64,000 bases of DNA, from NCBI GenBank assembly GCA_964019335.1, contig OZ025732.1, forward strand, positions 186,001-250,000. The letters run 5' to 3'. Shown here one piece after another: positions 1-64,000 of this stretch. The first letter of the stretch is position 1; the number at the start of each line of letters is the position of its first letter. This stretch comes from Diplonema japonicum (lineage: Eukaryota; Protista; Euglenozoa: Diplonemea). The position numbers and the translations under genes are program-made. The notes under the pieces were generated by a model. It was not told where the DNA came from. It searched no databases and saw only the letters and a list, made by a program, of their open reading frames with translations.

Positions 1-347
1 CAACAGCACTTCTTGAGCACAATGCTGATGTGAAGGCAAGGGACAATGAAGGGAACACGTGTCTGCACCACGCTGTTGAGAGATGTTGTTTCGAGGTAGT
101 TCCTGTTCTGCTGAGACACAATGCAGATGTGACGGCAAGGAACGATGAAGGGAAGACGGCTCTCGATCTTGTCTCCTCTGTTTATGATGATGATGGTGAC
201 GTGTGTAATGCGATGCGATACCTGTTGGAGGACCCGAGTCTCGCTCATGATCTGGAGCTGTTCGAAAGTGGGAGGGAGCTGAGCGTCAGCAGGCTTCCTG
301 TTGTTCAACTGATTTCAAGGAGTGCAGAGGTATTTAGTGACTGGTAG
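1..347 (+). CDS. C-terminal part of Ubl-ankyrin repeat protein (runs off window start)
   Basis: Ankyrin motifs (DNEGNTCLHHAV, NDEGKTALDL); near-identical to 21161-21510 apart from a 3-nt deletion. Confidence 0.85.
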   Translation, partial: TALLEHNADVKARDNEGNTCLHHAVERCCFEVVPVLLRHNADVTARNDEGKTALDLVSSVYDDDGDVCNAMRYLLEDPSLAHDLELFESGRELSVSRLPVVQLISRSAEVFSDW

Positions 348-453
348 CGTGAGTTCAGAAATACAGCATTCTGTAGCTGTAGATCGAGGCCGTGACCGCA
401 GATCACGATCGACAAATGCTGCTTACCGTCGGTGGACATTGCGAAGGGGGCTC

Positions 454-530
454 CTGAAATGATTTTAAGTTAGAAAAGAGAAGCGAAAAAATAGATAAAA
501 AGGGGTGGAAAAGGATAAATACTGCATACG
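454..530 (-). mobile_element. PLE family 1 3'-terminal fragment (diverged)
   Basis: Reverse complement reads cgtatgcagtatttat...ctaacttaaaatcatttcag, matching the element terminus at 10701. Confidence 0.75.
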
Positions 531-853
531 TGAGTGGTGATGGTTTTCTTTCTTTTTTTTTTTTTTTTTTTTTTTTTTTGCTTAAACAAATCTTTGAAAA
601 GAATTGTTATTGCAAAAAAGAGTAGAGGCAGCTTATCCGATTACCCCTACTGTAGGTGATAACTGCTTGCACAAACAAAAGCCCTTCTCTCTCAAAAGAA
701 TTACTGCACAGTAGTCTACTGTAAATAATTTCTTCAGTGTTTATCAAATATCATCCCCAGTCCAGTGTTTTGTTAATTTATATAGTTATTATTTTACATT
801 TCAGCACCCATAGTAGCCAACAGAAAGAAAAGAAAAAAAAAGAGAAAAAAAAA

Positions 854-1432
854 ATGAAAAGAAAGAGATCGGATGAAGGAATGAACGATATGACAGTGAA
901 GACGGGAGGCGGGGTTCACGATGTGGAAATGTTGGGAAAGGACCTGTACAAGAAATCGGGGTGTGTTGCTAGTTTAATCGTTGAAAGAAAGCAAGAAACA
1001 GACAAAACCATGAAAGGAAGCAAAGGACCATCGGCAGTGACGCTGCAGGCGAGGCTCCCCACCTCTGAGACCATCAGCATTGAGGCAGTGGCTTCGGAGG
1101 AGATGAAGAAGGTGAAGGAGAGGATCGCATCGATGGGAGGGTTGGATGTGGACTTCTTCACCCTCACCTTCGATGGGGAGGTGGTGACAGCGGCTTCTGA
1201 CGACGGCGGTGGACAGCTTGTCGGAGATCTTCCTTTTGTGGATGGAAGCATACTTGAAGTGGTGGTGAGCAAGAGGCAGGCGGCTCTGTCGAAGCTCTGT
1301 GAGATGGGGATCGAAGTGAAAGGAAAGGATTCGTTCGAGATATTTGAAAACTGTTCAGGTCTGCAGGACGACAAGATGTTCGAGGTTGTGAACCTTCTGG
1401 CATTTATCGAACACCGATGCCCGGAAGCCTAA
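854..1432 (+). pseudogene. Truncated Ubl-ankyrin paralog (leader plus Ubl domain only)
   Basis: MKRKRSDEG leader and AVTLQARLPTSET...GDLPF Ubl domain as in 41138-42436; breaks off before ankyrin repeats. Confidence 0.75.
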
Positions 1433-2199
1433 AGCGCCTTTCCGAAAGGTCTTAGCAAGTCGAAAAGGAAGTGGAATTTAAAAAAAAAAAAAAAAAAAAA
1501 AAGGTCAGTCCTGTTTCTTAGCCTGAAGACAGACCTATCCACCCACCACAGCAGCCAAACAATCGAAGCAGTGTGAAAGTAGACCCCCCCCCCCCCCCCC
1601 CGAATCAAACTTTTCCCCACCCCTTTTTAGAGCATGCAGCTTTCGTCTGTTAATTTGAATTTTATTTTTGCCTTTCTTAAGAAAAAATAAGCTATTTATT
1701 GCCATAATGAGTCATTATTTAACTCGAGTTCCCGAATTTTGCAGGGCCCTCGTGCAAAAAAACGGTAACGAGTGTTAAATAATGGCTCATTTGGCGGCAA
1801 GTAAGTCGTTTTATTTCACTTTTCGTCATTTGAGTCACTCACTCTTCACTGCTTTCACTGCTGTTTTTTTTTGTTTTAACAATATTATTGTCGAGACTAA
1901 AAACTAGTTGATGGCAGCGTAATGAGCTATTTTATTAGGTAAAATTCCGCTCGTGCGCACAAACAAATGGAGCGCCAAACTAGTTTTTCACGAAGGTCAG
2001 CTTTTTGGGGATTTTCCTAAGGTAATACAGGGTGGCTATTTCGCCGTGGCATTTAAAGGGGAAGTAAGGCACTTATTCCCACTTTTAAGGGCTGGAATGG
2101 CCTCAGATGGCCAAAAATAGTCAAAATACCCCCACCCCAAAAAGATTTTTCAAGGGGTTGGGTGCATTTTTTTCCACGACAAGACCCATTTTTTCACTC

Positions 2200-2540
2200 T
2201 GAAGGGCCATTATTTCACTCTGAAGGGCCATTATTTAACTGCAAAATCTCATTATTTAACTAGTTAAATAATGGCGATTTCGCGTTAAATAATGGCCGTT
2301 TCGCGTTAAATAATGAGGCCCCTAGTGAGTGAAGAAAATGACGAAGAGTGAAAAAAAAAAAAAAAGACTCTTGAACAGAAATATAAGTTTTCCAGACAGA
2401 GGGGACAGTGCGTAGGACAGGCTAGGTACCCCCTTAGAAAAGTGCCCCAAAAAAATGTCCGGAAAGATAAAATGTCCGGAAGAAAAAAATCACCGGATGT
2501 TTCGGCGGATCCGGATATTTTTATCTTCCGGTGGATTTTT
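2200..2540. repeat. Palindromic/tandem AT-rich repeats (MITE-like remnants)
   Basis: cattatttaactagttaaataatg palindrome, repeated gttaaataatgg units, tandem tttcactctgaagggccatta, and a TCCGGA-rich inverted repeat at ~2455-2540. Confidence 0.5.
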
Positions 2541-2569
2541 GTTTTACAGTAAAAAAAAAAAAAAAAGAA

Positions 2570-2787
2570 GATACTGAGGACCGGCACCCTCAGTAGCCCT
2601 TCAAAAAAAAAAAAAAAAAAAAAAAGAAAAAATGCCAAACAACCAGCAAAGCTTGTGGGAAGAGAACACCAGTACGGTCATGAGTACCCGGGCAACCGGG
2701 TGAGCGTCTCGAGACACTTCCAACCCACCGGCCTTAGCAAGTCGAAAAGGAAGTGGAATTTTAAAAAAAAAAAAAAAAAAAAAAAAA
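2570..2787 (+). mobile_element. Poly(A)-tailed SINE-like / LINE 3'UTR repeat
   Basis: Unit ending ccttagcaagtcgaaaaggaagtggaattt(A)n; further copies at ~1450-1502, 6142-6347, 7546-7575, 50878-51031. Confidence 0.65.
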
Positions 2788-2865
2788 GAATAGTGTAATT
2801 AAAAGAAGAAAAGAGAAGTCCCATTTCTTCTTCTTCGTTCTTTTTTCTATTAGTAACGTTGTTTG

Positions 2866-2944
2866 TTCGTATGCAGTATTTATTCTTTTCCACCCCTTTT
2901 TATCTATTTTTTCGCTTCTCTATTCTGACTTAAAATCATTTCAG
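2866..2944 (+). mobile_element. PLE family 1 3'-terminal fragment (diverged)
   Basis: ttcgtatgcagtatttattc...acttaaaatcatttcag. Confidence 0.75.
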
Positions 2945-3690
2945 TTCCCTCACCCCCTTCTTTCTTTCTTCACTTTTCTCTCATTGTTTCCCTTTTTCCC
3001 ATTCATCCCCTTCCGCAAACCTGAACTACCCGTTCAACTTCCCTTCCGTTCCTGTTTTTACTATTTTCTTTCTTATTAACTTTTCTGGAAAATAATCCTC
3101 GTGCATTCGTTGGTTTTCTCTGGAATATCCGCACCAGCACTAAAGAGAGGCCTTGTCTCCAGACGTTCCTGCCACCACGGACTACTCGTGTTGTAAGAAC
3201 AGGCTTTTACCCTCTGCTTACGATGCAGCGAACAAAGCGCTGTTCCCTCATGCATCTGGAGTCCCACTGACTCGGGAATCTCTTCTAAGTACTTTCTGGG
3301 GGTAGCCATGCCTTCCAAACACCCACAAGTACCCCCTCTAGCTCTCTCTTAGCCTCTTATCCCTCCCTGTTGCATTCTTGAAACAGCGTCTTCTCATTCT
3401 CCAAATTTTCACCGATTAAAAGAACGTAAAATAACATAAAATAACGCACCCAAAATTCGCCAAAATTGGGGTGGGCTTCGGATGTTAAGTTACCCATGTT
3501 CATGGTCTACAAAAATCATATTTCGTGTTTCTGGACGCCATCTCGACACCTGCGGGGGTATAGAGGACCTCGGCGTGCCCAGGCCAATTTTGCACTATTT
3601 AAATACCCGAACCGATTAAAATACCCGATTGGTATCGGTATAACGTGCAGGCTATGTTCTTCTTAATAAAATACTCTTCCCTTTTAAAGC

Positions 3691-4810
3691 CGGAGGAGGG
3701 GATGTTCCTCTTGCACTTCGAAGGTGTTGTCTTGGATAATGATGGGAAATCTAGCGGCGGTGGGAAGGAGCAGGAGATACAGCAGCTTGGGATGGGGCAG
3801 GGGAGCGAGCTTCTCTTGTGCGGTATTCATAATAAAACACTTGATGTCAGTCATGTGGAACTCTCGAGTCGAAAAGAGGAGATAGCAAGGCTTCTTGAGG
3901 AGAATCCTGAGCTTCCTCTTGCGGTGGATGTCACTGGTCTGGACTGTCTTGATGACAGGTCACAAGCAAGCTTCCCTCGAAGCTTCGGCACCTCAAGGTG
4001 TGGACCCTGGGCGACGGTGCGACCTCTATTGGGGACTCCTTTTTGTTTCGCTCCTCACTCGTCACCTTGGACCTGACGGCCTTGCAGGGTCTTCAGTCCG
4101 TTGGGTACTCTTTCCTCTGCGAGTGCAGATCCCTAACTACTGTGGATCTGTGTTCCCTCCGGAACCTCACAACTGTCGGACATACGTTCCTCGAAGGCTG
4201 TTCTTCATTGACTTCTGTTGATCTGAGTCTTTTGCAGAATGTTCAGTCCATTGGGGACTGTTTTCTCTTTTTTTGCACCTCTCTGAAGACTGTTGATCTG
4301 AGCCCCCTTCGCAATGTCACCACCATCGGCAGCTGTTTTCTTGCTGGCCTCAGGTCGTTGGCTTCTGTTGACCTGAGTCCCTTGCAGAATGTGACCAGGA
4401 TGAACCACTTTTGTTTCATGACTTGTTGTTCTTCTTTAAGATCTATCGATCTGGGCCCCCTGCACAACACCTTTACCCATACATCCCGGGTGGACTATAT
4501 TCTCAAGGGATGCAAAGCTCTAACGACTGTGGATCTGGGTCCTTTGCGGAACGTTCAGTCAGTTGGCGATGAATTTCTCCACAACTGCAAGTCTTTGGAA
4601 ACAATTGATCTGAGCCCCATTCGCAATGTCACCACCGTCGGCAGGTGTTTTCTTTCAGGGACCCCAGTGGAACACAGAGAGGATGTTGTGGAATTCCTCA
4701 GACTACGGGTACAGGAGCGCCCTGAGCAACCAACAAGACCAACAAGGTTCCGGAGCCCTCCTGTGAGGCAAGCAACCTGTAAAAGTAAAGAGTGTTGCAT
4801 CGTTTCCTGA
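3691..4810 (+). pseudogene. Ubl-LRR (BspA/TpLRR-like) protein with C-terminal CaaX, frameshifted and 5'-truncated
   Basis: Partial Ubl (FLLHFEGVVL...IQQLGMGQGSEL) in one frame, 25-aa LRRs (LTSVDLSPLQNVTxIGxxFLxxC) in another; ends KSKECCIVS*. Confidence 0.75.
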
Positions 4811-4942
4811 GGATGAGGTGTTGCATCGTTTCCTGAGGACTTCACGGGGCAGGAAGAAGGCATCACGGGCTACCGTCACCCACATCTAAAATAGTGGGAT
4901 TTAAAAAAAGAAAGTCCCACTTCTTCTTCATTCCTTTTTCTG

Positions 4943-5505
4943 GCAAATGCCCGGCGCACACGGACTACAGAACGGGCAATATCGACCGCAATTGGCTGGT
5001 GCTCAGCTGGCCAAGCTGCACCCGTCTACACGATTAGAACCTCTGATTTGGACATAAGCTTGAAGGAGCTACACTTATGTTTGCGGATATTGCGAGGAAA
5101 CTCGAGAGCCTGCACGCCGAAAAACAGGTCAGATATGATAATCTGCACTTCTGGAAAAGACCATTCCAACCGGGAAGCCTATTGGCAACGAAACCCCTCA
5201 TTTGGTACGGGCTGGGGAAGAAGTACTTCCCGGGGCTGATCCCGTTTGTCCTCAAGTGGCTGAGTGCTCTAAAATGGGGCAAGGATGGAGAGCAAGTGTC
5301 CAAAGCGAAGCTTGCTGTCGAGCAACGGAGAAGAATCGCATGGGTGGTGAAGACCTGGCATTGCATCCCAACAACTCTCTGATGAATAGATACCACGACA
5401 GGCTAAGGCACTACCACGACAGAAGGGATCAAACACTAGATGAGTTGATTGTCGTTAGGCGATCCTGTCACATACTCCCTGATATCGGATTATAACATAG
5501 CGTTC
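4943..5505 (+). mobile_element. Decayed non-LTR retrotransposon C-terminal fragment
   Basis: FVLKWLSALKW...VSKAKLAVE resembles VLRWMRQLRW...VSTVELALD of the 12400-15366 RT ORF; related piece at ~38555-38602. Confidence 0.5.
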
Positions 5506-5644
5506 AACTTCGGGTTTCCAGTGTTTTGTTATTAGTTACTACTTCTTCTCCATAACCAGCAACCAGTACGGTCATGAGTACCCGGGCAACCGGGTGAACG
5601 TCTCGAGACACTTCCGAGGAGCAAGAGGCAGGCGGCTCTGTTGA

Positions 5645-6347
5645 AACTGCTAAAGGTGGGATACACCGAGCAGCGAATTTGCGTGAAGTGCGGCCCCAAC
5701 ACGAAGCGAACCCTCCAACATCTCTTCCTAGACTGTCCGTCATCCAAAGCAAGCAGGGACAAACACTTCGACACCCTGACGCTGAGACACATCCTTGTGG
5801 AGAACCCACGAAAAGCAATCCAATATCTCAAAGACACCGGGGACCTGCCCCCCTCCGCAACAACTCCACAACAACCATTAACCTGCCGAAGTAGCATGCC
5901 AATCAGAAGGCGGCTGAGGCACTTATGATTCATTCAGAATCCCGAGAACCCATCCCAGATCCCCAAGAGTGTACGATCCTGTTTCTCGCAGAAACAGAGA
6001 ACATTTCAACCCCCCACAGCAGCCGACGAATCCGACGCAGCAGTGAAAATAAAAAGAAAGAAAGCCCCCCTGAACAAGTTCCCCACCCCTATAGCGTGAT
6101 TTACAACAAAAAAAAAAAAAAAAAAAAAAGAAGAAAAGAAAAGGATACTGAAGTCCGGCACCCGCAGTAACCAAAAAAAAAGAAAAGTGTAAAGTGCCAA
6201 ACAACCAGCAAAGCTTGTGGAATGAGAACACCACGGTCATGAGTACCCGGGCAACCGGGTGAGCGTCTCGAGGCACTTCCAACCCACCTAGTGGGTGCGG
6301 CCTTAGCAAGTCGAAAAGGAAGTAGAATTTAAAAAAAAAAAAAAAAA
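5645..6347 (+). mobile_element. 3' end of ingi/L1Tc (I-group)-like LINE with CCHC finger and A-rich tail
   Basis: CVKC...TLQHLFLDCP zinc knuckle; longer copy with ISQLKTGH at 37590-37990; UTR copies at ~19315-19690 and ~36785-37165. Confidence 0.7.
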
Positions 6348-6857
6348 CTCTCTGAGATGGGGATCGAACTTGTACGGAGTCTTACGTGTTAGCTTAGGTG
6401 ATGGCTTTTCAGATGGACTCTTTAGGTAGAATTTACGGAAGGAACGTATTAATAGAAGACGACAAGGCCTGTGAGGTTGTGAACCTTCTCCTGGATGCTG
6501 GGGTGAGTGGTGGGGAGGCATTTCACTATGTGATCGAGCACAACCTTCCTTCTTGTGTGGAGGTCCTCTTGATTCGCACTTCTGTGGACGTGAATTCGAA
6601 GGTAGATCTTCCTATCGGGTCATCCGTTTATAATGCAGAACGCAAACTGTTACGGTGTTCCTGTCATTCACCATGCAGCATGTAAGGGAGCATCCTGGGA
6701 GCACTCTTTCTGTACTTCTGGAACACAACGCAGATGGGAATGCGAGAGACATGGAAGGAAGGACGGCTCTTCATGGCTTCCGTGTCCGCCCCTCTGCTGT
6801 ACACCTTCTTCTTGAACACAAGGCAGACATCGAGGCGAAGGACAAGGAGGGAAGAAT
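6347..6857 (+). pseudogene. Ubl-ankyrin family internal fragment
   Basis: EVVNLLLDAGVSGG and HNADGNARDMEGRTALH with frameshifts. Confidence 0.75.
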
Positions 6858-6995
6858 ATCGGGCCCCGTCCCCTCCGTCCACGCCTGTATAGGACAATAA
6901 TTCATCATTGGCATCAGAGAGAGTAATACAATCGTCGCTATCAACAACCCACAAACGCCACTACCCACACCTCCACCACTACCACTACCGCCTTA

Positions 6996-7276
6996 AAGGA
7001 TCACTACTCCATGGCGACTGACTGGCTGTTCTTCACCGCGCTGCAGTGGCACAACGTTAGGCAGCGCCATCCCCCGAAGAACACGAAGACCTTACGCAAG
7101 TAAGAGTGCTGGCCCGGCGAGCTACGAGGGCAAAAACCTCCTTTTCTTCTAGAAGATGAGAAATATATTATAGTGCGACTGGAACGGCCGCCCCGGGGCA
7201 TCCTCTGCTCAACCCGGCGGACGTGGGAGGCCCTTCTTCGGAAGGTGCCCGTCGCTTGATCAGTGCCGTCGAATGC
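6996..7276 (+). mobile_element. PLE family 2 3'-terminal fragment
   Basis: Near-identical to ~29746-30039 (ORF end plus structured 3'UTR). Confidence 0.8.
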
Positions 7277-7792
7277 TTTCCCCGCCAACGCAAAGACAAG
7301 GGTACACACCCTTGACATCTTGGGGGCCCGACGGCACAGCCACCGCAGGCACCAGACAGCAACCGCAGAACGGTGACCGATTAGTGTGCATTTCTCCCTG
7401 AACGGTGAGCACCCACCCGCACACCGAAATTTATCAAATTTTATATTTTTTGGATTCCATTCTCACCTCCATTTTCGTTTTTATTTTTGATTCAGATAAT
7501 TGACATTTCTGTCTTCATCCCCTTTAGCTTCTCGCCCCCCCCACCCTTAGCAAGTCGAAAAGAAGTGGAATTTAAGAGATGAGATAAAGGAGGTTCCTGT
7601 TTTGGAACGTCCCCCTTGTCTCTACTTATCTACCCCTTTCTCCCTTCTGGGACTCGGCCTTTCTTTCTTTTTAGAAAAAAGTGTTTTGTTATTTTCATTT
7701 GCCGAATTCTTTTTCCTCGCTTTTAATGTCAACATGCCCAACTTTATATCAACAAACAACACAGGATATTGAAAGAATACAAGACAAGCGAC

Positions 7793-10700
7793 CATGAGGA
7801 CCATCGGCAGTGACGCTGCAGGCGAGGCTCCCCACCTCTGAGACCATCAGAGGTCTTCCGTGCGGGCATGAAAGAAAGCCCCTGCTTGATCGTTGGTCCC
7901 TTGAAACGAAGTCTCAGCGGCCACTGGTTCATCGCTCTCAGGAAGAAGGGAAGGTACATGGTCAAAGACACCGACGTACGGCTAAGGCTCCAGAGCTTCA
8001 AACACATCTGCGCGACATACTCCGAACACAACATCCTCTGCATCCCAGACGATGTGTGGGCCAGGACAACCCCAGGCAGGAAACACAACACACGTGTTCT
8101 AGACCCTGAGGCTGAGTTTCGCCAGTTTGAGCCGGTCATCACCCCGGCGGGACCCCAGGTAAGCGACTCGAGCGCGCGAAAGACTGAGACCGCTCTCAAC
8201 ACCCCGGAAGATCGCACCCTCCTAACTTATGTCACCCTAGCTGCAGCTATAGCTACATATGCCGCACGCACCCGACGGCTCGACACAGGAGTCGCCGCAT
8301 CAGGTGTGGATGCGCACACCGCTCACTTCGGGCGGCCCGTCGCCACCGCCATCATAGCCCTAGCTGCCGCCGTGGCCGCGCGAGCCGTGCACACCGGATG
8401 CTCTGTCACCACCACGTCTACGGCAAGCCAGACTAACGTGGTCGGAACTGTCCCGCTCTTCCTGAAGGTCTCGAGTCTGCACAAGTCTACACCACAGACA
8501 GCAGTCGCAACCTGTCAGACGGACCGTGTCACAGCACCTGTACTGTTCTCGATATCATCGACGCTCCAGACGGATCCTCCCAGCAGTAGACTGCCCCCGA
8601 TGGACGCCGGACTGGGGTCGCCCTCGGCCGCGGCGGTCAGACTTACGAAGTCTGTCGAAATTCCGACGCCCCGCGCGACCCTGTCGAGGCGGCCGGTTAC
8701 TGAGCCTCGGTTGACACCATGCCTTCCACCGCCAACGGACGTGTCATCCACCCAGCTCGCGGCCTGCACTCAGTCCACCCGTCGGGACACCGGACACGGG
8801 AGTGACACACCGATGCCGTCGTCTACCATGGGACACGCGACACTCCAACCAGTGGTCGGCTCCCAGATTGTGACAACGTCGGCTGTGGAGTCATCGCTCG
8901 CCCGAGCCGTGACAACGCCCGTTCTGGCAGACGCCCCCCTCGGCGCCCGCCAGGTACAGCTCACTCCTTGCATCCAGTCCGTCCATGAGAACATCGGACT
9001 CGGGATGGATACGCCGATGGTCTTCAACCGGTGGTCAACGCCCAGAGAGACACGACGTTGACCCTGGAGCCGCCCGTGGCCCGAGCCGAGGCAGACGCTC
9101 CCCTAGACCCTCACCAGGCGGATGGTGGTTTAGAAATGATCGACCTCACGCAGGACTCCCCGGACAGACCCTCGCGCAAGAAGAAGCACGACGGCACTGC
9201 TTACGAGCACGAAAGCCGTCGTGGTAAGAGTTCCTCCACAGGCGATGGGGATCTTCTCATCCTGCGCGAGCAGTCACAGGGTTTTGATCAGGAAGCCCTC
9301 AACCGAAGGGCCCTCCAGAGACGGATGGATCGATACCTCAGTCTCTTGGTTTACTTCCGGCGACACCCGGAGCTCTTGGACGAACACCAGCGTCAGCTCC
9401 TGTCGGTCGGTCCCCTCCCGATGCACCTGGACACCTCTCCACATCAACTGCTGCTCGAGGCCCGTGACACGGATAGAACTGCCGACCAACAGGCAACCGT
9501 CGCCAACCAGGAACAGCTTCTTCTGATTGCGCACAAGGCGTTGCCTACCACCGAACGTCTTCGGTTGTCTCACGAATGGCACTCGGGGCTGAACACCGCG
9601 GTACAGCAACAGTGGTGGTCGGAGTTCTTCGCCCAAGGCGGCTGGAAACACCCACTCTTCGGTTCCGAGGCCCCAAGAGGTGACGAGACTAGGACTCCAG
9701 GGAGGACCCCTCTCCTGCTCACCTACAACGGGGAGAGGAACAAACGCCCGGAACCCGAAGACGGCCCCGCCCTTCCCGCGGCCAAACGGGATCTCGCCGC
9801 GACGAGGCCGAACACCAGAGTCACTGGACTTGTCGCCCTTAAGAGGCTCACCAGGGAAGCAGACGTCGACGGCCCTGAGGACCTGGATGAGCTTCGACAC
9901 CTGGGCTTCCTTTCCCAGGGCGAGGCCGTCTTTGACCTCAGCTGCATGTCCAGGGCTTGCACACACTTCCTGGGTGAGACCCCCATGGTCACGGTCCCCC
10001 TCGACACACGCGTCGCGATCCCGTGTCTGCTGGTCTGTTATGACTCGACGTGGCTCTACGCTTCCCGCCAGGGACAGGGCTTTCGGTTGCAGACCCAAGG
10101 GTTCAAGGACAAGTCGTATCCGACTGTGGCAGCCCTACTCGCTGACTTCGTGGGGGCAGGGACCCTCTACTACAGCGAGTCACAGTGGTCGACTGTGCTG
10201 AACTCCTACAACTAGGAACTACTGGAGACGACCCTACGCAATGTAGGAGTGCCGGCCCGGCGTGCTACGAGGGCGATAGGCTATGCAGGGTCTCACAGAC
10301 CTCGCACCCTATGATTTTAGTTTCCACCTTTTCCTTTTCCACTTCTTGACTCTTAACTTCCCTTCTGCTTTCCCAACATGGTTTCCGTCCCGGGTATGAC
10401 GTTAAACTGCGTCCGCCGACACATTTGGGTCAACATTCTCTGATGACCAAGCCGTCTTTTTCCGTTTCTTCTCCCCTTCTCTTTGTTATGTTATTTTCAT
10501 TATTCTTTCTGGCGATAGACTGATACGGGCCATGGAAGCAACCTCTGCTTAATTCCTGGTACGTGGGAGGCTCCTCTTGAGGATGTCAGTCACCTTTTCC
10601 CTTTTTTACTCGACTCTCTGTTTTCGTATGCAGTATTTATTCTTTCCCACCCCTTTTTATCTATTTCTTCGCTTCTTCATCCTAACTTAAAACCATTTCA

Positions 10701-11317
10701 GCCACCTCTGAGACCATCAGCATTGAGGCAGTGGCTTCGGAGGAGATGATGAAGGTGAAGGAGAGGATCGCATCGATGGGAGGGTTGGATGTGGACATCT
10801 TCACCCTCACCTTCGATGGGGAGGTGGTGGCGGCAGCTGCTGACGACAGCGGTGGACAGCTCGTCTGAGATCTTCCTTTTGAGGATGGAAGCATGCTTGA
10901 AGTGGTGGTGTGCAAGAGGCAGGCGGCTCTGTTGAAACGAGGGAAGAACACCCCTTTTTTTTACTAATAGTTTAAAGGTAGCGGAAGCACTTCTTGAGCA
11001 CAATGCTGATGTGAAGGCAAGGGACAATGAAGGAAACACGTGTCTGCACTACGCTGTTGAAAGAGGTTGGTTCGAAGTGTTGCCTGTTCTGCTGAGACAC
11101 AATGCAGATGTGACGGCAAGGAACGATGAAGGGAAGACGCCTCTCGATCTTGTCCCCTCTGTGTGATGAGGACATTACCAAAGCGATGCGATACCTGTTG
11201 GAGGACCCGAGTCTCGCTCATGATCTGGAGCTGTTCGAAAGTGGGAGGGAGCTGAGCGACGTCAGCAGGCTTTCTGTTGTTCAACTGATTTCAAAGTGTA
11301 TTAACATGAGTTGGTGA
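7793..11317 (+). pseudogene. Ubl-ankyrin paralog disrupted by PLE insertion, with stop and internal deletion
   Basis: Ubl sequence stops at 7850 and resumes at 10702; in-frame TGA near 10866; ankyrin tail 10938-11293. Confidence 0.8.
7851..10701 (+). mobile_element. 5'-truncated PLE family 1 insertion with 19-bp TSD
   Basis: ccacctctgagaccatcag at 7832-7850 and 10702-10720; interior matches 26995-28782 and supplies the natural ORF end (stop at 10215) and 3'UTR. Confidence 0.92.
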
Positions 11318-11569
11318 TCACTCCACACATGCCTGATTTCAAGGAGTATTCCCCGTGAGCGCCACAAAAGCCTGTGGGAAACGAAGCAACCCCTCATACG
11401 TGTGAGGGCACAGGTCTTAGAAGCGTCCCAAGAGCAACAAAGCGACTCATTTACGAGTTAGATTTAAAAAAAAAAAAAAAAAAAAAAAAAGCCATTCTGA
11501 TTTCAAGGTATACTAGCGACACACGTGTCGCGTTGCGATCACTCCACATGTTTCGTCATCAGCGGCCAT

Positions 11570-12097
11570 TCATCGAACACTTCCGCGTGCCCAGAAACTA
11601 CCCCCCCCAGCGGTGGCGTTGTTTCTGAAGAAGCTCCCTGTGTCCCTCTTGGGTGCGTCCCTCGTAAGGTACCCGAAACTGGACGCACTTGAAGCTGCCC
11701 ATGTGTACTCGATGATGGAAGAGACAGGAAGTGTCTCGGGTGTCCCTTCGGACTTCTTTGCGCTGGTGTATGCTTTGATCTGGCGGTTCATGATATCCCT
11801 CCCCAGGGAGTCAGTGATGGCGTAGAATCGCTGAGTCTTCATGCACGCCAGCACTTCTGTGTGGGTGAACTGTTTTAGCTTGCAGGACTCGGGCCTCCAT
11901 GTTCCGTTTGAGATCTTCCCTGGGTATATCTCCCGCATGGCCGTGCACGGTCTGTCCTGCCCTGATGGCGGAGTGGGTTGTACCCCCACCCCGCTGGTGG
12001 TCTTGGAGTCTTGGTCCGCCCCCTTCACCCCGTCCCATATGTACCCGCACATTACAATAGTGATGATAGCGATCAAGGTTTTGGTACCGAGCCGCAT
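11570..12097 (-). pseudogene. Signal-anchored PC-esterase/TBL (SGNH-like) protein, 3'-truncated
   Basis: N-terminal hydrophobic anchor; WRPESCKLKQFT...ACMKTQRFYAITDSLGR matches the WxPxxCxL...GDSxxR PC-esterase start; runs into repeat DNA. Confidence 0.6.
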
Positions 12098-12187
12098 TTT
12101 CTTTTTTTTTTTTCTCCCCGCTCCTCCTGAAAAAAAGGTTTTCTTTTTTTTTTCTTTTTAACCATTAAGCCCACAGGATAATAACCG

Positions 12188-12218
<31 letters not shown>

Positions 12219-12339
12219 TCAACTTCCTAAAGAAAAGAATTCAAAAAAAGAAATGGCGAAGAAGTGACATTCAGGCCCTGAGCTGGCTTTTAACCTTATG
12301 ATCTTTTGACCCAATACCCTGTTGTAAGGGGGAAAAAAA

Positions 12340-15300
12340 GAAAATAAATATATATGAGTTAAAGGAAGTCTTTGTGAGACGCCCCCTTGTTCTCATCTTC
12401 TACCTGCACCTATCCCCTTTCAGCAGCGGTTTCTCCTCCTTTGGTGGTCTTGCCGGCCTTGTCCCCAGCCTGGCCGCTCTTTCTCTTCGTTCTCTCGCCC
12501 ATTGTCCTTTCAACGCCTCTAGGTCATGCTTGGTCTTCGGTGATGCAAATATCGCCCTCCTGTTCCATCCGATCACCGCCTTTGTCCTCCCGATGGATCG
12601 TAGTGTGTGCACCCTTGTGCTCGGCTCAGCTGGGAAGGCCCTCCTTCCTTTCACCTTCTTCAGTACCCTCCCTAGCTCCCATGTGTGCCAGATCTTCTTC
12701 ATCAGTCCATGCAATCTCCTCGCTTTCTGCTGTACTTCTGCGAGATCCCCCAGCTTCCCTCCAAGGGTCTTCCCGGTCACGTTCTCGAAATCCAGTGCCA
12801 GCTCCACCGTCGACACTGACGTGTTCCTGTTGCCTGCATACCAGCGCAGTTGCCGCATCCACCTCAGCACCTCCTTCGTGTACTCCCGTAGGACATCCCC
12901 TGCCGGTAGCTTGCCGAAGTCCTTGTCCGACGGTACTGGGTGTTCTTGACCTTGTGTGATCTCCAGCCACTGGTGTGTGTGGTACACCTCTTGCCTCTTC
13001 GCTTGTAGGGCTGCGTCCCGCTCCCCCACCACCGCCAGCAGGTACCTCTGCGTTCCTTCGAGCCTTTCCCTGACATCCTTCCCTGCTCCCCTTGGCAGGA
13101 TGCCATGCAGCTTCGTACACGGTTCCAGCCCCCTGCGCGTCATGCCTTCGTGTTCTTCCCGCTGTTGCACTTCCTTGGCCTTTTCGCACTCCCACAGTGC
13201 GTGCTCCAGCATGTTGGGCAGCTGTTGCTCCTGACCGCAGATGTCGCAGTGTGCCGTCGTGGGTTTGGCCTGCTTAGCTTCTTGCTTCCTCGCCTCCGCA
13301 ATCAGCCACTTTTCGGTGTCCTGTCCTTTCTCTTCTTCTTCTTCTTGTTCATCTTCAGCCTCGTCTTCATCCTCGTCTTCTTCTCCTTCCGCCATCGGGA
13401 TGTGCTCCACCGTGTCCGTGCGCCATCCCCGTGGGTTGATGTAAAACACTGCCCCCGAGATGATCCTTCGCACGTCCCTTGCTGCAATCGGGTCCGTCAC
13501 CACCAGCTTCCTCCACAGCGCGTTGGTCTCCGCTGCTGCCGCAGCTTCCATGCCCCCCATGGTGCTCCGTTTGCTCATGATTTCCTGTGCTTCCGCCCGC
13601 CTGAGTCGGTCCCTGATGTAGTGCTTGTAGGGCTCCTTTTCCAGTGCGTGGGTGTCCTTCAGCTGTGCCCAGCTTAACTTGATCTGAGGCAGCCACCTTT
13701 CCATCATGATGCCCACCGGTCCCAGCGGTATCTTCTTCCCGCTGTACCGTTTGGCAATGGCGTCGCAGCGTGTCCACAGCTTGTCGTCCTTCTTGCAGGC
13801 TCTGTATAGGAGCATAAGTGCTCTGTATGCAGCTGTCATCTGTAGGTGGCTCGTGTGTCCCGGCAGTGTCACGGATAGTACTGTGCCTGGGTTCCTGGTG
13901 CAGTACTTCTGCCCCCAGAGCGCGTACGTGGTCTCCTTCACCAGCGTGGCCATTTGTCCCGTTTTCGGCGGTGAGAATGGGCAGTCGTAGAGGCAGCTCG
14001 GTAGGATCGTGTTGCTGATGATCTTCGCCTTCTGCTGAAAGGACAACGGCGTTGCTCCCAGCCTGCTCAGCGTCCCGAGTGCCTCCGCCGTCCTGTCGCT
14101 GTTGGTTTGCGGCCTGCCGTCTGTCCGCAGCTTGGCTCCCAGTACTCCTACAGTCCGTGTCGGCTGCAGTTCCTCGCCTTTCACCTTCACCTCCGGTGTC
14201 TTCCTGTTCACTGCAAAGGTCTTCGTCTTCCTGGTGTTGAGCTTCATCCCCACCTGTTTGCAGAAGGCTTCCACTGCGTCTACGCCTTCCTGCAACGCCG
14301 CACCGAGCCGTGCCAAGAGGTATGCATCGTCCGCGTAAGACAGCGAGCGGACCCCTGTGTCGTTCTCCACCTGCTTCATTAGTACCGCCAACAGCGCGTT
14401 GATGAGTACCACTGAAATCGGGCATCCCTGAAGGATTCCATTGGTTGTGTGGAACTCCTCCCCCACGCCTGCTGCGTACCTGAACCGTCTTCGCATGCCT
14501 GCGTACATTCCTTTCAGTGCCCTGAGGATGCCTGTGTCCATGCCCATGTCCTCCACCAGCTCCAGAACCAGCTGTTGCGGTACACTGTCAAAGCATTTCG
14601 CAAAGTCGAGTGCCACCCCGACTAGCGGTTTCCCCTCCAGAATGGATTCTTCGATGTCAAGGGCGAGGTCCAAAAGTGCGTCCTCTGTCCCGAAACCAGT
14701 GCGGAATCCGTATTGCTTGTCGTGTATCCATTTCTCCTGCCAGATGAGGATATCAGACAGTCGCGCGCATGCCCAGAGTCTGTACACCGCAGATGTGACT
14801 GTGATAGGCCTGTGCTCCAGTGGTCCCGCATCGTCGCACTTCGGTACGAGGGTAACCAGTGCCGTTTTCATGGCTTCCGGCCACCTCCCCGTTGCTTCGA
14901 TCGCATGGAAGAGCATCGCCCAGGCGTCTAGTACTGACTCTGGTAGTTTCCGTAGCTCTAGCATCCTCCACCCGTCGATGCCTGCCGCGCTTTTCTTGCT
15001 TTTCTTTCTGAGCACTTCCCTCAGCCTTGCTCCCGTCAGTTGTGTCCTCTCCATCTCATGCCGTTGCACGAACTTGCTGTACTTTGCCTTGAAGGGGGCA
15101 TAGAGGGGCTCCGGTCGGGACTCGTATTTCGCAAAGACGGTCTTCCACGCCTTGCGCATGACGCTGTCGATCAGTCCGGGGGACGCAAAGAGCACCATCC
15201 CTTCCTTGACCGCCCTGGTTCCGTCGCTTTGACGTTTGCCTTTCGCGACTTTTACCAGTCTTGTTGTCTCGCGTCCTGCTGCAACCTCGGCCAGGTATTC

Positions 15301-15390
15301 TCGTCTCCGTGACGTGTTCGCCTCGGTTCTTTTCTTCCGTTCCTCAGCTGCAATTGCGTCTTCCATGTTCAGCGCTGCTGCCAGCAGCTT
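12340..15390 (-). mobile_element. 5'-truncated non-LTR retrotransposon with open RT ORF
   Basis: 988-aa ORF: AAGIDGW, HRPITV, QYGFR, LDFAKCFDSV, GILQGCPIS, YADD, C-terminal CDIC...EHALWEC; 3'UTR copies at ~31826-31875, 45260-45288, 54560-54845. Confidence 0.92.
12400..15366 (-). CDS. LINE reverse transcriptase with C-terminal CCHC zinc finger (endonuclease part missing)
   Basis: Motifs as above in one uninterrupted frame. Confidence 0.85.
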   Translation of the reverse strand: MEDAIAAEERKKRTEANTSRRREYLAEVAAGRETTRLVKVAKGKRQSDGTRAVKEGMVLFASPGLIDSVMRKAWKTVFAKYESRPEPLYAPFKAKYSKFVQRHEMERTQLTGARLREVLRKKSKKSAAGIDGWRMLELRKLPESVLDAWAMLFHAIEATGRWPEAMKTALVTLVPKCDDAGPLEHRPITVTSAVYRLWACARLSDILIWQEKWIHDKQYGFRTGFGTEDALLDLALDIEESILEGKPLVGVALDFAKCFDSVPQQLVLELVEDMGMDTGILRALKGMYAGMRRRFRYAAGVGEEFHTTNGILQGCPISVVLINALLAVLMKQVENDTGVRSLSYADDAYLLARLGAALQEGVDAVEAFCKQVGMKLNTRKTKTFAVNRKTPEVKVKGEELQPTRTVGVLGAKLRTDGRPQTNSDRTAEALGTLSRLGATPLSFQQKAKIISNTILPSCLYDCPFSPPKTGQMATLVKETTYALWGQKYCTRNPGTVLSVTLPGHTSHLQMTAAYRALMLLYRACKKDDKLWTRCDAIAKRYSGKKIPLGPVGIMMERWLPQIKLSWAQLKDTHALEKEPYKHYIRDRLRRAEAQEIMSKRSTMGGMEAAAAAETNALWRKLVVTDPIAARDVRRIISGAVFYINPRGWRTDTVEHIPMAEGEEDEDEDEAEDEQEEEEEKGQDTEKWLIAEARKQEAKQAKPTTAHCDICGQEQQLPNMLEHALWECEKAKEVQQREEHEGMTRRGLEPCTKLHGILPRGAGKDVRERLEGTQRYLLAVVGERDAALQAKRQEVYHTHQWLEITQGQEHPVPSDKDFGKLPAGDVLREYTKEVLRWMRQLRWYAGNRNTSVSTVELALDFENVTGKTLGGKLGDLAEVQQKARRLHGLMKKIWHTWELGRVLKKVKGRRAFPAEPSTRVHTLRSIGRTKAVIGWNRRAIFASPKTKHDLEALKGQWARERRERAARLGTRPARPPKEEKPLLKGDRCR

Positions 15391-16015
15391 GAGAGCTCAG
15401 AAGTGGTTTCAGAGCTTGAGGAGCTTGTGAGAGCTGACCCTGAGCTTGTTCTGGTGGTGGAGGTGGGGAACTCGCCAGCTGTCGAAGTCTTGTCCATGTA
15501 CAGGACGGTCCTTCCTTCTGAACTTCGGTTCCTCGTTGTCACCGACTCCACAGGCTGTGTTACAAGGATAGGCTCTGGGTTTCTTCAAGAGTGCGACCAC
15601 CTGACGTCTGTTGATCTCATCCTCCCCAATGTTTCCACCATTGATGAAAATCTTTTATATGAGTGCGAAAATCTAGAAACCATCAACTTGAATGCGATGA
15701 CCAATCTTTCTTCCATTGGTGATCGCTTCTTGTTTGGGTGCGAATAACTAGAAACCATCAACTTGAATGCGATGACCAATCTTTCTTCTATTGGTTGTTA
15801 CTTCTTGTCTGGGTGCAAAAAACTAGAAACCATCGACTTGAATGCGATGACCAATCTTTCTTCTATTGGTCATAACTTCTTGAAGGGGTGCAAAAAACTA
15901 GAAACCATCAACTTGAATGCGATGACCAATCTTTCTTCCATTGGTGATGGCTTCTTGGAGGGGTGCGTAAAACTAGAAACTGTCGACTTGAATTAAAAAG
16001 AAAAGTCGGTGTTTA
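15386..16015 (+). pseudogene. Ubl-LRR paralog, 5'-truncated, 4 repeats, internal stop
   Basis: Near-identical to 18183 onward; TAA at ~15745; joined to the LINE through agctt microhomology. Confidence 0.85.
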
Positions 16016-16063
16016 GAGGAAGAAGAAAAAAAGAGGGGGAAAAAAGAAGAAAAAAGAACACCC

Positions 16064-16488
16064 TAGGCTATGCAGGGTCTCACAGACCTCGCACCCTATG
16101 ATTTTAGTTTCCACCTTTTCCTTTTCCACTTCTTGACTTTTAACTTCCCTTCTGCTTTCCCAACATGGTTTCCGTCCCGGGTATGACGTTAAACTGCGTC
16201 CGCTGACGCATTTGGGTCAACATTCTCTGATGACCAAGCCGTCTTTTTCCGTTTCTTCTCCCCTTCTCTTTGTTATGTTATTTTCATTATTCTTTCTGGC
16301 GATAGACTGATACGGGCCATGGAAGCAACCTCTGCTTAATTCCTGGTACGTGGGAGGCTCCTCTTGAGGATGTCAGTCACCTTTTCCCTTTTTTACTCGA
16401 CTCTCTGTTTTCGTATGCAGTATTTATTCTTTCCCACCCCTTTTTATCTATTTCTTCGCTTCTTCATCCTAACTTGAAACCATTTCAG
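16064..16488 (+). mobile_element. PLE family 1 3'UTR copy
   Basis: Near-identical to 10277-10701. Confidence 0.9.
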
Positions 16489-16794
16489 CTACCTAGAGGG
16501 CTGCATGTAAGGCTATGCTATTGGAGTAGTGTCCAACCGCATAAGGTAGTGTGGCATCTTCAGGGGTGGATAAGTAGAGACAAGGGACGTTCCCAAAACA
16601 CGGAACATCCTTTGTTTCACGCTCTTCCTTTTTTTAAAGTGTGATGCGCTAGTTCTTTTACAAGCCCCCTCCCCCTTTCATAAATCATAAATCACAACAA
16701 CAAAATAAAAACAGAACAATAGAACACAGTATTGAAAAGAAAAGAATTGAAAGAAAGCGAAGGACCATCGGCAGTGACGCCGCAGGCGAGGCTC

Positions 16795-17000
16795 CCCGGA
16801 CCCGGTCCCTGTTTGTGACCCGGTCTCGATAGTCCCTGACGACCCAGTCACCACAACTGGCCCAGTCTCGGTCCACGCCACAGACCCGTTATCCGCAGCT
16901 GATCCGCTCTCCGTTACGGACCCGGTCCCCATGCAGGTGGACAGGCCTGAGCCTCTGGGACGGCACGGATCGACTACATGGATGCAGCCCACGCCTTCAA
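16795..17000 (+). mobile_element. PLE family 2-like linker fragment
   Basis: ccggtctcgatagtccctgacgacccagt shared with ~31539-31568. Confidence 0.55.
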
Positions 17001-17002
17001 CG

Positions 17003-17298
17003 GGACAATGAAGGAAACACGTGTCTGCACTACGCTGTTGAAAGAGGTTGGTTCGAAGTGTTGCCTGTTCTGCTGAGACACAATGCAGATGTGACGGCAA
17101 GGAACGATGAAGGGAAGACGGCTCTCGATCTTGTCCCCTCTGTGTGATGAGGACATTACCAAAGCGATGCGATACCTGTTGGAGGACCCGAGTCTCGCTC
17201 ATGATCTGGAGCTGTTCGAAAGTGGGAGGGAGCTGAGCGACGTCAGCAGGCTTTCTGTTGTTCAACTGATTTCAAAGTGTATTAACATGAGTTGGTGA
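17003..17298 (+). pseudogene. Ankyrin 3' fragment (duplicate of ~11021-11317)
   Basis: Sequence identity including downstream flank to ~17528. Confidence 0.8.
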
Positions 17299-17905
17299 TC
17301 ACTCCACACATGCCTGATTTCAAGGAGTATTCCCCGTGAGCGCCACACGTGAGCGTCCCAAGAGCAACAAAGCGACTCATTTACGAGTTAGATTTAAAAA
17401 AAAAAAAAAAAAAAAAAAAGCCATTCTGATTTCAAGGTATACTAGCGACACACGTGTCGCGTTGCGATCACTCCACATGTTTCGTCATCAGCGGCCATTC
17501 ATCGAACACTTCCGCGTGCCCAGAAACTAAAGCGCCCAGAGACGTTGACACCCTGACGAGGGCCCCCGTCCAACGAAGCTGTGTCAAAAATAGAAACCCC
17601 CTGGGAGCAAGCTTTCCGTACTTCTGAAACACAACGCAGTTATGAATGCCGAACTTTTAACGAAAAAGAAAAGCCCCCCCCCCCAGCCAAATTTTACCCC
17701 CACCCCCCGATAATTTTACCCCCACCGCCCTCGCCTCTCTACTCTAACTTAAAATCATTTCAGCCACCCCGATAACCTGTTTTCTTTTTTTACTTGCTTT
17801 TTACTCCTACATACAATATCATTTCAGCCCACCCGATAACGTAATCTAAAAAGAAGAGAAAAAAAGAATACTGAGGTTCGGCACACCCACAGTAGCCAAA
17901 AGAAA

Positions 17906-19273
17906 ATGAAAAGAAAGAGATCAAATGAAGGAATGAACGATATGACAGTGTTCGTGAAGACGGGAGGCGGGGTTCACGATGTGGAAGTGTCTGGGAAGGA
18001 GACGGTGGGGATCCTGTACAAGAAGGCGGGGTGTGCTGCTGGTTTACTCGAAGGCAAGTTCGAACTGGTTTGGGAGGGCGAGGTCCTGGACAGGAACGGG
18101 GGTGAAGATATCCAGGAACTCGGGCTCGTGGAGGGCAGCGTGGTCCATGTGGAGGCGAAGATGAGAACCGTTCAGCTGGAGGAGCTTGAGAGCTCAAAAG
18201 TGGTTTCAGAGCTTGAGGAGCTTGTGAGAGCTGACCCTGAGCTTGTTCTGGTGGTGGAGGTGGGGAACTCGCCAGCTGTCGAAGTCTTGTCCATGGACAG
18301 GACGGTCCTTCCTTCTGAACTTCGGTTCCTCGTTGTCACCGACTCCACAGGCTGTGTTACAAGGATAGGCTCTGGGTTTCTTCAAGAGTGCGACCACCTG
18401 ACGTCTGTTGATCTCATCCTCCCCAATGTTTCCACCATTGATGAAAATCTTTTATATGAGTGCGAAAATCTAGAAACCATCAACTTGAATGCGATGACCA
18501 ATCTTTCTTCCATTGGTGATGGCTTCTTGTTTGGGTGCGAAAAACTAGAAACCATCAACTTGAATGCGATGACCAATCTTTCTTCCATTGGTCATAACTT
18601 CTTGGAGAAGTGCAAAAAACTAGAAACCATCAACTTGAATGCGATGACCAATCTTTCTTCTATTGGTGATTACTTCTTGTATGGGTGCGTAAAACTAGAA
18701 ACCATCGACTTGAATGCGATGACCAATCTTTCTTCCATTGGTGATGGCTTCTTGTTTAGGTGCGTAAAACTAGAAACCATCGACTTGAATGCGATGACCA
18801 ATCTTTCTTCTATTGGTCATAGCTTCTTGTCTGGGTGCGTAAAACTAGAAACCATCGACTTGAATGCGATGACCAATCTTTCTTCTATTGGTGATGGCTT
18901 CTTGTCTGGGTGCGAAAAACTAGAAACCATATACTTGAATGCGTTGACCAATCTTTCTTCTATTGGTGATCGCTTCTTGTTTGGGTGCAAAAAACTAGAA
19001 ACCATCGACTTGAATGCGATGACCAATCTTTCTTCCATTGGTGATCGCTTCTTGTTTGGGTGCAAAAAACTAGAAACCATCAACTTGAATGCGATGACCA
19101 ATCTTTCTTCCATTGGTGATCGCTTCTTGTTTGGGTGCAAAAAACTAGAAACCATCGACTTGAATGCGTTGACCAATCTTTCTTCCATTGGTGATGGCTT
19201 CTTGGAGGGGTGCGTAAAACTAGAAACTGTCGACTTGAATTTAAAAAGAAAAAAAAGAAAAGTCGGTGTTTAG
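17906..19273 (+). CDS. Ubl-LRR protein, 10 tandem 25-aa (75-bp) BspA-like repeats, basic termini
   Basis: Ubl-like N-terminus (MTVFVKT...GKFELVWEGEVL...IQELGLVEGSVVHV); repeat LETIxLNAMTNLSSIGxxFLxxCxK. Confidence 0.88.
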   Translation: MKRKRSNEGMNDMTVFVKTGGGVHDVEVSGKETVGILYKKAGCAAGLLEGKFELVWEGEVLDRNGGEDIQELGLVEGSVVHVEAKMRTVQLEELESSKVVSELEELVRADPELVLVVEVGNSPAVEVLSMDRTVLPSELRFLVVTDSTGCVTRIGSGFLQECDHLTSVDLILPNVSTIDENLLYECENLETINLNAMTNLSSIGDGFLFGCEKLETINLNAMTNLSSIGHNFLEKCKKLETINLNAMTNLSSIGDYFLYGCVKLETIDLNAMTNLSSIGDGFLFRCVKLETIDLNAMTNLSSIGHSFLSGCVKLETIDLNAMTNLSSIGDGFLSGCEKLETIYLNALTNLSSIGDRFLFGCKKLETIDLNAMTNLSSIGDRFLFGCKKLETINLNAMTNLSSIGDRFLFGCKKLETIDLNALTNLSSIGDGFLEGCVKLETVDLNLKRKKRKVGV

Positions 19274-19704
19274 AAGAAGAAGAAAAAAAGAGGGGAAAAA
19301 AAGAAGAAAAAAGAACACCCTGGCGCTGAGAAACATCTTCGTGGAAAAACCAACGGAAAGCAATCCAATACCTCAAAGACACCGGGGACCTGCCCCCCTC
19401 CGCGACAACTCCACAACAACCATCTAACCTGCTGAAGTAGCATGCCGATCAGAAGGCGGCTGAGGCACTTGTCATTTAATCAGAATCCCGAGATCCCATC
19501 CCTGATCCCCAAAATAGAGAGTGTACCATCCTGTTTCTCGCGGAAACAGAGAACCTACCCCCTCCCCACCACAGCACCCGACCAATCAGATGCAGCAGTG
19601 TGAAAAAAAAAAAGCCCCTCTCTCCCCAAACAAAACAAACAAACAAACATTTCCCCACCCCCGATAACGTATAATTAAGAAAAAATATGGGGGGGAAAGG
19701 ATAC

Positions 19705-19892
19705 TGATGTGACGGCAAGGAACGATGAAGGGAAGACGGCTCTCGATCTTGTCCCCTCTGATGACAGCGACAAGGCCAAGGCGATGCGATACCTGTTGGA
19801 GGACCCGAGTCTCGCTCATGATCTGGAGCTGTTCGAAAGTGGGAGGGAGCTGAGCGACGTCAGCAGGCTTCCTGCTGTTCAACTGATTTCAA
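19705..19892 (+). pseudogene. Ankyrin-family 3' fragment
   Basis: TARNDEGKTALDL...QLIS. Confidence 0.8.
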
Positions 19893-19933
19893 AAGTGTAT
19901 TCACAAGAGATTGTGTTCACTGTACCTCGTCAC

Positions 19934-19958
19934 CTCCTCTGACTTAAAATCATTTCAG
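19934..19958 (+). mobile_element. Minimal (~25 nt) PLE 3'-end insertion
   Basis: ctgacttaaaatcatttcag flanked by duplicated tacctcgtcac (19923-19933, 19960-19970). Confidence 0.6.
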
Positions 19959-20280
19959 CTACCTCGTCACTCATGGCAGCCTCGAGAGGTCTCTGACACG
20001 GTTTCTTTCATCAGCGGCCATCATTTCTTCGCCACACGCTCCACGCCGACAAGCTGATGGAACAATTCTAGTGTCTGGCAAGTAGCCTATTTTTTCTTTC
20101 TACCTTCTTTCCCTTTAACAAAATTTGAAAGTTCGTTAGGCATCAGCTTTCCCACCTTTGTTTAAACTAAAATAAATTATTTTCATTTGCCGAATTCTTT
20201 TTCCTCGCTTTTAAAATCAACAGCTTTATATCAACAACCAACACAGGATTTTGAAAGAAAACAAGAAAAGAGACAAAACC

Positions 20281-21510
20281 ATGAAAGGAAGCGAAGGACC
20301 ATCGGCAGTGATGCTGCAGGCGAGGCTCCCCACCTCTGAGACCATCAGGATTGAGGCAGTGGCTTCGGAGGAGATGAAGAAGGTGAAGGAGAGGATCGCA
20401 TCGATGGGAGGGTTGGATGTGGACATCTTCACCCTCACCTTCGATGGGGTGGTGGTGGCGGCGGCGGCAGCTGCTGACGACGGCGGTGGACAGCTCGTCG
20501 GAGATCTTCCTTTTGAGGATGGAAGCATGCTTGAAGTGGTGGTGTGCAAGAGGCAGGCGGCTCTGTTGAAACTCTCTGAGATAGGGATCGAAGTGAAAGG
20601 AAGGGACTTGTACGGAGTCTTACGTGATGACATTTCAGATTTCATGAAAGAGAAGGCCGTAGTAGAGAACGACAAGATGTGCGAGGTTTTGAACCTTCTC
20701 CTGGATGCTGGGGTGAGTGGTGGGGAGGAGGAGGCCCTTCACATGGCGGCCCAGCACAATCTTCCTTCTTGTGTGGAGGTCCTCTTGATTCGCACTTCTG
20801 TGGATGTGAATTCAGAAGTGTCTCTTCCTGACGATTGGCATGATCCGTGTACAGCACTTCACCGGACCCGTTCGGAGGAGGTGGCGGCTGTTCTCTTGAA
20901 ACACAATGCAGATGCCAACGCAAGAGACAGTCACGGTTTTCCTGTCATTCACCATGCAGTATGTGAGAAGCATTCTACGTTTTCTGTACTTCTGGAACAC
21001 AACGCAGATGTGAATGCGAGAAACATGGAAGGAAGGACGGCTCTTCATAGCTACCATGTTCACCCCTCTGCTGTACACCTGCTTCTTGAATACAAGGCAG
21101 ACATCGAGGCAAAAGACAACGAGGGAAGAACACCCCTTTTCTTGACTAATAGAAGGGTGGCAACAGCACTTCTTGAGCACAATGCTGATGTGAAGGCAAG
21201 GGACAATGAAGGGAACACGTGTCTGCACCACGCTGTTGAGAGATGTTGTTTCGAGGTAGTTCCTGTTCTGCTGAGACACAATGCAGATGTGACGGCAAGG
21301 AACGATGAAGGGAAGACGGCTCTCGATCTTGTCTCCTCTGTTTATGATGATGATGGTGACGTGTGTAATGCGATGCGATACCTGTTGGAGGACCCGAGTC
21401 TCGCTCATGATCTGGAGCTGTTCGAAAGTGGGAGGGAGCTGAGCGACGTCAGCAGGCTTCCTGTTGTTCAACTGATTTCAAGGAGTGCAGAGGTATTTAG
21501 TGACTGGTAG
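20281..21510 (+). CDS. Ubl-ankyrin repeat protein (intact)
   Basis: Ubl domain followed by about seven ankyrin repeats; open frame from ATG 20281. Confidence 0.88.
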   Translation: MKGSEGPSAVMLQARLPTSETIRIEAVASEEMKKVKERIASMGGLDVDIFTLTFDGVVVAAAAAADDGGGQLVGDLPFEDGSMLEVVVCKRQAALLKLSEIGIEVKGRDLYGVLRDDISDFMKEKAVVENDKMCEVLNLLLDAGVSGGEEEALHMAAQHNLPSCVEVLLIRTSVDVNSEVSLPDDWHDPCTALHRTRSEEVAAVLLKHNADANARDSHGFPVIHHAVCEKHSTFSVLLEHNADVNARNMEGRTALHSYHVHPSAVHLLLEYKADIEAKDNEGRTPLFLTNRRVATALLEHNADVKARDNEGNTCLHHAVERCCFEVVPVLLRHNADVTARNDEGKTALDLVSSVYDDDGDVCNAMRYLLEDPSLAHDLELFESGRELSDVSRLPVVQLISRSAEVFSDW

Positions 21511-22938
21511 CGTGAGTTCAGAAATACAGCATTCTGTAGCTGTAGATCGAGGCCGTCAACTTCGGGTTTCTGCCCAAAGGTCGACCTCGCACCCTATGAT
21601 TTTAGTTTCCACCTTTTCCTTTTCCACTTCTTGTCTTTTAACTTCCCTTCTGCTTTCCCAACATGGTTTCCGTCCCGGGTATGACGTTAAACTGCGTCCG
21701 CCGACGCATTTGGGTCAACATTCTCTGATGACCAAGCCGTCTTTTTCCGTTTCTTCTCCCCTTCTCTTTGTTATGTTATTTTCATTATTCTTTCTGGCGA
21801 TAGACTGATACGGGCCATGGAAGCAACCTCTGCTTAATTCCTGGTACGTGGGAGGCTCCTCTTGAGGATGTCAGTCACCTTTTCCCTTTTTTACTCGACT
21901 CTCTGTTTTCGTATGCAGTATTTATTCTTTCCCACCCCTTTTTATCTATTTCTTCGCTTCTTCATCCTAACTTAAAACCATTTCAGTTGCCTCTAACTGC
22001 ACTACCTTGTGGGCGCCGTTTAGACGCAACCAGAGGCTCTGCAGGTTTTTAACTCTTAAGATTAGTTTTTAAGACTTCTCACAGCTTTGCTGTACCAACC
22101 CCAGCGACCAACAATGGGGACTTACTTCACCGTAGGTCACTCTGCAGGGTCGCATTTATGTAGACCCAAATACGAAACTGATCTCCTCCCGTTCGTCGTT
22201 GAAAGCCGAAGTTTTCGAGGGCTTTCTTCCGAAAAAAGCCCGTTTTTGATAAAATGCCTTTTGACCGCACAACTAGAGACTCCCCACCTCTACATCCTAC
22301 ATCCTGAGAAATCCGCTCAGCCCCTTGTACGTCAAAGAGGGGGTCCATGCGAGACACGGCGTTAGTTGGGCGATGATAGGTTTCGTAAACTGGCCCTGGG
22401 GAGCTCTCGACCGTGCAGTGATAGTCCTGACTGCACGGGTGAACATACAGGCAAGGCATGCACGTTTTTTTGATGAGGTGAGCCGCGCTATATGACTGAA
22501 CGTATATTTGCACATATATATAGTGCCCTATATCCATTCTATGCACCCAACTATTCCTTTTCCCCCCCGTTCTTACCTAGACAAGGAGAACCCTTCGTTA
22601 GCTTTGCTGCCCGCGCAGGCTACGTCCTTCGCACAGGACCAACCTGCACGCTCAGGAAAGTGGTGGAAAAAAAGCCCTCAGTAGGCAACTCGGCTCATGT
22701 TGAAATACTCCGGTCGGACCCCGTTACGGCAACGGGTGCAGTTCATACCCACCATCAGCTCATTATGACATGTCTAGACCTCCTTGTCCCCGGTCCTCTA
22801 ACCCGTCTAGTGCTTTGACCAACTTGTGACTGTCATTCTAAAAGCTGTCCTAAATAAAACTGCTGCTAGGAGTCAGGTAACCAATCCACCTTTGTAGAAA
22901 CCCTCCGTTTTTCTAAAGCATCAAGCATTTTCATAGCG

Positions 22939-25900
22939 ATGAAGAGACCCGCTTACGGCCGCTTTCCAACTCGTTATGACACGCGCGCATCACAGGTGCG
23001 GCGTGCCGCAGGAAATGCACCCCTAAAGATCAATACCTTTCCGTCAACAACGAATAAAACAAACACTTATAAGAAGTATAGTCAGTCGCGCATATATAAC
23101 TCCCACCCCTTCAACTACCGTGCAATCAACAGGTCGCCCTCCAGAGAGGAAGTCATCCGCACCATCTGTGACGCCTATGGTGCGGGTGTCCGAAAGGCCC
23201 TCTTCGTACGTGATGTCGTACAAAACGGCAACGTGCTAAAGGTCCACCTGGAGATCGCCACCAGGGACACACATATTCCCTATGCACTCTTCACGCAGGC
23301 ACTCCTACACCACCATGGAGTCCGTGCCTGTTTCACCGAAGGTGTAGCACCGACGCGTCCCGTCAAGACCTTACGGAAAACGCCTACTACTCCTCAACCG
23401 GCCCACCGGCCGAACCACCGGTCTGGCCCCCAGCCCGCTTATCGTCACGGATACCAACCTGCCTACGATAACCGCTGGGGCAAAGATCAAAACAGGTACG
23501 AGATCCGCAAGGACTTCTTCCTTAGCACAATGGCAAAGGACCAAGTCAAGAAGTCGCGGGACTTCTCCAAGCCTAGCCCGGTCAGCTGCAAACGAAACAA
23601 CGGCAGCATTGACTGGGCCCTCTGGGAGTCTCTCAGCCAGGACGCAGCCGCCAAGTTCATGGCCAAGTACAGCCGCATCGTAAAGAACATGCGCCAAGGA
23701 AAGGCCCCCGAACAGGACGCAGCAGGTATCATCTACCTCGCTGTCGACAAACACGGTGAACCTGTGTACGCAGGGCAGACGTTTAACACCTTACGTCGTC
23801 GTATGCAGGGCCACTGGAGCAGCGCCAGATCGCACAGAGAGAACGCTGAAAGCAACGACACCCGCTTTCACAAGGCCCTCAGGGAAAACGGGGGCCCGTT
23901 ATTCGCTTTCCCCGTCGAATCGATCAACCCCAAGTTCTTCGACGACGCCAAGTCCTTCCGTCGTGTTGCGATCCCCAGGGAGAACCAGTACATCAATAGG
24001 CTGGCTTGCTCCCTTAACATGCGTGGTAGGTTTGCTAAGACGCAGACCCGTCGCCGCCGCAACACGAAACGTAAACCTAAGACGGTACGCGAGCAGCAAC
24101 AGCAGCGACACCAACACCAGGGGCGCTCGAATGCCAAACAGGACCCCAGCAGCAACACTACTACGTCCCCTTCGAACCCCAACAACACCCCCACCAGATC
24201 TACCGCTCCCTCGATACGGCTGAACGACGACGGGGAGCTGTCGATCCAGGCTACTGGGTCCAACTACAAGTCCCTGTGTATGAAGATCACCGCGATGTGT
24301 GCACACCCCGATGTGCTGAACTACGACTTCACTACCTGGGCCCCCAAGACCGTCTTCAGGTACCTGAACTTCCTGAGACGTTACTTCGTCGGGAACTTCT
24401 TCACCGCCAAGATCGCGGCTATCGAACGAGGCCTCACCAACCGCCTCAGCCCTGCCCTCTTGAAAAAGGTGGTCCGCCGAGACGAAGGCTTCGTGTGGTT
24501 CAAAACGAGTTTTGACCACAAGGCCAAGGAGATGATCCTCTGGCGTAAGGTCTTCGAGGACAAGGAGGTAATTGCGGCATGCCCCAAGCCAGCCCTCCTT
24601 CGCAGAGTACACATGTGCAACAAGCTTGGTCAAACCCTCAAGGCCACAGTGTGCAATGTGACGAAGCTCAGCATCGAGACCCCGCGTCCAGAAGCGGCCG
24701 AGCCTACAACAAACTGCCCTTGCTCGAAGCGCAAGACCTCACACACACATGAGGGACACGCCTGCGGACTAGCAGCAGAGGTCATCGATGACGACGAAGT
24801 GAAGGAGGTTCTGAACAGAGGCATGAAGTTCCGCCTCTCAACACACGCCCTCCTCTCTTCCCAAAGTCTCGAGGAGGACATCAACGGGTTCATCACTCAG
24901 AACTTTCGGAGATCCCCTGCAGTGAAAAAGGATTCCTTCCGGAAGGTCCTCCTCGCCAAGGCACAGAACCTTCTCCACCCCCACACTCAGTCTCCGGTCT
25001 TCGACCCCTCAGTCCCGGAGTTCATCAAGACAAAGCTCCGTAAACTTCAGGAGGTCTACGTTTTCCTCCCCATAGACAAAAGCACCCACGACATTGGCGT
25101 CTGTTGCAAGGATCACTACCTCAGGATCCTGCACCAACAGCTTGATAGCCAAGCTTTCGAGCCGGTCTCGAAGCCCTTGGACTCGATCTTCTCCGAAATA
25201 GCTGATCAAGCCAAGACCTTCAACCTCGATTCCACACGTCGCATGCCATACCTGTACGGTACCCTGAAGCTACACAAAGACAAAGTGGGCGTCAGGTGGA
25301 TCTCTGGTGTCTCCTCCACTGATGCACCCCCTGTGGACCAACCAGCAGCGGTCAGCACGCAGGAAATTATGGAGAACTTGGTCGCAGCAGGCGGCGATAC
25401 AACGGGCAATAAAGCTAAGAAACCCACAGCTGCCACCACGGCCCTCCATCTAGAACTGTCTTCCCTCCTGAAGGCTGTCCAACGCGCGCTGCTGGACAAG
25501 GATCTGGAGGGCAGGTCCAAGACCCACGGTCCCGACGGTATCCGACTAAAGCGGTACTGGATCGTCGACTCGGCCGAGAACGTAGCTGCGGATATCAAGC
25601 AGCAGTACACGGCTTACAAAAGCCTGTCCCCTGCCACGTACGACTTCCGGGACATGTACACCAACCTCGACCAAGGGCGTCTGAAAGAGGGGGTTCGTAA
25701 AGCAGTCCAAGAAGCGTTCGACTTCACCGGCAAGAACCTCACCCGTGGCAAGGACGGGAGCTCCTTCACAGATGCCGACGAGGACGATGTCTACACCCCG
25801 GAACGGATCCATAAGCTCCTGGACCTCGTCGTTGACAACACCTATGTTGTGCAGGGTGGCCGCGCCGTTCGTCAAGTAAAGGGTATCCCCATGGGTGGGA

Positions 25901-26805
25901 ACGCCTCCCCCGACCTGGCGAACCTGTTCTGCTACGCCGTGGAGGCCGCATACATCGACAAGCTCCTCGCCGAAGAGGACTGGGAGACCTTGAAACGCTA
26001 CTGCAACGCGTGTCGCTACATCGACGACTTCCTGTTGTGGAGCACTGCGCCACCCCCGGAGGAGCTTTATGGCATGGCTTATGTAAAGACCTCTTCAGAC
26101 CCATGCGACGTCCCCTTTATCGGGATTCGCATCCGGATAGAGCGCCACGAACAAGCTAAGCACAACTATATTAGACTTAGCATTAACGATAAGGCGCAGA
26201 ACTGGCGCTTCCGGCCTACGCGGTTCACCCACGGGCACACCGCGGCGCCCACCACCCAGGGACCAGGCATCTTCAAGGGCATGGTCATCCGTGCCTGCGC
26301 CCTGACCAACAACATCGCGGACCTCAAACGGGAGATCGCTTCAGTGATCTACCTGCTCCTAGATCGCGGTCACGACAAGGGCGGCCTGCGGAAAGCGTAC
26401 AACGCCTTCCTTATCGAACGCGTGGATCGACGCTTCGCCATGGAGAAAAGCAACCTGCTGGCCTTCTTCACGCAAGTCCTCCACCGATACGACGCCAAAG
26501 CCCCGGTAGATTCTTGGTTGCCGGAAAAAACGTACATAGGCCCCAAGAAACCCCGTGCGCTTCCCACGGACGACTCCTCAGCTGACTCCTCAGTCGTCTC
26601 CTCAGTCGCCTTCTCGGGGGGCCCCTCAGACGAGCCCTCGGACAGTTCCTCGGACAGCTCTTCAGGTCTTGTCGAACCGTCACAACCCCGAGCAGCCTCC
26701 GTGGTCTCACCATCTGGTGTCACGGACCAGGTTTTTTCGCCCCCCACCTGCACACCAACAGCGGGGAAGGTCGCCTGGGCCTGGAATGCGGCTGGGCCGT
26801 CATAA
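22939..26805 (+). CDS. PLE polyprotein: N-terminal GIY-YIG endonuclease, Cys/His linker, PLE-type reverse transcriptase
   Basis: GIIYLAV...VYAGQT..TLRRRMQGH...ENQYINRL...LN; CPC...H..GH; YGTLKLHK, YDFRDMYTNL, KGIPMGGNASPDLANL, RYIDD. Confidence 0.92.
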   Translation: MKRPAYGRFPTRYDTRASQVRRAAGNAPLKINTFPSTTNKTNTYKKYSQSRIYNSHPFNYRAINRSPSREEVIRTICDAYGAGVRKALFVRDVVQNGNVLKVHLEIATRDTHIPYALFTQALLHHHGVRACFTEGVAPTRPVKTLRKTPTTPQPAHRPNHRSGPQPAYRHGYQPAYDNRWGKDQNRYEIRKDFFLSTMAKDQVKKSRDFSKPSPVSCKRNNGSIDWALWESLSQDAAAKFMAKYSRIVKNMRQGKAPEQDAAGIIYLAVDKHGEPVYAGQTFNTLRRRMQGHWSSARSHRENAESNDTRFHKALRENGGPLFAFPVESINPKFFDDAKSFRRVAIPRENQYINRLACSLNMRGRFAKTQTRRRRNTKRKPKTVREQQQQRHQHQGRSNAKQDPSSNTTTSPSNPNNTPTRSTAPSIRLNDDGELSIQATGSNYKSLCMKITAMCAHPDVLNYDFTTWAPKTVFRYLNFLRRYFVGNFFTAKIAAIERGLTNRLSPALLKKVVRRDEGFVWFKTSFDHKAKEMILWRKVFEDKEVIAACPKPALLRRVHMCNKLGQTLKATVCNVTKLSIETPRPEAAEPTTNCPCSKRKTSHTHEGHACGLAAEVIDDDEVKEVLNRGMKFRLSTHALLSSQSLEEDINGFITQNFRRSPAVKKDSFRKVLLAKAQNLLHPHTQSPVFDPSVPEFIKTKLRKLQEVYVFLPIDKSTHDIGVCCKDHYLRILHQQLDSQAFEPVSKPLDSIFSEIADQAKTFNLDSTRRMPYLYGTLKLHKDKVGVRWISGVSSTDAPPVDQPAAVSTQEIMENLVAAGGDTTGNKAKKPTAATTALHLELSSLLKAVQRALLDKDLEGRSKTHGPDGIRLKRYWIVDSAENVAADIKQQYTAYKSLSPATYDFRDMYTNLDQGRLKEGVRKAVQEAFDFTGKNLTRGKDGSSFTDADEDDVYTPERIHKLLDLVVDNTYVVQGGRAVRQVKGIPMGGNASPDLANLFCYAVEAAYIDKLLAEEDWETLKRYCNACRYIDDFLLWSTAPPPEELYGMAYVKTSSDPCDVPFIGIRIRIERHEQAKHNYIRLSINDKAQNWRFRPTRFTHGHTAAPTTQGPGIFKGMVIRACALTNNIADLKREIASVIYLLLDRGHDKGGLRKAYNAFLIERVDRRFAMEKSNLLAFFTQVLHRYDAKAPVDSWLPEKTYIGPKKPRALPTDDSSADSSVVSSVAFSGGPSDEPSDSSSDSSSGLVEPSQPRAASVVSPSGVTDQVFSPPTCTPTAGKVAWAWNAAGPS

Positions 26806-28782
26806 ACTGGTTGGCGGACTATGCTGGTGTGGACCGCATCCCCTTCTCTACAATGCAGGAGATCCAGGAGATGTACCACGGCTTCTCACGACTCATCTCC
26901 CCTTCCAGCACTGATGAAGCGCCCGATCCTCTTGGCAACTTTTCCCGCTCGACCTTGTCACGTGCTTGCCTCATGGTCGTTGGTGCAAACTTGGAGGTCT
27001 TCCGTGCGGGCATGAAAGAAAGCCCCTGCTTGATCGTTGGTCCCTTGAAACGAAGTCTCAGCGGCCACTGGTTCATCGCTCTCAGGAAGAAGGGAAGGTA
27101 CATGGTCAAAGACACCGACGTACGGCTAAGGCTCCAGAGCTTCAAACACATCTGCGCACAACATCCTCTGCATCCCAGACGATGTGTGGGCCAGGACAAC
27201 CCCAGGCAGGAAACACAACACACGTGTTCTAGACCCTGAGGCTGAGTTTCGCCAGTTTGAGCCGGTCATCACCCCGGCGGGACCCCAGGTAAGCGACTCG
27301 AGCGCGCGAAAGACTGAGACCGCTCTCAACACCCCGGAAGATCGCACCCTCCTAACTTATGTCACCCTAGCTGCAGCTATAGCTGCATATGCCGCACGCA
27401 CCCGACGGCTCGACACAGGAGTCGCCGCATCAGGTGTGGATGCGCACACCGCTCACTTCGGGCGGCCCGTCGCCACCGCCATCGTAGCCCTAGCTGCCGC
27501 CGTGGCCGCGCGAGCCGTGCACACCGGATGCTCTGTCACCACCACGTCTACGGCAAGCCAGACTAACGTGGTCGGAACTGTCCCGCTCTTCCTGAAGGTC
27601 TCGAGTCTGCACAAGTCTACACCACAGACAGCAGTCGCAACCTGTCAGACGGACCGTGTCACAGCACCTGTACTGTTCTCGATATCATCGACGCTCCAGA
27701 CGGATCCTCCCAGCAGTAGACTGCCCCCGATGGACGCCGGACTGGGGTCGCCCTCGGCCGCGGCGGTCAGACTTACGAAGTCTGTCGAAATTCCGACGCC
27801 CCGCGCGACCCTGTCGAGGCGGCTGGTTACTGAGCCTCGGTTGACACCATGCCTTCCACCGCCAACGGACGTGTCATCCACCCAGCTCGCGGCCTGCACT
27901 CAGTCCACCCGTCGGGACACCGGACACGGGAGTGACACACCGATGCCGTCGTCTACCATGGGACACGCGACACTCCAACCAGTGGTCGGCTCCCAGATTG
28001 TGACAACGTCGGCTGCGGAGTCATCGCTCGCCCGAGCCGTGACAACGCCCGTTCTGGCAGACGCCCCCCTCGGCGCCCGCCAGGTACAGCTCACTCCTTG
28101 CATCCAGTCCGTCCATGAGAACATCGGACTCGGGATGGATACGCCGATGGCTCCCGCCATGGGACACGCGACGCTTCAACCGGTGGTCAACGCCCAGAGA
28201 GACACGACGCTGACCCTGGAGCCGCCCGTGGCCCGAGCCGAGGCAGACGCTCCCCTAGACCCTCACCAGGCGGATGGTGGTTTAGAAATGATCGACCTCA
28301 CGCAGGACTCCCCGGACAGACCCTCGCGCAAGAAGAAGCACGACGGCACTGCTTACGAGCACGAAAGCCGTCGTGGTAAGAGTTCCTCCACAGGCGATGG
28401 GGATCTTCTCATCCTGCGCGAGCAGTCACAGGGTTTTGATCAGGAAGCCCTCAACCGAAGGGCCCTCCAGAGACGGATGGATCGATACCTCAGTCTCTTG
28501 GTCTACTTCCGGCGACACCCGGAGCTCTTGGACGAACACCAGCGTCAGCTCCTGTCGGTCGGTCCCCTCCCGATGCACCTGGACACCTCTCCACATCAAC
28601 TGCTGCTCGAGGCCCGTGACACGGATAGAACTGCCGACCAACAGGCAACCGTCGCCAACCAGGAACAGCTTCTTCTGATTGCGCACAAGGCGTTGCCTAC
28701 CACCGAACGTCTTCGGTTGTCTCACGAATGGCACTCGGGGCTGAACACCGCGGTACAGCAACAGTGGTGGTCGGAGTTCTTC
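26745..28782 (+). pseudogene. Continuation of PLE polyprotein: Josephin-like protease domain, S/T/P-rich linker, SIM-like motif
   Basis: -1 frame reads HLHTNSGEGRLGLECGWAVINWLAD...GNFS...GHWFIALRKKGRYMVKDT; 14-nt deletion at ~27157 relative to the 7851 and 32010 copies. Confidence 0.75.
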
Positions 28783-30039
28783 ATGAGGACGGGCGGAAAG
28801 GAGAAGGGCGCACTGTACTTCATGGATGGCACGCAAAAAACGGAAGTGAAATATGAGAAGAATCCCATGTCACGGAACCTCCTCCTCCCCCACAGGGGGA
28901 CATGTACATGCTGGAGCCACCACCCACGGAGTCGACGCAAACAGACGACGACCCCCATCCTCAGTCAGCGAGACCTGCCCCACGGGGGACCGATGAGGCA
29001 CAGAGAAATCTGAAGGTGGTCATAGACCTGACTGGCGACGACGACGACAAAGTCTCTGCCCCGACCTCGACCCCGCCATCGGAAACGGCGGAACCTGCGC
29101 CACGGACGGAGGAGCTGGAACTGGCATGCCTCACTACCCACGACGGCGACGAAGCCCTGGCCCCACACTCAGCCCCAGCCCCGGCCCCGCCCCTCGCAAG
29201 CCACCACAAGAAGAAGCGAAAGGGAGGCGCATGCCCGGACGTGTACCTTGGCCACGACACCAAGCTGGTAAGGACCAGCACAGATCGTGCACCAGAGCCA
29301 CCTCTGCTCGTCAAATGGCGGTCCAAGAGCGCGAAGCGCGGGCAGTTGTGCGACGGACAAGCGGAGCCCGCAAAGAAGAAAGACCGCTTGGACCTCCTCA
29401 GGGCGAACCGACGGTCGGGCAAGGCCGCCGTTCACGCCCTGGCTGAAGAACATCGAGCGGGTCTGGAAGATAAGCTCTCCCACACGAAACTGGCGACGGC
29501 CGGGATCGTCGAAGCGGAAGGGGAGTGGACGCCAGAAGCCATGATACGGGTCTGCAAACACGTGCTCGGCGAAGAGCCTAAAACCGCGAAGGAACTCGGG
29601 ATTCACATGAAGTTTGTCCGGTTCGCCCTCATCCTGGACTTTGACAAGACGTGGATCATGGCCAGGTATGACTCGGAAGGCTGGAAGGCGAAGGGGGACG
29701 TCGAGAGACGGCAGCAGTTCACGCGGCACGGAGATATGAGAGCCTTGAAGGATCACTACTTCGTGGCCACTAACTGGCTGTTCTTCACCACGCTGCAGTG
29801 GCATAATGTGGGACAGCGCCACCCCCCAAGAACCACCAAGACCTTACGCAAGTAAGAGTGCTGGCCCGGCGAGCTACGAGGGCAAAAAACCTCTTTTCTC
29901 CTTGGAGATGAGAGCATATATTATAGTGCGACATGATCAGACTGGAACGGCCGCCCCGGGGCATCCTCTGCTCAACCCGGCGGACGTGGGAGGCCCTTCT
30001 TCGGAAGGTGCCAGTCGCTTGATCAGTGTCGTCGAATGC
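28783..30039 (+). mobile_element. PLE family 2 3' portion (ORF end at 29855 plus structured UTR)
   Basis: C-terminal domain alignable to ORF 9031-10215 (RVCKHVLGEEP vs RACTHFLGETP; KTW vs STW); UTR motifs shared with family 1. Confidence 0.8.
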
Positions 30040-30107
30040 GCGCTATATTTTATATTTTATAAGTACATATAACAATCGATTGAAAGAAGAAGAACGTTTA
30101 CCAAGAG

Positions 30108-31751
30108 GTGGAGCTGTCTGGGTTTGACAGGGTGAAGGACCTGTACAGGAAGGCGGCAGAGGCTTCTGCGGTGGAGGAGGGGATGTTCCTCTTGCACTTC
30201 GAAGGTGTTGTCTTGGATAATGATGGGACATCTAGCGGCGGTGGGAAGGAGCAGGAGATACAGCAGCTTGGGATGGGGCAGGGGAGCGAGCTTCTCTTGT
30301 GCGGTATTCATAATAAAACACTTGATGTCAGTCATGTGGAACTCTCGAGTCGAAAAGAGGCTGCGAACTGGAAGTTCAAGCCCACGCGTTTCACACACGG
30401 GCACACAGCAGCTCCCTCAACACAGGGCCCAGGTATCCTGAAGGGCATGATGCAGCAAGCGCTTTGCCTCACCAACAGCTCACCGGACTTCAAGAGGCAA
30501 ATTGCAAAGACATACTTCAGTTTGCGCGATCGAGGGCACGAGCACAAACTCCTGAACCGAGCATTCCACGAGTTCCTTTGTGAGCGCGTCAACAAGAACT
30601 ACGGCTGGGAGAAAGGGGAGCTCCAAAGTTTCTTTACCGAAGCAGGGAAGAACTACAGAGCAGGCCGCGAACTTGACGAATGCTACCCGGATCTCGCGTA
30701 TGTGGGACGTAAGGACCCCCGAAAGAGCACAGCCCTCCCCTCCGAACCGACGCAGACAACACAAGAGTCCACCTCCACCGCTGACACGAGCTCGCAAAAG
30801 GAACCACCTCCACAACAGCCGCCCTCAACGGAAACGACACCAATGGAGACACTTACATCGGAATACCCCACGTCGCTACACCAGGAAAGTGGCGAAGGAC
30901 GCGTAGGCCTCGAGTGTGGTTGGGCCGTGGTGAACTGGATCGCAGACTACGCAGAGCTGGCACGCATGCCGTTCGCAGAGATGCAGACAATCCAACACCA
31001 CCTCTGTACCTCGGAGTTCGCCCTGCACACCGAGGGGCATGCGAAGGAGTACCAGCCGAACGAGAAAGGCGACTTCTCCCAAGATACCCTGTCCCTTGCC
31101 TGCCAAAAGATCCTTGGCGAAGAGGCCTCGCTGCAGAGCGTGGTCAAGAGCGGACGGTACCCAGTTCTGGTAATCGGCCCGCCGAAAGGCTCCAGGACGG
31201 GCCACTGGACTACAGCCATCAAAACCGGCAGGTCGTGGTACACCGTGATGGACACAGACAAGGAAGAACACCGTGTCAATGGACTGAGGCAGGTCCTACG
31301 TATGTATGACGAACAGAACATCCTGGGTATCACCGAAGAAAGCTGGGCCAGAGCAAGGACCATAAGGGAGCAGAACGGCGGCGGACCAAAAGCGTTCGAC
31401 GTCCACGCTTGCATCAAGGGAGCGCAGGAAGAGGTAATGCCACCGGTTTCAGGCCCCTGTTTGAGCCAGACCCCTGCAGCTAGCCTCACCCCCAATGATG
31501 ACCCGGTCCCTTCACCTGGTCCGGACTCAGACGCTAATCCGGTCTCGATAGTCCCTGACGACCCAGTGCCCACAACTGGCCCAGTCTACGCCACGGACCT
31601 AGTCAGTTCGCCTGGCCCGATCTCTGTCACGGACGCAGTCCCCACCACAGGCCCGGTCCACGCTTCTAGTCTGATCCCCTCCGCAGACCCGGTTCCAACA
31701 CCAGGCGCAGCCTCCACAGCTAGGCGGTTTGGCACTTTGTTTTCGTCCTAA
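30108..31751 (+). CDS. Chimeric ORF: host Ubl domain fused in frame to PLE RT-thumb and Josephin-like domain
   Basis: 30170-30360 matches 3691-3879; from 30361 ANWKFKPTRFTHGHTAAP parallels QNWRFRPTRFTHGHTAAP of ORF 22939. Confidence 0.6.
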   Translation: MELSGFDRVKDLYRKAAEASAVEEGMFLLHFEGVVLDNDGTSSGGGKEQEIQQLGMGQGSELLLCGIHNKTLDVSHVELSSRKEAANWKFKPTRFTHGHTAAPSTQGPGILKGMMQQALCLTNSSPDFKRQIAKTYFSLRDRGHEHKLLNRAFHEFLCERVNKNYGWEKGELQSFFTEAGKNYRAGRELDECYPDLAYVGRKDPRKSTALPSEPTQTTQESTSTADTSSQKEPPPQQPPSTETTPMETLTSEYPTSLHQESGEGRVGLECGWAVVNWIADYAELARMPFAEMQTIQHHLCTSEFALHTEGHAKEYQPNEKGDFSQDTLSLACQKILGEEASLQSVVKSGRYPVLVIGPPKGSRTGHWTTAIKTGRSWYTVMDTDKEEHRVNGLRQVLRMYDEQNILGITEESWARARTIREQNGGGPKAFDVHACIKGAQEEVMPPVSGPCLSQTPAASLTPNDDPVPSPGPDSDANPVSIVPDDPVPTTGPVYATDLVSSPGPISVTDAVPTTGPVHASSLIPSADPVPTPGAASTARRFGTLFSS

Positions 31752-32009
31752 GAAAAGCAATAAGAATACCTTCTTTTATTCTACTTCTTCGCTTTTATTA
31801 TGAAGGGGGATAGGTGCAGGTAGAGCATGAGAACAAGGGGGTCTCACAAAGACTTCCTTTAACTCATATATATTTATTATCAACATGCCCTTATTTCAAC
31901 AAACAACACAGGATATTGAAAGAAAACAAGAAAAGAGACAAAACCATGAAAGGAAGCGAAGGACCATCGGCAGTGACGCTGCAGGCGAGGCTCCCCACCT
32001 CTGAGACCA

Positions 32010-34266
32010 GGAAGAAGGGAAGGTACATGGTCAAAGACACCGACGTACGGCTAAGGCTCCAGAGCTTCAAACACATCTGCGCGACATACTCCGAACACAA
32101 CATCCTCTGCATCCCAGACGATGTGTGGGCCAGGACAACCCCAGGCAGGAAACACAACACACGTGTTCTAGACCCTGAGGCTGAGTTTCGCCAGTTTGAG
32201 CCGGTCATCACCCCGGCGGGACCCCAGGTAAGCGACTCGAGCGCGCGAAAGACTGAGACCGCTCTCAACACCCCGGAAGATCGCACCCTCCTAACTTATG
32301 TCACCCTAGCTGCAGCTATAGCTGCATATGCCGCACGCACCCGACGGCTCGACACAGGAGTCGCCGCATCAGGTGTGGATGCGCACACCGCTCACTTCGG
32401 GCGGCCCGTCGCCACCGCCATCGTAGCCCTAGCTGCCGCCGTGGCCGCGCGAGCCGTGCACACCGGATGCTCTGTCACCACCACGTCTACGGCAAGCCAG
32501 ACTAACGTGGTCGGAACTGTCCCGCTCTTCCTGAAGGTCTCGAGTCTGCACAAGTCTACACCACAGACAGCAGTCGCAACCTGTCAGACGGACCGTGTCA
32601 CAGCACCTGTACTGTTCTCGATATCATCGACGCTCCAGACGGATCCTCCCAGCAGTAGACTGCCCCCGATGGACGCCGGACTGGGGTCGCCCTCGGCCGC
32701 GGCGGTCAGACTTACGAAGTCTGTCGAAATTCCGACGCCCCGCGCGACCCTGTCGAGGCGGCCGGTTACTGAGCCTCGGTTGACACCATGCCTTCCACCG
32801 CCAACGGACGTGTCATCCACCCAGCTCGCGGCCTGCACTCAGTCCACCCGTCGGGACACCGGACACGGGAGTGACACACCGATGCCGTCGTCTACCATGG
32901 GACACGCGACACTCCAACCAGTGGTCGGCTCCCAGATTGTGACAACGTCGGCTGTGGAGTCATCGCTCGCCCGAGCCGTGACAACGCCCGTTCTGGCAGA
33001 CGCCCCCCTCGGCGCCCGCCAGGTACAGCTCACTCCTTGCATCCAGTCCGTCCATGAGAACATCGGACTCGGGATGGATACGCCGATGGTCTTCAACCGG
33101 TGGTCAACGCCCAGAGAGACACGACGTTGACCCTGGAGCCGCCCGTGGCCCGAGCCGAGGCAGACGCTCCCCTAGACCCTCACCAGGCGGATGGTGGTTT
33201 AGAAATGATCGACCTCACGCAGGACTCCCCGGACAGACCCTCGCGCAAGAAGAAGCACGACGGCACTGCTTACGAGCACGAAAGCCGTCGTGGTAAGAGT
33301 TCCTCCACAGGCGATGGGGATCTTCTCATCCTGCGCGAGCAGTCACAGGGTTTTGATCAGGAAGCCCTCAACCGAAGGGCCCTCCAGAGACGGATGGATC
33401 GATACCTCAGTCTCTTGGTTTACTTCCGGCGACACCCGGAGCTCTTGGACGAACACCAGCGTCAGCTCCTGTCGGTCGGTCCCCTCCCGATGCACCTGGA
33501 CACCTCTCCACATCAACTGCTGCTCGAGGCCCGTGACACGGATAGAACTGCCGACCAACAGGCAACCGTCGCCAACCAGGAACAGCTTCTTCTGATTGCG
33601 CACAAGGCGTTGCCTACCACCGAACGTCTTCGGTTGTCTCACGAATGGCACTCGGGGCTGAACACCGCGGTACAGCAACAGTGGTGGTCGGAGTTCTTCG
33701 CCCAAGGCGGCTGGAAACACCCACTCTTCGGTTCCGAGGCCCCAAGAGGTGACGAGGTCGACTGTGCTGAACTCCTACAACTAGGAACTACTGGAGACGA
33801 CCCTACGCAATGTAGGAGTGCCGGCCCGGCGTGCTACGAGGGCGATAGGCTATGCAGGGTCTCACAGACCTCGCACCCTATGATTTTAGTTTCCACCTTT
33901 TCCTTTTCCACTTCTTGACTTTTAACTTCCCTTCTGCTTTCCCAACATGGTTTCCGTCCCGGGTATGACGTTAAACTGCGTCCGCCGACACATTTGGGTC
34001 AACATTCTCTGATGACCAAGCCGTCTTTTTCCGTTTCTTCTCCCCTTCTCTTTGTTATGTTATTTTCATTATTCTTTCTGGCGATAGACTGATACGGGCC
34101 ATGGAAGCAACCTCTGCTTAATTCCTGGTACGTGGGAGGCTCCTCTTGAGGATGTCACCTTTTCCCTTTTTTACTCGACTCTCTGTTTTCGTATGCAGTA
34201 TTTATTCTTTCCCACCCCTTTTTATCTATTTCTTCGCTTCTTCATCCTAACTTAAAACCATTTCAG
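32010..34266 (+). mobile_element. Second 5'-truncated PLE family 1 copy in a Ubl-ankyrin paralog
   Basis: Same site (ccacctctgagacca at 31995-32009 and 34267-34281) and same diagnostic internal deletion as 7851-10701, plus extra deletions; probably a duplicate of one insertion. Confidence 0.9.
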
Positions 34267-34780
34267 CCACCTCTGAGACCATCAGCATTGAGGCAGTGGC
34301 TTCGGAGGAGATGATGAAGGTGAAGGAGAGGATCGCATCGATGGGAGGGTTGGATGTGAACTTCTTCACCCTCACCTTCGATGGGGAGGTGGTGGCGGCG
34401 GCTGCTGACGACGGCGGTGGACAGCTTGTCAGAGATCTTCCTTTTGAGGATGGAAGCATGCTTGAAGTGGTGGTGTGCAAGAGGCAGGCGGCTCTGTTGA
34501 AACTCTCTGAGATGGGGATCAAAGTGAAAGGAAGGGACTTGTACGGAGTCTTACGTGATGACATTTCAGATTTCATGAAAGAGAAGGCCGTAGTAGAGAA
34601 CGACAAGATGTGCGAGGTTTTGAACTTTCTCCTGGATGCTGGGGTGAGTGGTGGGGAGGAGGAGGCCCTTCACATGGCGGCCCAGCACAATCTTCCTTCT
34701 TGTGTGGATGTCCTCTTGATTCGCACTTCTGTGGATGTGAATTCAAAAGTGTCTCTTCCTGACGATTGGCATGATCCGTC
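34267..34780 (+). pseudogene. Ubl-ankyrin paralog remainder, 3'-truncated
   Basis: Near-identical to 20330-20848. Confidence 0.8.
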
Positions 34781-35008
34781 CACATGTTTCGTCATCAGCG
34801 GCCATTCATCGAACACTTCCGCGTGCCCAGAAACTACCCCCTCCCCCCCCCAGCCAAATTTTACCCCCACCCCGATAACCTGTTTTCTTTTTTTACTTGC
34901 TTTTTACTCCTACATACAATATCATTTCAGCCCACCCGATAACGTAATCTAAAAAGAAGAGAAAAAAAGAATACTGAGGTTCGGCACACCCACAGTAGCC
35001 AAAAGAAA

Positions 35009-36754
35009 ATGAAAAGAAAGAGATCAAATGAAGGAATGAACGATATGACAGTGTTCGTGAAGACGGGAGGCGGGGTTCACGATGTGGAAGTGTCTGGGAA
35101 GGAGACGGTGGGGATCCTGTACAAGAAGGCGGGGTGTGCTGCTGGTTTACTCGAAGGCAAGTTCGAACTGGTTTGGGAGGGTGAGGTCCTGGACAGGAAC
35201 GGGGGTGAAGATATCCAGGAACTCGGGCTCGTGGAGGGCAGCGTGGTCCATGTGGAGGCGAAGAAGATGAGAACCGTTCAGCTGGAGGAGCTTGAGAGCT
35301 CAGAAGTGGTTTCAGAGCTTGAGGAGCTTGTGAGAGCTGACCCTGAGCTTGTTCTGGTGGTGGAGGTGGGGAACTCGCCAGCTGTCGAAGTCTTGTCCAT
35401 GAAGACGACAGTCCTTCCTTCTGAACTTCGGTTCCTCGTTGTCACCGACTCCACAGGCTGTGTTACAAGGATAGGCTCTGGGTTTCTTCAAGAGTGCGAC
35501 CACCTGACGTCTGTTGATCTCATCCTCCCCAATGTTTCCACCATTGATGAAAATCTTTTATATGAGTGCAAAAATCTAGAAACCATCAACTTGAATGCGA
35601 TGACCAATCTTTCTTCTATTGGTTGTTACTTCTTGTGTGGGTGCGAAAAACTAGAAACCATCGACTTGAATGCGATGACCAATCTTTCTTCTATTGGTGA
35701 TTGCTTCTTGGAGGGGTGCGTAAAACTAGAAACCATCAACTTGAATGCGATGACCAATCTTTCTTCTATTGGTTATTGCTTCTTGGAGGGGTGCGAAAAA
35801 CTAGAAACCATCAACTTGAATGCGATGACGAATCTTTCTTCCATTGGTCATAACTTCTTGTGTGGGTGCGTAAAACTAGAAACCATCAACTTGAATGCGA
35901 TGACCAATCTTTCTTCTATTGGTGATGGCTTCTTGGAGGGGTGCAAAAAACTAGAAACCATCGACTTGAATGCGATGACCAATCTTTCTTCCATTGGTAA
36001 TTACTTCTTGTGTGAGTGCGTAAAACTAGAAACCATCAACTTGAATGCGATGACCAATCTTTCTTCTATTGGTTGTTACTTCTTGTGTGGGTGCGAAAAA
36101 CTAGAAACCATCGACTTGAATGCGATGACCAATCTTTCTTCTATTGGTGATCGCTTCTTGGAGGGGTGCGTAAAACTAGAAACCATCGACTTGAATGCGA
36201 TGACCAATCTTTCTTCTATTGGTGATTACTTCTTGTTTGGGTGCGAAATACTAGAAACCATCAACTTGAATGCGATGACCAATCTTTCTTCCATTGGTCA
36301 TAACTTCTTGAAGGGGTGCAAAAAACTAGAAACCATCAACTTGAATGCGATGACCAATCTTTCTTCCATTGGTGATTACTTCTTGTTTGGGTGCGAAAAA
36401 CTAGAAACCATCGACTTGAATGCGATGACCAATCTTTCTTCTATTGGTGATTACTTCTTGTCTGGGTGCGAAAAGCTAGAAACCATCAACTTGAATGCGA
36501 TGACCAATCTTTCTTCTATTGGTGATTACTTCTTGTCTGGGTGCGAAAAGCTAGAAACCATCAACTTGAATGCGATGACCAATCTTTCTTCCATTGGTGA
36601 TTACTTCTTGTTTGGGTGCGAAAAACTAGAAACCATCGACTTGAATACGTTGACCAATCTTTCTTCCATTGGTGATGGCTTCTTGGAGGAGTGCGTAAAA
36701 CTAGAAACTGTCGACTTGAATTTAAAAAGAAAAAAAAAAGAAGTCGGTGTTTAG
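35009..36754 (+). CDS. Ubl-LRR protein, 15 tandem 25-aa repeats
   Basis: Paralog of 17906-19273 with five more repeats; flanks also duplicated. Confidence 0.88.
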   Translation: MKRKRSNEGMNDMTVFVKTGGGVHDVEVSGKETVGILYKKAGCAAGLLEGKFELVWEGEVLDRNGGEDIQELGLVEGSVVHVEAKKMRTVQLEELESSEVVSELEELVRADPELVLVVEVGNSPAVEVLSMKTTVLPSELRFLVVTDSTGCVTRIGSGFLQECDHLTSVDLILPNVSTIDENLLYECKNLETINLNAMTNLSSIGCYFLCGCEKLETIDLNAMTNLSSIGDCFLEGCVKLETINLNAMTNLSSIGYCFLEGCEKLETINLNAMTNLSSIGHNFLCGCVKLETINLNAMTNLSSIGDGFLEGCKKLETIDLNAMTNLSSIGNYFLCECVKLETINLNAMTNLSSIGCYFLCGCEKLETIDLNAMTNLSSIGDRFLEGCVKLETIDLNAMTNLSSIGDYFLFGCEILETINLNAMTNLSSIGHNFLKGCKKLETINLNAMTNLSSIGDYFLFGCEKLETIDLNAMTNLSSIGDYFLSGCEKLETINLNAMTNLSSIGDYFLSGCEKLETINLNAMTNLSSIGDYFLFGCEKLETIDLNTLTNLSSIGDGFLEECVKLETVDLNLKRKKKEVGV

Positions 36755-37589
36755 AAAAGAAGAGGGGAAAAAAGAAGAAAAAAGAACACCCTGGCGCTGA
36801 GAAACATCTTTGTGGAAAAACCAACGGAAAGCAATCCAATACCTCAAAGACACCGGGGACCTGCCCCCCTCCGCAACAACTCCACAACAACCATCTAACC
36901 TGCTGAAGTAGCATGCCGATCAGAAGGCGGCTGAGGCACTTGTCATTTAATCAGAATCCCGAGATCCCATCCCTGATCCCCAAATAGAGAGTGTACAATC
37001 CTGTTTCTCGCGGAAACAGAGAACCTACCCCCTCCCCACCACAGCACCCGACCAATCAGATGCAGCAGTGTGAAAAAAAAAGCCCCCCTCTCCCCAAACA
37101 AAACAAACAAACAAACATTTCCCCACCCCCGATAACGTATAATGAAGAAAAAATATGGGGGGGAAAGGATTCTGAGGTCCGGCACCCTTAGTAGCCAAAA
37201 AAAAAAAAGGAATAAAAAGAATTTTATCATTAAGAATTTTTTATTTTTATTTTTATTTTATTTATTCCTTGTTTTCCCTAAACAATGTTTTGGTCAAAAC
37301 GTTCTTTTTAGGGAAGGAAAAAAAAAAAAAAAAAAAAAAGGAATAAAAAGAAAGAGAAGAAAGCAATTGATTGTCTGCCTCTCTTCTCCCTCTCTATTTT
37401 TATTTTTATTTTAATTTTATTTTATTCACAGGGTGCCCCAACCGGCTTCCTTTAAATCATCGAACATTTTTATTTTTATTTTTATTTTTATTTTTATTTT
37501 TAATCTTAGTTTTAAATTGTGTTTTATTTTTAGTTTTATTTTTAATTTTTTTTTTATTTTGTTGTTTCTTTTTCTTATTTTTCTTTCTA

Positions 37590-38060
37590 TCAGCAACGGT
37601 AGAGACGAGGGAGCATCACAGAAGATCAGCATGGGTGCGGCAAAGAACCACCTAAGAAAAGCCAGAAGGCGGGAAATACTAGCAGGGCTGAAAGACGTAC
37701 AATAGGTGGACAGGTGGAACAGAGGCATCAGAGCACCAAAGAAGATGGAAGGGCTGAACAGGAAGGAAGAAGTGCTGATCAGCCAGCTGAAGACTGGGCA
37801 CCATGACCTGCTGAAGGTGGGATACACCGAGCAGCGAATTTGCGTGAAGTGCTGCCCCAACACGAAGCGAACCCTCCAACATCTCTTCCTAGACTGTCCG
37901 TCATCCAAAGCAAGCAGGGACAAACACTTCGACACCCTGACGCTGAGACATCAAGTACCTTGAAGACCGGGAACCTGCCCCCCTCCGCAGCAACCCCGTA
38001 ACAACCACATCCCTGATCCCCAAGAGTGTACAATCCTGTTTCTCGCGGAAACAGAAAACC
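37590..38060 (+). mobile_element. ingi/L1Tc-like LINE 3' fragment
   Basis: EEVLISQLKTGH...CVKC...QHLFLDCP; internal stop. Confidence 0.7.
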
Positions 38061-38099
38061 TACCTATCTACCCCCCACCACAGCAGACACTTCCAACCC

Positions 38100-38293
38100 A
38101 TGTGATGGCAAAGAACGATGAAGGGAAGACGGCTCTCGATCTTGTCCCCTCTGATGACAGCGACAAGGCCAAGGCGATGCGATACCTGTTGGAGGACCCG
38201 AGTCTCGCTCATGATCTGGAGCTGTTCGAAAGTGGGAGGGAGCTGAGCGACGTCAGCAGGCTTCCTGTTGTTCAACTGATTTCAAAGTGTTGA
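38100..38293 (+). pseudogene. Ankyrin-family 3' fragment
   Basis: Matches 19705-19892. Confidence 0.8.
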
Positions 38294-38619
38294 ATCTATT
38301 TTAAGACGATAGCACGATCGGTGCCGATCAAGGCAGAGCCACACCACCCAGTATAGTGTGAATGGAGAAAAGGAAACAAGATAAAGAATTTACCACGTCT
38401 TCGTATTTCTAAAATATAAAAAGGATAGAAAACACAAACGTCCGATCTTCGCGTCCCCGAAGGTCACCCACTCGATCCTAGAGGAACAAATGCGAACGCA
38501 TTGCATCCTCAACAACTCGCTAGTTGGTTTCACGCCCAAGCTGCTGAGAAGATACTACGACGGGCCTAAGGCACTACCACGACAGAAGGGATCAAACACT
38601 AGAGGGATGATGCGTACGA

Positions 38620-39272
38620 AACAGCACTTCACCGGGCCACTTCGGAGGAGGTGGCGGCTGTTCTCTTGAGACACAATGCAGATGTCAACGCAGAAGACGG
38701 TGACAGTGTTCCTGTCATTCACCATGCAGCACATTGGGGGCATCTTGTTGGCAAGCTTTCTGTACTTCTGAAACACAATGCAGATGTGAATGCGAGAGAC
38801 TGGGATGGAAGGACGGCTCTTCATGGCTCGTATGTTCACCCCTCTGCTGTACACCTTCTTCTTGAACAACATCGAGGCAAAAGACAACAGGGGAGGAACA
38901 CCCCTTTTCGTGGCTAATGTTTTAGAGGTGGCGGAAGCACTTCTTGAGCACAATGCTGATGTGAAGGCGAGGGACAATAGAGGGAACACGTGTCTGCACT
39001 ACGCTGTGTTAAGACATGGGATCGAAGTGTTACCCGCTCTGCTGAGACACAATGCAGATGTGACGGCAAGGAACGATGACGGGAAGACGGCTCTCGATCT
39101 TGTCCCCTCTGATGATGAGGACATTACCAAAGCGATGCGATACCTGTTGGAGGACCCGAGTCTCGCTCATGACCTGGAGCTGTTCGAAAGTGGGAGGGAG
39201 CTGAGCGACGTTAGCAGGCTTCCTGTTGTTCAACTGATTTCAGAGTATAGCAGAAGACAACGGCAAAGATGA
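38620..39272 (+). pseudogene. Ankyrin-family 3' half, frameshifted
   Basis: Ankyrin repeats in two frames (ORFs 38651 and 38790). Confidence 0.8.
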
Positions 39273-39450
39273 AAGATGGCAAGAGGACACCGAAGAGACC
39301 ACCGACAAGCCACCGACTAACCGTCTACCTAGCAAGCCATTCAAAGCAGCAGGAAAAGGACAAATAAGGTGTAAACAAATAGAAGAAAAAGAACAGAAAG
39401 AAATAAATAAAAGCAGAAGAACGTAAGCCCCAACAACCCTCGTTCCTGTT

Positions 39451-39766
39451 CGTCCCGGGTATGACGTTAAACTGCGTCCGCCGACGCATTTGGGTCAACA
39501 TTCTCTGATGACCAAGCCGTCTTTTTCCGTTTCTTCTCCCCTTCTCTTTGTTATGTTATTTTCATTATTCTTTCTGGCGATAGACTGATACGGGCCATGG
39601 AAGCAACCTCTGCTTAATTCCTGGTACGTGGGAGGCTCCTCTTGAGGATGTCAGTCACCTTTTCCCTTTTTTACTCGACTCTCTGTTTTCGTATGCAGTA
39701 TTTATTCTTTCCCACCCCTTTCTATCTATTTCTTCGCTTCTTCATCCTAACTTAAAACCATTTCAG
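39451..39766 (+). mobile_element. PLE family 1 3'UTR copy
   Basis: Near-identical to 10386-10701. Confidence 0.9.
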
Positions 39767-39795
39767 CAACCCCCCCCCCCCCCCCCCCCACTAGG

Positions 39796-41082
39796 GCTAT
39801 TGAAATGGTTTTAAGTTAGGATGAAGAAGCGAAGAAATAGATAAAAAGGGGTGGGAAAGAATAAATACTGCATACGAAAACAGAGAGTCGAGTAAAAAAG
39901 GGAAAAGGTGACTGACATCCTCAAGAGGAGCCTCCCACGTACCAGGAATTAAGCAGAGGTTGCTTCCATGGCCCGTATCAGTCTATCGCCAGAAAGAATA
40001 ATGAAAATAACATAACAAAGAGAAGGGGAGAAGAAACGGAAAAAGACGGCTTGGTCATCAGAGAATGTTGACCCAAATGTGTCGGCGGACGCAGTTTAAC
40101 GTCATACCCGGGACGGAAACCATGTTGGGAAAGCAGAAGGGAAGTTAAGAGTCAAGAAGTGGAAAAGGAAAAGGTGGAAACTAAAATCATAGGGTGCGAG
40201 GTCTGTGAGACCCTGCATAGCCTATCGCCCTCGTAGCACGCCGGGCCGGCACTCCTACATTGCGTAGGGTCGTCTCCAGTAGTTCCTAGTTGTAGGAGTT
40301 CAGCACAGTCGACCACTGTGACTCGCTGTAGTAGAGGGTCCCTGCCCCCACGAAGTCAGCGAGTAGGGCTGCCACAGTCGGATACGACTTGTCCTTGAAC
40401 CCTTGGGTCTGCAACCGAAAGCCCTGTTCCTGGCGGGAAGCGTAGAGCCACGTCGAGTCATAACAGACCAGCAGACACGGGATCGCGACGCGTGTGTCGA
40501 GGGGGACCGTGACCATGGGGGTCTCACCCAGGAAGTGTGTGCAAGCCCTGGACATGCAGCTGAGGTCAAAGACGGCCTCGCCCTGGGAAAGGAAGCCCAG
40601 GTGTCGAAGCTCATCCAGGTCCTCAGGGCCGTCGACGTCTGCTTCCCTGGTGAGCCTCTTAAGGGCGACAAGTCCAGTGACTCTGGTGTTCGGCCTCGTC
40701 GCGGCGAGATCCCGTTTGGCCGCGGGAAGGGCGGGGCCGTCTTCGGGTTCCGGGCGTTTGTTCCTCTCCCCGTTGTAGGTGAGCAGGAGAGGGGTCCTCC
40801 CTGGAGTCCTAGTCTCGTCACCTCTTGGGGCCTCGGAACCGAAGAGTGGGTGTTTCCAGCCGCCTTGGGCGAAGAACTCCGACCACCACTGTTGCTGGCA
40901 AGAAACGTTTCCGTTTCCGTTCCCGTTCCCGTTCCCGTTTCCGTTTCCATACTTTTCAAAATTCTTATGGAAACGCGTTTCCTTCTTAAGGAAACATAAG
41001 GAAACGTTTCCGTTTCCGTTTCCGTTTCCGTTTCCCTTTTTTTCAAAAAATGCATGGAAACGCGTTTCCATGCCAGCATAGC
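39796..41082. mobile_element. Small MITE with GCTATGCTGGCA TIRs and (GGAAAC)n core, split by the PLE
   Basis: gctat (39796-39800) + gctggca (40894-40900) rebuilds the left TIR; tgccagcatagc at 41071-41082 is the right TIR; unsplit left end at ~45544. Confidence 0.7.
39801..40893 (-). mobile_element. 5'-truncated PLE family 1 copy, inverted
   Basis: Reverse complement matches ~9604-10700. Confidence 0.92.
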
Positions 41083-41137
41083 AGCGAGCCCCCACTTGCA
41101 TCAATAGGAAAAGAAAGAAAAAGAAAAAAGAAAGAAA

Positions 41138-42436
41138 ATGAAAAGAAAGAGGTCAGATGAAGGAATGAACGATATGACAGTGTTCGTGAAGACTGGAGGC
41201 GGGGTTCACGATGTGGAAGTGTTGGGAAAGGACCTATACAAGAAGGTGGGGTGTGCTGCTAGTTTAATCGAAACCATGAAAGGAAGCGAAGGACCATCGG
41301 CAGTGACGCTGCAGGCGAGGCTCCCCACCTCTGAGACCATCAGCATTGAGGCAGTGGCTTCGGAGGAGATGAAGAAGGTGAAGGAGAGGATCGCATCGAT
41401 GGGAGGGTTGGATGTGGACAGCTTCACCCTCACCTTCGATGGGGAGGTGGTGGCGGCGACGGCTGCTGACGACGGCGGTGGACAGCTTGTCGGAGATCTT
41501 CCTTTTGAGGATGGAAGCATGCTTGAAGTGGTGGTGAGCAAGAGGCAGGCGGCTCTGTTGAAGCTTTCAGAGATAGGGATCGAAGTGAAAGGAAGGAAAT
41601 TGTACAGGACACTTGATGCCTTTTCCGATTTGATGAGCAAGGGGGACGAAATAGCAGATGAGAAGATGTGCGAGGTTGTGAACCTTCTCCTGGATGCTGG
41701 GGTGAGTGGTGGGGAGGAGCAGGCCCTTCACATGACGGCCCAGCACAATCTTCCTTCTTGTGTGGATGTCCTCTTGACTCGCACTTCTGTGGACGTGAAT
41801 TCAGAAGTAGAGCTTACTGACGATTGGGGTGAAACCCATACAGCACTTCACCGGGCCACTTCGGAGGTGGCGGCTGTTCTCATCTCGAGACACAATGCAG
41901 ATGTCAATGCAAGAGACAGGGAAGGTGTACCTGTCATTCACTATGTAGCACGTTGGAGTTCGTTGGGCAAGCTTTCTGTACTTCTGGAGCACAACGCAGA
42001 TGTGAATGCAAGAGACAAGAGAGGAAGGACGGCTCTTCATGTCTCCTCTGCTGTGGTTCACCTGCTACCAAAGGTTCACCTGCTTCTTGAACACAAGGCG
42101 GACATCGAGGCAAAAGACAACAAGGGAAGAACACCCCTTTTCTCGGCTAGTACAGAGCCAGCAAAGGCACTTCTTGAGCGCAATGCTGATATGAGGGCAA
42201 GGGACAATAGAGGGAACACGTGTCTGCACCACGCTGTTAAAAGAAGAATGTTCGAAGTGTTACCTGTTCTGCTGAGACACAATGCAGATGTGACGGCAAG
42301 GAACGATGAAGGGAAGACGGCTCTCGATCTTATCCCTTTTGATGGCAGGGACAAGGTCGAGGTCAGGGCGATGCGACACCTGCTGTTGCAGAACCTTCAG
42401 CAACTAGGGCGAAACACTTCGACACCCTTACACTAA
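41138..42436 (+). CDS. Ubl-ankyrin repeat protein with LRR-family leader
   Basis: Open 432-aa frame; Ubl plus ankyrin repeats; diverged from 20281 copy. Confidence 0.85.
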   Translation: MKRKRSDEGMNDMTVFVKTGGGVHDVEVLGKDLYKKVGCAASLIETMKGSEGPSAVTLQARLPTSETISIEAVASEEMKKVKERIASMGGLDVDSFTLTFDGEVVAATAADDGGGQLVGDLPFEDGSMLEVVVSKRQAALLKLSEIGIEVKGRKLYRTLDAFSDLMSKGDEIADEKMCEVVNLLLDAGVSGGEEQALHMTAQHNLPSCVDVLLTRTSVDVNSEVELTDDWGETHTALHRATSEVAAVLISRHNADVNARDREGVPVIHYVARWSSLGKLSVLLEHNADVNARDKRGRTALHVSSAVVHLLPKVHLLLEHKADIEAKDNKGRTPLFSASTEPAKALLERNADMRARDNRGNTCLHHAVKRRMFEVLPVLLRHNADVTARNDEGKTALDLIPFDGRDKVEVRAMRHLLLQNLQQLGRNTSTPLH

Positions 42437-42632
42437 AACACATCATTGGGAACATAGGGTGGTCCTCAAGTACTTAGGTAAGGAAAAAAAGAAAGGTGGG
42501 ATATCCCCTAGCGACATTCTTTTTTATAATAGATTCATTCAACTTCAGGTATCCCAGTGTCTCTTTTTTATTTTTTCGTTTACTTTTTGCTTCTTCTCCA
42601 TAGCTTACTTTTTTAAAAGGATACCACATAAC

Positions 42633-42812
42633 CATGAAGGGCAGTGAAGGACCATCGGCAGTGACTTGAGGCAGTGGCTTCGGAGGAGATGAAGAAGGTG
42701 AAGGAGAGGATCGCATCGATGGGAGGGTTGGATGTGGACATCTTCACCCTCACCTTCGATGGGGTGGTGGTGGCGGCGACGGCTGCTGACGACGGCGGTG
42801 GACAGCTTGTCG
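42633..42812 (+). pseudogene. Ubl fragment followed by deleted PLE tail (42811-42896)
   Basis: Identity to 20281-20500 with deletion; tail ends aaaatcatttca. Confidence 0.7.
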
Positions 42813-43034
42813 TGTAGGCTCCTCTTGAGGATGTCAGTCACTTTTTCCCTTTTTATCCATTTTTTCGCTTCTCTATTCTGACTTAAAATCATTTCAATAA
42901 CCCGTATGCTAACTACTTCGTTCCTATCATAGTGAATTGTTTTTTGTTCTATCTTTTTTATTTTCTTTTATTTTTTTCCGAACTCTGATTTAATCAGGAC
43001 AAAAAAAAAGAAAAAGAAAGAAAACAAAAGAACC

Positions 43035-44370
43035 ATGAGCTTCTCGAGGTACATCGGCAGGAAGACCATCGCCAAGGCAGCTGTGCTCTCCGTCTTGTGG
43101 GGTGTGTGCCTGTATTTCGTGGTGATCTCCGTCCCGGGTATGACGTTAAACTGCGTCCGCCGACACATTTGGGTCAACATTCTCTGATGACCAAGCCGTC
43201 TTTTTCCGTTTCTTCTCCCCTTCTCTTTGTTATGTTATTTTCATTATTCTTTCTGGCGATAGACTGATACGGGCCATGGAAGCAACCTCTGCTTAATTCC
43301 TGGTACGTGGGAGGCTCCTCTTGAGGATGTCAGTCACCTTTTCCCTTTTTTACTCGACTCTCTGTTTTCGTATGCAGTATTTATTCTTTCCCACCCCTTT
43401 TTATCTATTTCTTCGCTTCTTCATCCTAACTTAAAACCATTTCAGGTGCCTGTATTTCGTGGTGAAGCTGTCCACAGAGTTCAGCAGCACGGGGCGGAAG
43501 AACACAGCCAATTTGAAAATGGAGAGGGTGAAGACTATGGAACCACCGTTTTTCATGATATCTACCCAGGTGCCGGTTGGAGGGTGCAGGTACAGACTGA
43601 AGAAATGCGAATTTGTACAGGACACGGGCAGCGCGAATTTCACCAGAACAGACTGCAGCCCGGCCGTTCTCGAAAAAAGCTACCAGACAAAAACCTCCCT
43701 CCTCAACGCCACCATAGCCAGGGAGCTGGGCGTGCTGTTCAGCTCTCCATTTGATATGTTGAACCTGCAGTTCGATCTAGTCCACAGTGGGAATAGTTCC
43801 GTGGCGATGAACCCTCAGGCCTGTGGTCTCACAGATCCTGATACACATGAAAGATCACAATTCGTCCTACCCATCGGGGACCATGTGGCCATAGGTGCGA
43901 TTGAGCGGAACGATGCAAACATGGATCTGAACCGGTTCGGTGTGCCTTCGTACATAGGGTACGGGCAGATGGCACACTTCACCTTCTCCCTCGAGCAGGA
44001 GATCTTCATCGGGAGCAGCAAGCCTCAGAACACCACCACGTTCGGACTCTCGCAGTTTCCGAAGTACCCGGACCACAACGAGTTCGAGCTTCGCATCAGC
44101 GCTGCGTCGTTTCTCGTCCGCCGTATTGTTCACAAGGAAGGCCAGTCGCTCATCGACCTCATGGGAGGGATCTTCGGGTGGGTCGGTGTACTCACAGGAG
44201 CGTGTATCCACAGTCTGTTCTCCACCGTTGTCGACATGGCCACGAAGCCCAAGAACGGACGGCAGAAACAAGTTAAAGAAGCCGACGACGAAAGAAGCGG
44301 CTTGAACTATGCCATTCTAGAAGAGGAAAGGTGCAAATCGGTTTCTTCCCTTCCTGTTCACCAGATATGA
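43035..44370 (+). CDS. Two-TM DEG/ENaC/PAC-like channel subunit, interrupted by a 320-bp PLE tail
   Basis: MSFSRYIGRKTIAKAAVLSVLWGV (43035-43105) joins CLYFVVKLSTE (43446 onward), collinear with paralog 46102. Confidence 0.75.
43126..43445 (+). mobile_element. PLE family 1 3'UTR insertion with 20-bp TSD
   Basis: gtgcctgtatttcgtggtga at 43106-43125 and 43446-43465. Confidence 0.95.
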
Positions 44371-44461
44371 GTTATAATTCTTTAGTCCGGTCGATGGCTC
44401 GATAGTCACTAGTTCCATATCCGTTTAAGAAGTTCCATTTTCTTCGGTCGAGGGGTATTAT

Positions 44462-44550
44462 TCGACTCTCTGTTTTCGTATGCAGTATTTATTCTTTTCC
44501 ACCCCTTTTTATCTATTTTTTTCGCCTATTCTGACCTAAAATCATTTCAG
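44462..44550 (+). mobile_element. PLE family 1 3'-terminal fragment
   Basis: tcgactctctgttttcgtatgcag...atcatttcag. Confidence 0.8.
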
Positions 44551-45989
44551 GTACCACGTTTTTTCGTCGCAGCTAACCAGCGTTATTCAAAGAAGAAAAA
44601 GAAAAAGGTTAGGTTTTAGTTTTTTTTTTTTTTTTTTTTTCTTGGGAAGAATTCAAAGAAGCCCTCTCCCTCTCACCTTCCTCTCCTTTTTTTTTTTTTT
44701 TTTTTTTTTTTTTGCTTGAACAAGAAAGACAATATAATTGATGAATTATTATTGCTAAGAAGAGCAGTGGTAGCATTGATGGGCTTATCCTTCTACAGCT
44801 TAACCCCCCGGCTGTGCACAAACAACAATCAACTGATTCTTTTTTATTATTACGTCGGACCCTGGTATTTTTTTTGAAAGGGTGGTCCTCAAGCGGGATG
44901 TTCCCTTAAACATCGCCTTTTATGTTGATTGCACACGGTTCTGAGACAAGGTGGGTCAAGTTTTTTTTTTCAACTTATACAGGGCGCCGCCAACACCGGC
45001 CTCCTTTAACTCATATATATATATATTTTTTTTTTTTTTTCTTGTTTTTAACAATATTATTGTCGAGACTAAAAAAAAACTAGTTGATGGCAGCGTAATG
45101 AGCTATTTTATTTAAAGAAAATGTCAAGGGTTGAGTTCGATCTAGGGAAGGCCAAGTGGACAGACGTCGAGACATCAAACACGGCCGCAACTGTGTGTTC
45201 TTCCCCTCGTGCGCACAAACAAAATGAAGCGCCAAACTAGTTTTTTTTTTTTTTATTTGGAGATGAGAACAAGGGGGCGTCTCACAAAGGTTACCCGTGC
45301 GCGTTGTCTTTTTTTTTTTTTCTCAGAAAAATAAACTCCCTTGGATGAGGTAAATACCTTATTAACTCCTCCCCGGTTTTTAATTTAATGAAACCACCCC
45401 CCCCCCCCCTTCTTTTTTTTACCATTGTTTTCTTTTTTTTGCATTTGAGATTTTACTCTTTGTGCAAAGAACACAATTTTGTATCAATTTGAAGGGGAGG
45501 AAAAAAGAACCGAATTTCTATGCCCCCCCCCTCCCCCCACTGGGCTATGCTGACAAGAAACGGGGAAATGTTTCCAAGGAAACGTTTCCGTTTTCCGTTT
45601 TCCGTTTCCTTATTTCTATGCTCCCCCCCCCCCCCCCCCCCCGGCTATCTAACTTTCTGTTCTCACTGCTTGTTCTAGTTTAAAGCAGAAATCTGTTTCT
45701 TTTTTTATTTTATTTTATTTTTTTTTTACGGTTTTCTGTACTCCTTGTTTTTCGGGGGTAATTGAAACTTGAAACCTACTCCTTTCTTCTGCTTTGTTTC
45801 TTTTTTTTTTTTATATAAGTATTTTGTGTTTTAACGAAGCACTGCTCGAGTTCTGCTTACTTTTCTAGAGCAGAAAAAAAAAGAAAAAGAGCAGTGTGGC
45901 TAGCATGCAGTATTTATCCCAGCAGGATTCCTATCGTGTGCACAATACAAAAAAAAAGAAGAATGCTGTTACAGCATTTTTTTTTTCTT

Positions 45990-46032
<43 letters not shown>

Positions 46033-46101
46033 CGTACAACGGCATAATGAAAAACAAAAAAAAAAAAAAAAAAAAAGCAAGAAAAAAAAAAAAAAAAAAA
46101 G

Positions 46102-47118
46102 ATGGGGTGCGCAAAGTACATCACACGGCAAACGGTTTTGAAAGCCACCGTTCTCTCCCTGCTGTGGGGGGTCTGCGTCTACTTCGTTGTGAAGCTCAGC
46201 CACGAGTACCAAGAAACAGGGCAGAAGAACACCGTGTCTTTTAGTATTATAAGAGAAGACGCAATGCAACCACCCTACATGCTGACCGCCACAAGGGTCC
46301 CGAGAGACGTGTGTAGGTTCAAACTCAACAGGTGTGAATTCACAAAGGATTCCGGCAGCGTGAACTCTTCTGTGATAAATTGCAACGCTGCTGTATCCGA
46401 CAAAAAGTACACTATAGAAACGTCACTTCTGAACGCGACGAAGGCGAGGGAGCTGGGGGTGTTGTTTAAATCCCCTTTTGACGACCTGACCCTGTTGTAC
46501 GACCTGGTGTACGTTAAAAACGGTACCTTGGCGTCTCCCAAGGCATGTGGGTTGGTTGACCATACTAGCGTCGCTCGCGGTCGTGAGACGGAACTGGCAC
46601 AGTTCGCCGTTCCCATAGGTGATCAAAGTATAGTAACATCTATTGAGACCAACGACCCAGACCTGGACCTCAGGCGTATAGGTGTGCCTTCGTACATAGG
46701 GTACGGGCAGATGGCACACTTCACCTTCTCCCTCGAGCAGGAGGTACTTATAGGTGCCCCTGCTCAAAATACGACTAGGTTCGGTTTATCGCAGTTTCCG
46801 AAGTACTCCCAGCAAGATGCTCTCGAGCTTCGCATCAGCGCTGCGTCGTTTCTCGTCCGCCGTATCGTTCACAAGGAAGGCCAGTCGCTCATCGACCTCA
46901 TGGGAGGGATCTTCGGGTGGGTCGGGATCCTCACAGGTGCGTGTATCCATAGTTTATTCACCAATGTAGTCGATATTGCCGAGAAGGCCAAGAAGGAGAA
47001 AGAGAAACAAGCTCGCAAAGCAAAGAATAAAGAAGTCTTTGAAAACCTCGGGGAGGCGATGGTCCCCCTGAAGGAGGTTCCTTCTTCTCTCCCCTCAGTT
47101 GCCATTTACCACATATGA
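46102..47118 (+). CDS. Two-TM DEG/ENaC/PAC-like channel subunit (intact paralog)
   Basis: N-terminal TM, Cys-containing ectodomain, TM2 LMGGIFGWVGILTGACI in register with ASIC-type LLGDIGGQMGLFIGASI. Confidence 0.75.
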   Translation: MGCAKYITRQTVLKATVLSLLWGVCVYFVVKLSHEYQETGQKNTVSFSIIREDAMQPPYMLTATRVPRDVCRFKLNRCEFTKDSGSVNSSVINCNAAVSDKKYTIETSLLNATKARELGVLFKSPFDDLTLLYDLVYVKNGTLASPKACGLVDHTSVARGRETELAQFAVPIGDQSIVTSIETNDPDLDLRRIGVPSYIGYGQMAHFTFSLEQEVLIGAPAQNTTRFGLSQFPKYSQQDALELRISAASFLVRRIVHKEGQSLIDLMGGIFGWVGILTGACIHSLFTNVVDIAEKAKKEKEKQARKAKNKEVFENLGEAMVPLKEVPSSLPSVAIYHI

Positions 47119-48799
47119 CCACTTTCCTTTTTTTTTTTTTTTTTCGAACTTTGTTGTCTCGAAGATCCTCCTGGTTACATTAGGGGACCAGCTATGGCTA
47201 CACTGCTGCCCCTTTTATTCTTTTTTTTTTTCTTTTTTTTTTCAGTTCGTGAAAATTTGGATGGGGTCGGGTGGGCGTTTTCAAAAGGTTTAAAAGAAAA
47301 AGAGAAAAGAAAAAAAAAAAGAAGACAGGAGTGACGGCTCGTGTTCTGGGCTACGAAACTTCTGCTCCCTCCCCCCCTTTTTTTTTGGAACAAGTAAACA
47401 ATCTTTTGAAAAAGAAATGTTACTTGCAAAAGAAGAAAAAAAAGGAAAATGAATAAAGAAAGAAGAAAAGAGTAAATCCGAGCTTGTCCGGTTTAGTCTC
47501 TACTTTAGGGGTGAAGACGGTTTGAACACTTAATCAATTAAACCTACCTTTTCTTTTTTTCCTTTCTCTTCTTTCCTTTTTTTAAGGACACGACGCGGAA
47601 CGCAGAAGCTACAGCTAGGCCCCTGTAATCAGGTATACGATGCTTGTGCAGGGCGCCCTGCCACATACTGCAGGCACCTTAAATAGTCTCTTTCTTTCTT
47701 TCTTTCCCCCCTTCTTCTAGGTGCCTGCGGCTCTCACGCGGAGTTTGCATGTAGCATCGACTTTTTTTTCTTTCTCTTATTTTCTTTCATGATAAAAATA
47801 AAAAAAAGAAAAAGAAAAATTGTAACAAGAAACCCTGTCGTTTACTGCCCTCCCCTTTTTTTTCGCTCATCCCCCCCCCCCCCCCCATTCTTTTCCTTTT
47901 TGCTGAATGAGACACAACTGGTTTGGTTTTACACCTTCTGTAAATAAAATAAAAATAAAAATAATGAAAAGAAAGAAAGAAAAGGATCTGCAATCCCGTC
48001 CTCCTATATTTTTTTTAGTCAGCCGTAAGACGAGTCCCAGGCACAAATTGAAAAAGAAAAGAAAAGAAAGTGTGAGGATACTGAGGCTCCGCAAAGCGAC
48101 TTTCTACGATAGAAATGCCCCAAATGCACGACTTTAATAGTTGTTTTTCTTTTTTGTTACTTTGACGTTAAAAAGATCGATTTTTTTTCTTCTTCCCCGG
48201 CCACCTATCTTGTTCCTATCTCCGGTCAAAGCGAGCTTCAAGAAGAGGCCCTGTTATACTTCATATTTTCTGTTCCTTCCTTTCCTCACGTTTTTTTTTT
48301 TTTTTTCTTTTTCATTCTTCTTAAAGCAGCCAAGCTGAGGCCGGCTGGACCACAAAGAGGAAAAAGGGAACAAGACAGGAACGGAGCTCTGGGAGATACT
48401 TTTCGCGTTGATAAAAGGACACCACTTCAACGCCCTTTCCCTGACCGACCCCAAAAGAGCAATTCAATTCGGCATTTTCGAAGAATTGAAGAACGCCCGC
48501 AAACCCGCATGGCGAGATGCCGAAAAAAGAGCAGCAGGCCCACAGGCAATGGACAATTTTTCTTTTTTTGCATGGACAAGAAATACAATATAAGAGTAGT
48601 GGTAGCATTGCTGGGCTTATCCTTCTACAGGTTAACCCCCCGGCTGTGTACACAACAAGCTATCGACTCTTTTTTGCATAGCCGTCGACAGGCACCCAAC
48701 CCACGGGCAAGCTGCAGTCTGACGAGACCGGAAAGGTACCTCTCTGAGGAAAAAAAGAAACACAGGAGATATTGAAAGAAACCAAGAAAAAGACAAAAT

Positions 48800-49880
48800 C
48801 ATGAAACGAAGCGAAGGACCATCGGCAGACGCTGCAGGCGAGGCTCCCCACCTCTGAGACCATCAGCATTGAGGCAGTGGCTTCGGAGGAGATGAAGAAG
48901 GTGAAGGAGAGGATCGCATCGATGGGAGGGTTGGATGTGGACATCTTCACCCTTACCTTCGACGGTGTAGCGGTGGCGGCGGCGGCTGCTGACGACGGCG
49001 GTGGACAGCTTGTCGGAGGTCTTCCTTTTGAGGATGGAAGCATGCTTGAAGTGGTGGTGTGCAAGAGGCAGGCGGCTCTGTTGAAACTCTCTGGGGATCA
49101 AAGTGGGAAGGGACTTGTACGGAGTCTTACGTGACCTTGCAGATACGATTGACGAGGGACAAGATAATTGAAAGCTGTTCAGGTCTGGTCAGGGAGAACA
49201 AGATGTGCGAGGTTGTGAACCTTCTCCTGGATGCTAAAGTGAGCGGTGGGGAGGAAGAAGCCCTTCACATGGCGTAGGGAGCATTCTACGTTTTCTGTAC
49301 TTCTGAAGCACAACGCTGTGAATGCGAGAGACAGGGAAGGAAGGACGGCTCTTCATAACGCTCGCGCCTCTGCTGTACACCTGCTTCTTAAACACAAGGC
49401 GGACATCGAGGCAAAAGACAACAAGGGAAGAACACCCCTTTTCACTAATGGTTTAGAGGTGGTGGAAGCACTTCTTGAGCACAATGCTGATGTGAAGGCA
49501 AGGGACAATGAAGGGAACACGTGTCTGCACAACGCTGTTAGAAATGGTTGGTTGAGGTAGTTCCTGTTCTGCTGAGACACAATGCAGATGTGACGGCAAG
49601 GAACAATGAAGGGAAGACGGCTCTCGATCTTGTCCCCTCTGTTGATGATGATGATGATCGTGGTGGTGACGCGTGTAATGCGATGCGATACCTGTTGGAG
49701 ACTTCTTTGCTGGTTTAAAGGTAGCTGAAGCACTTTTTAAGCACAATGCTGATGTGAAGGCAAGGGACAATAGAGGGAACACGTGTCTGCACTACGCTGT
49801 TGAAAGAGGTTGGTTCGAAGTGTTGCCTGTTCTGCTGAGACACAATGCAGATGTGAAGGCAAGGAACGATGAAGGGAGAC
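48800..49880 (+). pseudogene. Ubl-ankyrin pseudogene
   Basis: Ubl and ankyrin segments with several frameshifts and deletions. Confidence 0.8.
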
Positions 49881-49889
49881 TGCATGAGT

Positions 49890-50472
49890 TCTCACGATTT
49901 GAGTCCTTTGCAGAATATTCAGTTCGTTGGGGACCGGTTTCTCTATTTTTGCGCTACTCTGAAGACTGTTGATCTGAGCCCCCTGCGCAATGTCACCACT
50001 GTCGGCTCCTCTTTTCTCGCCGGCCTCAGATTATTGACTTCTGTTGATCTGAGTCCTTTGCAGAATGTGACCAGGATGGACCACTGTAGTTTCATGTCTC
50101 ATTGTGCTTCTTTAAGATCTATCGATCTGGGCCCCCTGCACAACACCTTTACTTCTGCATCCCGGGTGGACCATTTTCTCAAGGAATGCAAAGCTCTAAC
50201 GACTGTGGATCTGGGTCTTTTGTGGAACGTTCAGTCAGTTGGCGATGGTTTTCTCCACAACTGCGAGTCTTTGAAAACAATTGATCTGAGCCCCCTTTGC
50301 AATGTCACCACCGTCGGCAGGTGTTTTCTTTCAGGGACCCCAGTGGAACACAGAGAGGATGTTGTGGAGTTCTCCAGACTACGGGCTTCAGTTGCGGCAA
50401 CCTGTAAACGTGAAGCTGCTCCTGTGAGGAAGGAACAAAAGAAAAGTAAAGAGTGTTGCATCGTTTTCCTGA
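49890..50472 (+). pseudogene. LRR 3' fragment, paralog of 3998-4810
   Basis: Same LRRs; ends KSKECCIV then an extra T removes the stop. Confidence 0.75.
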
Positions 50473-50694
50473 GGACACTGACTGAACAAAACAAGTCATC
50501 CCGGGCTACTGTCACCCTCCAACATCCACACAGACAGTTGCTTCTTGGGTGACGATTACGATTTTCTTTTGTTCCTTTTATTCGAATGCAGTATGGCAGG
50601 ATGCTGGGTTTTATATCCTGAAAAAGAGCTACAAGCCACACGTCACAACAGAGAGAACGCTCGAACACGGCGAAGCACTTCGACACCCACCCAT

Positions 50695-50754
50695 TCCTTT
50701 CCACCCCTTTTTATCTATTTTTTCGCTTCTCTATTCTGACTTAAAAACATTTCA
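50695..50754 (+). mobile_element. PLE family 1 3'-terminal fragment
   Basis: ccacccctttttatctatt...acttaaaaacatttca. Confidence 0.7.
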
Positions 50755-51560
50755 CCCACCCCTATCACTGAAGCACACCTCATGAGCAGTGTGGAAAAGA
50801 AGCCCCCCCCCCCCCCCCCCACCCACCCAAACGAACGTTTCCCCACCCCAATAACGTGATCAAAAGAAGAAGAAAGAGTACTGAGGTCCGGCACCCGCAG
50901 GGTAGCCAAAGAAAACGAAAAAAAAGAAAAGAAAAAAGAAAAGTGCAAAGTGCCAAACAACCAGCAAAGCTTGTGGAATGAGAGTACCCGGGCAGCTAGT
51001 GGGTGCGGCCTTAGCAGGTCGAAAAAAAAAAGGTATATATACTAGTTCACTGTGCACCGAGTAGTTCCCCTTTGAGTTGTTCTTTTTGAGCTTTCTTTTG
51101 TTTTGCGAGAACGCTCATCGTGGACATCGGGAAGAAGAGCTGCACACACCCTTTCTTCAAGGTTCGAGAGAAGGATTTCCTTGCTTTTTCAGGATGCATG
51201 AAGCCCATCTATTTATTTTTATTTTTATTTTTCTTTCTTTCAGTGTTTATGTGAGCCCCCTTTCGCAGTGTCGTCTCTTTTCTCTGTTGGTCCTTACAGG
51301 ATGTGGCCAGAATGGTTAGGTTTTTCATTCTTTACTTTTTCTTGAAAAAACTAGTTTGGCGCTCCAGTTGTTTGTGCGCACGAGCGGCGTTGAATCGACG
51401 AGCCCACCGACTAGCCGTATACCTAGCAAGCTATTCAAAAGGCAGCAGGTAGAAAACAAATCAAGTGTAAACAAATAGAAAGAAAAAAAAAAGAAAAAAA
51501 AAAGGAAAGAAAGAAAAAATAACATAAACCCCAACAACCCTCTTCCCCCATGTGCATCAA

Positions 51561-51591
<31 letters not shown>

Positions 51592-51694
51592 AAGAGAAAA
51601 AAAAAGAATCCCGAGGACTGGAGGAAAAAAAAAAGAAAAAAAAATTAAAAAAAAAAAAGAAAAGCCATTAGCCAACTGTGGAAAGAGAATACCC

Positions 51695-51815
51695 TGCTAG
51701 AACAATAACACAGGCCGACACGAAAGCACGAACGTCTCAACACACTTCCGTTGGCTCCACACAGCCCCTGGCTAGACCAAGAGGAGGTGGAATTTAAAAA
51801 AAGAAAAAAAAAAAA
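51695..51815 (+). repeat. Poly(A)-tailed dispersed repeat
   Basis: tgctagaacaataacacaggccgacacg...gaggtggaattt(A)n also at 56688-56800. Confidence 0.65.
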
Positions 51816-52349
51816 GGGAACGTTGGCAACGTGTTTCGGGTTGACAAACTTCTCCAGGTTTTACCCGGCACGTACAAACAAGACAGCCGTGCAGTTCCCT
51901 TTTTAGTTTGGTTCAAGACCAATGCGGTTTACGCGCTTTTACTTTAATTTTGCCCGGACCCTCTCTTCAAAAAAAAAAAAAAAAGAAAAGGAACAAAAGG
52001 AATGATTCACTTTACATTTAGAGGGGAGGGGGGAGGGCGTTTTTTATATGGACCGGCACGTACAAACAACGGCCAGTTCCTCTTTTGCAAGAACGAGTCT
52101 TTGACTTGTCTAAACAAAAAAAAAGAAAAAGAATACTGTAAATCTTTACACAGGAAGACGCCTTGCAGCAACGAATGTTTAAGACGCGCGGATGTTTCCC
52201 CTCCCCCTATTTTCCTTTTTTATTTTTTATTTCTTAGCACCATAATCTGAAACGAAGAAACAAACAACAGGAATAAAGGGGGGAGGGAGAGGGAAGAGGG
52301 GAGGGAAGGGAAAAAGAAAAAAGAAACACACACAAGCTCAAAGAAAGAA

Positions 52350-54095
52350 ATGGCATCGAGATCCCAATCAAACGGAAGACGATCGAGCTCGCAGCCCGGG
52401 TCGTTAAGGAGAGTAGCAGGAGGTTCACTATCGTCACCGTCACTCCACGCACGGGAGCCCAACGTCACAGCGCTGGATAAGGGAACCACAGGAACGAGCG
52501 GGAGCGCGGGCAGAGTAGTGCTGGCTTTCATGATAGGATGCTTCGGTACGTTCATGCTGACGAATCTGATGAAAGAGGACGAGATGCAACTAACGTTCAA
52601 ACGGATGAAGGACAGGAGCAGCACGGCATCGAACAGGCCAACCTCACAGCAGCCCGAGGTCATCGAGGTTCTAAACCTCCTAGTAGCACTTGACCTCGAG
52701 GAGTACTCACCACTCATTGTGAAGAACAAGCTCACTCTCCGCGAGCTTTCCGGAAAGGACCCTGGCAACCCCGAATCCATACCAGGGATGAAACCATTTC
52801 ACATGAGACGGCTGGTTACAGAATCCAAGAAGCGAGCCGGATCAACTCTGAACAACTCTCCGGGGGTCGAAGGCAGCGACGACAGGGAAATGGAAGATGT
52901 TCCGAACCCGCCGCTTACCAACGCTGCGGCAGCAACAACTGCAATAACACCGCAGCCGGCGGCTGCAACTGTTTCGACTGCGAAGCCGCGGATGCCAGGG
53001 GGAAGGGTACCGCCGTTGACCCGACCGACACTGGTGCCGATTCCAAAGCCGTCCCCTACACCGCCGCCTACATACGCACCGTCTGTAAAGGACACCAAGA
53101 TCTGCGAATCTCTGGAAAGGTCGAAGGCACTGAGAACACAGTGGAACAGAGTAACCCACCACAGCCCCGTCAAAGTAAACGGCACGCTGAACGAGATACC
53201 AGCGTGTGTTGACACCGTCGTGGCATCAGCCGCCAAGACATCACCATTACAGGACACCGATTGGACAACTGAGAAGCACCCCGTTCTGAAGCCAGCAGGG
53301 GAAGGTCGTTATGCAACACAACAACTCACACTGCTGAAGGTGAAAGAGCTTCGCAGAAAGGGTGTCGTGGAACAGATGTACATAGATCACGATTTGAAAT
53401 TCGTGTACTGTGTGATACCAAAGGCGGGCTGCACTACTTATAAAGCTTGGGTCCTCAACAACGCGGGTTTGTTCAAAGGCGGCAATGTCCACAACCGTGA
53501 GCTCTACAACAAGAAACGGATTCAAAACGGGCAGTACGTCACGGACGAAGAGATGCTGGAGATTTTGAACGGTGGGAAGTATTTTAAATTCTCCATCACC
53601 AGAAACCCTTATACCAGGGTGCTGGCTACGTATCTAGAGCGATACCATCAGTGTGAGAAGCAGGTCAGGCGTACCAAGAATGAATGTGACATGTGGAAGC
53701 GAGCCCTCATCAACAGGCAGACTGCCTCTAACCACAATTTACCTAGAGACAATAACACCTTCACAGAGTACCTTCAGATCATGAAGGACAACCCCACTCA
53801 GGAAGTTGATTTTCGCAACGCGCACTGGGTGTCTGGTGTACAGGTGTGTGGGCTGGACGAGTTGATATATGACTGGCTTGGGTATCTTGAGAATTCTAAT
53901 GACCAAGAGCTGCTTTATACCATTACTGGGAGGAAGGCCGTTCCCAAGGAGAAGCAAGGTGGTCTGAGGCACTCCGAAGGGACGGCAAAGAAACTTTCCC
54001 ACTACACGGAGCGGGCTAAGCAGCTTGTTGACGAGATTTACAGGAATACCGACATAAGCAGATTGGGATACTCCCCTGTCCCCGGGATGCCTTGA
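52350..54095 (+). CDS. Type II membrane carbohydrate sulfotransferase (Sulfotransfer_2/CHST-like) with SAM-like domain
   Basis: TM VVLAFMIGCFGTFML; 5'-PSB FVYCVIPKAGCTTYK; 3'-PB FSITRNPYTRVLATY; AHW motif. Confidence 0.88.
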   Translation: MASRSQSNGRRSSSQPGSLRRVAGGSLSSPSLHAREPNVTALDKGTTGTSGSAGRVVLAFMIGCFGTFMLTNLMKEDEMQLTFKRMKDRSSTASNRPTSQQPEVIEVLNLLVALDLEEYSPLIVKNKLTLRELSGKDPGNPESIPGMKPFHMRRLVTESKKRAGSTLNNSPGVEGSDDREMEDVPNPPLTNAAAATTAITPQPAAATVSTAKPRMPGGRVPPLTRPTLVPIPKPSPTPPPTYAPSVKDTKICESLERSKALRTQWNRVTHHSPVKVNGTLNEIPACVDTVVASAAKTSPLQDTDWTTEKHPVLKPAGEGRYATQQLTLLKVKELRRKGVVEQMYIDHDLKFVYCVIPKAGCTTYKAWVLNNAGLFKGGNVHNRELYNKKRIQNGQYVTDEEMLEILNGGKYFKFSITRNPYTRVLATYLERYHQCEKQVRRTKNECDMWKRALINRQTASNHNLPRDNNTFTEYLQIMKDNPTQEVDFRNAHWVSGVQVCGLDELIYDWLGYLENSNDQELLYTITGRKAVPKEKQGGLRHSEGTAKKLSHYTERAKQLVDEIYRNTDISRLGYSPVPGMP

Positions 54096-54150
54096 AAAAA
54101 AAGAAGAAAAAAGAAAATTGGGGGTGTGGGAGGGCGGGGGGGGGAGGGGT

Positions 54151-54190
<40 letters not shown>

Positions 54191-54559
54191 AAAATAGTGA
54201 TAATGAAAAAAAAAAAGGAAAAAAAAAAAAAAAAAAAGAAAAAGAAAACGAGACTCACTTTTTATCTATCATCCCTTCTCTCTCCCCCCTCCGAACACCG
54301 AAAGAATTTGGGAGAATTTTGTTTTAAGGTTTTATTTTTTAAAAATGGTGTTTTTTTTAACTTACCCCCCCCCCCCCCTCCCGGAAGAGAAAAGAACAAA
54401 GATGAAAAAGGGAAGGGGGGGGGGGGGGGGGACAAGAGGGAGTTTCAAGGAAAGAAAAGAAAAAGGAGGGTTAGAGATAGAAGCTCTCTCCCCCTCCTTT
54501 ACCTTTTATCACTTTTCGTCTTAAGGATCTTTTTTTTTTTTTTTTTTTTTTTTTTCCGG

Positions 54560-54845
54560 AACCCGTGCACAAGTGTGCACACACTACGATCCATCGGGAG
54601 GACAAAGGCGTTGATCGGATGGAACAGGAGGGCGATATTTGCATCACCGAAGACCAAGCATGTCCTAGAGGCGTTGAAAGGACAATGGGCAAGAGAAAGA
54701 AGGAAAAAGGCAGCCAGGCTGAAAGAAGGCCAGCAAGACCACCAAAGGAGGAGAAACCGCTGCTGAAAGGGGATAGGTAGAAGATTAGAACAAGGGGGCG
54801 TCTCACAAGGACTTCCTTAACTCATATTTATATAAATATTTTTTT
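54560..54845 (+). mobile_element. 3' fragment of the 12340-15390 LINE family
   Basis: VHTLRSIGRTKALIGWNRRAIFASPKTKH plus matching UTR. Confidence 0.85.
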
Positions 54846-54918
54846 TGAAAGTGTGAATCTTTGCTGCTCCTTTTTTTTTTTTTTTTTCCCCTTGTAGAAT
54901 ATTTTCTAAGGAAGTTTT

Positions 54919-54950
<32 letters not shown>

Positions 54951-55531
54951 TGAAAAAAAAAAAAAAGAAAAGAGAAAAAGGAAGAAAAAAAAAAAAAGAG
55001 AAACAATAGTAGGTTTTGTTATAAATTGTACTAGAAAAGAAAAAGAGGAAATCTATGAGAGGTCCGTTATTTCAGATTTTTCTTTAGCGCAGAGGAGGGA
55101 AGGAAATGAGCATCGGGAGGTGGCCGGCTAGACTACCGAAGAGGAAAGGCTGCTTGGTTCTTTTAACCATCTGCAACTTTGCACAAGAAACGGAAAGTTC
55201 TTTTTTTTTTTTTTTTTCAGAAAAAAAACAAGAAAAAGAAAAGAAGAAAAGAAAGAAAAAAAAAAAATGAACCCACAAAAAAGAAAGCCGAGAAAAGGAA
55301 GAAAAGTAATTTTTTTTTCTATGTCGGTATTCCTGGGGGTTCGTTTTTTTTTTTTCTTTTTCTTCTCTTCTTTCTTTTCTTTATTTTTGCTCATTTTTTT
55401 TTTATTTGCGGTGGGGAAACCGTTTTTTTTTTTTTTTTGGTAGATAAGTGGAGACAAGGGGGACGTTCCAAAACAGGAACCTCCTTTATCTCATCTCTTT
55501 TTTTTTTTTTTTTCTTGGGAAAACCAACATA

Positions 55532-56198
55532 CACGGTAACCAAATAACTTTTTTCCACGGTTCACGGTAACCTACACCTTTTTTTCCACTTTTTACTGTA
55601 ACCACCAACAATTTCCCTTATGCAACCACTAACTTTTTTTTTCCACCGTCCACAGTAACCTCCGACATTTTTTCGCCTCATTGGGGTTTGGTACGAAATG
55701 TAGCGAGGGGGGCAAAACATGATGTCATAGCAAAAAAAAAAGGAAAAAAAAGACCTTTTAAGAGAAATGGGTGACTACCCTGAAGGCTGGGACTACTCCT
55801 CTTTGCTGGCCTGCCTATCTGTGACTTCGTGACAACAGGGGGGCTTGAGGGCGAGGGGTGGAGAAGTACATCAGACGCCAGATTACCTCGGCTTTGGCTT
55901 TAAATCGTCTTTGGAAATCGCCCTTGCCAACTTCCAGGAGAAATTCTTGGTGTCTTTTTCGAGCCCTGGTTGTGCCTACACGTTTTTCCAAAGTGCACAC
56001 ACACCTCCACCGTGGACGTTGGAAAAAAAAAGTTGTGGGTTTCCGTGGACGGTGGAAAAAAAGTTCTTACTTACATGGTTTAGTGGAAATAAAAATAGGT
56101 TACCGTGGAGAGTGGAAAAAAAGTTGTGGGTTACCGTAAACAGTGGTGGAAATTCTGCTTACAGACTTGAGTGGAAAAGAAGTTATTTGGTTACCATG
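55532..56198. mobile_element. MITE with CAYGGTAACCAAATAACT TIRs, subterminal repeats, TA flanks
   Basis: TA|cacggtaaccaaataactt...aagttatttggttaccatg|TA; ~30-bp gtaacc...ttttccac repeats on both arms. Confidence 0.7.
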
Positions 56199-56849
56199 TA
56201 CGTTGTTCTTCTCTTTTTTCTTTTTTTTTTTTTTAAGGTTTCTTCTTTTGTATTTAACAGGTGCTCGGTTTCTTTTTCAAAAGACAAAAGGGAAGAGTAG
56301 CTAGACGTGCTGCTGTTGAGAGGGAGGAATCAACAAGTAGAAAAGAGCAAAACGAAAATAAAAACATGCACTCATCTTCTGATTCTTATACCGTGTGCAT
56401 GGTCAGAATGCTAAGGTCCGTCTCTTCTTTTTTGTTTGAACAAGAAAGAGTAGTACAAACAACGGCGAGTTCCTCTTTTTTTTTTTTCTTTTTTGCTTAG
56501 GACTATCCTCGACGCGGGAGGCCTTTTTGGGGGTTGTGTAGATAAGGAACAAGAAAAAGAAAAAGAATAAAAGAAAAAGAAAAAAAGATGAAAGTGTGAT
56601 TTCTTTTTTTTTTTACCCCCCCTTTTTTTTTTCCCTGAATACTTGCGGGAAATGAATCCAAAAAGAGAATACCCATGTCACAAAAGGTGCTAGAACAATA
56701 ACACAGGCCGACACGAAAGCACGAACGTCTCAACACGGTGGGGTCGGTCTGGCTAGACCAAGAGGAGGTGGAATTTAAAAAAAAAAAAAAAAAAAAAAAA
56801 TCCCCATCAGTATCTCTTTTTTTTTTTTTTTTTTTTTTCAAAAAAGAAG

Positions 56850-58099
56850 ATGTACTCCGCCTTCGCGCCCAGAGGGAACACAACAGCAGAGTACCTAGAG
56901 GAGCATGATGTGGTGGACCTCTTCGAGAACCTGTTGGTCGCGGTGCTTCGCGAGAAACCTGTGAACCCAATCTCGTGGATGGCAGGCTTCATGGAAGAAC
57001 AAGTGGGCGGGCAACGAGGGCTACGTACTCTGGACCCCAAGGAACCACCGACAGGCCTGTTTGGAGTGGCAGGGAAAACAGGGAGAAAGCGCAGCGAGGT
57101 GCTTGGCCTGGGCCTGCCAGAGTCGGAATGGGGGAACCTAGTTGACGAGTGCAGCAATTCTGAAGCGTCGTCATCCGCAAGCGGGATTGTGTTCGTCCAG
57201 CGGCATCCCATGCTTGTCACACCACGAAACGGTGGCTCGTTTGCCAACAGCAACAGTAATCACAACAGCCACAGTCTCAGCTTTACGTCAGGGTGTGTGA
57301 ATTTTTACGATTTGAAGTTGCGAGAGGTGCCCGCGCAGATATTTTCGCAGTCGAAGGTGGACATTGTGAACTTGGATCTGTCGAGCAACGACCTGACGGT
57401 ACTCCCAAATGAGATAGGTGTACTCCAGCATCTCGAGCATTTAAACGTCAGCAGTAACTACCTCACGAGCCTTCCCGCGGAGTTGGCGAACATCGCGTTC
57501 CTCCACACGTTAGCCGCTTCTGACAACAGCATCGCAAGCTTGCCGGAGGAGTTCAAGGAGATGGATCAGCTGCGGGTTCTAAACCTCGACTGGAACGACC
57601 TGTCAGTATTCCCTGCAGTGCATCATGAATTAGAGTCTCTTCGGCTAATCGAGAATCCGAATTTAACAAGTTTCCCTGATGTGTCAGTACTTCGAAAATT
57701 CTCGAATCTGTTCATAAACATAGACAACACACCGAAGCTCGCGAATCAGTGGAAGAACATGCCTGTGGGCAGTATATCCTGCACGATAGAGTGGAACTGT
57801 GTGTACCCGGACGAGATTATGCCAGGGCTGTTCTTGGGTTCTCTGCGAAGCGCGCAGCACCCACGTGTGTATACCGACCTTGGGATAACATATCTTGCTA
57901 GCATCGGGCGCGAGCTTCGGGTTGTGAAAGCGGAGGGCATGAAGCATTTGAAACTGAACGTGGACGACATCTCAGGATGCAATTTAACATCCGTGTTCAA
58001 CGAAGCCCACGAGTTCATCGAGCAGGCACTCAGCAGCGGGACTGCTGTTCTCGTGCACTGTTTCAAGGGCCAGTCGAGATCCGCCACTATCGTTATTTC
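56850..58099 (+). CDS. Exon 1 of D/D(DPY30/RIIa-like)-LRR-dual-specificity phosphatase
   Basis: YLEEHDVVDLFENLLVAVLREKPVNPISW; LDLSSNDLTVLPNEIG LRRs; HCFKGQSRSAT catalytic loop; GTATGT donor at 58100. Confidence 0.88.
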
Positions 58100-61000
58100 G
58101 TATGTTTTTTTTTTTTTTTTTTTTTGTGTTTTTTTGTGTTTCTGTACTTTATTGGTGTCCGACCGTGCCAATAAAGTCAATAGGTAATACGGTTTGTAAA
58201 GAAAGAAAATTGAAAGAAAGTTGAGAAAGCAGATCGCAGAAAAGAGAGCTAAAAGAGGGTAAAAGAAGACATTGAAGTTGACAAGAAGTGAAAAAAAAAA
58301 AAAAGAAAAAAAAAAAGGAAGCAGAGGACAGCACGAGCAGCATGGAGAGACTGCGGGCGGGGTTACGCGGGTACGGCCTGGGGCTGGAGGGAGGAGCCGG
58401 AGAGCTGTACGCGGTGGCGGGGTCGAAGGCGGGAAAGAAGGGACATGAGGTGCGGCGCCTCTGGGCGGAGCTGCGGGGCAACGACAAGGAGTACACGAAG
58501 CTCCTTGAGGAAGGCACAGACTACGACGAGTAGCGGGTTTGCGGGTTTGCGCAGACCTGGTCTGTGTGCTGTGGCTAGGGCCACGCAGATGGACATCAAC
58601 ATCGCCACCTTCTCAGGGACACCTTCATCGTCTACCCGGTGCCTGGGAAACCGAAGAAGGGACAGAAGCCGGTCCACATCGCCTTCGACGGGAAGTCCTT
58701 CTACGTCGTCATCGAGCCGAGGACACCGTCGGCACTGAAAGGGGTGACAGCTACGGACTTCACCCCCCCAAAAGTAGGGGTCCCCGTAGCGGATGGTCAG
58801 AAGAAGGCGTGGACGGTGGTCGGCAAACCACAACGGAAAGCAAGGACGACGAAGAAGGAGGAAAGGGCGTGGAAGCTAGAAAGTGGCCAGTACAACGTCC
58901 CTTTCGTAACGTGGGAGGAGTTACTAGAGGGCAAGGACGGGGTAGCGATGGCCAGTGAAAAGTGCGTGGAGGAGGCTGCAGGTCAGGAGTGGACGGGGAA
59001 CAAAGCCTTATTGCTGAAGAAGGACGGTGAAGGAAGACACAAGCACGACATCGTTCTGCAAGATGGGAAGGCATACTCCAACAGACGGATGTTCGTGCTA
59101 TTACTATCCGGAAAAATAGAACGCGTCACAAGGGAGGACACACGGGACGTAAAGTTAGGGGAGCACTACAGCAGGGCGGCGGTAATCATACCGAAGGCAT
59201 ATGTACCTTCTTCACTGTGGGAGACGGCGGCGACCGCCAAGGAAGTGGCTGACAGAAGTCCTCAAGTTCGAGTCTATAATAGCAGTGTCCAAGGTGTCGA
59301 GCGGCCCGAACCCCCACGTAGACGCACTGGTGACGTTGCCGAAGGTCGAGCTCGCCAACATGGTAAAGGGGTCCGGAAGCAAAGGGGTCTTCATCAAACC
59401 AAGGGATGGCAAGCCGCAACCAGTTGCATGGCTGCCGAAAGAGACCACGCTGGAACAGGCGCTGAGCTTCGGCGAGGGACACGGCCTGGCCCTGAGGGAC
59501 CGACGGGAGACTAGGTGTCAGAACCACAGAAGAAGGGAAGATTCCACTGCTTAGCCGAATACTCGGAGAGGAGACGAGGAAGAGCGGGCAACACGGGGAG
59601 CCGATGTGGAGACTCTCGGGGCTCTACCGGGGAAGTGCAGGTGCGACACATCCTGCGAGCCATAGGATGGAATGGCGTGCCTGTGCGCGGCAGCTGGGCG
59701 GGCAGCACGAAGTGCTGGCTGATACGAGGACCGCAACCGCCGACGACATCCCTCCGTATTACGGGACCGCAGGGGGACGTTCTGCATTGCAGGATTGCTC
59801 AGGATGAGGGACCACCACCGAACGGTAAGCCGAGGACAACCCAGGTGTGGGGCAGGGCGGCGACACCGGGAAAGTCGTTCCTGAACGCTCTCAAGAATGG
59901 CCCGACACAGGGGGGACCACGGCCCAGCACAAGCGACCCCGCCCGACACGGAAAGCAATCGGACTCAAAGCAGACAGGACCACGCCCCAGCACAGGTGGT
60001 GCCTCGACTGAGAGAGCGCAGAAGACAAAGACAGCGGAGAACAAACAACAAGCCTCTGCAGTGGAAGACAGGCAGTTCCCCGATCTGTTTGGACATCATG
60101 TCCATTTGCGCCGCCATTTTCTGGACTTCCCTCTCCAGTCGGGCGTTTTCCTGCCTTAGCCTCTCTACCTCCGCTGTAGGTTTGACCTCCGGTGTCGGTC
60201 CTCCCGCGATCTTTTTAAGGGCGCGCTTGATGGCGGTGAGCCTGAGAGCGGGCCGGCTCCCCTTGGACAGACCTTCGCACAGAAAATAGCCCAAGGAAAG
60301 GAACAATCTTTTGACTTTACGGACGATGACGACGACTTGGGACCCCCACCAACAGAAGAAGACGAGGAAATGGAACGAGAACCAGAGGGAGAGGACGAGG
60401 ATGAAGATTGCGATTGGAGAATCTGCAAGACTGGGAGCTCACACGTTTTCAACAATGTGTTCCATCACTGGGACGCGGGATGCAGTGTTTGTGGGGAGGC
60501 CCTCACGAAGAAGAGACAAGGTGTAAAGTGCCTCCAGCAGGATTGTATGGTGTGTGTTTGCCGAGCGTGCGCGAAGTGACATGAAGTGAACGATGACCCC
60601 CACTCACGCGCCAATCCCCTCCCCTCATCATCATCAAAATCGATATCATCAGTAACACCATCATCATCATCAACATCACTTGAACCATCGAAATATGACC
60701 CTAAAGGGTTAGCCGAAAAGAAATTCGAGCGACTGGTCGTGGATGGGATAGAGCCAAACCCGGGACCCATCGTGCCCCGCCCGCCAACGGGGAATAGCTT
60801 CACGTTCCCTAACACATAATGGATCGTCATTGAACAACCGTCTCGGAGAGTACGCGGGTGTCCTCCCGGATGTGTTCTGCATGCAGGAGACGGCACTCAC
60901 GGCGCAAACGCAGTTGGAAATAGAACGAGTACTGAGAGGACGAGTGGGGGAAGCAGTACGAAAGGCTGTGGAGCAAACCGCAACCGGGGAGGAGGTCCAA

Positions 61001-62631
61001 GGGAGTCACCTCGCTGACCATAGCAGAACGAGGAGGGCTGGGAACACTGGTGAAGAAGCCGAGGACAGCAGTTCGATGTGAAACGAGCGGACCGCACAAA
61101 GATCGGTGGACGCACGTCAAGGTGTCGCTAGACGCTGACAAACACTGGCTCCACATAGTGAACGTCTACTGCCACTCCGGCCAGGACCCCATCAAGAAGG
61201 GAAAGCGAGAGGAACTCCTGAACTACATACTGCACCGCCTGAGGTTTGAGCTTGGGAACGTGCCAGTGGCGGTGGTGGGGGATTTCAACACCGATGAACA
61301 CCGATCCCCAGTACTGAAGAAAGCCCTGCAGACGGATTGGATTGACGCCGCGGACTTCTGTGCGAGGCGGGAAGGGACACCACTGGAGGACACCTTCGTG
61401 AAGACCAACTGTGGGACAAGGATTGACAGGATCTTGTTGAACACGGTGGCAGCGCAGGGCCTCAGACACTGTAGGGTGGACGGCTCAATCCTGGGCTCAG
61501 ATCACCGCTGCTTGCAGTGACCCTCGACGTCCCGGCCTTCCACCAGGAAGTCCTGAGATATGTGATGCCGCAGGAGATCCCAAAGACAAAGAAGGCGCCT
61601 GCCGCGGTGGCGGCAAACCTGGTGCAGGAGTCGAGATACAAGGAGTACATCGCAGCAAAGAAGCCGACAGAAGCGCTGACTGAAATCTCGAACATGGCGG
61701 AGACATACCTCTTACATGGGTACGAAGGACCATCACGAGGATCGTACACAGGGAGGGGAAACGTGCGGAGGCCAATACCCATGGAACTAAGCGCGAGGTC
61801 GACGGGGGCGGCAGTCGGGGCTGCCCCCAACAGGCCGATACGGCTCGAAAAGCTCAAGAAGAAGATACGAGCAGGACGAGACAGGATATCGCGACTGCAG
61901 GAGGAAGGAGGCTGCGGAGTGATGTCGACAGAGACCCGTAACTTGTTGAGGAACATCTCAAGCTAGGAGGAGAGCTGGGGATAGAACACTGCCGTGTGGA
62001 CGGCGCAGAGGGCGTAGACGTGATCCAGGAGGACCTAGAAGTGGCTGAATGCTTCACCGAGGGAGAGCTTGCTGACCTGATAACGAGCAGGAAAAGAGCA
62101 CAAACGCGTGCCTACGAACGTTCGATCCGTACAAACTTCGCTAAGGAGAGAAGGCACGTGACGGCCTGGATGAATAACAGCACCAAGCAAGGGACACAGA
62201 CAGTGGATGCAGCTGACGGAGGAGTGACGGCCAACCTGAAGAAGATGGACAAAGTGATGCGGACGGCGTGGTCGGACATCTTCTGCGCACGAACACCAGA
62301 AGACGAGCCGCAGTTCGACGAGTTCCAGAGACGGTACGGTGAGCACATCAAGAGCAACCCGATGGCACACGCCCCCATCGACGCCAAGCTGCTGAAGGAG
62401 GTGATCGGTAAGAAAGCGGACAAGGGGGCATGCGGCGTGGACGGCTACTGAGCGTGTCAAAACTACGAAAAGCTTTAAAGGCGACAATAGGAACGAGGGC
62501 TATGCTCCAGAAGGGGAGCATTAATAGATAGGAACTCACACCACAAGAGGCTGTCCTCCAGTGGGATTGTCTTTTACTATGAGTTTTTTTTTTTTTTTTT
62601 TTCCCCCCCGTGTTTCTTAATCACTTTTCAG
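58100..62631 (+). other. GT-AG intron (4532 bp)
   Basis: GTATGT...polypyrimidine-cttaat-cacttttcAG; splicing restores IVIS-YLIKK in frame. Confidence 0.82.
58290..62530 (+). mobile_element. Decayed APE-type non-LTR retrotransposon (ORF1, Cys-rich finger, 2A-like peptide, APE, start of RT region)
   Basis: PDVFCMQET, IVNVY, VVGDFN, TRIDRIL, SDH endonuclease motifs; KVMRTAWSDIF...GACGVDGY aligns with N-terminus of ORF 12400-15366. Confidence 0.82.
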
Positions 62632-62833
62632 CTACCTCATCAAGAAGTTCTGCTGGTCAGCAGGGCAGGCCCTGAGTTACGTGAAGGAGCGGTCGCCTCG
62701 TATCGACCCCAACCCCGGCTTCCGATCGCTTCTTGTGGAGTACTCAAGGAACTTCCGAAGGCAGTCTTCTACCTCTTGCCGAAGACAATCACCCTGGGGT
62801 GAAAAGAAAACCAAGAGTGTTGACATTTTTTAA
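62632..62833 (+). CDS. Exon 2 of LRR-DUSP
   Basis: YLIKKFCWSAGQALSYVKERSPRIDPNPGFRSLL completes the DUSP fold; not in the ORF track. Confidence 0.85.
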
Positions 62834-62974
62834 GATCCGGTCGACTTTATATATATTTGTTTGTTTTTTTTTTTTTCTTCTTCTTTTCTTTTAAGAACTC
62901 CGCGTTACCACGTAGAGTAAGATAAAGAAAGAAAGAGGAAAGGAGGGGAGGGGGGGGGGGGGGGGGGTAGTGTA

Positions 62975-63032
62975 TATATTTATCTTTTCTTTTCCCCTCT
63001 TTTTCTATAATATTATTTACTATACCCCCCAA
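62975..63032 (+). promoter_or_regulatory. Polypyrimidine tract and AG, candidate (trans-)splice acceptor
   Basis: tcttttcttttcccctctttttct...ccccccaAG 8 nt before ATG 63041. Confidence 0.45.
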
Positions 63033-63040
63033 GGTACGAA

Positions 63041-63793
63041 ATGTCCGTCTCTCTGCACGTGTGTCTGCCCGCTGGGCAGCGTGTAGCTGTGGAAGCGTTG
63101 GCGAGCGACCTCGTCTCATCCCTGAAGCAGCAGGTAGCGTTGGAGTCGAACCTCGTGCAGGACAGCTTCTCGCTCTTGTTCGACAGCGCAGTTCTCGACG
63201 AGGACGCACGCGTGGGCGAACTTCCTTTCGAAGACGGAAGCGAACTGGAGGTCCTCTTCGATAAGAAGCTAGCCGCAATGGCAAAGCTCAAGTCCCTCGG
63301 CTACATCGGCGACAAGTCCAGCCTAACCCATATACTTCGTGACAAGCTAGAGACCGAGACGGACGCAGGATTCCGGGATATTCTCATGGCGGTGATTGAC
63401 TCTGAGCTCTGCTTTGATGATTACGACAACCTGCTTCTCACTGCCGCCCAAGGGGGCTTTCCTTCATCGGTCGAGTTGCTCATTGATTCTACAGACGCGA
63501 ATCTTAACGCGGGCAAGAAGGCAAAGCCGATCCATCTTGCAGCCAAGCGGGGTGCGCTTGCTGTCGTTCGCCTGCTTGTTGACAGAGGGGCGTGCCCCAA
63601 CACGGTTGACAACGTGCTGCAGGTCCCCTTGCACTACGCCTCTGCCCACGGCCATATCCCTGTCGTTCAGTTCCTCTTGCAGAGCGGTGCCGATCCGTCA
63701 CGTAAGAACTCTTTCGGGAACACCCCGCTGCAGTTCTCCGAGGATTCCGGGTCTCACGAGTTGTCAACCATTCTGGAGCTCTGGGGGCAGTAA
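63041..63793 (+). CDS. Divergent Ubl-ankyrin protein
   Basis: VGELPFEDGSELEV shared with family Ubl (VGDLPFEDGSMLEV); ankyrin repeats PIHLAAKRG, PLHYASAHGH. Confidence 0.88.
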   Translation: MSVSLHVCLPAGQRVAVEALASDLVSSLKQQVALESNLVQDSFSLLFDSAVLDEDARVGELPFEDGSELEVLFDKKLAAMAKLKSLGYIGDKSSLTHILRDKLETETDAGFRDILMAVIDSELCFDDYDNLLLTAAQGGFPSSVELLIDSTDANLNAGKKAKPIHLAAKRGALAVVRLLVDRGACPNTVDNVLQVPLHYASAHGHIPVVQFLLQSGADPSRKNSFGNTPLQFSEDSGSHELSTILELWGQ

Positions 63794-64000
63794 GATAAAT
63801 ATATGGGGGAAGGAGGTTTTAAGAATAACGGGTTCGCTAGCTTTCACTTTATTCAGTCCTGGGTGAAGTGAAAGTAGTAAGCGGCACAAAGCAAAAGCTG
63901 AAAAAGAAGGAAAATAGCGGTTTTAAAACTAAAATGCTGCCCCTTTTCGGCATTTTATTTTAAGAATTAAGTGACAATGAATACTCGACTCCACCTGAAG

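Follow-up and report, generated by a model that had tools for sequence, protein, structure and literature searches.

A Penelope-like retrotransposon of Diplonema with a Josephin-like cysteine protease domain, probably a deubiquitinase

Proteases of the ubiquitin system carried by transposons (Ulp1, OTU, Josephin-like) have been noted repeatedly but, to our knowledge, never explained. Plant MULEs, for instance, also carry Ulp1-like proteases. Among Penelope-like elements (PLEs), a part with "weak homology to Josephin" has been described in a Chlamys PLE of Chara braunii (Craig et al. 2021, PMC8557442), and the Dualen/RandI non-LTR retrotransposons carry a Josephin-like cysteine protease for which interference with the breakdown of host proteins was suggested (Kojima & Fujiwara 2005, cited in PMC8557442). 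A sequence-only reading of the locus studied here knew of no Josephin-like domain in PLEs. The Chara element contradicts this and limits the novelty of our case, which is a well-supported new example of the combination of PLE and Josephin and not a new kind of thing.

The locus consists of copies of two families of N-terminal-endonuclease (Chlamys-type) Penelope-like retrotransposons in a Diplonema genome, the HSP90 of the host being 98% identical to that of D. japonicum. The features found in the window (the whole stretch of 64,000 nucleotides that was analysed) are the following, with L031 and L033 being the reference copies of families 1 and 2.

7850–10708, + strand: further family-1 3' fragment, with the C-terminal half of the Josephin-like domain at 7850–8089 (98.8% identity to L031 5400–8280; tblastn)
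21583–21993, + strand: upstream pseudo-LTR, part of the family-1 3' end repeated in tandem (99% match to positions 7870–8280 of the intact element L031, reverse complement)
21994–28782, + strand: body of the family-1 PLE copy, cut short at element position ~7202, where family-2 3' sequence takes over (99.5% identity to the intact copy L031 over 7202 nt)
22939–26805, + strand: family-1 ORF of 1288 aa (GIY-YIG, Pfam E 4.5e-4; RVT_1, Pfam E 8.3e-5; collinear with Diplonema papillatum DIPPA_14062 over aa 224–1287)
~23725–23847, + strand: family-1 GIY-YIG (aa 263–303)
24715, + strand: family-1 CxC motif NCPCS
25069, + strand: family-1 PIDKS ('DK')
26017, + strand: family-1 RT motif YIDD
26524, + strand: family-1 thumb, ending EKTYIGPKKP, with the Ser/Thr/Pro-rich linker next
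26742–27200, + strand: family-1 Josephin-like cysteine protease domain (Cys 26787–26789, His 27066–27068, Asp 27111–27113)
27184–28782, + strand: ORF with the low-complexity spacer of the family-1 C-terminal extension (SIM-like MIDLTQDS at 28288–28302)
28902–29855, + strand: C-terminal part of a family-2-type polyprotein (99.3% identity to the family-2 3' end in L033; SIM-like VVIDLTGDDDD at 29019)
29289–29852, + strand: second Josephin-like domain, which lacks the catalytic residues (29415, Ser where the Cys would be; 29646, KTW instead of GHW; HMM 14.7 bits)
30108–31751, + strand: 5'-truncated family-2 PLE copy, a single ORF from the RT thumb through the Ser/Thr/Pro linker and the Josephin-like domain into a Pro-rich spacer (97% identity to L033)
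30870–31379, + strand: family-2 Josephin-like domain, the sequence that was modelled (Cys 30915–30917, His 31203–31205, Asp 31251–31253)
32008–34273, + strand: family-1 3' fragment, from inside the Josephin-like domain to the element 3' end plus pseudo-LTR (98.4% identity to L031 5489–7259, then 7759–8280; tblastn)

The layout of endonuclease (EN) and RT agrees with the Chlamys/Naiad arrangement recognised from the letters alone. In family 1 the GIY-YIG domain lies N-terminal to the RT in a single ORF (Pfam GIY-YIG at aa 263–303, with an E value barely under the cut-off; RVT_1 at aa 955–1037), and the motif GIIYLAV...VYAGQT can be read directly in the protein. Between EN and RT we also found a CxC motif, NCPCSKRKTSHTHEGHAC (aa 592–609), which is kept in a D. 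papillatum protein (P0026) as ECPCQ...GHAC. The EN region (aa 263–365) holds one Cys, so that there is no CCHH zinc finger, and the RT motif PIDKS corresponds to 'DK' without G, which by the criteria of Craig et al. 2021 (PMC8557442) indicates Chlamys rather than Naiad, an assignment made by domain layout and motifs and not by an RT tree with reference Chlamys and Naiad elements. L031 and the window copy each carry the terminal repeat of approximately 400 bp at their two ends, several 5'-truncated fragments lie in the window, and the closest RTs found were diplonemid proteins. N-terminal-endonuclease PLEs are in this way extended to Euglenozoa, a host group absent from the published survey.

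The claim that the family-1 polyprotein carries a Josephin-like domain after the RT is true of the element but not of the copy from which it was made. In the window copy the domain is out of frame with the RT ORF, which stops in another frame, and compared with the majority of the genomic copies there are two deletions (4 nt, position 26745; 14 nt, position 27156) that leave the C-terminal end of the domain frameshifted. The intact copy (L031:1218–7673, − strand), on the other hand, is a single ORF of 2152 aa with GIY-YIG, RT and Josephin-like domain (195 bits with the domain HMM), within an element of ~7.9 kb flanked by the pseudo-LTRs. Its protein is ordered as N-terminal region, GIY-YIG nuclease, CxC motif, RT and thumb, Ser/Thr/Pro linker, Josephin-fold domain with Cys-His-Asp, a family-specific low-complexity spacer with a SIM-like motif, and a further Josephin-like domain, in which the catalytic Cys and His are missing. 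The family-2 domain shares its ORF with the RT thumb already in the window, as had been noticed before. Genome-wide there are at least 43 matches, and all 23 full-length copies retain the Cys and the His, with D-T-D in 22 of them and N-T-D in the other. Between two subfamilies the dN/dS of the domain was 0.30, compared to 0.56 in the linker and 0.52 in the spacer, i.e., the domain is under purifying selection. The number of matches, the retention of Cys and His in every full-length copy and the difference in dN/dS with the linker indicate that its presence is not due to chance.

In both families the domain has about 165 aa and the pattern Cys...GxFS...HW...DTD. The motifs quoted in the sequence-only reading are LH...LECGWAVINW, GNFSRSTLSRAC, GHWFIA and KDTD in family 1 (frame 0) and LECGWAVVNW, GDFSQDTLSLAC, GHWTTA and MDTD in family 2, and all of them were recovered where they had been reported, in domains that are only ~45% identical. 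The putative triad, proposed to be conserved across divergent families, was indeed invariant (Cys, His and Asp) in the three families of the genome (alignment A1). In family 1 the Asp is found 15 residues downstream of the His, which we take to be the His119–Asn134 spacing of ataxin-3. There is no obvious equivalent of the oxyanion Gln that ataxin-3 has five residues before the Cys, and a conserved G(E/Q)G is located seven residues before the Cys.

The AF2 model of the family-2 domain (pLDDT 92.4, pTM 0.88) predicts a papain fold for which eukaryotic Josephins are the nearest solved structures by a clear margin, and the Foldseek comparison that the earlier reading had proposed gave 1yzb (E 4.4e-5). 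In the model Cys16 is at the N-terminus of helix 16–27, His112 just before strand 114–118 and Asp128 at the end of strand 123–128, and helices 35–52 and 55–61 form a hairpin of Josephin type. The sequence profiles point in the same direction. With 21 sequences (A2) searched against 177,635 PDB sequences there were four matches at E <= 10, all of them Josephins, if of marginal strength (ATXN3L 0.0096; ATXN3 0.057–0.067), and the alignment pairs GWFS with the Josephin GFFS and HW with the HW of the catalytic His motif, in keeping with the Josephin-type spacing originally suggested. The larger profile was required, as one of three sequences gave a chance DnaJ match only. Pfam was of little help. 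The Josephin family PF02099 matched neither the three in-genome domains (E <= 10) nor the 20–21 aligned homologues in A2 (E <= 1), and in a scan of all ORFs plus the domain the latter matched only TANGO6_N, by chance. Searched against the whole genome (E <= 10) PF02099 found nothing either, nor any host Josephin gene, a negative that is weak because the same search was silent in all 14 control genomes. The language-model neighbours of the domain were all clan CA peptidases, Josephin included. The top ones were Peptidase_C39 clusters (score 0.91), as would be expected of a C39-like double-glycine peptidase of bacterial origin unrelated to Josephins. However, Josephins scored 2–3 Z higher with more residues aligned, C39 not being the best structural relative, the sequence profile matched Josephins only, no Pfam C39 match (PF03412) was obtained and the model has the Josephin-type hairpin, all of which makes a C39 origin hardly credible.

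The second, C-terminal, Josephin-like domain has Ser for Cys and KTW for GHW, that is, it has lost the catalytic Cys and His. Its relationship with the first was detected by hhalign (alignment A3 against the active-domain alignment A2, probability 88.8%, E 2.5e-6), and it is strongly constrained (dN/dS 0.18). Such a dead and conserved copy within the same polyprotein, together with the replacement of the Cys in certain database homologues (P0012, P0013 and P0016), could be taken to mean that the upstream domain is also a non-catalytic ubiquitin-binding or scaffold module in which Cys, His and Asp are kept for structure only. We find this very improbable. The three residues are invariant across families as divergent as these, they are retained in most database homologues where the sequence spans the positions, and in the model they occupy canonical papain-fold positions. 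The dead copy itself is an example of how such a domain changes once function is lost, a course that the upstream domain has not taken.

Before the second domain there is a PIAS-type motif similar to those of SUMO interaction (SIM), (V/I/M)IDLT plus acidic residues, kept in three families. The combination of an active and a dead Josephin with a SIM-like motif hints at a connection with SUMO-primed ubiquitylation, known for ataxin-3. The motif would also fit a protease acting on SUMO, NEDD8, a Urm1/Ufm1-like modifier or a lineage-specific ubiquitin-like protein (Ubl) instead of ubiquitin, a substrate that we consider unlikely. Both in fold and in profile the domain is closest to ubiquitin-specific Josephins, it is replaced by a USP in sister PLEs (see below), and a SIM is equally expected in a deubiquitinase acting on SUMO-primed ubiquitin chains, as in ataxin-3 (PMC5391139).

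USPs are a ubiquitin-specific family. In sister PLEs from other Diplonema species, the thumb and a Pro/Thr linker are immediately followed by a USP/UCH domain whose Cys and His boxes are intact. The PLEs in question are P0025 (UCH E 3.6e-15) and D. papillatum DIPPA_14062 (P0026), both of them gene models that could be chimeric, and the D. ambulator P0153, one transcript ORF. One branch (support 92/96) of a small RT tree separated the PLEs with a Josephin from those with a USP. When the genome was searched with P0025 only the RT part matched, and no USP-type PLE was seen. The Josephin-like module itself is present in other transposons, on the MULE transposases P0010 and P0021 and at the N-terminus of an APE-RT LINE of Flectonema (P0009), so it behaves like a portable accessory rather than a protease specific to polyproteins. 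No full-length relative (1184–3766 aa) with the domain came out of a word-based search.

These relatives bear on the first of the roles proposed from the sequence, polyprotein processing. Like viral papain-like proteases, the domain might cut the 2152-aa polyprotein in cis or in trans, for instance to release EN-RT from the C-terminal extension. The ORF is single and very long, with a flexible low-complexity linker on either side of the domain, and family 2 has an NGG right after it. Nevertheless, a Gly-Gly or other candidate site shared by the two families was sought and none turned up, MULE transposases and the LINE ORF N-terminus are places where no polyprotein requires processing, sister PLEs hold a USP at that position, and the nearest folds, the Josephins, are isopeptidases. 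Self-processing thus seems to us improbable, and an element-serving deubiquitinase is likelier given the USP at the same position in sister PLEs, the module in MULE and LINE elements and the C-terminal dead domain with its SIM-like motif. The other role suggested at the outset, removal of ubiquitin or Ubl marks, is the one favoured.

Taken together, the intact element encodes a PLE polyprotein with a divergent Josephin-fold domain that probably acts for the element as a deubiquitinase (or a close Ubl isopeptidase), a function that we infer for a domain whose fold, Josephin homology, conserved residues, purifying selection and architecture have been described above. The active domain would strip ubiquitin from the element's own protein or RNP or, alternatively, from host factors at the integration intermediate. 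This could blunt ubiquitin-dependent restriction or turnover, and the dead domain and SIM-like motif might serve as ubiquitin/SUMO-binding or targeting parts. A much broader scenario, which we regard as rather doubtful, is that three unrelated diplonemid transposon classes (PLE, LINE and MULE) share a transposon-specific Josephin-like deubiquitinase cassette, exchangeable for a USP and joined in PLEs with the SIM and a dead ubiquitin-binding domain as a counter-defence unit, which would reverse a host SUMO-targeted ubiquitin ligase pathway that would restrict retrotransposition at DNA breaks. The present case provides a compact, confidently modelled domain and young intact copies in the Diplonema genome, and the sister elements with a USP at the same position are a natural comparison. 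With these three in hand, the need of a retroelement for a deubiquitinase becomes directly testable.

Among the known systems, Chlamys-1_cBra of Chara braunii (PMC8557442) is also an N-terminal GIY-YIG PLE, with an ORF of ~1800 aa and, C-terminal to the RT, an extension with a Josephin-like motif. The second motif of this extension is Cys/His-rich, in contrast to the dead Josephin-like domain of the Diplonema elements, and its host is a streptophyte alga and not a diplonemid. The Josephin homology was called weak and not further analysed in that paper, and the comparison with the Diplonema domain is by description only. Dualen/RandI elements, as described in the same source, have a Josephin-like accessory protease too but belong to the APE plus RLE class of LINEs. 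With eukaryotic Josephins (ataxin-3, ATXN3L, JOSD1/2; PF02099, MEROPS C86) the PLE domain shares the fold, the order of helices and strands including the hairpin, and the Cys...GxFS...HW...Asn/Asp spacing. It differs from them in an identity of only 14–17%, in a score below the Pfam threshold, in the Asp that replaces Asn134, two extra residues before the Cys, the unclear oxyanion Gln and the fusion to the protein of a retrotransposon. Josephin-like deubiquitinases and ubiquitin C-terminal clippases are also known from bacteria (bioRxiv 10.1101/2024.07.24.604956; PDB 9f5t, 9fn4, 9g7g), similarly divergent Josephin folds that a genetic parasite or pathogen turns against the ubiquitin system of its host. 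The Ulp1-like proteases of NeSL/Utopia LINEs (PMC4640811) are, as here, clan CA/CE ubiquitin/Ubl cysteine proteases acting as transposon accessory domains, although of a different family, with His-Asp-Cys order and SUMO specificity. What the Diplonema elements add to this picture is the USP in sister PLEs, the same module in MULE and LINE elements and the second, dead Josephin-like domain after a SIM-like motif.

We have examined the domain that follows the RT thumb in the two Penelope-like element (PLE) families of the window, and we conclude from its predicted structure and its sequence profile that it is a divergent Josephin-like papain-fold domain. The relevant features are:

22939-26805: family-1 ORF of 1288 aa with GIY-YIG, CxC and RT features
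26742-27200: family-1 Josephin-like domain (Cys 26787, His 27066, Asp 27111)
28288-28302: MIDLT of family 1, in the spacer
29019-29033: VIDLT (within VVIDLT) of family-2 type, in the spacer
30870-31379: family-2 Josephin-like domain (Cys 30915, His 31203, Asp 31251)
L035:3437-6397:+ (another genomic locus), aa 629 of the open frame: (V/I/M)IDLT motif of subfamily 1b, in the spacer

Every motif quoted in the sequence-only reading was found in both domains, and the family-2 domain is indeed in frame with its RT thumb, since ORF 30108-31751 carries both, in a copy that is 5'-truncated. Neither single sequences nor a three-sequence profile matched anything in Pfam or among the PDB sequences, and an exhaustive HMMER search among 1.84 billion representatives gave only 21 relatives. 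An AlphaFold model built with the domain aligned to its database relatives (21 sequences) was confident (pLDDT 92.4, pTM 0.88), and Foldseek placed the Josephin domain of ataxin-3 at the top (1yzb, E 4.4e-5), with domains of C39 peptidases next. The profile of the same alignment, run against all PDB sequences, had four matches, all of them Josephins (E 0.0096 to 0.067), pairing GWFS with GFFS and HW with the motif of the catalytic His. The likeness to Josephins proposed from the sequence was thus supported by structure prediction and profile alike. The language-model neighbours were clan CA peptidases (C39, Josephin, C58 and IpaJ). In the model the Cys is at the start of a helix, the His ahead of a strand and the Asp at the end of the next strand. 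This predicted placement is that of the papain fold, and the model also has a helical hairpin of the Josephin type. By the Pfam criterion the domain fell outside the Josephin family in searches of the domain sequences, their homologues and the genome.

In the genome bearing the window (62.5 Mb in 132 contigs; the window is G000:C85:186001-250000) the domain is matched at least 43 times. Cys and His are kept in all 23 full-length copies and D-T-D in 22 of them, the other one having N-T-D. Between subfamilies 1 and 1b, dN/dS computed per region was 0.30 for the Josephin-like domain, 0.56 for the linker preceding it, 0.52 for the low-complexity spacer, 0.23 for the second part of the extension and 0.18 for the C-terminal end. 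The window copy of family 1 is damaged, its domain and its RT ORF lying in different frames; the majority of copies in contigs of the source organism are longer, by 4 nt at 26745 and by 14 nt at 27156. As for this organism, the cytosolic HSP90 of the genome (contigs C32, C58 and C9 of G000; loci L051-L053) has no introns and is present in five or more near-identical copies, some about 14 kb apart (C58). It shares 98% identity with the Diplonema japonicum transcriptome and 86-89% with the next closest sequences, including those of the diplonemids Flectonema neradi and Rhynchopus humris, so that the host belongs to the genus Diplonema.

The family-1 ORF has a GIY-YIG match (Pfam, aa 263-303) that is weak yet correctly placed, an RVT_1 match (Pfam, aa 955-1037), a CxC motif (NCPCS...HTHEGHAC) between the two and an RT motif that reads PIDKS, and inspection of its nuclease part revealed no CCHH finger. 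These are the features, the absence of CCHH included, by which Craig et al. 2021 (PMC8557442, section 9) defined the Chlamys-type N-terminal-EN PLEs, and the layout first read from the sequence holds. An intact family-1 element with a single 2152-aa ORF is present elsewhere (L031:1218-7673:-) and shares 99.5% identity with the window copy across 7.2 kb. The unit spans about 7.9 kb and has a terminal repeat (pseudo-LTR) of about 400 bp, and the window holds several more 5'-truncated PLE fragments, both typical PLE traits. Further short pieces of family-1 pseudo-LTR and 3' end lie at 16064-16494, 39451-39774, 39795-40897 (minus strand) and 43128-43454, some of them solo and about 320-430 bp long. 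The match of the window copy to the intact element ends at element position ~7202 (window 28782), and family-2 3'-end sequence (99.3% match) is present by 29017 at the latest, with its ORF beginning at 28902; the stretch 28782-30077 is a junction of the two families, chimeric or nested. At two other loci (L033 and L034; G000:C81:257500-267000 and G000:C85:370000-379500) the flanks of the PLE copies hold ORFs containing ankyrin repeats as well as leucine-rich repeats of the BspA type (IGDSFLSGCERL-like).

Families 1 and 2 can be aligned over the RT and on to the end of the Josephin-like domain (43.6% identity, ~400 aa) and diverge beyond it into unrelated low-complexity spacers. Within these otherwise unalignable spacers, all three families (1, 1b and 2) have kept (V/I/M)IDLT with acidic or Ser residues after it; with acidic residues this is the PIAS-type SUMO-interaction pattern. 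A conserved C-terminal domain follows (28% identity between families). Against the Josephin-like profile it scored 6.9 and 14.7 bits (HMMER), and hhalign of the two alignments gave a probability of 88.8% (E 2.5e-6, 106 columns), with Cys replaced by Thr/Ser and HW by TW; its model was poor (pLDDT 55). With moderate confidence, sequence comparison points to a second Josephin-like domain that would have lost its catalytic residues.

The closest RT relatives of these PLEs are in other Diplonema species, and there a USP/UCH domain stands at the same position as the Josephin-like one. D. papillatum DIPPA_14062 (gene model P0026) and family 1 are collinear from GIY-YIG through the thumb, after which the D. 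papillatum protein begins a USP Cys box. In a second gene model (P0025, from NCBI), whose RT has a D. papillatum protein as its nearest relative, thumb and Pro/Thr linker are followed by a full USP/UCH domain (56.7 bits, E 3.6e-15) whose Cys and His boxes are intact. A single D. ambulator transcript (P0153) encodes RT and USP-like domain within the same ORF. The RT tree, a small one of nine rows in which some branches are long, has a branch with support 92/96 that splits the three Josephin-bearing PLEs from the USP-bearing ones. A search with P0025 found no USP-type PLE in this genome, and PLEs with a USP domain were not mentioned in the literature searched. One D. papillatum entry (P0024), labelled 'Dynein intermediate chain 2, partial', joins a PLE RT to WD40 repeats and is probably a chimeric gene model, and a PLE-like RT (P0028) is filed under a gammaproteobacterial MAG, probably from a mis-binned eukaryotic contig.

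Because two deubiquitinase families share one position in sister elements, ubiquitin removal would be the selected function, and this is the strongest argument here. We infer that the active Josephin-like domain is a predicted deubiquitinase serving the element. It may protect the element protein or RNP from ubiquitin-dependent turnover or, alternatively, alter the ubiquitin marks that host factors carry where the target is nicked. Steering to SUMO- and ubiquitin-modified substrates could come from the SIM-like motif and the putative dead domain. That it is a protease for polyprotein processing is less likely, because no cleavage motif is conserved between the families and the module is also found in proteins without need of processing.

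Those relatives of the domain that have a named source belong to the diplonemids Flectonema neradi and Lacrimia lanifica. The domain is joined to a PLE RT in P0015 (Flectonema) and P0005, is N-terminal in an APE-RT LINE (P0009, Flectonema neradi) and C-terminal in MULE/SWIM transposases (P0010 and P0021). Being found in PLE, LINE and MULE proteins, the module is therefore a portable accessory of transposons. P0016 has two to three copies in one protein, partly degenerate, and the catalytic Cys is replaced in P0012, P0013 and P0016.

Diplonemid PLEs are mentioned neither in the Diplonema papillatum genome paper nor in the PLE survey (PMC8557442). The present analysis adds the fold and profile evidence for the domain, the intact 2152-aa architecture, the diplonemid PLE host, the swap of USP for Josephin in sister PLEs, the SIM-like motif and a second Josephin-like domain that is putatively dead. 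Craig et al. 2021 cite the Josephin-like proteases of Dualen LINEs and describe a Chlamys PLE of Chara braunii with "weak homology to Josephin" (PMC8557442). The statement that no such domain was known in PLEs does not stand, and the refuting clause on novelty that the sequence-only reading had itself set for an architecture already published therefore applies. The domain of the window is a further example, of moderate interest, beside the published PLE/Josephin precedent.

Follow-up and report, generated by a model that had tools for sequence, protein, structure and literature searches.

A young Penelope-like element tail interrupting a channel-like gene of Diplonema japonicum ends in a candidate spliced-leader acceptor

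Results

Anatomy of the insertion in a channel-like gene

The window analysed in this study is a 64,000-nucleotide stretch of Diplonema japonicum DNA (assembly GCA_964019335.1, contig OZ025732.1, forward strand 186,001 to 250,000), and features given below by window coordinates are on the + strand unless stated otherwise. At 43035 an ATG opens a channel-like gene encoding two transmembrane segments, whose N-terminal coding part (43035–43105, delimited by translation and paralog alignment) comprises 71 nt from the ATG on, that is, 23 codons and 2 nt (phase 2), and covers the first half of the first transmembrane segment (TM1). Inside codon 24 the reading is broken by the first copy of a 20-bp target site duplication (TSD, 43106–43125), which begins with GTGCCT and is followed by a 320-bp 5′-truncated retroelement insert (43126–43445) and the second TSD copy (43446–43465). 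Direct reading and a TSD search showed that the two copies match perfectly and that both start with GT, as the preliminary description of this DNA had claimed in proposing the GT at 43106 as a splice donor. Position 43446 completes the split codon, and the remaining coding sequence (43446–44370; 307 codons and a stop), which is covered by RNA contigs, stays open until the stop at 44368–44370, while the unspliced reading of the gene ends at a TGA at 43185.

Identity to genomic copies resolved the insert into 2 extra nt and 318 nt of the 3′ tail of a Penelope-like element (PLE). Over positions 43128–43445 the insert shares 99–100% identity with six further copies in the window, and the 318 nt are 100% identical to many copies, with more than 40 matching copies in a 62.5-Mb piece of the genome; since such near-identical copies exist, the insert is a young repeat insertion with a TSD and no chance match. 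It belongs to no Rfam family, its predicted RNA fold was no better than that of shuffled sequences (z −0.13), and at E ≤ 1 Rfam gave nothing in the insert and only noise in an A/T-rich stretch upstream. A hammerhead or other known RNA was likewise absent from the window at the Rfam gathering threshold.

An intact tandem paralog (46102–47118, 338 aa) lies 2.7 kb downstream. Its protein is 61% identical to that of the interrupted gene and reads ...LWGVCVYFVVKLS... without break across the homologous site, which has neither intron nor insert. The insertion site was therefore formerly plain coding sequence, and exact removal of the insert gives the ancestral reading. Consistently, the translations and the paralog agree that removing GT43106 to AG43445 restores the frame exactly, as had been proposed. 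The accompanying statement that the rest of the gene lacks stops also stood, as far as the frame open to 44370 is concerned; as evidence it carries no weight, because the insert, being 100% identical to other copies, is too young for the integrity of the reading frame to say anything on splicing.

Pfam and PDB sequence searches with the channel-like gene gave no match, its identity being taken from the fold search only. Foldseek matched the paralog's AlphaFold model (pLDDT 84) to PAC/TMEM206/ASOR channels (E 2e-11) and also to ASIC channels, indicating a PAC/TMEM206/ASIC-like fold. The earlier designation as a channel gene thus holds at the fold level, and by this model the interrupted gene is predicted to encode a PAC/ASIC-like channel.

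The Penelope-like element that owns the tail

An element ORF of 1288 aa (22939–26805) carries, by weak Pfam matches, a GIY-YIG domain near its N-terminus and a reverse transcriptase (RT) near its C-terminus. The RVT_1 match (residues 955–1037; E 8e-5, 22.8 bits) and the GIY-YIG match upstream of it (residues 263–303; E 4.5e-4, 20.9 bits) both fall under the curated cut-offs of 29.6 and 22.6 bits, respectively. At a second genomic locus, L004, an ORF 99% identical to that of the window is followed colinearly by a 3′ region of about 3 kb and then by the tail. From this colinear order the tail in the channel gene is assigned to the element bearing the GIY-YIG/RT ORF, and its Penelope-like identity, already suggested by the preliminary description, was borne out to the extent that these sub-threshold matches allow.

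Full-length copies are joined tail to head in the pseudo-LTR manner. In the window, a tail piece (21963–21986) adjoins a full-length element head (TTGCCTCTAACTGC..., from 21987); the tail at this joint is 404 nt long in the window (21583–21986) and 24 nt long in L004, which has the same joint. The AG of the tail at the joint directly abuts the first base of the next copy's 5′ UTR of about 950 nt. An inverted tail-to-tail pair (39451–39766 and 39801–40897) surrounds a C/G run. Among the copies, truncation at the 5′ end varies between 27 and 4771 nt, and the TSDs measure 15–27 bp. As the copies ending at 43445 and 39766 are equally long, a discrete SINE-like unit of 320 bp was considered and rejected on the continuous distribution of truncation lengths (27–4771 nt). 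The strand of the tails is near-uniform within each contig (65 of 68), and 39 tails have the same orientation as flanking ORFs vs. 9 with the opposite one, a bias that may come in part from local or nested insertion and segmental duplication.

A 3′ splice-site cassette at the end of the element

The preliminary description had noted that the element ends in a long pyrimidine tract, CTAAC and TTTCAG, and direct reading confirmed all three. This 3′ splice-site cassette (43346–43445) occupies the very end of the element: the last 100 nt of the insert are 75% C/T, at about the 99th percentile of the window, CTAAC is located at 43426–43430 with its branch A 16 nt from the element end, and TTTCAG at 43440–43445 supplies the final CAG (43443–43445). 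Tails of an older subfamily have retained the terminal CATTTCAG as well.

The organism adds a spliced leader (SL) to every mRNA, transcribes polycistronic clusters and also has GT-AG introns (PMC10161547), and in trans-splicing organisms the acceptor is marked by a long pyrimidine tract followed by AG (PMC2323293). An RNA-supported SL acceptor at 42619, about 60 nt of pyrimidines and then AG, has the same design as the tail end. That this acceptor might itself be a degenerate PLE tail was considered but not upheld, since it proved to be native to the 5′ UTR in a duplicated 5′ piece of the ubiquitin-ankyrin gene family.

On the donor side, GTGCCT at 43106 agrees with the diplonemid 5′ splice-site consensus (G)/GTATG (PMC12621601) at the GT only, in line with the earlier judgement that it is weaker than the GTATGT of an intron at 58100. 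Listing the GT sites with their phase revealed a perfect match to this consensus inside the insert, G/GTATGA at 43138–43143; splicing from 43138 to AG43445 would leave 32 extra nt, resulting in a frameshift and an early TGA. Were T/GTATTT at 43112 joined to AG43445, 6 extra nt would stay in the mRNA and TM1 would gain two residues.

RNA contigs across the locus

The RNA evidence consists of assembled contigs from runs X3 and X7, in which rare forms are dropped, so that the absence of a cis-spliced form is unprovable from them. X3 contains a leader-bearing contig with the loose end TACAGTTTCTGTACTTTATT ahead of G42619, and is therefore an RNA run. In both runs a contig passes the exon-1/insert junction and both candidate donors unbroken (X3 record 20, 43033–43160; X7 record 26, 43033–43157), and in X3 record 22 (43416–44144) the tail is joined to exon 2, unspliced. 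Among the 15 of 43 joints listed, none connects 43105 to 43446; a weak joint of this kind, or one from 43137 to 43446, which would also give a G before 43446, could be among the remaining 28. With these unspliced contigs in two runs, the earlier suggestion that the insert works as a new intron, on an introner-like route, found no support. In both RNA runs the exon-1/insert contig was deeper than that of exon 2, a difference in contig depth that cannot rank the parts of the gene.

A further contig, X7 record 28, aligned to 43445–43968 from G43445 without mismatches and carries 22 unmatched letters in front. The base ahead of GTGCC is a G, like the last base of the leader (...TTTATTG), while exon 1 ends in T, and the contig thus fits the SL and not exon 1. 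A 31-mer assembly graph is expected to leave just such a lead, 23 letters before 43446, if a second leader-headed RNA begins with GTGCCTG as well; one RNA of this kind has left a retrocopy in the genome, and in 157 genomic copies of the leader the next two bases are GT. By the alignment start and this length arithmetic, the 22 letters fit the leader.

SL-headed genomic copies of the element head were also sought, as the leader followed by NNRCC, and none was found; the search returned only SL RNA genes (leader/GTACCC...) and three unrelated retrocopies. The tail-to-head joint is therefore without an independent trace of trans-splicing.

Target motif and other insertions of the family

The flanks of 29 of the 71 tails in the 62.5-Mb genome piece were inspected, giving 24 distinct flanks. 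The terminal G is part of the element in 28 of these 29 tails, and the target motif NNRCC(T), or NNRCC(T/C) with C-runs included, follows it in all 24 distinct flanks. Where a flank starts with GT, the GT is the variable NN of the motif. This is the case in 4/24 flanks, vs. about 1.5 expected, in a sample too small for an enrichment of GT starts to be read from it, and apart from the channel-gene insertion the GT-starting cases, three in number, lie between genes or nested. The claim that no other insertion here has a GT start accordingly holds only in part; among all 24, the channel-gene insertion alone combines a GT-starting TSD with host coding sequence.

A second sense insertion of the same family in host coding sequence (7850–10701, in a gene of the ubiquitin-ankyrin family) has a 19-bp TSD that starts with CC, which precludes its removal as a GT-AG intron. 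Exact GT..AG removability at the channel gene is best read as a by-product of a TSD that happens to begin with GT.

Discussion

Origin of the insertion and fate of the host gene

The reading that we favour, with a little better than even confidence, is that a young truncated tail of a GIY-YIG PLE was inserted in the channel gene by target-primed reverse transcription (TPRT), that its terminal cassette is an SL acceptor, and that its removability as GT..AG is incidental. According to this reading, a 5′-truncated PLE copy, reduced to 318 nt plus 2 extra nt, would have landed by TPRT at a site of the usual NNRCC[T] type in codon 24 and made the 20-bp duplication. Its last 100 nt or so make up a full 3′ splice-site cassette, the end of which coincides with the last base of the element. 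Given co-oriented polycistronic clusters and SL trans-splicing, this cassette would most likely be used as an SL acceptor; the tail is probably a splice acceptor, for trans-splicing rather than for cis-splicing. In the tail-to-head (pseudo-LTR) arrangement the cassette would add the leader to the following copy at its first base and yield an SL-capped element mRNA, and we infer such a use of the tail for the element's own mRNA. Inside a gene, the same cassette would split the transcript in two: exon-1 RNA would read into the insert and stop at TGA 43185, and the downstream RNA, either attached to the tail or leader-headed from 43446, would be without a start codon and half of TM1. With its transcript split in this way, the gene copy is most likely disabled, the intact paralog covering for the loss, and the locus is best described as a gene newly disrupted and buffered by a tandem paralog.

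Weighing of alternative readings

If cis-splicing instead ran from GT43106 in the TSD to AG43445, the insert and one TSD copy would be removed and an intact channel mRNA made, so that the locus would hold a newborn introner-like intron. The arithmetic of this reading is exact and the restored protein is confirmed by the paralog, the tail carries a pyrimidine tract, CTAAC and CAG, and the host splices GT-AG introns and has transposable elements inside its introns (PMC10161547). There is precedent in introners that bring one splice site and borrow the second from the TSD (PMC11282704); non-LTR retrotransposons gave rise to about 5% of the introner families that have been classified (PMC12130899), and the joints seen are 15 of 43. 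Nevertheless we consider it unlikely, as the contigs of two runs continue unbranched over 43105/43106 and 43125/43126, X3 has the tail joined to exon 2, the exon-2 contig of X7 has G and not T before 43446, and GTGCCT shares only its GT with the consensus while better donors lie at 43112 and 43138. The GT start recurs in 4/24 flanks with this one alone in host coding sequence, and the intact reading frame of so young an insertion is no evidence. RNA reads alone cannot prove this splicing, because the spliced junction is identical to the sequence of an empty allele. The claim of a newborn intron in the channel gene is therefore not supported. Splicing to AG43445 from one of the stronger donors, 43138 with 32 extra nt or 43112 with 6, appears very unlikely. 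The perfect consensus match at 43138 speaks for it, as does the G that a 43137/43446 join would also place before 43446, as in X7 record 28. However, the X3 and X7 contigs run unbranched through 43112 and 43138 up to 43157–43160, and in the 31-mer graph that join would leave about 28 letters ahead of 43446 instead of 23, letters that would moreover have aligned as a joint, of which there is none among the 15 of 43 listed.

The insertion could also be a plain gene disruption, in which the likeness to a splice site is incidental, the AG is used neither in cis nor in trans, and the lead of X7 record 28 comes from a variant copy or an assembly chimera. The pyrimidine-rich end could then be what the reverse transcriptase recognises in a 3′ UTR that it needs. 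In agreement with this, the last 80–100 nt are conserved between tail subfamilies, as expected for an RT-recognised signal, the only forms seen letter for letter are the unspliced junctions on both sides (records 20, 22 and 26), and the genome search returned no SL-headed element copy. Yet the exact end of the element is a CAG preceded by a long pyrimidine tract and CTAAC, the design of the 42619 acceptor and the mark of acceptors in trans-splicing organisms (PMC2323293), and X7 record 28 is mismatch-free from G43445 with a foreign lead of the very length (23 letters before 43446) that the leader model predicts. We therefore hold a plain disruption to be doubtful, and retain the SL-acceptor reading.

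Comparison with known systems

Introners such as those of Micromonas pusilla (PMC11282704, PMC12130899) also land in exons, take their splice sites from element and TSD and are excised exactly, and the channel gene shows this geometry, with the GT given by the first two TSD bases and the AG by the last two element bases. In contrast, introners are spliced by definition and recur as hundreds to thousands of introns, with many near-identical intronic copies, whereas at the channel gene the insert is unspliced in the RNA contigs and a single such host-gene insertion was seen (24 distinct flanks, 29 of 71 tails). The donor is also not built in, being present only where the target NN is GT (4/24). 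Most introners are DNA transposons, and no Penelope-like introner is mentioned in PMC12130899.

With the Chlamys/Naiad PLEs (PMC8557442) the diplonemid element has in common a putative GIY-YIG domain before the putative RT, pseudo-LTR joints, inverted pairs, 5′ truncation, the lack of a hammerhead, which is usual for Naiad and most Chlamys elements, and a bias to C-rich or (C)n targets, the Chlamys/Naiad type favouring (C)n/(CA)n. RNA processing at the joint has a precedent, because in Penelope and Chlamys-3_cRei a 5′ UTR intron spans the boundary of pLTR and body (PMC8557442). Unlike that type, with its promoter and cis-intron, the diplonemid joint has an apparent SL acceptor, and clear TSDs of 15–27 bp are visible. 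Euglenozoa and Diplonema are not mentioned in PMC8557442.

The SIRE/VIPER element of Trypanosoma cruzi reportedly, in work of Vazquez and colleagues from 1994 in Mol Biochem Parasitol, supplies a trans-splice acceptor to host genes. In both cases a dispersed retroelement fragment offers a pyrimidine tract and AG for leader addition to the downstream mRNA, in a euglenozoan with polycistronic transcription and SL trans-splicing. SIRE itself is described in PMC6681497. It is part of a tyrosine-recombinase retroelement, and its acceptor reportedly lies away from the exact element terminus; the diplonemid element, by contrast, is a PLE with the candidate acceptor at its last base. The diplonemid case also differs from SIRE in lying inside coding sequence, where we infer the use of the acceptor.

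Implications

As a wider model, which we put forward tentatively, the PLE may end to the base in an SL acceptor, so that downstream mRNAs in its arrays are cut and capped by the host, truncated tails re-head or split host genes, and GT targets occasionally seed cis-introns. If this is true, the SL acceptor in the arrays would replace the promoter and intron, or the hammerhead, of other PLEs, and every scattered truncated tail would be a new trans-splice site able to split, re-head or truncate host genes. Such a tail would represent the adaptation of a retroelement to a genome without gene-by-gene promoters, borrowing host trans-splicing for its own capped mRNA, with the side effect that ready-made mRNA processing sites are spread through polycistronic clusters. 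Diplonemid PLEs would then be a natural source of new 5′ ends, of truncated genes and possibly of new introns, and would turn the old question of how splice sites arise from transposable elements into one that can be tested on a concrete case.

Insertion of a Penelope-like element tail into a channel-like gene

Direct reading showed that a 20-nt string starting with GTGCCT is present twice, at 43106–43125 and 43446–43465, and that the 320 nt between the copies (43126–43445) are a repeat insertion with a target-site duplication (TSD), as correctly given in the preliminary description of 43106–43445. The 3′ end of the insert comprises a pyrimidine-rich stretch, CTAAC (43426–43430) and TTTCAG (43440–43445). 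Positions 43128–43445 are 99–100% identical to six further sites in the window and to over 40 in the searched 62.5-Mb piece of the genome, with 100% identity to many other copies across 318 nt; a 26-nt tail-end pattern gave 71 matches in this piece, and its reversed control gave 0.

On translation, the frame opened by ATG 43035 reaches 43105 at phase 2, 43446 completes the codon, and the stop lies at 44368–44370, while the unspliced read-through frame has 50 codons before TGA 43185. When the downstream part was used by itself as protein query, the search identified a tandem paralog in the window (46102–47118, 338 aa, 61% identical), the N-terminus of which is continuous across the site homologous to the insertion. 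Because the paralog is uninterrupted there, the insertion interrupts what used to be coding sequence, within the first transmembrane helix; no old intron is present at this position. Pfam and PDB sequence searches with the gene gave no match. The AlphaFold model of the paralog (22 homologs, pLDDT 84) best matched the PAC/TMEM206/ASOR fold (Foldseek E 2e-11), followed by ASIC channels, so that the earlier label of a channel gene is borne out at the fold level. The pair 43035–44370 and 46102–47118 are tandem diplonemid genes of a small family, with 30 representatives among 1.8 billion proteins at E ≤ 0.001; PAC/TMEM206, matched by their predicted fold, are animal proton-activated chloride channels.

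Parent element and its target

In L004, one of the 20 fetched genomic loci, the tail is colinear with a ~3 kb 3′ region and a 1288-aa ORF, which is 99% identical to window 22939–26805 and carries a GIY-YIG match near the N-terminus and a reverse transcriptase (RT) match near the C-terminus, both weak and under the Pfam cut-offs. A piece of its own tail directly precedes the full-length copy (24 nt in L004, 404 nt in the window), and the terminal AG thus adjoins the first base of the element head. Further, an inverted tail-to-tail pair was found at 39451–39766 and 39801–40897; a C/G run of ~20 nt separates the two copies, one of which ends in TTTCA, not TTTCAG. Through 5′ truncation, copies span all lengths from 27 to 4771 nt, TSDs are 15–27 bp where detectable, and a hammerhead ribozyme was not found in the element tail or the window. 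The tail-to-head and inverted copies, the 5′ truncation and the lack of a hammerhead are hallmarks in common with Chlamys/Naiad-type Penelope-like elements (PLEs), as would be the putative GIY-YIG/RT order of the ORF; these elements likewise prefer C-rich targets (PMC8557442). Two micro-insertions, L007:7973–8002 and L014:7970–8002, consist of only the last 27–31 nt of the tail (CTAAC…TTTCAG), apparently flanked by short TSDs, and are extreme 5′ truncations reaching barely beyond the branch-site-to-AG segment.

Other repeats in the window include arrays of 75-bp tandem repeats with ~90% identical units (15551–16075, 18348–19322 and 35454–36803), which lie inside the long ORFs 17906–19273 and 35009–36754; the arrays recur within units of 5.5–5.8 kb, each with an element tail at its end. 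A 988-aa ORF with a clear RVT_1 match (12400–15366, − strand, E 6e-26), opposite in strand to the gene cluster, belongs to a different retroelement, probably of LINE type.

For the target, 29 of the 71 tail ends (those in the window and in the fetched loci L001–L020) with 24 distinct flanks were examined. The last base of the element is G in 28 of the 29 tails, followed in the flank by NNRCC and, in most cases, T or C; the TSD therefore starts with two free bases ahead of a conserved motif, and GT is one possible pair. The element's own head (TTGCCT…) also conforms to this motif. Four of the 24 flanks start with GT, the three besides that at 43106 being intergenic or nested within another element, and the TSD of a second sense insertion in host coding sequence (7850–10701, ubiquitin-ankyrin gene family) starts with CC. 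The latter copy is 2.85 kb with the 19-bp TSD CCACCTCTGAGACCATCAG, and duplicates of it end at 34266 and in locus L016; an identical insertion and flank found three times indicate segmental duplication after insertion. Since GT is the free-base pair of the target, the exact removability of the insert is a target accident of ~1-in-6 to 1-in-16, not a property of the element.

Splice sites of the proposed intron

The preliminary description had proposed that splicing from GT43106 to AG43445 removes the insert as an intron. Introns of related diplonemids follow the consensus (G)/GTATG on the 5′ side and CAG on the 3′ side (PMC12621601), and the proposed donor T|GTGCCT agrees with the former at GT alone. 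Of the alternative donors, T|GTATTT at 43112 would leave 6 extra nt and keep the frame, while the perfect G|GTATGA at 43138 would leave 32 and so shift the frame, with a TGA soon after. On the acceptor side the signals are strong: pyrimidines make up 75% of the last 100 nt (~99th percentile of the window), and CTAAC, 16 nt before the insert end, is followed by CAG; an older tail subfamily has the same terminal CATTTCAG. The intact downstream ORF, noted earlier for its lack of stops, carries no weight, as an insert 100% identical to other copies is so young that, spliced or not, disabling mutations would not yet have built up downstream of it. At 58100–58190, named earlier as a genuine GTATGT intron, a long T-run is followed by the 3′ part of the spliced leader (SL) plus GTGTCCGACC (~58141–58166); this segment of the putative intron resembles part of an SL RNA gene or a retrocopied piece of the leader.

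RNA contigs across the locus

RNA evidence from all four runs consisted of assembled contigs, and contig depths were left out of it. A contig of run X3 carries the last 20 letters of the leader ahead of G42619, which identifies X3 as an RNA run; G42619, preceded by ~60 nt of pyrimidines, is the acceptor native to a ubiquitin-ankyrin gene 5′ piece that has been duplicated. The SL-capped RNA begins at this truncated duplicate (42620–42853) of the 5′ end of the ubiquitin-ankyrin gene (41138–42436), and a 38-nt deletion leads to an early TGA; transcribed, trans-spliced gene-5′ duplicates of this kind are known in Diplonema papillatum (PMC10161547).

Across the insertion, X3 record 20 (43033–43160) and record 26 of a second RNA-type run, X7 (43033–43157), run from exon 1 (43035–43105) into the insert, unbroken at 43105/43106, 43125/43126 and 43138, their common start at 43033 being a repeat-mask artefact. 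X3 record 22 (43416–44144) joins the tail to exon 2 (43446–44370) and is unbranched at 43446; its start lies exactly 30 nt ahead of the first unique base. A 43105→43446 joint was not among the 15 joints listed out of 43 for the assembled contigs.

X7 record 28 (546 nt) covers 43445–43968, with 22 unmatched letters ahead and a G before GTGCC. Because exon 1 ends in T, it represents neither the cis-spliced nor the empty-site form, and its lead is not the tail, which would have matched. The lead would fit the SL in its position (the leader ends in G) and in its length of 23 letters before 43446, which is the length expected in a 31-mer graph if another leader-headed RNA starts with GTGCCTG; the genome contains a retrocopy of an RNA of this kind. 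A join from 43137 to 43446 would also place a G before 43446, but it predicts a lead longer than 23 letters and should appear as an aligned joint.

Proposed trans-splicing at the element tail

In D. papillatum, genes lie in co-oriented clusters thought to be polycistronically transcribed, a 39-nt SL is trans-spliced onto every mRNA, and GT-AG cis-introns occur in 41% of genes, some with transposable elements inside (PMC10161547). In kinetoplastids, which trans-splice, SL acceptors are marked by a long pyrimidine tract plus AG (PMC2323293). In the D. japonicum genome, 157 copies of the leader 3′ end (…TACAGTTTCTGTACTTTATTG) are followed by GT, and SL RNA genes read leader|GTACCC. Tail strand within contigs is nearly uniform (65/68), and in the 20 fetched loci tails are co-oriented with flanking non-element ORFs by 39 to 9. 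At 454–530 (− strand), the TTTCAG of an older-subfamily tail ends 14 nt upstream of an ATG (439, − strand) that opens a short frame (MSTDGKQHLSIVICGH…), and this tail may supply the 5′ processing site of a minus-strand gene.

Introners share the geometry of the proposed intron, one splice site coming from the element and the other from the TSD (PMC11282704), and retrotransposon-derived introners are known (PMC12130899). Introners are defined by actual splicing and recurrence as introns, neither of which was seen here, and intron gain is not supported by the observations. The idea of the tail as a splice acceptor survives, with moderate confidence, for trans-splicing and not in its cis-intron form.

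The most economical account is that a fresh insertion by target-primed reverse transcription (TPRT) split the channel gene and that the terminal cassette of the element acts as an SL acceptor. The exon 1 transcript would then run into the insert and stop, and the downstream part would persist either in precursor or read-through transcripts or in a leader-headed RNA without the start codon and half of the first transmembrane helix (TM1); with the intact paralog, this loss would be tolerable. In T. cruzi, a fragment of the retroelement SIRE reportedly provides a trans-splice acceptor, a precedent for this role.

A genome search for copies of the element headed by the SL gave none. In Penelope and Chlamys-3_cRei, the production of capped, unit-length mRNA falls to a pLTR promoter plus a 5′-UTR intron, and in other PLEs possibly to hammerheads (PMC8557442). 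In D. japonicum, the tail-to-head arrangement, which brings the terminal AG directly up against the start of the element 5′ UTR, suggests that the cassette's own purpose would be to provide a capped, unit-length mRNA for the downstream copy.
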